A stretch of 64,000 nucleotides of DNA, from the NCBI GenBank assembly GCA_002633005.1, contig NMRA01000357.1, positions 138,048 through 202,047 of the forward strand, in the 5' to 3' direction. Of this stretch, positions 1 to 64,000 are shown piece by piece. Source of the DNA: Phoronis australis. Its lineage: Eukaryota > Animalia > Phoronida. Under the pieces are notes generated by a model. That model ran no database searches and was not told the origin of the DNA. It worked only from the letters and a program-made list of their open reading frames with translations. The position numbers and the translations under genes are program-made. Every line of letters starts with the position of its first letter. Position 1 is the stretch's first letter.

Positions 1-646
1 TTTCATCACCAACTCCTCAGTGTTGCATCCAAACACAACCAAATCCAGTTGTAAATAATACATTTTTGCTAAGGTCCTACACCATTTCTTTTGACCTTTC
101 AAATCATTTTCACGCAGCATTATGTAACATGGTCTCGGCAATCTATCGTCATTCATTTTCAACATTTTCAAATATTAGTCTACCGTAGTAGTTGATGGGT
201 TTGCACATGTCGAAACACAAATCAAAACGTCCACATTTATCTTTTACTATTACATTTGTTGTCTTGATACGTGTACGTAATAAACATTTACAAAACTCAA
301 AATGAACACTTTATCTATTTCCTTTTTGTGGGTTCAGTCCCCCAGGCAATTCTGCACCCGGCACTAAACAGACTCACTGATACGCCGACTGCTCCCATAT
401 AGTCAAATAATTTGAATGCTATTTCTTGCATGGCTATTTGGTTCCATTTTGCATGAATAAGTTAAGGGCTTTATAATATGCCTGTTTGCAACACTTAACT
501 CCGCTGTAGAACAATTTTTAATTATTTTTTAGGGTCGATCCGGCGAGCTTCCTGACTATGACACAATCCAAGGTAATCATGAAAACCCACTAGGTGTCGT
601 CTACGTTTTACCGATTTGTTGAAACGATGACATTTGTTCGATGTGC

Positions 647-696
647 CAAGATGGCGTCTTCCTTTGAAGTTGAGTGCTTGTTCTGATGGAGTGAGT
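647..696 (+). promoter_or_regulatory. Candidate non-coding first exon/promoter of PRORP (YY1-like CAAGATGGCG motif, short uORF, GTGAGT donor at 691)
   Basis: caagATGGCGtct...TGA is followed by gga|gtgagt, which could pair with the acceptor at 5249. No transcript evidence. Confidence 0.35.
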
Positions 697-1167
697 ATGC
701 TCTGAACTTGCAGAAGATATCATGTGTTTTAATGACACGCTGTTACCAACTGTTCCGCTTCTGATGGGACTGTCCCAATTTTTAGCTTTGTCTCGGTTTC
801 TGAAACAGCATCAGAATGTCCCAGTTTTTAAAATGAGCTACTTGCCTTCTTAGCACTTGCCGCATGCTAGTCGCTACACGTTAAAAATGGCCAGTTTCCG
901 ATTTTGCTAACTGAATGAAGGACTGCTCGCAGAAAATGTTTCATAATGGGAATATTTGTTTGAGTTGGAAGAAACTAAAGATATCGACGGCATCCTAAAC
1001 CTGCGAAGGTGTCCCACTATGTGTAAAGGGTATTCATAACAACACGACCTGAATAAATGTTTTAGTCAGTGTGAGGCATAATTCACCGAAAAGCGTCTGG
1101 CGTATGAGGCTCCTACAGGAGCTACTCTGTCTCTGTTGATCCAGCTTGAGATGGCGGTCACTCTAAT

Positions 1168-1776
1168 GTTAGCCTTGGCACCAAGCTGTATACTAAATAT
1201 ACAGCTTTGCACCAATATGGGTAAAAAACTGACCAGATAAAATATACAAAATTAGTGCCATTTAATCTTTTGTGTTGCTTTTTGGTGCCACGAGATATTG
1301 CGTCACCTAATGTCCAGTATCTTTTGTCGCCGATTCTTCAATCAGTTGTTGTTGTTTCATGAGGTGTACTCGTCGTAACAAATTATTGGAACTGGTTTCA
1401 CATCTATAAGTTTTTAGAATTTTAATACCAGCAAACTAAATTTCAGAACCAATTTTGCGAAAGCTGTCATCTCCTGAGATAAAAATTTAGAAAATGGCAC
1501 GTCTGCATGACACTACCGTACTGTTTTCAAAACGACAAAATACTTTTCATTGTCACAAAAGGCGGAGAAAATGATGTTTATTAGATTGTTTTTCACTTAA
1601 ACGGCTGTAACAGGCAAGGTGAGTGTCGGTTGACTCTCAGATTTTGCATGCACCCCCGCAGGTCTTTAGCTTTACATATTGATACAACTTTCATAATGAG
1701 GTGGTATAAAGCAGAACTACCTGGGCTATGTGAAATTTCGAGTCCTGTCGGCGCTGAACACACAATCAGTGGTACC
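1168..1776 (+). repeat. Interspersed repeat, homologous to ~13801-13835 plus ~14400-14895
   Basis: Shared blocks such as gttagccttggc..aagctgtatactaaatatac, gccgattcttcaatca and tttttcacttaaacggctgtaac..caaggtgagtgt..cagattttgcatgcacccc. Confidence 0.75.
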
Positions 1777-2732
1777 CAAGCCTTTATGCAGCGTAGGTCC
1801 AAGCACTAATCTGGAGGCCCTGGCATGGACGCCCAATGTATCATTTGGACGCCCACTGTCAATAGGAACCTTTCAAGTTTGGACACACACATTGTAATGA
1901 TTACTAGGAAGCCTCTGAAGGCTCACAGTGGGGGCTCTTTTTTAAAGCAGGAAGAAATATACAGTGTATATACGTTTTTGCTATTTTGACACTTGATGGA
2001 CAGCATTGTAAAAGTCTTGGTCTACATTTTTTTTAGTAAAAATGCTCACCATAGAAGGCTGTTTTATAAACTTTGATGTAAAAACCTTGATCTATGCATT
2101 TTTTGTAAAAAAATCTGTGTGTTTGGGGGTATTGCTGGGGGTGGGGGCAGGCCTTTATCCAGGATTTCGAAAATAGGGTGTCCTAAATGGGGTTCCCAAT
2201 ATTCCAGGGCGTCCATAATTGTGACGCGTAACCCCCCCCCCACCCCCAGCAGTCCCCCCAAACACACAGATTTTTTTACAAAAAATGCATAGACCAAGGT
2301 TTTTACATCTAAGTTTACAAAACAGCCTTCTGTAGTGAGCATTTTTAATAAAAAATTGGTGTAGACCAAGACTTTTACAATGCTATCAACCAAGTGTGAG
2401 CATAGCAACATTGTATATACTTTGTATATACATTGTATATTTCTTCCTGCTTTGAAAAAAGAGCCCCCACTGAGCCTTCAGAGGCTTCCTAGTAATCATT
2501 ACAATGTGTGTGTCCAAACTTGAAAGGTTCCTATTGACAATGGGCATCCAAATGATACATTGGGCGTCCTTACCAGAGCGTCCATATTAGTGCTAGGGCG
2601 TCCATTTGGACGCCCAGGACGTACGCTGCATAAAGGCCTGGGTGGGGGTTACGTGTCGGAATCATGGACGCCCTGGAATATTGGGAACCCCATTTTGGAC
2701 ACCCTATTTTCAAAATCCTGGATAAAGGCCTG
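1777..2732. mobile_element. hAT-type non-autonomous element (MITE) carrying a second copy of itself
   Basis: Termini CA(A/G)GCCTTTAT...ATAAAGGCCTG. 8-bp TSD GTGGTACC at 1769-1776 and 2733-2740. Confidence 0.85.
2148..2640. mobile_element. Inner hAT-type MITE, inverted relative to the outer copy
   Basis: TIR CAGGCCTTTAT/ATAAAGGCCTG. 8-bp TSD GGTGGGGG at 2140-2147 and 2641-2648. Confidence 0.85.
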
Positions 2733-5333
2733 GTGGTACCTAGCTGTATTTTGACAATAGTCTTCATACAGCTAGTTGGCTGGCTAAATCATATGGTAGC
2801 CCTCCCACCACATCCAGAGGCGTACTTTGGCACCTTAAGTGCTCCTGATCGTCCCAATATACTGTAGTATTATGCATAGTGTATTAGAGAGGATCAGAAG
2901 CTAAGGACGCCTGTGTGCCCTCCAATGTCCCAGAAGCTTTTCAACGACTTATACCTCACACTGATACTCATTACACCATCAAAGTCTAACTAAATACCTT
3001 TTGCATATAGTGGGACACCTTAGGAGGCTGTTGGTATTTTTGGCTTTCTCCCAAGAGAGAGAGTGCTATTTATATCTCCAAAGTCGGCCCAAAGACCCTG
3101 AGGTCAAAGAAGACAAGGAATCAAAATCTTTCTCCTCAATGAAAAAATGTCTATGAACTGGCAATCACTGTTTCATTTTTACATTTGTCCTTAAATTCAA
3201 ATCAAACCCCGGCTGTGCACTTCAGTAAGATTACACATGCTTCAGTCTTCTGCATCGATTAATTGAAACAAAACTTTGCATTGCAAATAACTTCCATTTA
3301 GTCCATATTCCAGATGATATTGGCTTTCAGAGGTCTGTTATCAGTCTTGACTGCTAAGTAGAGATGGTGATACTCCCATGGTGCCTTCATGTGCCGAAAT
3401 CTTTTCAGCGAATTATGCCTCACACTGATTAAACTGTCAAAGTCACATTGCTATATTAAGTACCTTTTGCGCATGGAGGGACACCTGAGGAGGCCATCGA
3501 TGTCTTTAATTCCTTTCATCTTGAACGAATATTACCATAATCAAACTTTTTGAGCAATACTTTGTCTAGTTTCCCAAATCTGTAACTGTCCATTTTTACA
3601 CTGCATGTGCTAGGGGATATCATATTCCGATTTCCGGTGTATTTATTCGAGTTGGAAGAAATTGGGAACATCAATGGCCTCCTAAGGCCACATTTTCTTT
3701 CTTATTGTCTTATTCCTTTCATCTTTTTCTCGGCTACATTATTCTATTTGTCACCACCAGTTAGTGTTGCTGCTGTTGTGTACGCTGCTATTCCGACTGG
3801 AGAAAGCCGATTAAATGACCTTGGATGTGTGATGTTAAACGGATGATAAATCTGATTTTGGTCCGTTGACAGATATTAGAAACGTCTTTCCATCAAACTC
3901 CCTGAAACAAAATAATACTCTAAAACCCTTGACAACTCTCAAAAGTTTGGGGGAAAATTTTAAACCTCCTTCTTGAACAGGCAAGCGTGACCTTCGCTTT
4001 TTACAAATAGAAAGCAACTGTGGGAAGACCATCCTCCTAGAACTATGATATTCTATTTGTGATAGAGGGAGTATGAGTTTTAGTTGATAACTGTTTTTTA
4101 TCTTTCAAGATTGATGCCAATGATACACTAGGAAATGTGCAGAATGAGGATTGGTTGAAATCATCAAAACGGGTTCACTATCATTTTCAATTCTTCGGCT
4201 TCTTGACGTCGATCAAAGAAGAGAAAATGTAGAGGGAGTATATAAACAGGTTCGGCATGGTAATTTTGAACTGAACAGGATCATACTTTTTCTTGAAGCT
4301 ACTGTTCAGTTGCTGTACTTTCTAAATGGTTGAAATTGGGACTAATTTTCATGGCCAAACACCTCGATGGCATGACCAGACCAGTGAAAATGAACCTCAC
4401 ATTGAAAACTAGGTAAATGAATACGTGCTTTCTTACCTCCGTGACAGAGAAGAGTTTTATCGTTGTGAAATCCGGGACTACTTTATTGGCATTAATGAAA
4501 TAGTATGAATTGCGTCATGCTTCTAAGCGAGCATTGAGATGTGCTTGTGGATGAATTCATTCTAATGTGCATTACTACGTAGGCCAAAAATGCATTGCAG
4601 GCCAGCTTTTAAATGACAAAATAAAGGACGGGGGCCAGGTTGATGACTGCCACATCTGTGTTAGTTTCATGACAATATACTAATAAGGCTTCACATGAGA
4701 TTCCACTTGAATGCTTTAAGAAAATTTGTGGAAGTCATGACAATTAATAGAACTTTGAAAAAAATGGTGGCCTCTTTTTTAATCACAGCGGTCATAATAT
4801 TCTGTCTGTTTTTAATCATCATCTGCTTTTGATGTCATATTTACACCACTATAAACCATCATGGGTTAAGTACCTCATTTGGGTAAAGGCTTACTCTTGA
4901 AGTTTAAACTTGGATCCTTTGGTTTATTTATGCACATTCAGCTTAATGTTCACTGAGGGATTTTTTAATTTAAACACTCTGGTCAAACGAGGTCAACAAA
5001 TCAGTCACTTTTGAACTGTTTCTTGGATTTTTACAATTCTTCTATAAACACTTACCATTGAATGTATGATGATGTAACGTACATTCATTAATTTAAGACA
5101 TTTTGTTTACGAAATTTTATTGTACGCACACGAAAAGGGGTTACCATGGAGTGAACTTATGAATTATTTTAATGGTTGTGAAGGTGGAAAGAGAAAAGAA
5201 AACTTCAGTGTACCATTTATACATTCAGTTTTGCTTTTTAATCTTTCAGGAAACTCTCTTTGGAATCTTGTCTGTAAAATCTTAAAGACACGAATGCATC
5301 TGTGGTTTGCTGTAGGGACTTGGTTCTGAAACA

Positions 5334-7007
5334 ATGCTACGAAAAGTCTTGACATCAACAAGACGGAGTAAACCTTCAATAGCTTGTTTGGATGTGCTGT
5401 GGAGATCTTTCATACTGTCAACACATTGTGCTAGTCAACCACTTCAGCGTGAGATTGGTTCCCAGAAAAATGCTGCAATTTCTTTTAAACGCTTCCTTTC
5501 AGCTACCATTTTGAGTGATACTAGTGAAACTGTAAATAAAAGTTCAAATTCGACACAAAAGCCAAGACGTCAAGTTAGAGCTTTCGAGCATCTATTTGAC
5601 ATTTTCTCTGCCGATTCCGATCGATATTTAGAAGAACAGGAATGGAGTTCTTTTCTGAGTGATTACATATCTCGATTTCCCACCTATGACAACAGATGGG
5701 GTGCTGTAGTAATGAAGGCTTGTGAAACAGTTGGTCATGTGCGTCGTGGGCAGTCGCTATTAAGGTATGTGGAAAACAACAAGGTTGTATTGACTGTTCC
5801 CATATTGTGCAGTTACATATTGTTGCTTTGTAAAAGTACGGAATGCGACAATGAAAGAACCATAGTCGAAATTGTGAAAAAAGTGCAAGAGATTACGAAT
5901 GTTTTGGATAATGACTCTAGATTAGCGGTCATTAAAGGTCTTTGTGCGACAGAGGAATGGAAAAAGGCATTGGACTTCCTCGATGCGCCAGAAGTGCAAC
6001 AACAAAGGGCAAATGACTACTCACCTGTCATCCGTGCTGCATGTCGTCATGGTGATTGTGACTCCATTCGGGTACTGTTGAATAAAATGTCCGAGTTTGA
6101 CTTGGTACCATCTGAAGAAGTTGTGGAAGAAATCACGAAATTGAACCAGACCAACAAATCACTTCAAGTGGTTCAAGAATTATTAAATTTGTATGGTCAA
6201 AAAGGATGGATTTTCTCCCAGAGAAGTGTGCAGTGTTTAAAGGACTGGTTCGAGAAAAGTCAGAAGTGGCATGGATCGTTCACAAGGATTACACCTAGAG
6301 GGCACTGTTCAGCCTGTCATACAAGTCTAGAGAAGCTGGAAATATCTGAAGATACCTTTGTCCTACTGAAAGAGGATTTTCTTAAGAAGTCTATACTTGG
6401 AAGTGACATCTTTATAAAAACCAAACCTAGTGAGTTGAGAAGATTTGTATCATTCTTAGATAAACAAGGACCCTTTGATATTGTATTTGATGCTTTAAAT
6501 ATTGCTTACAAGGGACGTGGTAAACCCAACAAGGCTAAAATGTCCCATCAAGTTTGGAATGTAGTAAATGATTTCGCAAACAGGAGAAGAATGAAAGTGT
6601 TGGTTGTTGGTCGTAAACATGTCAGAAGTTGGCCTGATTTGAAGGAAATACAGAGTGTGGCCAGTGTGTTTCTCACTGATGATATTTCCAAGGACGACCC
6701 TTTTGCCATCTATGCGGCATTATTCAGTGGAAGAGAGTGCCAGTTGATATCCAGCGACCAAATGCGTGATCACTGCTTCTTATTAAAGAAAGATCTTCAG
6801 CCAGTTTTCAAACTTTGGCAAATGAAAAATCAACTAATTTTCCTCAGCTGGAATACACATCGTGGTTGCACATTCAAACAACCACTGTGCTACAAGCCCA
6901 TTGTGCAAAGATCGACTGACAATAGCTGGCATATTCCATTTGACAATGGCCTGTTGAGGGCAAGTTATGAATCTACAACTACTTGGTTATGTCTCAGAAA
7001 TACTTAA
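5334..7007 (+). CDS. PRORP: Mitochondrial protein-only RNase P catalytic subunit (PRORP/MRPP3), single coding exon, 557 aa
   Basis: Basic N-terminal presequence-like region and helical PPR-like middle. Zn ligands HCSAC...WHIPF...WLC. NYN nuclease motifs FDIVFDALNIA, DDISKDDPFAIYAA and ISSDQMRDH match human MRPP3. Upstream acceptor (ttttaatctttcag|G at 5249/5250) implies a non-coding first exon. Confidence 0.95.
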   Translation: MLRKVLTSTRRSKPSIACLDVLWRSFILSTHCASQPLQREIGSQKNAAISFKRFLSATILSDTSETVNKSSNSTQKPRRQVRAFEHLFDIFSADSDRYLEEQEWSSFLSDYISRFPTYDNRWGAVVMKACETVGHVRRGQSLLRYVENNKVVLTVPILCSYILLLCKSTECDNERTIVEIVKKVQEITNVLDNDSRLAVIKGLCATEEWKKALDFLDAPEVQQQRANDYSPVIRAACRHGDCDSIRVLLNKMSEFDLVPSEEVVEEITKLNQTNKSLQVVQELLNLYGQKGWIFSQRSVQCLKDWFEKSQKWHGSFTRITPRGHCSACHTSLEKLEISEDTFVLLKEDFLKKSILGSDIFIKTKPSELRRFVSFLDKQGPFDIVFDALNIAYKGRGKPNKAKMSHQVWNVVNDFANRRRMKVLVVGRKHVRSWPDLKEIQSVASVFLTDDISKDDPFAIYAALFSGRECQLISSDQMRDHCFLLKKDLQPVFKLWQMKNQLIFLSWNTHRGCTFKQPLCYKPIVQRSTDNSWHIPFDNGLLRASYESTTTWLCLRNT

Positions 7008-7507
7008 ACAAGTTATGTATTTAATTTTAAACATTTATTAGTAATTAAATGACCAATTTACGTGAGCCTAGCCTCTGGCAATAACAATATCTCATTTTTT
7101 CCTAAATCAAAGTTCACTTGTGGAACAGGAAGAAGTTGAAACCAGTTTTAGAATGTTACGTGGTTTAAATCAAAATTAATCATTTTTTTACTGAAGGCAG
7201 TTTTAAATGTACTGACTTGGATGTGTAGATGTCATAAAATAACAGTTAGCAATCATTTCATTATCTGTAGCTAGGCTTTGAAAATTTATTTTGTGTGCAA
7301 AATAAGTGAAGAATACAGAGTGCTTAGGCTGTACAATGCAGGATAATATTCGTCCACACTTTTAAGTGACTCTTAGGGGCATGCCTATCACTAAATTTAA
7401 TGTGCAAAGTAATTTGGTGTGGTATGTCATGTGGATGTTGGGATTTTACAGTTGATTTCTGCATTAACACCAATGCAATGAGACTTCCATCCTGTTTTGA
7501 GAGTTCT

Positions 7508-7720
7508 AACACTTCATTACCCAATAAGGTAATGCACTGCACCCCATATCTGGTGGTCCATAGTTTTAGAACACTTCATTACCCAGCAGGGTAACACATT
7601 GCACTCCATATCTGGTGGTCTATACTTTTATCACCCTTGGTTACACAACAGGGTAATACATGGCACTCCACATCTGTTGTTCCATAGCTTTATTACTCTT
7701 TGTTTCACCACAGGATAATA
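7508..7720. repeat. Degenerate ~62-bp tandem repeat (~3.5 copies) followed by (TTA)n
   Basis: Recurring acacttcattaccca..ggtaa..gcactccatatctggtggtc units. Confidence 0.6.
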
Positions 7721-8674
7721 CATATTATTATTATTATCATTATTATTATTATTACAGTTCCTTGGCTAGCTTATTTTCATGGAATTTGGCAAATAGTTTC
7801 GTTTTACAGAAACGACGCCACCTTCTCAATTTGGATGGATTTGTCATCTAATGGCAATTTTTACGATTAACACCCATAGAAGCACACCCGTTTGCGGCCA
7901 TGTCTTCGTGGCCGTGGACGCATTTCAATGTTTCACGCTGCTGTCGTTATTCTAGTTCATGGGTACAGGAAGTCCGATTATTTTGTTCATGAAAATTAGA
8001 ATGGAATCACGTGACAAGCCAGACATTGAGAAATCTTGATTGTTCATTAAAATTCCTCGTTCAAAGATGAATTAGTACATGGATTTTTATGCTGATAACA
8101 TTTCTGATAACACCATAGGTAGTTGTTTTTTATCCTTGCGTGGCACTCGTGATAGTCATATCGATCATGGTTTGCTGGGCAGTTAATCAGTCGAGAATGT
8201 TTGTGGTCTATTAACATGCCCCGACATTCTACTAGGTTGGTCGATCATTGCAAGTATTTGACAATCTGAGGTTAGTCCATCATGCGGATATTATGAATGG
8301 CCGTGTGTGCTTGCACAACCAACTGATAAGCGACAGACATGAACATAAAAGATTGATATCAAAGGAGATTTTCCCTCAAGACAATGCTGTGCTGTTGATT
8401 AAAAATTTAGCAAAACCTGAAGTGGCAAATTATCTTCGTTACTAAGGGTTACGTGTCTCACACAGAACAAAGTATTTGCAGGGCCTGGGAAGACCCATCG
8501 ACTTGTTATTGCTTAGGAACAATGCTCAGCAGATAAAATGATCAGCCCAGTCAAGCCAACTTATTGCCAACCTTTTGATCTCGAGCAGTCGTCAACTTTC
8601 AACTCATTCCAAAATCCTTAAATCACGTGTGATCTGAGAAAAGAACAAGGTGAGACCAATTTTACAGCAGGAAG

Positions 8675-8822
8675 AGCCTTATACCCAACATCATATTTTT
8701 GATAGAAGATAGGTTTTATTGCAAGAATAGCCTTACACTCAACATTGTATTCTTGATATAAGGTAGGTTTTATAGCAAGAGCCTTACTCCCAGCACTGTA
8801 TTCTTGATAGAATGTGGGTTTA
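8675..8822. repeat. ~52-bp tandem repeat, 3 degenerate copies
   Basis: agcctta...tattcttgata...ggttt repeated at ~8675, ~8730 and ~8780. Confidence 0.6.
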
Positions 8823-9017
8823 CAACAACAATCTAAATTTCTCTTATAACATGAATACATAGCATGCCTTTGAAAAACAGTCCCAAGACTTATATAAACA
8901 CGACCCATTTTGACTTGTGCACGATCACACAATACAAAGGCCCACGACTGCAATTGCACTGATATTCAATATTCTCCAACCGATGCGACCCCGTAGAAAT
9001 ATATCTCCTCAGTCTTG

Positions 9018-12000
9018 TCATGTACCCTTAAATAAGTGATAGATTATTGGCAAGGATACAGCAAGAACGCCATACACCATGGTTACTGTCACCAGAGAGT
9101 TAATCTTCATTTTCCACTCAAGATTCCTTTCCTGTTCATTCAACAGTGTCTCCACCTGGGGCCCCACATACACTACATTGTCTGTTGGCTGGGTTCCCGC
9201 TGCAATCACGTTTTTGATGGCAATCATTTCTTTCATTAATTCCTGGTTTCGGGAATTTATCAACTCCAAAGCATTCTTAGTCTGTACTTGCACATCATGA
9301 GTCCTTGATTCTGAAGAGACACCTTGCCTTGGGTGACCCATCTGTTCTGACACTGAACTATTACTTGCATTCTCATTAGCACCGGATAATCCAAGGAGAC
9401 TTTTCAAATCTATGACACAGTTGGCTAGGTTGTCTTGTTGCCTAGAAATTGTGTCCGACAAGCCTGTGACAAGTGATCGTACTTCTCCACTTCCAGCAGT
9501 TGACTCCTTTATCATTCCCCGCAATTCTCTCATCCTCAGGTAATTGTTCAACGTGGTACCAGTAATTCCGATCACTGCGCCAACAACGGATCCAATGATG
9601 GACCAGTACTTTGTGCGCTCAGTTCTAGTTCGTTCTTTCTCATGACTCTCCCTCACTGCCGCCGAGAGTGATGCAAAGTAATCCCTCTCGCTCTTCTCCA
9701 AAAATGTGATCTCCTGCAGGAGACAGCCCTCCTGTTTTAGAACCTGGTGCTCCTCTGTAAGGAGGGAGAGGTAGCGGTCATCTCCGCGGTTCACTTTCTC
9801 CAGTTCCACACCAATGGTCTTCAGCTGGGCTTGGACGGCCTGTAAGGCATGTTGCTTGTTCCTCCGATTGTCTTGGACATCTAAGAATCTTTGCTCAGCC
9901 TGCAGACAGAAATACAGTTACTAAACAAATACTAAAAAGGTGAAAGGCATCACCTGGCGCCATAAGCACTTATTGCCATATCACAAATGTACAACAACAC
10001 ACGTTAGAAAGATGTGTAAACTATACAACTTACTAATGCTACCATTACAAAAATCAATTCCATTTTTGTTTACCCTCATCACAAACACATGAAATTTGTT
10101 TAAAACACTTAATAAATTAATGTGCAGACAAACACCTTCATTAGAGTTTAAAGGTATCAATAATCAGTTTAGATCAACAAATACCTTCATTAGAGTTTAA
10201 AGTTATCAATAATCAGTTTAGATCAATAAACACTTACTTACTAAAAATATTGACACTTTTATTCCTTTTTTTTGGGGGGGAGCTGAGGGGCTTGAGAATA
10301 GTGCGTTTTGGAGTGCCTTGAAAATGGTGATAATGTGAATAGTTTCTTACATAACACACGTTCACATACATAACGACAAATGATCCTTGGGTTAATCCAT
10401 CATCTGACATGTAGAAAAAATGAGATCTTTTGACCGATGGTCACAGTCAAAGCTATATTGAATCATTCACAGTATTGTTGGCACACCACATTGTAATTGC
10501 ATGTAAGGACTCCTGGTGTAGATGTCTCGCTAAATGTAGGCATTAAACCGACCACAAAGTGAAAAGCAAAACAACATGCCATCAAAGATACATCATTCTA
10601 TGAACCAGCATACAGAATGGAGCAACTCCATAAAATTGCAAAATAAGTTATAAGTTTGCAATAAATTACAGCATTAAATCTATAGACATGACTAATATTT
10701 TGTGCCAGAAGCACTCAACTTCATAACCTGCACAGACTGTTGGAACTGGTTTTCTAAGGCACAAAAGAGTCGATAAGTTATACGCCAATTAACACTCTTG
10801 TTCAATGAAAATAGGTCAATAGGTCATGGAAACTTTCACAATTTCAATAAAATAAACAGGACAACTGCATGTAATAACATGGTACTTTGTACATCAACTG
10901 ACCTCTGATCAGCTTTCAACAAATTTTGTTACACTGCCAGACTGCATACAATTTACAGAAACTTCAGTTTTGTTTACTCCAATCTGGACACTTGGTAAAA
11001 ACCGGTCTCACTAACCTCCATACAGTGTGCATTCCAACAAAAAGTGAGCTTCTAAGGTAAAACCATAATTGGAAGAAATATCACTGAAGAGATAAAATCC
11101 CCATTGTCAACTCAGACCATTGGGGAGCGATCACATACTATGTTGTCAACAAATTTTTACTCCCCCCTCTTTCTGTCCTTATGAATCTAATGACGAACTA
11201 ATTTCAATTTATGATCGTAAGTTGCATTTGCTGCTGTTGTGTTCAGCACTGAAATAGAGTACATTGAATGCCATTTCAACCGAGGCAGCCCTTTTAGTAT
11301 GTGCCCACATATTTTTATGTGGGTGCATATGACAGTGTATCTTGTAAATGCCTTGTAGGATATTAATGAGATTTGATTATGTTTGTCTGTGTTGAAGACG
11401 ACGACAAATTTCGGGCCAATCTGACTACTAATGCTGTTCTGCCAATTTCCAGAAGGATCAACTAAATTTGCACCACCTGATGTCCAGTTAAATTTTTCAG
11501 CACATTTTTGCCATTAGCCTCTGTATCTGCTAAACAATTCAATGGCTCATTATGAACATGGACAGATTTGTTCCTGCTGAGAAGACCACAAACGGCATTT
11601 TTTTGTACAGGTGTTAACTGCTCTGGCACCCTTCAGTGGCAATTTTAGTTTTTTGCATCCATAGCTGTATCTCCCAACTCTTCAGAGGATCTTTTTGAAA
11701 TCTGGCAGATGTGTTCCTATGGAGATGGCAACAGATGGCGACGAGCTTCAGACCAATCCAACTACACCTATGTTCCCTATGACTCTTGACAAAGTAGGCC
11801 ACTTTGGTTGTATAGCAGGACTCAACATTAACACTTCATTACTTCTGGGGACTGTATTTAGTGCATAAAATGACCAGGTGGGACAATGACATTTATCAGC
11901 CTTGCTTCAAACAATAAACTTACCACTGCAGTGTCCATTTTAGAAAACCAGGGCATGGGTCAATTGATCCAGAAAGCCTAAAATATTTGGTACAGTTTAA

Positions 12001-15000
12001 AGAAACTGTGAGCATGTAAGTTTTTATGTTGAATTTTGGGGGAACATCTCTGCTGAGTCATATGTCAGTTGTCCCAAAAGATTATGCAACCTAAGACTGG
12101 CACAGAGTCACAAAAAAAGAGTTTGATCAGCTGTTCTACTACAGCAAGACAAAATCAGATTTAATTGGTACAACCACCAGGTGGCGCTAGTTGAGGGATT
12201 ACAGTGTATCACTGAATTTTTTATGTGTCGATGACGGAGATTGCGCTCATGACATTATTCCTGCCCCAAGCCCGCAAATCAAAAAAGTCGAGACCAACTT
12301 GAAGCAGTAAGAGGCTTCAATAAATATTTAGATTTTTAAAGAGAACGCAGTATTACATGCTGATGTTTGTGACTGAAATGACACAGTGACCTTGAAATGA
12401 CACAGAATGTATTCTTCTACCTGAATGACATTGCTTTGAGCCTCCTTTACTTCAGTTAGACCCACAAAGTCTTCATATGTTTGAAGCCAGTACATAATCT
12501 TTCCTCCAGTAACTTTCTGTAAAGACTGGTCCACCTTGGTATTACCAGTCATAGACGACAAGTGCAGAGACTGAAACAGAACGAATGACAAAACCGATTA
12601 AACCATCTTCTTAAAATCAAAGATGCCAAACACAATTAAGACAAAATGATATCAAAATTCCTATCACGATGGTTGAGTACAAGCGTAATCCTGTCATGAC
12701 GGATGTGGAGTATCAAGAAGGGCCGGTTTTGACAGATAATGACCCATCGTGATGGGAAATACCATACTCGTCCGGGTTACCGCCCATGCTCAACTTACCG
12801 CCGTTTTTTTAGATTCCCAATTTACGCGCCCTGTCCATCTTGTCAATATTGGAGTGTGTGACGGGATCCCAGACAGAGGAGAAATATTCAAGTCTGGACC
12901 TCACTAGTGAAGTGGGCCAAGGCTTTTGTACATGTAGACTATTGCATTTAGAAACGTTGATATCCATTTACCAAGATTTTCCCAAGAGGCTTAGCAACTA
13001 ATCGACGTAGGGAGTTTATTTAGTCTTGTTGAAATATTTGGCAATGGGGGAGAAGCAATAGGTCTACAGAGGACTGCATCAACTGCAGACGAAAGAATGC
13101 AGTCAGGAAGGCCGTTAACATGAAGTATGAAGAGCGCAGGACCAAGTCCCAGGACAGAGCCTGGCGCACCCCTGACTGAACCACAGGCGTCCTCAGCTTC
13201 TGATTGTCCCCAATACACTGTGCATATAATACTACAGGTACGAGGTATGACACTCGGGACTAGAAATTCCACGGGTGCTTCGATTCAGCCGTTCGTATCA
13301 AACACATAACTCGATAAATTTACACAAAACAGGGGTTCAACTGTTATATTTTAGGTAGTATGAGGCATAGAACTCTCAGCTCATGATAAGAACTACACCT
13401 ATTCCAATATGGCGGCTTGCGTTACAACCTTTCTACAACTCTCGTCTAAGTATCGTACATGCGAGACTAACAAAAGGCATACAAGCATCACACTCCTCCC
13501 TCCTAGCTGAAGAAACGGTGTGCCAGCTAAAATAAGAAACTACTTCAACATTAGCTTATAAGAAAGTACATCATCAAATAACCAGTAAAAAAGTACGTTA
13601 AGCAAGAGTCTTTACTTAGAGTTCTTAGGTGAATAACTCATAGTTACTATTACTACTAGTAAATACCTTAACTACAGTCGCAAATCCAAATCAACACAAA
13701 TACGGACAGCGGAACAATATAGATTTAACATGTTGACTCAGAAGGAAGGACAATCGGTCGTAGACTTTGTCAGAGTACAAAGCAAAAGTGTATGCCTTTT
13801 GTTAGCCTTGGCGCAAAGCTGTATACTAAATATACAATAAAATCTGACAAAAAATTAGTGTCATTAAAAACTACAGTCTTCCTTGAGTAAACTAAATACC
13901 GGTATACAGTTTTGTACCGATGTGGGTAAAAAAGTGGTAAGATAAAATCTGACAAAAAATTAGAGTCATTAAAAACTACAGTCTTCCTTGAGTAAACTAA
14001 ATACCGGTATATACAGTTTTGTACCGATGTGGGTAAAAAAGTGGTAAGATAAAATCTGACAAAAAATTAGAGTCATTAAAAACTACAGTCTTCCTTGAGT
14101 AAACTAAATACCGGTATACAGTTTTGTACCGATGTGGGTAAAAAAGTGGTAAGATAAAATCTGACAAAAAATTAGTGACATTAAAAACTAGTCTTCCTTG
14201 AGTAAACTAAATACCGGTATACAGTTTTGTCCCGATGTGGGTAAAAAAGTGGTAAGATAAAATCTGACAAAAAAATAGTGTCATTAAAAACTACGTCTTC
14301 CTTAAGTAAACTAAATTATTTAACAGTGTTGGAAAAAATGGCGTTCTACCGTTATTCTGCGGCTAAAGTTGTGGAGCGATCTTTAGCGATCTGGCTTTCG
14401 GCGCCATGAAATATCGCATCACCTATTGGCCAGTTTCTTTTTTTTGCCGATTCTTCAATCAACTGATGTTCTTTCACGAGGTTGCGTACACGTCACAACA
14501 AATTATTGGAGCTGGTTTCACTTCATTACAAGTTTTTAGAATTTTGATATCGAAAAACTGAATGTCACAACAAATTTTGCTGCTGCGAAGTTGTCGCAAA
14601 AATTTAGGAAATGGCGTGTGCACGTGACATGAGCGTACTGTTTTCAAAGGAAGACATACTTTTCATTGCTAGAAAAGGCAGAGAGTTACGCAAGAAAATG
14701 ACGTTTATTGCATTAGTATTTTTCACTTAAACGGCTGTAACGGACAAGGTGAGTGTTGGTTGATTCCCAGATTTTGCATGCACCCCGTTCGGTCTTTAGC
14801 TTTCCATGTTGATACAAGTTTCAGGGCGAGGTGACGAGCAGAACTACCCTGGCCGTGTGCAATTTTGGGGTCTATGGAAGAAATACACACAGTGGTATAC
14901 TCGGAAACCCAATGGTCGTCCGCCTAAGCATAAAACCGGCTTGTTGTCGTAATCACCCAATTATTCCACTTCAAAGTTATGCTCTGAATAGGATTTGATT

Positions 15001-16400
15001 TAACTCTTACAAATATATAGTATTCGTTGATTCAAACGTTTTCTTTTACTTAAGCCGAGTTGTTCAACTGTGCATTGCTTTTCGGCAGCCATTTTATAAT
15101 GACTCCAATGGTCGTCATATGCTGCCGCCTTTTGAATAAACAGGAAACCACACAGAAAAAGGCCAAGAAAATAGTGGAAAGTGGTTTACAGCAACTCCAC
15201 TTCAACCACAAACCGTTTTATTAGTATGATATCGATTTTTAAATCGATTAAAATTGATTTAGAATTTCAGTTCTGGAAAATAAATCGCAATTGTTTTATT
15301 CCAGATAGACCTTACTTATTTTGTATTTGTGACCTCTTTAATTGACTTTTTGCTCATGTTGTTCTTAACACCACTTATCTCTGCTGTCCTTCTTTTTCTT
15401 TTCAGTTTCTCTTCATTCTCTGTTAACACCTTGTCAGCCAAAACAGAACTGTAACCCTTTGAGACTTGGTCGGAGAAAGTTGATCATTGAACCTTGATAC
15501 AATTGTTGTAATAAATTACCCATAATTGTATTGTTTGATTTTTTCTCATCTTTAACAGGCTTCTGCATTCATAAATAAATAAATAAATACCCAAGTTGCA
15601 TTTAAATTTCATTGCTCAATCTCTTCTTTTATTTTTGATTATGTCATGCTGTGTTGTATGTAACAATTGCAATATAGTGAAATAAAGTCAATGTTTTACT
15701 TTATTGGTGGCCATTCTCTATCAATTCAAGTATTTTAATTTTCTTCAAATAAATTCAAAATGCTTTAACCAAAAAATTCAACATAAATGTTGAGCTCAGT
15801 ACTTTGTGTAGCAATAAAAAAACAGGTGAACAATATTTTGATGACCAAGGCTTTGGCCAAAACTGTTAAGCATGTAGCCTTATGTTAGTCTCGTATGTAC
15901 AATACTTAGAAAAGGCATACAAACATCACATCAACAAACCATGAGCAATTGTTCTTTCTTATAATACCATTCAATGGTGTCCAGCTGCATGCGCCTGCGA
16001 GTTCCCAAGAAATGCGCAGTCAAACCACAAAAATGTTCCCAAAAAGCCCAAACACACCTCGCACTTTGACGGTTCGAGGTCAAGGACGGTACGGAGTGTC
16101 ATACCTTGTAGTATTACATGTAGCATTATATGTAGTGTATTGGGGACGATCAGAAGCTGAGGACGCCTGTGGTCTGGGGCCGAATTTGAGATCTCGCCAT
16201 CGACGCCGACGACTCTGTCACAAGTTAAAATTCTATACACGCAAATTAATAACACAAAATTGCCGTCTGTGTTCATATTGAGTACTTACAAACACTTGGA
16301 AGGTTTCCTGTCGCATTCCCACAACAAAGCAGCCGGCGCTCTTCCATTTCATTGATGAAGGTCCACGAACAGGAAGAAGAAAACGCACGGCAGCGGCCAT
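9018..16400 (-). CDS. CCDC51: CCDC51 / MITOK mitochondrial potassium channel subunit; exons 16400-16290, 12570-12421, 9899-9018 (~380 aa)
   Basis: All introns are GT..AG and phase 0. Peptides MAAAVRFLLPVRG (presequence-like), [61 protein letters not shown] and a second C-terminal TM are characteristic of CCDC51. Confidence 0.92.
13060..13260 (-). mobile_element. Decayed non-LTR retrotransposon (CR1/L2-like RT) fragment; related short pieces at ~2862-2915 and ~16095-16175
   Basis: Translation GAPGSVLGLGPALFILHVNGLPDCI resembles the RT motif [21 protein letters not shown]. The block gtgtatt..ga.aatcagaagctgaggacgcctgtg recurs three times. Confidence 0.6.
13839..14316. repeat. ~105-bp tandem repeat, ~4.5 near-identical copies, in CCDC51 intron 1
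   Basis: Unit aaaatctgacaaaaaattagagtcattaaaaactacagtcttccttgagtaaactaaataccggtatacagttttgtaccgatgtgggtaaaaaagtggtaagat. Confidence 0.9.
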
Positions 16401-19242
16401 GACGGTAAAAATAAAAATAGCACAACTCCCGAAGAGGTTACATTTCAATGTTCTTGATAACTAATCCAAAGCTCTTTCTTGAGCTATGCATTTTTCAAGA
16501 AATAATCAAGTTAGCTGAATGGTGCATTTTAATGCAATAAAAGACGTAGAGCTCGTCTTTTAGTCTGTTTTATAGAACAATTGAAGACCATTAAAAATGA
16601 CTGTTCTGACACCTGGCGGTGGAATTGAATAGATTTGGTGTGCATCATGCTGTGCGACGACTGAAGGCTGCTCAGTGAATTAACTTGTAAGATCGCGTAT
16701 GCGTGAACTTTCAGTTACTAAAATATTCATTGAAAAGTTTAAAATCACTAATTACATATCAAAAACACAAAAAAATAAAAACACCCCCAGTAATCAATTA
16801 GCTGTGAAATTAGCTCGATCAAAACCGACAGCTGCAAAACTGGGACGCGGAACTTAAACCGCCGGGGTACCGCGGGGTAGCCTAACGTCGGTCACGACTA
16901 TATACTCGAAAGCCAGACAGTGCGTGACTCGTAGTCCACCATATTGACGATGAACGCTATGTAAACAAAAGCACGATGGGATTTTGAAATATTGGTGACT
17001 AAAGCAACTTATGTAAACCTGTGACCCAGGCACGCATTGCTACTGCGGCATGTTGTATTCTCCGTACTTAATTATAACAGCTACCATTCAGTAAAAGCAA
17101 AATTCCTAAATGCTTTGGTTGAAGTTCTCACGGAGTTGCTCACCTAGGGCTTGGGAGGTTTCAGTTGCCCACTCAGTCAAAAAGACAATGTATAAATTAA
17201 GTTTCATAGAAACTGATATAAAGGGAAACACTTGAATACTAACTAGAAAAAAACAGAAACCCGTGAAAATAGATGAGCACAAGGCAAACAGCAGTCCGAC
17301 GTGTGCATGCAGTACGTAGTGTCAAGTTGTATGCAATTTGACCAATTGTACATGTTTGTATACATGTGCATTCGCCATGGGAGCAAAATTTTGCAAAACG
17401 ATAGAGTTATAGAAACTGATATGTTAAGATATGAGCATTTCAATGAAAAAAGAAGAATGCACAAATGACACCTGACACTCTGTAGGCCTGGTGGTTGAAA
17501 CACGCACACATATATACATCGGTTAGCCGCGTGTGCCCGTGTGAATTAACCGCTGACTTGAGTCGGCTTGAGCGGCTGAAGCCGGAGGTCAAAGTATGCA
17601 TTTTGCACAGTCCCAATTTCTCGAGAGGTGATTGGAATTGTCTACTTCTGCCGGTGATTCAAACGGTTACTATGGACATGCGAAGCCAAATTCGCCAATT
17701 CCCTCAGTGTGTTGACTTGTCATCGTAGTTCATGATAGCATAACTAGTTGCATGGCTGCCTCCACTCTCATCACAGTTCGCGGTAGTGGTTCTCACTCAA
17801 GTGTCTCATTTTTGTCTACTGTTGGTACACCCCCCTCTCATTTTTCAGCCCGGTGGCAATGAGGCACTGCTAATTGAGAGATTAGGCCTACATCAGTACA
17901 CCCGGATTTTGGGGTAGGAACAGGCCCCCCCCCCCGTTTATATACAACCAAAACAATAAAAGGCCGTCAGCATGCCGTTTTAGGGCTTACGCGAACCTTT
18001 TCTTCGACAATTGTGGCTGGGACGACACTGGAATTTCGACTCAGGTTGATGCAATTGTTTCTTGGATAACTACGTGAGCAAAATGTCGTTAAAATATCTT
18101 CGCTGTACTTATCATTGCACATTGCTGTCTCAGCTTATAACGAACAGTTATAAATAAAATTTGGAAATATAGTTTATCCCACATACATAGAAATACTACT
18201 GCCATATCCCATCGAGAATTCGTTTCATCTGAGACATTCCCGGATGAAATGAATTCGAGATAGGATGACGTTGTTTTTATTAACATGCGCTGCTTCTTGC
18301 TATCATGGAGATCTTTCGGAAAATGACATTGCAGCCAAAACATCAAGCAATTATGATGCATTATTAAGTAAACAACACACGCAGGAAATAGTTATTCGGT
18401 TATGACGGCGTTTGAGGCTTTGTTTATTAGAATGAGAAAAAGATACCGATAGTTATTTCTTTAAAGAATTCAATTGAAAGTCATGGAGTAGTTTACCTGC
18501 GTTGACCAGCAACACATAAATGTCGCGTTGCGTTTGCCTTGTAAGTCTTTTGCATTCGAAATTGAAATGTTATCGCAACCTGAGAACACTTGAATTTTTG
18601 TGTTTGCATTTGCATTGTGGTTACTGCGCCTAACAAGTACAACCGACATGGCAATTGCAAGCAGATCGTGGGATTTTGTAGAAACTATAATTCATATCAA
18701 AACCTTTTGTTTGAGATATTAATAATTTTGACCATGGCGTGCATTACTGAGGTTGACAACATGTTTAAATTGTCGCTCTAGATAATTGTTTGGACTACAA
18801 TACCTGTTTTAGTCATTTCTTTCACCAATCCGTGTTCTTACCTCACTAATCATATTTACTGAAACCCAACCCCCGGTCTCATTTATTTGTAAACATGACA
18901 TCACCTGTCCGTTACAGAGATTAGAGGTGATTGGGGCAGATCGTTGTTGTTCGAGACCAGGCTTGCCAAGTGGACTTGTCACGGCGTACTATTTTATTCG
19001 CCGTGTATGCGCCGAAACACTGCCAAATTTCCAATCTTCCCTAGCCCATAAACCATTTTTTATTTGAATACGGAACAAGATGGTGAACCCTATTTCATGA
19101 ATCAAAATGATCCAGCCACTGCCGAAGGAAGTCTTATAACCGCTTTAAAATTGTATTTTTCATAAAATAAAACATACAATCACAGTATGTACAAATCCAG
19201 AAACAACAGGGCATTATATGACCGCTAAAACAACCTCACAAG

Positions 19243-36785
<17,543 letters not shown>

Positions 36786-38404
36786 CTGTAAAAGCATTAA
36801 AAAATGCTGTGAAAAATAGATATAACATTTCCTGTTTCGGGAATAAGCTACTCAATATAAACAATTTTACTAGCAAATTATATCTGAAAAGTCCCCAGGA
36901 AACCGGCGAGATGTTCAGTGTTTGGAATCTCGTAGTTAGACAATGTTTCTCCACATCAAGCGGGAAAACCAGTGTCACCATCCGGCTTTGATATCATGAA
37001 TGTTCATCTGAGCTTCTTGTGTTGAACAGGGAAATTATTGCATTAGAGATGTCTTCACGACAATAAAATATTTGCAACAATGAACTGAAATGTCAAGGAC
37101 AGAAACTGGTAATTTAATTTTAACGTGTTTGGTCCCGTGAAAACTGTGAAGCATCCCTTTTTCGCGGAAAAACTGCAATAAAACCTACAACAGTGGCACG
37201 ATATAGGGTATTGTGAAAACTCGCATTTTAAAATGTCTCGATTATTGAGGGTGAAATTCGTTTCGTGACCAAAACCCGCCGAAACCTCCTAATCATGCCC
37301 GGAGAAACAAAAGTCCGCAAACCTCAAATCTGTCCTGGCTCCGCTCAGCCAAAGAGAACGTACCCGTGCGCCCCCTGTCTTCCACTGGCCAGGCTCCGAC
37401 CCGACGGCTTCCGTGATTCCGCACTGCGTTGCCGATAGTCATATTCGCATTTCTTTGTACTCGCAAAATTTTTCAGCCCAACGTTTCTGAAAGCGACACA
37501 AATGGCCAATAATCGACACATTTCTTGGGACTTACAAAATTTTGCACATACGCAGGGACAGACCGGCCTGCAGCGCCCGGCCTGGCGCCACCGCAGACCA
37601 GCAACCTGCCGGACTTGACCCCGTGGACCGCCGTCTGTGGAGTTTTCAAAGAGTACCCGGGACACGACTAGGGACTGTATCCCGGCCTGCCGATAGCAAA
37701 ACGTTCAGTTGGGTTTGTATTTGTTGAAAACAATTTTTAGTCAATGTGAGTTTACATTAATGTTATTCATTCAGGGTACCCGTGGCGTTTTGGGCGTGAC
37801 ATCGAACATAAGACTGAATCCGGCGATTAACGAAAGAAAAATTAAGATATCAGGCCTTTGAACACCAGTGTAGTCTAGACTGCAAGAGTTAGAGAGTAAT
37901 GAAAGCGTCCGAAAACCGCGGCCTTTCGTCACAAAACCTACATTGATTTTTTACAATTTACTGCTCTGAAATTGATTACAAAGTGTTCCTTAGTTCAAAT
38001 AAATTTGTCTTTCACTGCGCTTGGAAACTTAGAACTGACAGTTCGCTATATCTCGAGACCGGTTTCTACAAGATTACTCAGTCGCGATTGTCATTTTAAT
38101 CGCTGCGAATAGTCTCGAGCAATAACAGATTGTGAGTTCTTTGCAAGACAAAGACCACTTTTTATCTAAGTAAGGAACAGATTTACAGCTGCAAGTTTGA
38201 GTGGCCTAAATCAAAATTTAAATTCTTCGACGGAACGCAGGTTTAGCTGCTGACTCCGGGCACTAAAATAGTCCGGGAGCCAAATGCTGATTTTTTACTT
38301 TACCTGGTTTTGCCAGATAAAGTTTTTTTCTTTGCTGTTTCATGTAGCCTAGGGTTTGGTAATCAGAAATCAGGCGAGTGACCATTCCCAAACCTTGAGC
38401 ATTT

Positions 38405-39125
38405 TTAAATATGCAAATTAAGGTCGTCATTATGCAAAATTCTATTTTTGCCTATAATTTCCTTACCAAGCACTGCAGGCAGATTATTTTGACGTTTTAC
38501 CCAAGTTTCCATGGTCAGTGAATTTAATGGAGCAAGTTTGTTGGTAAAAACATGGTTAATTTGCATAATTTATGCAAATTAAGACCCACATTATGCAAAA
38601 TTCTATATTTGCTTATAATTTCCTTACCAAGCAGGGCAGGCAGGTTATTTTGATCACCCTTGTTTCCATGGTCAATGAATTTTATAGTGAAAGTTTTTGG
38701 GTGGATACATCGCCAATTTGCAAAATTTATGCAAATTAAGGCCGCCATTATTCAAAATTTTACTTGTTCTAATAGCTATGGTACCAATCATCACAGGTGA
38801 ATTATCATATTTGCACCTATATTTCTATGGTCAATTAGCTCAATGAAATCAGTTTGCATGTTGTTGCATGATAAATTTGCATAATTAATGCAAATTAAGG
38901 CCACCATTATTCAAAGTTATTTGTTGCTTAAATCTCCCTTACCAACACTGCAGACAGGTTACTTTAATGTTTTCACCCATGCTTCCATGGTCAGTGAATT
39001 TAATGGACCTCGTTTGCTGGTGGATACATCGTGAATTTGCTTAATATATGCATAATATATGCAAATTAAGGCCGCTATTATTCAAAATTCTACTTTTGCT
39101 TATAGCTGAAGTACCAGGCGCCCCA
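38405..39125. repeat. ~160-bp degenerate tandem repeat, 5 copies, each with ATGCAAATTAAGG
   Basis: atgcaaattaag at ~38411, 38573, 38729, 38888 and 39059, each followed by related att..caaa.tt and ccatggtca blocks. Confidence 0.8.
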
Positions 39126-39303
39126 AGTAAACTATTTTATCGTAATCTATTTTGCCCGGGGTACGCCACGAGCTATGTTGCAGAGTAAAATTTGAAATGT
39201 TTTTGCTGTTTGTATGATAGTTTTATTGTCTAAATAGTTAAAAAGCTATAGAAGACACAGTATTGATTTTAGGGTCTTCTCAAAAGTTTTTGTCAAGTAA
39301 CTA

Positions 39304-40666
39304 CCGTAAACGTTCGGGTTAACGCCCTGGGCGGTTAAATTGGCAAACCCAAAAAATCGGGGGGGGGGGCGGTTAACCAGACATGGGCGCTTAAACGTGA
39401 AATTTCAAGAAATCCAGGGTGGGCGGTTAACCGAACATGGGCGCTTATTACGACAGGCAACCGCCCTGGGCGGTTAATCTTACCTCGTGATCTAAGTCCC
39501 CACACCATACACGCACTCGGAACGCGTANTACGTGTGAGTCGCCTGTCAATCACATGTTGGTGTCAAGGTAACATGCTCTCCAAAGTGTGGGAACTTGCG
39601 CACGTGCACCACTACAAAGTCACCAAAGAGAATAGCGACAGTCCTAAGTATCAAAAACGGGCGTGACTATGTATTTTTAAGCTGTTGCTACAAAAGACCC
39701 AATTCTTTACGATGTTCCACCATTGCCAATGTTCCCCAAAACTGCGATGTCAATTCAATTCCGATATTTCCCGGCTCGATGTTCCCTAAGCCCATGCCCG
39801 TAGCTAGCTGCGTGCATCTCCTACCCACTATCGCCAATTTTCAGTCAGTCTACGTCGTAGATATTTCAGACTCGAATGGTAAGAATTTTTGTTCAGGCTG
39901 AAACTGGCCAATGTATAAACAAAATCATTCTGGATGGCTAAAAAGGGATGTGGAAACGATAATTCACCCAGTCAAGCTTACGTGGGGACTGACGCAAGAA
40001 ATAGTAAACAGCCAACGACATTAGTTAAATCTGCTAACGCCAGTTTGACTGAGATGCAATACGCGAAAAACAAAATTTGACTAGCAGTTTTTTATTACCT
40101 CAAGATCATACACAAACATACATTATTGTCAACCTTTGAATTCAGAAATCGATAGCCAGCAACGAAATCGGTAACCCAGTAAGACACTTGTACTGTCCCT
40201 TCGGTCGCCACACATCCTCTGTAACCCGGCAGTTACATTCATCAAAATATTGAGAATTTGACATCTTTGCGTGAGTTGTGAGATTTGTAAAAAATACGAG
40301 AGCTTCCCACCTTAATAGAATTTGGAGGGTTGGCAAAACCATTGTCACATTTCTCTGGCCTGATTTTTTCGAATATGTTTTATCTTGTGCACTACAGAAA
40401 CTCAGCGCGGCAGACGAAATCGCTGAAAGCGGAGGTTTTGACGCCGGCGGCGTTCTTAAACATGGGAAGAAAATAAAGTGACAAAAACGTTCAAGTATTA
40501 TATTTTGAAGTGAGTCCATGACCCAAAATAATAACTCGTTACTTGAATTGTAATTGTAAATCGCAGGGGGGCGCTTAACCGAGCAGTGGGCGGTTAAATC
40601 GAAAATCCACCTAAAGTAAGGGGCGGGCGGTTAACTGAGCATGGGCGTTAACTCGAACGTTTACGG
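39304..40666. mobile_element. Longer member of the same CCGTAA..GGGTTAACGCCC TIR family (spans an N join at 39529)
   Basis: ta|CCGTAAACGTTCGGGTTAACGCCC ... GGGCGTTAACTCGAACGTTTACGG|ta. Ends match the 34066-34224 element in inverted orientation. Confidence 0.75.
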
Positions 40667-42282
40667 TAAGTAATTTGCCTGTGGTGATGACCCGTGACTG
40701 GTGTATGGGCTAACATTTGTCCAGTTTTATGAGAGCTGAAATTACATTGGAAAAAAAAATATCGTTTTCGTTGTTTTAACTTATAGACTCTGATATACCT
40801 CTTAAAAAGTTTTAATTTTTGTCCATCGTCTGAAGAGATGCCATGTTCACTTTCTATTAAGTGAGGTATTAGATACATATGTATGAGCTGATATTATCCA
40901 CCTTAAGTAGCATGTAGGTAGATGTTTAAACGGAATTAATGCCATGATCTGTACTAACCATCTTTTTGATAAAAGAACAAAGATTAGTTTTACATTTGCG
41001 TGTCGAATCAAAAAGTTATTCAATGAACTTGGCTTAACAAAGTCTTTCTAAATTACGTGTATGTCTGCTTTTAATATGTGTCATATCACGTTAACTTTAA
41101 GGCAGCATGGCAGTGCCTGTGTTTGAAAACCTAAAGGTTTTAGTTCATGGTTTGGAGTGAAACTCTTTGTTTTTGCTGTTTACTATGGTGGGTCCCTAAT
41201 TGGTTACGATAACACTGTTGACTGAATGGCGTTCATTCAGGTTGCTTCTTCAGCATGATTCACACTGCTAACTTGATTTATTCTAGTAGAAGTTTGTGAT
41301 TTTGGCTTGACCTAATTCGCACTCCCAGCCTCCGTGTGGAAAGTGACCTCAGGACTATTTTGCACTCAACAAAAACAGTAGTTGTACTGGTAGAAACATA
41401 ATACTCTTGGACTCGGTACATCAAATTTTGCACAGTTTGCTAGTTAGCGCTTCTGCAGATTATTGCGAATGTTATGAGCCCTGCGTCTTTTATATCAGTG
41501 TTACAGCTTGCAGTTGACTCAAGTACACGGAAGCACCTGTTTTTCTTAACTGGCACACTCCCAGAAATCAGTCTCGCAGTACATTCAGGCTCTCATTCAC
41601 TCCGTTGAATACATTCACTAGTACCACCGAGCTCAGAAGGGTAGGAGACACCTTTGTGCAATGCTCGATTGTCTTTCAGCAAAGGCAGGGTTTGATCCTG
41701 AGGTTATCCCAACCGGGAGTCCAGAGCTTAAACCACTGAGCCGCAATGTCTCCTAGAAACCCATTTAGTGCTGGCCATCCTCATAACACAAGTTGAACAA
41801 AGTGACTACCAAATTAAAAAAGTGCGGTACCATTTTTTAGTAAATTAAGTTTAACTGAGAGGAATATGGTAAATCAAATAATTTCTAACCTTGTACACGG
41901 AAAAAATTCTTCAAGTTGGGGCAAAAATAATTGCTAAAATTGCCATATTTTTATTTTCAGAGACTTACCAAAGTAATTGTTGTAAAGGCTCAAAATTTTG
42001 CCAAATAATTGGCAAGAGCTTCATCATATAAACCATGCTAAAAGCAAAGTAAAATTTTCCAAAAGTTTGTTTTTTGCCTAGAATTTTAAAAAAATTTCAC
42101 CTGTTTGCCAAACTGAAGACTGATATGTATACTGTGCATTGTATTATATAATATTATATTGTGCATTGTATTATACAAAGTTCGTTGAAAACATGACTAA
42201 TTTTTTTTTGAAAACTTTATGCAGAGTCGCTTGTGTTGAAACAGTCTCCTTTCTTCAGGTGTGCAGGTATGAAGTAACTTAC

Positions 42283-42346
42283 CGAGAGTCATAACAAACA
42301 AACAAATTAAAACACTAGCTATATTTCCAGACTGCAGTCTCATCAT
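42283..42346 (-). CDS. Candidate signal-peptide exon (MMRLQSGNIASVLICLFVMTL|gtaagt), possibly the first exon of the Delta-like gene
   Basis: Hydrophobic leader and a consensus donor. It is phase 1, whereas the best acceptor at 36785 is phase 0. Confidence 0.4.
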
Positions 42347-42790
42347 CAGGCAATAAGTGGAATACAAAGCGAAATAAACAGTGGAGTGCATGTGATAGTG
42401 GGGAGAGGGACATACAAGCAGAGAGTGTGAATGTATCACACAGTAGGAAGCCCACAAGCCCAAGGAAACAGAGCCAGCTTGTGCTACACACCTGAGAGCT
42501 GCTCATTCAACACAGGTTTTTCGTCATTTGATCTATAAAGATTCCAAAATCTTTAGCCGAAATGTGTCATTTTCAACATAACGAATGATGGTATTGCGTA
42601 TTATTTCTTGCCTAGTTATTTTTCCGCCATGTTGGTGCACAAAATAATCTTGAATGGACCCACCCTGCAAGTGCATAAACAACTCTCAAGGGAGAACACA
42701 CCGTGTGTCCAATGTATCGCTGTATTGTAGTGTAAGGGTGGAGTTTTTCAGAAAATAAAATGCTGTGAACCAACCCATCTATTACTTTTA

Positions 42791-45700
42791 CACCCCGGCC
42801 AACCCGCGATCGAGAACGACCGGAAACCGATCGAGAACGAAATTTGGCGCGAGAAGCGAAGCCAGAAAATGTAAGTAAATTTGACGAATTTTTGGTTGTT
42901 TTGAGCTTCAATACGAAAACAGAGACATGAGTTCAAGGCGTAACACATTGAGGAAGGACAGGTAGAAGTTTAGGCTTGTGTCTCGTCCAAATATTGGAGA
43001 AAAGTTACGTTAACCGATGCATCGCCTGAGCCGAAGGTGATTTGTATGTCATTTTTGCAGATTTTGGTTATTTTTGGTTCTATATCAATATATATTAATC
43101 ATGAAGTTATGAAGAAATGACGTATGAAAATGTAACCCAACACTTGTTTTCCGTAGCATTGTCAGGATCTCTGATTTATGAACCTTTTTCTGTTAAAAGA
43201 AGCGATCGAGAACGCAATAATAAGCGATCGGGAACGTACACTTGAGTTCGCTAAAGCGATCGGGAACGCATTGCGATGTGTTGAACATTAGTGAACTTTT
43301 CAGTAATAAAGTTACAAAACAAGTGTGGTTCAATGAATTAATGATATTTTGCATCATTATTGTGTTACTTTTGTGTCAAAAACTAAATTTCATAGCATAG
43401 CATCCCATACCAAAAAGGCCTCCTGCAAACACTTGCAGCAAGCTTGCCGCAAAAGTTTCTGCAAACCAGCCACAAACACATGGAATGATCTGTTGTAAGT
43501 TTCCTGCAACCCAGCCGCAAATATTGCAGCAAGCTTGCTGCATGTTTGCCGCTAGCATGCAGCAAACTTTCACCATGCAAATGAAGTTTGCAGCAAGCTT
43601 GCAGCAAACATCTCCATGTCCTTATTTGTAACAGTTCCTGCAAGGCAGCTACACACATTGCTGCAAGCTTGCTGCAAACATCTTCATGGGGTTATGGATA
43701 TTTTCACGATTTTATTTTTATTTCAGGAAACAATTTCATTCAACGACCATGAAAAAATCATTGCCCACGCTGTGGCGGTGCACCCTTCCAGGGTTTTAAA
43801 GTACAGACATCTCCTTTTAGATGAAACTACTGGGAAAATGGGACTCCAAACTAAGACGCACCCAGGAGTTATTCCACAAGACGTATCAGCTGGGGGAAAA
43901 CAAATTGTTGCGACTGATGAAAGTGAGTGCCGAATATCTTTACAAAACTGCGACAACAAAAGAAAAAAACCGAACACGCCAGTGAAGTCTTAGCAATGAT
44001 AGTGAGTTTGCAAAAGAAAATCTGAAAACAGATGAGACTCCCAGTAATGAAGAATTAGAATTTGACAAGTTGTGCTTCTTGCTTCCCCAAGTCATAGAGA
44101 CAATGAAAGAAAATGGTCTCATGGAATCTTTCGTGAAACTGAATGAACTTCTTGCCTCAGGTAGACTGCCTTTGAACAACATATGTTTCCTACTATTCCT
44201 GGATATAGTTGAGTGGTTTTCGGTGGAAAACACTTCCAAAATGCGTTACCAAAACCCACAAACTCTTCGGTTCTGGGAAATTGGCTACCAGCTATTTCAT
44301 GGAAAGTTCATCAGATTTATGTCTGGACAACGAAATACAGGTCAGATTTTAGACCAGTCAACAGCAAGGGGAGAGTATAGCCCAGGTGAATCCAAAGTGA
44401 ACGTTGCAGTGCCATCTCTGACTACATTACAACATAACCTTTCTAAAAGGAGTCCGTTTTTTCCAGGAATATGCAGGCAGACAATTGAAAATATAGCCCA
44501 CACTGATGAAAGCTCTCCTGTAATTTTAGCTGTGGATGGAAAAAAATAAGTCGCGGAAAGGGCAAACGCATGGGGGATATTGACCTGTGGGGTTTTGAAC
44601 CAAAGCCAACTCTTCAGGAAAGACTGAACCAAGTTGAAAGAGAAGTGGAATTCGTGAATGAGCTAACAAAAGAAACGGATAGACTAATGACCTATAGTGT
44701 TCAGACCATTAGTGCAATACCCTCAACGTCACGTGAAAAAATTCATTCTGGACTCGTTGAATTGATTAAGTTCATAGGATATCGTAATAAAACAATGAGA
44801 GACACTGAACAGACCCTAATCCGCTCTGAAGAGAAGTTCAAGCGACTCGGCGGAGATGACTGGATGAAATCCAAGTATTTCCCGGTCATCTCTTTAATGA
44901 GGACAAAACGCAGTGAAATTCGTGCCCACCTAAAAGAAGGTCTTCAGCTATCAGACGAGATCACAAAATTGGGAATTGACCTAAATGGGAAATCAAACCT
45001 TTATTCCGAGAAGTTAGTTAAGCTTGCAGAACAACAGAACTTTTATTCACTGAACCCGAACTTCAATAAGTCAACTGATCCACGTTACATGCAACAAAGA
45101 ACTCCGGAGTGGTTTTCTTTGCGCAGCGAAGCGAAAGTTACTGGAAGTACAGCCAATTGTGCACTCGGCTTAGAGACCTTAAAAAGACAAAAAGAACATT
45201 TTCATCAAGTAATTCACGGCATAGAAAAACCTCGTCACAGTGCACTTAACACTCAGAGAATGCTTTATGGAACTGAACACGAACTGGATGCAGTCGCAAC
45301 AATGACATCTAAAGTGTTGCCGTTTCTGTTTCCAGAACTGAGCTATTATGAAGAAGGATGCCAAACAATACCCCACGGCGACAAAGCAGCATTCATGGTA
45401 GTGAGTTCGGATGGCAGTCTCAGGACAAATGATAATGCAGAACCAATAATGATGTATGAAAACAAGTGCAAAGCACCCCAGTCCTATAATCCTAACGCAT
45501 ACTACAAGATTCCTAAATATTACACTGTACAGTTACTCTCTGAGATGTTTGCTTACAGATGTGACAAATTACTCTTTACGTGCTGGTCAGAGACGTCACT
45601 TACTGCTTTCATGGTTAATTTCGACCATCATATGTGCTGGGAGGAATTAATGACAGAAGTGTATGGCAGTCCAAATCCAAAGCTACCTACCAAGTTCAGA

Positions 45701-45953
45701 CCTAGTCGAAAGCTCATCCAAGAACAAATTGCTGCATTTATGGAGAATAACATCCACTTTCTCGGTGAGTTTATGTCGTGTGTTGCTGCGAGATCACCAT
45801 CGTTAGACATCCAAAGTGATGACGCTTATATATCGCCACAGAGTTCAAATGACGCCAAGCCAATTTCTACAGCTAGAGACTTACAGAACTGCCTTGTGTC
45901 GACGAAAAACTGGTTTAATCGGGCTTATCAGTTGTCTAGGACAACTGCATCCG
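42791..45953 (+). mobile_element. Truncated copy 1 of the CACCCCGG-TIR transposon (left TIR, intron, 5' part of the YqaJ-DDE ORF); ends at N 45954
   Basis: Near-identical to 47495-~50703. Lesions: 22-bp deletion at ~43740, +1 at ~43991, -1 A at ~44545. Confidence 0.9.
43727..45953 (+). pseudogene. Frameshifted partial YqaJ-containing transposase (ORFs 43616-43993, 44070-44549, 44570-46102)
   Basis: Same peptides as copy 2 (VILAVDGKK, DLWGFE, QRTPEWFSLR, SSDG, YENKC). Sequence after the N is unrelated. Confidence 0.85.
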
Positions 45954-46859
45954 NTTCAGGAGCCTTAAACTCACCATTGGGACAGGATCAAAAAATAAAA
46001 ATTAAAAGGAAAAAACGTCGCGATCAAAACGAAAACGACACCGGCAGCGTGGGTAAACCCCAAGTAACCCACCTCGAAAAAATTGATGGGGGTTCACACT
46101 GAAAATATAATTTCCTTGCATTGTGATAGCTGTAATCACGAAAAGCAAGGCATTTCGAGTTTAAGTGACTCATCGGTAAGTCGCGCAAGGCTCAAGTTTG
46201 AGCGCACTTCCTTCGACACTTCTGAAGCCAAGCCACGACACTTCCGAAGTAGCCACCGCTGAAAAATCAAAGATCTACAGCTGATTTTTTCTAGATAACT
46301 AGCGTCTTTACTCTAAAATATGTTTTGATATGATTAAGAAAAATGTTGTGGTACTGGACCCCTGATATTCATGCCTTGACATGATATTACATTCTACACG
46401 TTTGTAACTTAATTTTGACTGGTGTGTACTGTAATTGTGTTGTGCATTAAACATACAGTGTACATGTAATGTGGTTATTAAAAAAAACGACCAACTTGTT
46501 TTAACTTGTTTGGTCCTTTGTGAGGGCTATTGTGGCGGGTGCTGTGGTTTGGTCGCGAGTCCGTTTCAAGATACACCCTTGCAACTTAAGCCTATACAAG
46601 GAATGAACCCAGGCGTATTCACATTGACAAGGTGACCGCATTCGCAAACAGTGTACTCTACCAGAATTTGGGGATAGGCCTTGAGGAACTCGCGCGGTGT
46701 TCAATAGGCTTCCTAAGGAGCCCTGGTTCTGAACTCAGCACTGACCGTCTTCCTACCCGCAATAAGCATCACTGCCGTCTTCTATACCAAGAATTTCCGC
46801 AGAACGGCCCACCCGTGGTTGTTTATTTGGTGTTACAACTTCGAATTTCAAGTGTTATG

Positions 46860-47174
46860 ACAGTGGGTCAAGAGATGAAAATTGTCACTGGGATACATCG
46901 TCTTTGACAAAAGCGCAAGGTTTGAAGTAGTCCATGATGAACGGGTCAAATGTAGTTGCGCCTGTAACTATTTTGAATGGACTTGACAACCTCAAAGGGC
47001 TTAGTACCAAGTTGAAAAAACGAGATGCTGTAGATGCTTACAAGCTCATTCACACAGCAGTTGACGAAGTGCAACGATTAAGAACAAACATTGAAGATTT
47101 TTGTCTAGGTTGAATGGCTCCAAGACATGGAAACCATACCTGAGGACTGGATCCGATATTCAAATTCCTCGGCA
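46860..47174 (+). pseudogene. Decayed hAT (THAP12/ZMYM1-like) transposase fragment
   Basis: Translation NGLDNLKGLSTKLKKRDAVDAYKLIHTAVDEVQRLRTNIEDF...DIQIPRQ. Confidence 0.65.
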
Positions 47175-47330
47175 GGCCCGGTATCCAATCCGTACTCAAA
47201 CTCATACTCATACTCGAGATTTCATACTCAAAATCGTGCTCACTGGAGTCGTACTCAAAAAAGCGTATCTAATGTCATATTTCGAGTAGACTCCAAACGT
47301 ACTCAAATCTGTCACTCATACTCGAGTTGC
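47175..47330 (+). mobile_element. Left end of a GGCCCGGT-TIR element; matching right end at ~59300-59519
   Basis: ggcccggtatccaatccgtactca.. versus ..tgagtacggagattggggaccgggcc. ACTCGA-rich subtermini as in 21205-21594. Confidence 0.7.
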
Positions 47331-47572
47331 TATGGAACTCTTTATGATGTGAAATACAAAATCACGCAAAGCCGCGCTGATTCATCGCTCCCTATTGGAA
47401 TAGACCATCCCAAGAACTAGGCCTACATTATCGTCTGCTGTCGCAACAACTACAAGAGTATGTCTATAACGTGGAATTCTGAGTGTTCTGTAACCACCCC
47501 GGCCAACCCGCGATCGAGAACGACCGGAAGGCGATCGAGAACGAAATTTGGCGCGAGAAGCGAAGCCAGAAA

Positions 47573-50500
47573 ATGTAAGTAAATTTAACGAATTTTTGGT
47601 TGTTTTGAGCTTCAATACGAAAACAGAGACATGAGTTCAAGGCGTAACACATTGAGGAAGGACAGGTAGAAGTTTAGGCTTGTGTCTCGTCCAAATATTG
47701 GAGAAAAGTTACGTTAACCGATGCATTGCTTGAGCCGAAGGTGATTTGTATGTCATTTTTGCAGATTTTGGTTATTTTTGGTTCTATATCAATATATTAA
47801 TCATGAAGTTATGAAGAAATGACGTATGAAAATGTAACCCAACACTTGTTTTCTGTAGCATTGTCAGGATCTCTGATTTATGAACCTTTTTATGTTAAAA
47901 GAAGCGATCGAGAACGCAATGATAAGCGATCGGGAACGCACATTTGAGTTCGCTAAAGCGATCGGGAACGCATTGCGATATGTTGAACAATAGTGAACTT
48001 TTCAGTAATAAAGAGTTTTAAAAGTTACAAAACAAGTGTGGTTCAATGAATTAATGATATTTTGCATCATTACTGTGTTACTTTCTTGTCAAAAACTAAA
48101 TTTCATAACATAGCATCCCATACCAAAAAGGCCACCTGCAAACACTTGCAGCAAGCTTGCCGCAAAAGTTTCTGCAAACCAGCCACACGCACATGGAATG
48201 ATCTGTTGTAAGTTTCCTGCAACTCAGCCGCAAATATTGCAGCAAGCTTGCTGCATGTTTGCGGCTAGCATGCAGCAAACTTTCACCATGCAAATGAAGT
48301 TTGCAGCAAGCTTGCAGCAAACATCTCCATGTCCTTATTTGGAACAGTTCCTGCAAGGCAGCTGCACACATTGCTGCAAGCTTGCTGCAAACATCTTCAT
48401 GGGGTTATGGATATTTTCACAAATGATTTTATTTTTATTTCAGGAAACAATTTCATTGTTATTATTGCCCGGCAAGCTTCAACGACCATGAAAAAATCAT
48501 TGTCCACGCTGTGGCGGTGCACCCTTCCAGGGTTTTAAAGTACAGACGTCTCCTTTTAGATGAAACTACTGGGAAAATGGGACTCCAAACTAAGACGCAC
48601 CCAGGAGTTATTCCACGAGACGTATCAGCTGGGGGGAAACAAATTGTTGCGGCTGATGAAAGTGAGTGCCGAATATTTTTACAAAACTGCGACAACAAAA
48701 GAAAAAAACCGAACACGCCAGTGAAGTCAAGCAATGATAGTGAGTTTGCCAAAGAAAATCTGAAAATAGATGAGACTCCCAGTAATGAAGAATTAGAGTT
48801 TGACAAGTTGTGCTTCTTGCTTCCCCAAGTCATAGAGACAATGAAAGAAAATGGTCTCATGGAATCTTACGTGAAACTGAATGAACTTCTTGCCTCAGGT
48901 AGACTGCCTTTGAACAACATATGTTTCCTACTATTCCTGGATATAGTCGAGTGGTTTTCGGTAGAAAACACTTCCAAAATGCGTTACCAAAACCCACAAA
49001 CTCTTCGGTTCTGGGAAATTGGCTACCAGCTATTTCATGGAAAGTTCATCAGATTTATGTCTGGACAACGAAATACAGGTCAGATTTTAGATCAGTCAAC
49101 ATCAAGGGGAGAGTATAGCCCAGATGAATCCAAAGTGAACTTTGCAGTGCCATCTCTGACTACAATACAACATAACCTTTCTAAAAGGAGTCCGTTTTTT
49201 CCAGGAATAAACAGGCAGACAATTGAAAATATAGCCCACACTTATGAAAGCTCTCCTGTAATTTTAGCTGTGGATGGAAAAAAAATAAGTCGCGGAAAGG
49301 GCAAACGCATGGGGGATATTGACCTGTGGGGTTTTGAACCAAAGCCAACTCTTCAGGAAAGACTGAACCAAGTTGAAAGGGAAGTGGAATTCGTGAATGA
49401 GCTAACCAAAGAAACGGATAGACTAATGACCTATAGTGTTCAGACCATTAGTGCAATACCCTCAACATCACGTGAAAAAATTCATTCCGGACTCGTTGAA
49501 TTGATTAAGTTCATAGGATATCGTAATAAAACAATGAGAGACACTGAACAGACGCTAATCCGCTCTGAAGAGAAGTTCAAGCGACTCGGCGGAGATGACT
49601 GGATGAAATCCAAGTATTTCCCGGTCATCTCTTTGATGAGGACAAAACGCAGTGAAATTTGTGCCCACCTAAAAGAAGGTCTTCAGCTGTCAGACGAGAT
49701 CACAAAATTGGGAATTGACCTAAATGGGAAATCAAACCTTTATTCCGAGAAGTTAGTTAAGCTTGCAGAACAACAGAACTTTTATTCACTGAACCCGAAC
49801 TTCAATAAGTCGACTGATCCACGTTATATGCAACAAAGAACCCCGGAGTGGTTTTCTTTGCGCAGCGAAGCGAAAGTTACTGGAAGTACAGCCAATTGTG
49901 CACTCGGCTTAGAGACCTTAAAAAGACAAAAAGAACATTTTCACCAAGTAATTCACGGCATAGAAAAACCTCGTCACAGTGCACTTAACACTCAGAGAAT
50001 GCTTTATGGAACTGAACACGAACTGGATGCAGTCGCAACAATGACATCTAAAGTGTTGCCGTTTCTGTTTCCAGAACTGAGCTATTATGAAGAAGGATGC
50101 CAAACAATACCTCACGGCGACAAAGCAGCATTCATGGTAGTGAGTTCGGATGGCTGTCTCAGGACAAATGATAATGCAGAACCAATAATGATGTATGAAA
50201 ACAAGTGCAAAGCACCCCAGTCCTATAATCCTAACGCATACTACAAGATTCCTAAATATTAATTACGCTGTACAGTTACTCTCTGAGATGTTTGCTTACA
50301 GATGTGACAAATTACTCTTTACGTGCTGGTCAGAGACGTCACTTACTGCTTTCATGGTTAATTTCGACCATCATCTATGGGGAATGTGCTGGGAAGAAAT
50401 GACAGAAGTGTATGGCAGTCCAAATCCAAAGCTACCTACCAAGTTCAGACCTGGTCGAAAGCTCATCCAAGAACAAATCACTGCATTTATGGAGAATAAG

Positions 50501-53500
50501 ATCCACTTTCTCGGTCAGTTTATGTCGTGTGTTGCTGTGAGATCACCATCATCAGACGTCCAAAGTGATGACGCTTATATATCGCCACAGAGTTCAAATG
50601 ACGCCAAGCCAGTTTCTACAGCTAGAGACTTACAGAACTGCCTTGTGTCGACGAAAAACTGGATTAATCGGGCTTATCAGTTGTCTAGGACAACTGCATC
50701 CGAGATTCTGGTCTACATGGTGAACGATTTAGACCGGACTTACCATGCCGAAATAAATGTTGCTCATCCTATAGCGTATGCAATGAAGGGAACAAGCATG
50801 AATAATGCCACATTGAGAAGTATGATGAATCACGTTATCTCTGAATGTGAAGCAAGGGGTCTAAATGTGCTGGCCACATCTAGTGATGGACAATGGCATA
50901 AGTACGGAGTTCGCGGTGATGACAACGAACCATTGACTGTCTTGCAATTACAGAAAGATCACTGGTCAAGTGTGATGTCACAAGATAAGTAGACGATTAT
51001 GTCCCAAATAAAATCTAAAGCAAGTGTAAAGAGTTTTCCTGAAGATGTCCAAAAAGAGTACAATGTCAATGGTTCCGTGACTGTCTGGCACAAGACAGAT
51101 TCACCGATGATAGGGTATCTAAACACAGAGCACTCAAAATCCCAGAGAAATGCAATCATTGATGCTACTTGCCAGAACAGATATGATGGAACTGAATCTC
51201 AGCTGTTGTCTGTAAAAGAAACATGTCTCGCACTCCTTGAGGATGAACACTTTGAAAACACCTCTGTCGAAACTCTAAATGCTGTTGAAAATATAATTGA
51301 AAGCTCAGTAACAAATAACGTGCATAATTCGCATGAGTTCCTTGGACAGGACTATTTTGTCGAACCATGGTTGTTCCAAGAAGAACCAGGTGCTACACAA
51401 AGTTTTGGCGTAACATCTGACATGCTCTCTGGGGCTTTTGAGGTCATGTACAGTAATGGCCATGACGACTTCTATGTGCAAACTGTGGTCGATATGAGTG
51501 TTGATAAAATACCTTTAAGAAGAGATGGTGACCATATGGAATTGGGCGCAGAAAATCTCAACTACACAGTATATGCCAATGATGACAACACATGTGTGGA
51601 CACAGAACATGTACTTGAAAGTAAGGAGAATGGAAATGCGGAGCTGTTAGTTTCTGAGAATCGTTACACTGTGGACACTGCAACCTCTGAATCCATGCTG
51701 AATGCTTTAAAAGCAAATGAAATGGCTGAAAACTATCATAAATGGTCACAAAAAACTGTTGAAGACTTCAAAAGACTTTTTGCATGTAAGACCACTTGCA
51801 ATAAGGCACTCCACAAGTTTGAACTCCAAATGTGTCTACAAGTGTTACGTGTGCAGCACGGTTTTTGTTTTGACATTAAACCTTCAAAGAAAGAGCTAGT
51901 TCAGTTGTTCACGTCTTCATTGAACTTTGGGGTAAATCCCCCTAATAGGAAGTATCATCAGCGCAATCGAAGTGTTTGCTCACTTAGAAAAATGTGTTGT
52001 TCTGTTTTAGAACGTGCATCAAAACAAGAGCTTGCTAAGATTCTCGTAGAAAACACATGGGATAAAGCTTTACAACAGTGGATTGAATCTGGACCATTGT
52101 ACCACACTTCGTGTTTTCTTGATAGTGAAAATAGTATGAAGAATTGGTTTTCTCGTCCAAATACTGACCAATACGGCAAGAACAGGTTCCACTTCACCGA
52201 CACCTGTCACATTTTGACTTGTATTAGGACAAAACTCTGTACTACTGGAATTGCTGGTTTGAAGCGAAAAGCATGGGAAGATGTTGCTCTATCTCGCAAA
52301 ACCCATCTCAATATTGCTGTGATTGAGGATTGCGTTGACAAGCAAGATGTAGCTTTAGCAAGACGTGTATTTTCCAGGGATGTTCAAGAAAATATGCTTG
52401 ACGAATACGTCAACGAGAAAAAAATTTGTGAGTTAATACGAAACTGGTTTGATGCCGAGGACGAGCCTGCCATACCTGCTGCTGAAAGATGCATCCGAAG
52501 GNACCTGCCGCTGAAAGATGCATCCGAAGGCTTCGACTTAGAAAATGGCTTTTAGAAGAATTTGCAGTGAACACGTTTCCGCCACAAACCCGATATATCA
52601 GAGGCATACCGATACAGACTTTCGAGGCATTGTTGGTGCACTTGGAAAGGAAAATGCAAGTTTTCCCTTTCTGCAGAAACCAAACATATAAGGTTCGTGC
52701 AATAGGTTCTCAGCAGGTGGAAAACTTCTTATCAACATTCCGAGATATGGACTCCACTGGACAAGGGACACCAAAACCAGACTCCATTCCTCATATGATG
52801 ACAGCAGTTGCAGATTTAGACAACTGCAGAATTGACCCAAGCAGGTAAGCATGATTTAGAATCAAGCTTGTTTCCTACACATGATTAACTGTAAATTACG
52901 TGGACATATCAACTCTCATGTTTGATATTTTACAAAAGTGTTTTTTCAGTTAAAATTTTGAAGATGTGGCAACAAAACGCTCCGTGAATAAAAAATGAAA
53001 AAATGTTACACATACCTATCCTCTGAGCTGTGACGGGAAAACAGTTTTGAGGGCGATGTAAGTGTAAATTTATTTTCACACAAGGGCTTGTATGTATAAT
53101 CAAAATAGATAGGAACTAGTTGAACTGTAAGAAATTATATTAATTTAACAATTAGCTTGTCATGTTTTGTAAGAGGTGCCACTAAGAATTTAAATTGTTT
53201 CAAATGCATTCACGTTTACATGTTTAATCTTCTATAAAACCCCCTACTTGGTTTCAGATCCTTCTATATGTCAACCACACGAGCCGGAGTGTATCCAACG
53301 AGACAATTTGAGTCCGATGAAACCCAAGAATGTTTTCACTACCAAACGCAAGGCGTTCATTCTGCATTAGTTTCTAGTCTGATAACTCCAAGGTTAGTGT
53401 TATGTGATACACGTTAAGTGTAATTGTTTTCTTATATACATTACTTTTTTCTGTAGTCAACTTTCTCTTTTTTCGTCTTCATCTATTCGTTATCANGACA

Positions 53501-54635
53501 ACTGCAGAATTGACCCAAGCAGGTAAGCATGATTTAGAATCAAGCTTGTTTCCTACACATCATTAACTGCAAGTTACGTGGACATATCAACTCTCATGTT
53601 TGATATTTTACAAAAGTGTTATTTTTCAGTTAAAATTTTGAAGATGTGGCAACAAAACGCTCCGTGAATAAAAAATTAAAAAAATGTTTCACATACCTAT
53701 CCTCTGAGCTGTGACGGGGAAAAAGTTTTGAAGGCGATGTAAGTGAAAATTTATTTTCAGACAAGGGCTCGTATGTATAATCAAAATAGTTAGGAACAAG
53801 TTGAACTGTAAGAAATTACATTAATTTAACAATTAGCTTGTCAGGTTTTGTAAGAGGTGCCACTAAGAATTTGAATTGTTTCAAATGCATTCACGTTTAC
53901 ATGTTTAATCTTCTATAAAACCCCCTACTTGGTTTCAGATCATTCTATATGTCAACCACACGAGCCGGAGTGTATCCAATGAGACAGTATGAGTCCGATG
54001 AAACCCAAGAATGTTTTCACGGCCAAACGCAAACCATTCATTCTGAATTAGTTTCTAGTCTGATAACTCCAAAGTTAGTGTTACGTGATACACGTTAACT
54101 GTAATTGTTTTCTTATATACATTACTTTTTTCTGTAGTCAACTTTCTCTTTTTTCGTCTTCATCTATTCGTTATCATGTCGCGTATTAGTGCTGATAAAG
54201 TCACGTAAAGCACCATTGTTTTAAAAAATATTCAAATCGTGGCATTTTCAAATAAACAAGGTCTTCATGAGCGCCGGGTCAAAAATACCCTTCAATAAAT
54301 AAACGTCCAAGCGCTTATGCGTCGTATTACGGTATTTCCACTACTTTGAAAACAACGGGCAAGTGTAATGCAGCTTACAGGCTAGCGTCGAAAGCTTTAA
54401 AGGAGGATTGATTACTCATTAAATTTTGAGACGTCATAAGGTCGTAACCCTTTCATTCTCTTCAGTAGACGACGATACAAAATTCAAGATTCCTTTTTCC
54501 AGGGACCATTACTTTGAATCAGTGCAAAGAGATCGGAAGAAGCATCTTCGGAAAGGAGGGAAAGTGTCGTTGCCAAGCGAGTCCGCCCATGGTGAGAAAG
54601 GAGTGCGACAACACCATTCGCGAGATGACTCGTAA
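47573..54635 (+). pseudogene. Spliced transposase gene: AT(47573-47574)|48444-52844|53258-53392 (dup 53939-54073)|54503-54635; reconstructs to ~1,545 aa. N-terminal C2H2 finger, DDE RNase H motifs, inserted YqaJ domain
   Basis: MKQFHCYYC-x12-HAVAVH. D1 VILAVDGKKI. YqaJ QRTPEW..R..KVTGS..YGTEHE..SSDG..YENKC..YYxxQ. D2 VLATSSDG. DxxH TDTCHILTCIRT. VDKQDVALARRVFS, LIRNWFDA, and E in RAIGSQQVENFLS. Lesions: +4 at ~50260, in-frame TAG at 50990, assembly overlap at 52502. Confidence 0.82.
48117..48403. mobile_element. CCC..GGG-ended non-autonomous element built of GCAAGCTTGC palindromes, inside transposase intron 1 (also 43404-43690)
   Basis: cccat...atggg ends and repeated gcagcaagcttgc(t/c)gca motifs. 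Present in both transposon copies. Confidence 0.6.
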
Positions 54636-55342
54636 ACGACTCGGATTTCAAAATTTGTCAGAAGTTGTGTAGCCAAAAGTATTGTGGTGATAAAAGTGGT
54701 GGGATTTTGTTTAATGGTTTACTAATAACATCCATACCGAGTTGAACAGACTGACTTGCTACATCCTTGTGACTTGTATGTGTTTTGTGTTCTTGGTACC
54801 GAGTTCACTGTGCTATTTCAGTTCATGGGACATTGAAAAAGAGTGAGAGGAGCTGTAATACACATACTATATTGTGATTTTCTAAAAACGTAGTGACAAT
54901 GTTGTCTTTAAGTCTTTTCAAGACACACTATAGTAACTACACTGGAAATCAACAATATGAAAGCAAATTCCGTAATATTAGTAATTGTTTAGTCACACAT
55001 CATCTCAAAATAGGTCATAAAAATATATAAAATATAGCTCTGGGTAATCAACATTACAAAGGCATTGAACATTCCCCACGAGGTATTTTTGGAATGCATT
55101 GCACTTATCATAGACACTCATTTTCTTTTTAAAATCTTATGGTAATAACAATGGCCAATGGCACTTAGTATGTCATTTGAATATACCTAAACACTACAAA
55201 AATGCACTGGTTCTGTTTAAGATAGATAAAATAACACAAATGTAGAAACTTTAGAAAAAGGTTCAAAATATCACACCTGGCAACTGCCAACCATAAACTC
55301 TTTTAATCAGAATAAAAACTTAAACAAATTTCACTACTGGAC

Positions 55343-56679
55343 TTAATGAAGCTTCTGTTTTTTGTGCCTACAGAGGGAGGCATAATGCTTGTACGATTTG
55401 CCGCATTCACAACAGAAAGCAGTGACCTCATGTTGTGACGCGATGTGTCGCTTTAGGCTCACTTTCTCTGTGAAGCATTGGTTGCAGGCAGGACACTGCA
55501 TTGTCTTGTCTCCTGAGCACAGTGCTTCATGTTGTGACTTTTTGTACCTATCGAAAAACCTCTTGCCACATGAAACACATAAAAATGCTTTGTAGTTTGC
55601 GTGCTGGCTCATGTGATCTTGAAACTTTGTTTGTCTCACGAACACTTTCCCACAGTCCGTCACTGGGCAGGTGAACGTCTTGGTTGCAGTCCTGTCACAA
55701 TGCTTTGTTGCCATGTGGTCAAGCAGTATTGATTTTTTACTAAACGAAGCTCCACAAGTCACACATAGTCCTTTGTCACAAGCACTAGTTCTCCTTTTTG
55801 AAGGTGTAGACGTTAAGAAGCGAAAAGACTCATCTTGTGGCAGAAGTTCAACTAAAAAATATCAAAAGCATTTCAGTTATACTTGTTAGGTGAAATCTCA
55901 CAAAAATCATGAAAAACAGTGAAGTATAATCAACAATCAACCCACCCGGCGCCTATTTCAGGGTACGTATTAAATGTAAAACTGACATAACACCGTAACT
56001 TGAACGAGTATTCAGGCCAATGCATAGAAAAAGAATGTGCGTTCACGATCGCTTTTTTGCGTTCACGATCGCCATATGAAAGTAAGGATTTCGTTCTCGA
56101 TCGCCGTCTCACACAAGGACANAAAAACAGTGAAGTATAATAAACAATCAACCCACCCGGCGCCTATTTCAGGGTACGTATTAAATGTAAAACTGACATA
56201 ACACCGTAACTTGAACGAGTATTCAGGTCAATGCATAGAAAAAGAATGTGCGTTCACGATCGCTTTTTTGCGTTCACGATCGCCATAATGAAAGTAACGC
56301 TTTCGTTCCCGATCGCCGTCTCTCACAAGGACAAACTTGTATTGGTAAATATCTCGAATTGCTTCACAAAACATAACTTCGAAAGGTGTCACCTGGGGCA
56401 ATGAAGCTCTAAACGTCACACTTCTTTACTTTAGAACTCTGGAACTGCTAATAACAAGTAAAACTTGTCGACTTTACGACGCGCAAGGCATTTTATCGGA
56501 AGGCATTACTTTCTGGGCCCTTTATTTGATAAAAGTAGCAAAAGCCAAGCATCATTTCATATCGGCAACAAAGGTTAAGCTCTCACGCTTTTCTCTGTGT
56601 CGCATTCGTGCCAAAGTAGCCACTATTTAAGAAGAAAATGACACTAAGACTCACCGGGTACATCATCGTCGTCTGCCAT
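55343..56679 (-). CDS. Transposon-borne C2H2 zinc-finger protein, 5 fingers, ~177 aa; exons 56679-56655 and 55851-55343
   Basis: MADDDDVP|gtgagt splices (phase 1) to tttttag|VELL...CVTC..HMATKH, CPVTDC..HMSQH, CVSC..HEALC, CPAC..HIASQH, CEC..HKKQKLH. Frame is intact. Confidence 0.85.
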
Positions 56680-58104
56680 TTTTGCGGCAAAGTGGCGTTC
56701 TCGATCGCTTTCCGGTCGTTCCCGATCGCGGGTTGGCCGGGGTGATTACTGCTAATTTCCCTGGTGCAAGTCTTCGACATGTGGCCACAAATTCACAAAA
56801 GACCTAAGGTTACTATATTCGTGGACAATTGCAGTCAACATGGTCAACTAACTGACAAAAAGTGTGTGGATGCTGAAGCCCTGTGTGTGCTCTATGACTA
56901 TGCAGTTCCATTCGGAGACTACACAACATTACTTGGTAAGTTTTTAGCAATCAGTTTCTATCAACATCGTTTGGTGATGTTATCCCCACCAGTTACCCCA
57001 CTGAATAACAGTTTTATTTAGTGGAACTAAGTGTTTCTTTTTGGAAACTCACCCGATGCCGGGTAGGCTAGCAGCACATATTCATATTGTCCTGGGTATG
57101 AGTGCTCCCAAAATAAGAGGTGTATGGTACGTGATGCACAGAAGTCAAGAGTGACTTTTTCACAGCAGTTTCTCTTCAAAACTATGCTGTTTCCAATAAA
57201 ATTCTCTAGATGAGTGAGTTTCCTTATTTTATCGTGGACCCCACACCCAGGACTACCAGCTCAGTTATAGAATTAACATGAATAAGCCTTAATTCAGTAA
57301 ATGTTGTAACATTGCATTGGAAAAAATTGACACCTAGAATGAATTTTACTTGTTGAGATCAGAAGCACATTTTAAGGGTTATGAAAAATACACATTGTTA
57401 AATCACTCTTAGCCTGTTTCACATATTTTAATTCAGATATTAAATAAGACTTGGGTACAAAGGTTATTAGTTTCTACACATAAACATGAAGATGAAATGT
57501 CAAGTATGTTCTGCCTTACAAAAGTAGTTGTGTCTTGTCTTTTCTTTTACAATTTGCTAATATTTCTATTCTGTTACAGGCAAGAAAAAACAACTGAAAC
57601 CAACCGCNAAACAATTAAGTATCACTTTATTAAGCTGAATCACGTTGACAACAATTGAAAAACGTCAAATGTATCAGGAAACAAGTCATCTGAAAACAGT
57701 TTCACGAAACCATAACATTCTGTAGGCCTACATGTACATGTACACCGTGATGAAAAGATACACAAGAGCAGTTCGCAGATGGACTAGATGTACACTGAGA
57801 GTACACAAAAACTCTGGCCTGGTCCGTCACGAGACCAAAAGTACACCTGTGGTTGTTATCCCTATAACTGTCGCGGGACCAAACAGTACTGGCTGAGATA
57901 AATAGTTTTACAAAGCACACTTTGGTGAAAAACATCACAAGTCTAGTTCGCCGAGAGACCAGAAGTGCACTGAAACTCGATATCTACACAAATCAAGCTG
58001 GCCTGGTCCGTCGCGAGACCTAAAGCGTACTTAGCAAAAAATTTTGAATTGAAAACTTCTCTCTAGACACTTTTTAATCCCCAGTGGATGCTCATACGTG
58101 TAGT

Positions 58105-58720
58105 TCATACATCTGGTGGTCAACTTCTGCGAGAGGTTGTCTAGGAAGGGTTTTCGCACCGTTCTGTAGTACTCACTGGAGGAAACAAGTATGGAGTACA
58201 GATTTAACTACGCACTACGTGAAGTAAGATTTTGGATATGAAGCAGATAGACTCAAGTAGAAATACAAACCAGAATCAGTTTCTGTGCTCTCGTAGACCC
58301 TCTGCTGTACTGGGCAAATTTGGCATGTCCAAAAATAATTTCTATTTTGTTTTCATTTTACACAAGCATAAAAAACAGACATTATTACAAACTGTGTATA
58401 ATTATAACTTATTACCTGGGTGTTTCTCCGGGAACGTTGGTCCTATCTTTCTGTTGTCTAGACTGCCGGGGATCTGTACATCGGATCCAATGGTTTGCTG
58501 CTCTTGGAATCATTCTACCTAGACATCTTCGACGTTTGTTCCCAACGCTTGCACTTCGTCAACTGCTGTGTCAATGAGCTTGTACGCCTCTACATTGTCA
58601 GAATATCGTTTCGCAGCTCAGTTGGCACTAAGCCCCCTGAGATAATCAAGTCCATTCAAAAGACTTACAGCGTGAGCAACTAAATTCGATCCGTTCATCA
58701 TGGACTACTTCAAACCTTGA
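58105..58720 (-). pseudogene. Inverted second copy of the decayed hAT segment
   Basis: Reverse complement matches 46920-47174 and 59560-59836 plus 60649-60700, without the insertions. Confidence 0.7.
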
Positions 58721-59519
58721 CGATGTATCCTAGGACCCATTTGCATCTCTTGCAATTTTCGAAATAAACGTCCCAATGTCTGAACGCTTGAAACCTGAAG
58801 TACTAACANCAAACAAAATCTGGAATTCCATTTGGGGATTGAGGAATTATAGATGACTAAGTTATGATGAGAAATGTACCTGACATGGAAGCGAACAGTT
58901 TTTAACTTCCCTCCCCTCCTCGTCTTTTTGAAACCCTACAAAACGTAGGCACACATAAAGAAATAAGGGCAGCACAAACTTCTCACACGACTTTTCCCAC
59001 AACTGCTTTCGACGCTTGTTATGACAAGGGATTACAATGCACCTGTTGCCAGGAATTGTAGAGGTAGAATGGCGGCCATAACATACTTTGATACGGCGGG
59101 TTAATAAGGTGAAGACTAAGAAGATTAAAGATGAAAACTATTATCTCTGAACTGAAATTGAAGTGCTGAGATACGGTAAGAGGACTTATTTTTTAGATTT
59201 GCTGTGTTTCTTGGTTCCCTTTCGATATTTTGTTCTCTGGCTCGTATTTATTTTCGAGTACAATTTCAAGCACACTGCCATACCAAACTTGAAATTTAAG
59301 CATAGACTCGGAATTTTTACTCAAAATCGTACTCGAAATATAGATGAGATACACTTCAGTTCGAGTACACTCGAAAACTGAGTACGTGCTCGAAATTTCG
59401 AGTACAGATTTTTCGAGTATGACATTGAATACACCAAAGCTGAGTCTGTACTCGAGTTGAGTATGAAGTGTGAGTTTGAGCATGATTCGAGTCTGAGTAC
59501 GGAGATTGGGGACCGGGCC

Positions 59520-61065
59520 CACTCCATGAGCAGACGGCTAAAGTTTCTGCAGGAGCACTCAGGTAATGTATTATAATTCTACAGGTTTTGTAGGAAAATA
59601 GTGTGAGTTTGCTGCTTGTGTGCAATAAACAAGAAATAGAAAACATTTTCGAACATATTAAATTTACCCAGTAAAGCACACGTTCTACGAACGCACAGAA
59701 ACTGATTCTAGTTTGTATTTCCACTTGGCTCTATATCTGCTTCATAACCAAAATCTATGTGACGTAGTGCGTAGTCAAATTTGTTGTCAATACTTGTTTC
59801 TTCTAGTGAGTACTACAGAAGAACAGCGGAAATACCGGATTGTTCTAAAACGCCCTGGATCCCCACGACCCCCCCTACCCATGACCCACGACCCCTTCCA
59901 CCCACGGTCCACAACCTTTTCGACACAGTCTACACATGTTCGACTCGATCTGAACACAGAACAAGCGCTGACTTGCAGGACCATCGAGTCTGGACGTGAC
60001 CTCGGTTGCTTTTTCTCTGTTTTTTGCAATTAATAGAGTCGACGATTCGACAAGTTTGAAAGCCAAAAAACAGAAAAAATAAACAACACCACCAAATCAA
60101 TTTAAAGACCTACCAACGTTACAAAGTTCGTTCCCGACAGAATGTAATCGTCTCGTCTGCTCTTCAGTGAATGTCAGATTCAAGAATTTTTGGGAGAGTG
60201 CAAGGAACCCACAAATATGTAATTTCTTCAGTAAATATAGTTTGAAAACAAAACTGTTAACTAAAAAAAGTATCTCAACGTTACATGGAGTATATAGTAA
60301 ACGAGTATACAACAGAAAACAAATAATAAAAATGTGAAATTATGTGCATTCACGTTAACGCACTCTCACCCCAAGTTTAGAAGAACAGGGGCATCAGTAG
60401 CCGCTCGTAAAACTATTTCCGTGACAACGATAAGCACGCTCACAACTCACTCTTTCAGATCATGTTCTTACGCTACTTTCTGTTTTTAACGACCAGGCTT
60501 GAGCCAGAGCAGATTCACGAGTCACTCAGCAACGTAATATGATTATGCAATGTGTAAAAATCGTAGATGCATCTGTTGCCGCAGGCCGTGGGTGGAGGGG
60601 GTCCAAGGGGTCGAGGGATGTGGAGGTCGAGTGGCTTTAGAACAATCCGGAAATACCCTTCCTAGACAACCCCTCACAGCAGTTGACTGACCAGATTTCG
60701 AAAGACAAAAAGCAGATGGAAGCTGTCATTTCTTGTGCCATAGACAGGATGAGGGATGCAGACTTAGGCTCACTGCAGGATCGGCTGAATTTCTGGGACA
60801 TAGACTTGCCATCACCAGACTATCGGCATTTTGAGTAACACCAATTGCATTATGTTTCAGCGAGAGCTCCTTCTGAAATGCTCGAAGTCGAGAAGAAATG
60901 CCAAGTAACTTGCGTTCCCCACTCAAGCACGCACTCGGACAGCGACATCTTCCCAAACGTTAGGGAGCTGATATTGATAGGATGTGTATCCTCTATTGGA
61001 TCCTGCGAGGCAGGGAGATCATTTCCTGTTCTCAGGCGTTTGAAGACACTTTTGAGGGTTGCTAC
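59520..61065 (+). pseudogene. Continuation of the decayed hAT transposase, including the hATC dimerisation domain, interrupted by a MULE-type MITE
   Basis: EYYRRTAEIP|FLDN..; DSDIFPNVRELILIGCVSSIGSCEAGRSFPVLRRLKTLLR resembles hATC FPNI..LL..LPVTSCEAERSFS.LRRLKT.LR. Confidence 0.75.
59837..60648. mobile_element. Mutator/MULE-type non-autonomous element
   Basis: TIR GGATTGTTCTAAA...TTTAGAACAATCC. Perfect 9-bp TSD GGAAATACC at 59828-59836 and 60649-60657. Confidence 0.85.
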
Positions 61066-64000
61066 TGTATGTCTGAGGAAAGGGTTGCAGGGTTATTACT
61101 GAGGGCCATGCAGTGCGAAACANGCATAAACACACGTTTTTAGGGACTAATAGTTTAAGGGCTTAATGTAACTTCTTTCCGTAACATACCGTAACATGTT
61201 GAAAAACTCGTGGCATGTTGTATGAAAGATTGTCGAAAGTGGTTCTACGACTGGAGTTGAAAAGATATCAAAGACCAAACTACTCCAGGTATCCAGCCAG
61301 GGCCACAGGTCGGTGCTTATAAAGAATGGCTAGAACTGAGTATAATTGTCAGGTTTGTTAACTAATTTTGCCGAGATTGTATGAAACAATACATCAGGAG
61401 TCTCTCTTTATGAAAATCAAGAACAAAATGAAAAAGAAGCAATGAAATGAGGCATGATTTGATAACTACAACTCTCGATCAAAACTCAGACCAGCAAACA
61501 ACCGGAAATTCTCAATGCAAACTCTCGCGGCTAGCCAGTCTCTGCATGCAATGAGAGAAAACACATGATGGGATTAGTGAGTGGGACATTACGACTACCA
61601 AATAAATTGATATTAATAATTTGGCATTCACTACGTGACAGCGCTTTTTGAAGGGTTGAAAGTGGGTGTCACTCAAGTACTACCTACTACAAGCAAGTTT
61701 GCGGGCTGTGGACATTGAAAGGCATGTTGATGGATAGATCTTGGAAGTGTGAACAGATTTAAGAAATCTCACGAATGTGCTTTTTTCATTTTTTGTTCTA
61801 CAATGTCCCAATATTGCGTATTCCACACTTTTTCAACTACGTTTTTTTGTGACTTCATTACATTTAAAATGATTTCAAGGAGAAAAAAATAACGAGAATC
61901 AACGTTTTAGATACCATAACGCTGTCTGACATACATGTATCCATACACCATTTCACCCACTAAGAGTTTATAACTGACCGTGGGTCAGAGGTTACGCAGG
62001 CGCAGGCGACGTCATAGTTGCCTTGAACCAATACCCTAAACAGTTGACACCTTCAGATACAATTTTTAGGCCGGCATCAATAACATGTGAGTTTTAATAA
62101 AATATAAAATAAAATTCGTGCACTATTTCAAGGCGATTTAGCTTTTAGTTATAAACGATTCTTTTGAATTAAGGGTTTGAGACCACATGAAGCGGACGAA
62201 CCGAAAATTATGTTTTTACTTTGACGACAAAACCTACATCACAGGAAAGGCATCGCTGTCTGAAACACAAAATGAAAACAGTATCAAAATCACATGGTGC
62301 GTTAAAAAATTATCACCATTTAGGTGTCAAATTTTGACTCGCTCTTTTGATCGGGTAGGCCATCTTGGATGCCAGGGGCATAGATTACGAGATTAAAAGT
62401 ACTTAAAAATTATTTTTACAAGTATTCCAACAGTAAAATTTAGTGACACATATCCTTACCTACCATTCTTTTTAATTCAAGAGTTTTCACCAGAATTTAA
62501 TCACGCATGTATTACTTATTGAATTGAGTGATTGAAGTGTTCACATTTCACGTTGGACAACATAGGTAGTTCTGCTGAACTGAAAGACATGTTTTGACCC
62601 AGTTACTTAAATAATTGTCATTGGTGAATATTTAACTACATGTATAATACACACTGCTACAAAAAGCGGTTTTGAACAATTTTTTAATGCTTGTGCCATA
62701 ACTATTATGAATATTCTATATATTTCTATGTGAAAGTCCATTCAAATGAACTTGCACTCTTGCTAAAAGATCGTTTGAAATCGTTTTATGTCCGAAGGTC
62801 AACTTTTCTTCAAGGCATGATTATATGTCACAACAGGACACACATTTTTCAAATTTTCATGCATAAATTATGTTTTTGATTCATGTTTTGTAACAAGTTG
62901 CTTTTTACTTCAAGATATATCAAAACAACAAAATGTGAAAAGTCTTAAATGATTTACAGAAATGGGTTACGTTTCCATGAAGTGTGAAGCTTACGCGAAT
63001 CTCTGTCTCATAGCTTCATACTTTTATTATCGTGCTTGTCAAATTCTAGTTTAAGAAGAACGCCTTTATGGTACTCAGTCGGCATGGTAACAGTATGTCC
63101 ACTTTGACACTTAACGTGATTTTGGTTCAGCTTGTATTGCTGGAACTCTAAGTTACTTATTGTGGCAAAACGTTGTAAGGATCATTTTAATTCACATATT
63201 AATTTGTACTGAGATGTAAGCCTTGGCTACAATGACAGTTTGAAACCCCTGCGTGCAATGTTTTTAAGAGATATCATTTTTATATCATATGGGAGCGTGA
63301 CAACAAGTGACAAAACTCCAAAACTCAGATTCCGGGTACAGCATCAGGTAGCAGCTGACGAGGGGGGGGGGGNCTCCGGTGAGACATATGAACGATTTCC
63401 AAAATACTAAAACTGTCACTGTTGGGGCAGCACACGTTACAATCATTCGAAAACATGCATGTAAATAATATTAGGTTTTGGCCAAATTGGAAGTAAGAAG
63501 TGGAAAACAAAAATGACGCTAGAGTGCAGCACGTGTACGACGTTTCGATATTCATCAAAAGTCATCCTCAGGTACAATAGCACACAGGAAACAATCGTAA
63601 CAGAATGCTAGATTAATATCAAAACATCGTTTTTAAACATGCATATGTCATCGTATCCTCTACGGAAACGTTTGGGCAAAGGAATCTAGTTACAGAAACT
63701 GACACCATCAGTAGTAGAATTATCTAAAAATTGACGTCAACTGATTTGATCACTCTAGAAACAAATTTGCAAAACTTAATGAAGCCCCTTTATGAGATAC
63801 AAGTGCATACTGCCCGTCGCCAGGTAGTGTAGAATACGCGATGTTAGGTCCTTTCTATCGGCTGTTGCTTGAAAACAAACAAGAAGCCCATTTTTTTATT
63901 TGCTTATTTTCTTATTCAGACAGCAAACTGGTGGAAAATATTATTGGAAATCACCAAAACCCCGCAAATTGGCCCTCAGAGTACCTCAAATTAAAATGAC

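Follow-up and report, generated by a model that had tools for sequence, protein, structure and literature searches.

A P-type transposase with a lambda-type exonuclease inside its predicted catalytic fold in Phoronis australis

What does a complete exonuclease do inside the catalytic domain of a transposase, and to which kind of transposon does such an enzyme belong? Both questions are raised by an element in the 64,000-nucleotide stretch of Phoronis australis contig NMRA01000357.1 analysed here (the window), which a preliminary description had read from the sequence letters as an unclassified two-gene DNA transposon. On the evidence of a predicted homologue model we favour, with some reserve, a P-fold transposase with an inserted lambda-type exonuclease that probably trims the ends broken by excision.

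Organization of the element

The features of the element and of a second copy, in window positions, are:

42791..45953, forward strand: second copy (copy 1), 5' 3.2 kb, 96% identical, with another left flank
47495..47543, forward strand: left TIR, 49 bp, starting with CACCCCGG and containing two CGATCGNGAACG motifs
47573..47574, forward strand: transposase exon 1 (inferred), AT of a split start codon
47905..47970, forward strand: three subterminal CGATCGNGAACG copies
48444..52844, forward strand: transposase main exon, broken at 50258, 50990 and the 52481 overlap
49834..50400, forward strand: YqaJ / lambda-exonuclease domain (PF09588), end coordinate approximate
53258..53392, forward strand: transposase exon 3, GT-AG splice reads in X6, X7 and X8
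54503..54635, forward strand: transposase exon 4 to stop, with 6, 7 and 2 splice reads in X6, X7 and X8
55343..55851, reverse strand: exon 2 of the second gene, encoding five C2H2-type fingers (Pfam zf-C2H2, E=6.7e-15)
56040-56103, reverse strand: second CGATCGNGAACG trio, an assembly overlap
56251..56315, reverse strand: three subterminal CGATCGNGAACG motifs
56655..56679, reverse strand: second gene exon 1 (MADDDDVP), beginning 17 bp inside the right TIR
56696..56744, reverse strand: right TIR, 49 bp

The TIRs, which match at 47/49 bp and give the element CAC...GTG termini, bracket the transposase ORF as first proposed; the length of about 35 bp given for them gave way to 49 bp. Both boundaries are exact: copy 1 (42791) carries a different left flank, and divergence sets in at 56744-56747 in no fewer than 44 contigs from run X3 and 19 from run X4. 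That X3 shows at least 44 different flanks is evidence of mobility. The CGATCGNGAACG repeats are likely binding sites for the transposase or the C2H2 protein. By contig depth ratios, which are not copy numbers (7,729 at the TIR, about 120 in the interior and 2.6-8.7 in junction contigs), non-autonomous ends may be very numerous and full copies may number in the tens.

Four contigs make up the element, and at single Ns its 9,250-bp span repeats sequence through assembly overlaps of 29 bp (52481), 680 bp (52819-54176) and 211 bp (55912-56333), so that the real element measures about 8.3 kb. The left and right flanks belong to distinct high-copy repeats, and the empty sites of these two carry on in different ways; the two ends therefore stem from different insertions, which is why no TSD can be read at this copy. 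An empty-site comparison found neither flanking repeat intact anywhere in the window. The outward flank consensus, merged from two runs of one sample, is W-W-N-W-W-G-S with G at +6 in 7/8 groups; this pattern agrees better with a symmetric target of 5 bp than with one of 7 or 8 bp, and the TSD is probably about 5 bp. TTAA was absent from the three window flanks and the eight flank consensus groups.

The window copy is dead, being frameshifted by 4 nt at 50258 and interrupted by a TAG at 50990, and is a composite of contigs from different insertions. Run X3 and most or all of the covering reads from raw RNA runs bearing the same species label (X6, X7, X8) lack both defects, and bridging contigs and splice reads span each N, which supports a physical link between the TIRs and the genes. 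Copy 1 ends at a contig end and has frameshifts of its own; between the two copies, 22 of 751 codons differ synonymously and 25 non-synonymously, the ratio expected without selection being about 1:3.

Joining the window exons gave a transposase of 1,545 aa, the size first estimated, with all the motifs that had been named, in the order proposed. The first intron (GT-AG, 47575-48443) is predicted from sequence; homologue N-termini agree with the joined start MKQFHCYYC, and no RNA read showed the splice. The main exon encodes, in order, a C2H2 finger, D1, a helical bundle, YqaJ, strands 2-4 with D2, a second insert, DxxH (52199-52210), GBD-like helices and the final E. The preliminary description did not mention the second insert, which lies between D2 and DxxH and is about 400 aa long. 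D1 is D278 (49273), D2 is D814 (50885) and the final acid is E1416 (52720), with EILVY at 753, D1252xxH1255, DKQD at 1298 and RNWF at 1332. Exon 3 is duplicated at about 53939 through an assembly overlap, and run X3 has 14 extra letters behind 54632, so the C-terminus of intact copies may differ.

The N-terminal C2H2 finger is present in the window protein (Pfam E=0.11) and does not hold for the family in general, since a regular expression found it in 12/48 homologues of at least 1,300 aa. THAP is indeed lacking: Pfam gave no match in the window frames and 12 homologues, and a C2CH expression matched 0/48 long proteins. The element does have two genes. The second, spliced and transcribed, is convergent with the transposase gene and encodes a C2H2 protein of 177 aa; its splice joint (55852/56657) is crossed by 4 reads of X8, and opposite-strand RNA covers it. 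Another locus, L003, has the same layout, with an intact 1,406-aa ORF and a convergent C2H2 gene.

Predicted fold and the inserted nuclease

The fold was assessed on an AlphaFold model (54-row alignment; pLDDT 83.9, pTM 0.74) of homologue P0006, which is 35% identical to the window protein. Against Drosophila P transposase (6p5a) the model gave Z 30.7 and an rmsd of 2.5 Å over 317 residues, with model residues 39-1196 aligned to P 195-569, a stretch that includes P D230, D303 and E531. Other transposases scored far lower (RAG Z 10.7, Hermes 10.0, Transib 9.3; RAG/Transib range 9-12), and Foldseek placed 6p5a/6pe2 on top and lambda exonuclease next. The predicted model displays the P-type split RNase H fold with a helical insertion domain: strands run at 64-73 (D70), 540-548, 560-568, 594-600 (D601) and 984-989 (D990xxH), and helix 1152-1164 bears E1155. 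Deep alignment and fold searches agree on the P-like core that had been proposed, and the assignment of LAVDG, SSDG and ENF as a DDE triad is borne out by conservation of D, D, DxxH and E. In the window protein, D278, D814 and E1416 are thus predicted to meet in one P-like RNase H site.

By sequence alone the kinship with P is weak. A PDB sequence profile search gave no real match among the 7 listed, the P C-terminal Pfam families gave none, PF21787 in homologues stayed mostly below cut-off, and so did TNP-like_RNaseH_N on the D2 segment (E=5.8e-4). In the columns that we take, by motif register, to be the GTP-contact sites of P, V is kept in 42/114 rows, S in 83/114, Y/F in 99/114 and D/N in 112/116; in the same register the K400 position reads S/N/D and the D528 position L/Q, apparently unconserved. 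For P itself the contacts named are K385, K400, V401, S409, F443, D444, N447 and D528 (PMC7776569).

The nuclease domain is complete, as had been claimed, and lies inside the RNase H fold according to both deep alignment and fold searches. Pfam YqaJ scored 22.7 bits on copy 1 (cut-off 22), and the family carries the set QxSxxWxxxR, TGS, E, SxDG, ExK and Q, represented in the window protein by QRTPEW (465), TGS, E527, SSDG with D570, E586-x-K588 and Q610. The model matches lambda exonuclease and LHK-Exo with Z 14.7-15.6 over 172-186 residues. The insert, about 470 aa, sits between RNase H strands 1 and 2, which to our knowledge is an unusual insertion after strand 1 of this fold, and it brings the D1-D2 gap to about 540 residues in the family vs 73 in P. 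The nuclease is predicted to hang outside the RNase H core on the helical bundle.

A conserved family and its place among known systems

Conservation was counted in an alignment of 149 rows (A3), using residues only where the column was covered. The transposase residues are nearly invariant (D1 88/89, D2 127/130, D 111/112, H 111/113, E 100/103), as are those of the nuclease (E 119/123, D 131/133, E 129/131, K 122/124, Q 126/135), so that conservation lies at 93-99% for the DDE, DxxH and nuclease positions. Among the 75 rows having D1 and D2, the nuclease D/E/K are kept in 69 and the D1-D2 spacing is 494-602 aa in 74. One ORF with D1-YqaJ-D2 occurs in the 69 homologues, an architecture common to many other animals. 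In five of the 75 (P0103, P0137, P0138, P0146, P0164) the nuclease motifs are gone while DDE and DxxH remain, which suggests that the nuclease is not always needed; in a quick midpoint-rooted tree of 56 rows these five fall in two separate places, nested among intact homologues.

At E<=1e-30, 383 clusters (50% identity) match. The named hosts comprise molluscs, one annelid and amphioxus (Crassostrea virginica, Mytilus, Owenia, Branchiostoma belcheri). In viral contigs 0/16 pattern matches were confirmed, giving no sign of a viral host, and BFVD matches (viral protein models) proved to be generic YqaJ nucleases. GTDB genomes held one 3.2-kb contig in a MAG; family proteins also turn up as contaminants of symbiont MAGs, annotated there as recombinases of phages. 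Metagenomes gave 4 loci from 97 matches, 0/4 with both ends. A weak search for shorter relatives without the insert returned 28 proteins of 46-67% identity, none of them insert-less and apparently fragments of the same family. The ESM Atlas has one cluster, 'hypothetical protein', of 58 members with YqaJ at 64%, possibly the protein's own.

The P superfamily (P element, 1360, Galileo, THAP9) shares with this family the RNase H fold with D, D, DxxH and E, a helical GBD-like insertion ahead of the final E, TIRs with internal repeated motifs and a spliced gene. It differs in lacking the exonuclease insert and in having THAP, although some THAP9 orthologues are likewise without it (PMC10824691). 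The D2-DxxH insert is 33 aa in D. buzzatii P (PMC3698922), P elements have a single transposase gene whereas the window element and L003 add a C2H2 gene, and the P TSD is 7-8 bp, a length that the family's flank pattern, a flank consensus only, disfavors.

Other systems combine similar parts differently. KolobokE, also from invertebrate hosts, joins a C/DxxH DDE transposase and a PD-(D/E)xK lambda-exonuclease-like nuclease in one protein, with the nuclease lying downstream from the transposase domain rather than between D1 and D2, RR..YY termini and a TTAA TSD, as against CAC..GTG, non-TTAA flanks and a P fold here (Kojima and Bao 2022, PMC9587614). ISL2EU (PHIS) is a two-gene animal DNA transposon with YqaJ, but there YqaJ is a separate ORF beside a PIF/IS5-type transposase; here YqaJ lies in the transposase, and a C2H2 protein is what the second gene encodes. 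The source on ISL2EU gives the function of its extra ORF as unknown (Han et al. 2015, PMC4482050). Dada elements (Laccaria, Ectocarpus), which target small-RNA genes, also hold an exonuclease within a DxxH-type DDE region, one that is DEDDy 3'-5' and lies between D2 and DxxH, unlike the PD-(D/E)xK nuclease found here between D1 and D2 (Kojima and Jurka 2013, PMC3706591).

The CAC termini noted earlier are real; the likeness to CMC drawn from them is not sustained. Such termini are a feature of CMC and Transib elements and are shared with RAG, and Transib has a 5-bp TSD, as would this family should the flank inference hold. The CMC / Transib / RAG signature is C(2)C + H(3-4)H (PMC12730594), whereas the family has DxxH, and no C..C or H...H was found between D2 and E among columns at least 85% conserved in A3. 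CMC kinship was rejected on the DxxH signature and the P fold.

In the open literature searched, as distinct from Repbase and Dfam, no P transposase with an internal lambda exonuclease was found described. The claim that the element fits no named superfamily therefore stands for that literature, with the amendment that the fold assigns the core to P; the element belongs with the P kind and is possibly a new superfamily. It is rather unlikely, though a chance worth weighing, that the family already bears a name in Repbase or Dfam (e.g. under P): homologues occur in well-studied genomes mined by repeat curators, but the architecture did not appear in the open literature searched, Kojima and Bao give lambda-exonuclease for KolobokE only in the available part of PMC9587614, and UniRef labels homologues merely 'YqaJ viral recombinase domain-containing'. 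Tentatively, and short of an even chance, the family might be an undescribed superfamily-level branch, with a THAP-less, possibly GTP-independent P fold and a working exonuclease that resects its own breaks; this reading also takes in the CAC ends, a 5-bp TSD, the separate zinc-finger gene and a spread over several hundred mollusc, annelid and amphioxus lineages.

A candidate role for the nuclease

The ring of lambda exonuclease is a trimer. The enzyme is a 5'-3' nuclease on 5'-phosphorylated ends, in agreement with the title of PDB entry 3sm4; the title of 1avq describes a ring. In the proposed mechanism, the transposase would bind the repeated CGATCGNGAACG sites and excise the element, which would insert at a short AT-rich target with, as best guess, a 5-bp duplication. 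Working 5' to 3', the tethered nuclease would then degrade the 5'-phosphorylated strands at the chromosome ends set free, and the 3' tails so formed would promote homologous gap repair drawing on the sister chromatid; such repair would restore the element at the donor site and raise its copy number. That end resection steers donor breaks into this pathway comes close to an even call, which we would not quite grant. For P, either HR or NHEJ mends the donor breaks (PMC7776569). Speculatively, the C2H2 protein might act as an accessory DNA-binding factor replacing the missing THAP. The difference between the lambda exonuclease ring and the P transposase dimer or tetramer (PMC7776569) counts against the proposed mechanism.

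The nuclease could instead process the element's own ends, trimming the non-transferred strand to leave P-like 3' single-stranded extensions. P ends do have 17-nt 3' extensions of unknown cleavage mechanism (PMC7776569), and in this family the catalytic domain encloses the nuclease, which 69/75 homologues conserve; yet P needs no exonuclease domain to make such ends, a processive exonuclease would have to be halted, and homologues with dead nuclease motifs retain DDE, so we hold this unlikely. Least probable among the functional readings is a role outside cut-and-paste, such as clearing excised or extrachromosomal DNA, or a mainly structural or DNA-binding one. At least two independent losses of the catalytic motifs with the domain still in place point that way, as does the capture of several exonuclease kinds by unrelated transposons (PMC9587614 and PMC3706591), but among lineages 23-45% identical the residues of catalysis and of the phosphate pocket are conserved at 93-99%, which speaks for selection on catalysis in most family members. 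That the fusion or the element is an artefact of the N-joined scaffold has next to no probability, despite the four contigs and the flanks from different sites, given that D1, YqaJ and D2 share one contig, that each N is bridged, that L003 has the same two genes, and that the 69 independent homologues refute it for the protein.

Were the superfamily-level reading true, one enzyme would cut, resect and so pick the repair pathway of its donor break, which bears on how cut-and-paste transposons gain copies and on P-type end processing. Accessory exonucleases recur across superfamilies (ISL2EU, KolobokE, KolobokD, Dada), and the family offers a second structural branch of the P fold, so far known from THAP-bearing proteins. 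It is large, recently mobile and transcribed. Since nuclease and DDE site lie in the same polypeptide, one point mutant would separate resection from cutting, and the natural nuclease-dead lineages provide a genomic control.

Ends, copies and transcription of the element

The element is bounded by terminal inverted repeats (TIRs) at 47495-47543 and 56696-56744, which are 49 bp long, identical at 47 of 49 positions and begin with CACCCCGG; the preliminary description had recognized these repeats but placed their length at about 35 bp. Each TIR contains two copies of the 12-bp motif CGATCGNGAACG, and three more lie subterminally on each side; a motif count over the window found none in the 7.4-kb interior, at 1-42790 or at 57000-64000. 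At 42791-45953 lies a partial second copy that shares 96% identity across 3.2 kb, starts at the identical first base within a different flank and terminates at an N. Contigs from two raw-read runs of one sample exit the TIR at 56744-56747 along at least 24, 11, 6 and 3 distinct paths (X3) and at least 10, 2, 5 and 2 (X4). Since they diverge right at the TIR edge, the boundary of the element is exact and the family is inserted at many sites. The element is genuine and no artefact.

The window is animal DNA, as its spliced genes and its EGF-repeat and PRORP genes show, and was assembled from contigs joined at nine single Ns. Within the element, the overlaps at the Ns measure 29, 680 and 211 bp and arose by duplication during assembly: X3 contigs lack the first two while keeping full depth, and the third shows that pattern again. 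The real element is therefore about 8.3 kb long. The left flank (47200-47494) and the right flank (56745-56940) each belong to a different family of very high-copy repeats, and reads from empty sites in these repeats run into sequence unlike the opposite flank, implying that the two ends derive from different insertions and that no target site duplication is readable from the window. Read outward from the TIR, eight consensus flank groups displayed A/T at +1, +2, +4 and +5 and varied at +3; seven of eight had G at +6 and seven of eight G/C at +7. The three window flanks (ATTACTG, GTTACAG and TAAAAGT) share the AT-rich core, with G at +6 in one only. If target preference is symmetric, its centre would fall at +3, which points indirectly to a duplication of 5 bp; a length of 7 or 8 bp is disfavoured because A/T positions would pair with G/C positions, and the duplication may be 3 or 4 bp.

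Each of the two genes begins less than 80 bp from an element end and is directed inward. The transposase gene model yields 1,545 aa, in agreement with the spliced frame reconstructed earlier; from sequence and homologue starts we infer that its first intron splits the ATG. RNA coverage of the element is thin (depth mostly below 10 per direction in three runs). Two GT-AG splices were recovered: one joins 52844 to 53258 (or the duplicate of 53258) in 3, 14 and 1 reads of the three runs, the other joins 53392 to 54503 in 6, 7 and 2 reads, and the first mate was on the minus strand in every case. The segment 55048-56028 is transcribed mainly the opposite way, with splice 55852/56657 in four reads of RNA run X8, and the second-gene product has 177 aa with five C2H2-type fingers. 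At the metagenome locus L003 an intact 1,406-aa homologue is followed by a convergent C2H2 gene, the finger proteins of the two loci being 27% identical, which may reflect generic finger similarity only. More spliced exons of coiled-coil character lie upstream of the C2H2 exon in L003 (7225-8382, minus strand), so the L003 lineage may have a far longer second gene.

Four extra bases at 50258 break the transposase frame; they are absent in X3 and skipped by 3/3, 3/5 and 1/3 reads of the three RNA runs. A TAG at 50990 also interrupts it, with a different base in X3 and in 6/6, 9/9 and 3/3 RNA reads. The window copy is dead, and intact members exist in the family. A palindromic TGCAGCAAGCTTGCTGCA-rich repeat lies within the first intron (48135-48410) and again at 43430-43690; reads depart into different sequence at 48135 and 48408, so it resembles a small nested element.

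Predicted fold of the transposase

The AlphaFold2 model was obtained for the homologue P0006 rather than the window protein (residues 128-1323, 54 rows; pLDDT 83.9, pTM 0.74). After strand 1 (64-73, with D70) come long helices, then the nuclease at about 246-450, a returning helix, and strands 540-548, 560-568 and 594-600 (D601). Strand 984-989 and D990xxH are preceded by a second insert, about 390 residues long, that comprises an acidic disordered stretch (691-811) and a well-folded helical module (812-960, with conserved W, K and L); after them come helices, E1155 lying on helix 1152-1164. In the window this insert spans about 400 aa between D2 and DxxH (50890-52195).

The top match among 48,161 solved chains was the Drosophila P transposase (6p5a, Z 30.7, rmsd 2.5 Å, 317 residues), aligning model residues 39-1196 on chain residues 195-569. 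The next matches, on model residues 246-450, were LHK-Exo (Z 15.4) and lambda exonuclease (Z 14.7), with RAG1 (Z 10.7), Hermes (10.0) and Transib (9.3) lower; two further fold searches agree with the P transposase and lambda exonuclease result. A single rigid alignment begins ahead of D1 and continues past E, and the P residues it covers include the complete catalytic triad. The separated segments are therefore predicted to come together as one P-type RNase H domain, and the same alignment suggests how the triad is arranged. The model supports the earlier proposal of a P-like core with YqaJ inside the catalytic domain, here between strands 1 and 2, and predicts that D1, D2 and E form one site around the insertion. 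A P-type fold with an appended nuclease is predicted.

Conservation and comparison with known superfamilies

Long homologues numbered 12 by region search (27-46% identity) and 14 by profile search. A phmmer search against 1.84 billion cluster representatives gave 2,103 matches at E<=0.001 (1,141 at 1e-10, 383 at 1e-30), of which the best 150 were inspected, the weak ones possibly being nuclease-only. Named hosts were Owenia fusiformis, Mytilus galloprovincialis, Batillaria attramentaria, Branchiostoma belcheri and Crassostrea virginica, a species name being attached to 3 of 20 proteins in two of the look-ups. The homologues L005, P0020 and P0188 lie within bacterial MAGs (Sedimenticola, Ca. 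Thiodiazotropha), one annotated as a YqaJ viral recombinase, and are most likely contaminating host DNA.

The conservation alignment held 149 rows out of 168 proteins. Transposase residues were retained at D1 (88/89), D2 (127/130), DxxH (111/112 and 111/113) and E (100/103), and nuclease residues at E (119/123), D (131/133), E (129/131), K (122/124) and Q (126/135). Among the 75 rows with D1 and D2, nuclease D/E/K were in register in 69, and D1 and D2 lie 494-602 aa apart in 74 (the window protein has 536); the spacing in Drosophila P is 73, D230 to D303 (PMC7776569). This is a mobile, transcribed TIR element in which the catalytic residues of both enzymes are conserved.

Compared with the P superfamily, as described in PMC3698922 and PMC10824691, the element works similarly, but two defining features are missing, a single gene and the THAP domain, whose absence had already been noted; it also adds two large inserts. 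Among the GTP-contact positions of P, placed by motif register, several look roughly retained and those of K400 and D528 do not. KolobokE has its lambda-type nuclease downstream of the transposase and targets TTAA (PMC9587614), ISL2EU encodes YqaJ in an ORF of its own whose function is not known (PMC4482050), and in some Dada a DEDDy exonuclease is located between D2 and DxxH (PMC3706591), whereas here a lambda-type nuclease lies inside the transposase, between D1 and D2. CMC/Transib are characterized by the signatures C(2)C and H(3-4)H (PMC12730594), and the Repbase class list adds no detail in the passage covered (PMC4455052). The full-text literature, whose coverage leaves out most subscription journals and Repbase Reports, yielded neither a P-like element with YqaJ nor a paper pairing 'YqaJ' with 'P-element'. 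Given that coverage, the family may have been named elsewhere, although we think this less likely than not. It appears to be a large P-fold transposon lineage with an internal lambda exonuclease, with no description found in the literature covered.

Candidate role of the nuclease and neighbouring features

The DDE site would perform cut-and-paste, and cutting would leave 5'-phosphate ends on the flanks, the ends that lambda exonuclease prefers as substrate. The putative nuclease could resect the flanks into 3' tails, biasing repair toward homologous gap filling so that the element is copied back, a scenario we put a little short of an even chance. It is rather improbable that the nuclease trims the element's own 5' strands to give P-like 3' overhangs, a reading favoured by the 17-nt overhang of P, whose origin PMC7776569 describes as unexplained. 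A side or structural role, for which nuclease-dead lineages leave room, is slightly less probable still. The nuclease motifs are clearly lost in five of the 75 rows, with K to N in one further row. P0103, P0137, P0138, P0146 and P0164 are full-length homologues with eroded nuclease motifs that keep DDE and DxxH; these five occupy two places in a quick DDE-core tree (56 rows), one being sister of an intact protein with support 100, and they represent natural controls for the nuclease role, or domesticated genes.

Elsewhere in the window the following features were found:
5316-7007, plus strand: match to PRORP (protein-only RNase P), single 563-aa open frame, E=9.7e-66
9018-9917, minus strand: coiled-coil ORF, 299 aa, two hydrophobic segments
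24298-29785, minus strand: gene encoding EGF repeats of 37 aa in long arrays, one frame holding 19 of them

The 299-aa ORF presumably resembles CCDC51/MITOK, for which a Pfam search gave no support. Two decayed fragments in opposite orientation (46916-47175 and 58463-58719, 75% identical) belong to another coding-like repeat, whose translation we take to recall the end of a hAT-type transposase. Nested inverted-repeat pairs (I3, I12 and I23) at 58119-60687 are probably further non-autonomous elements.
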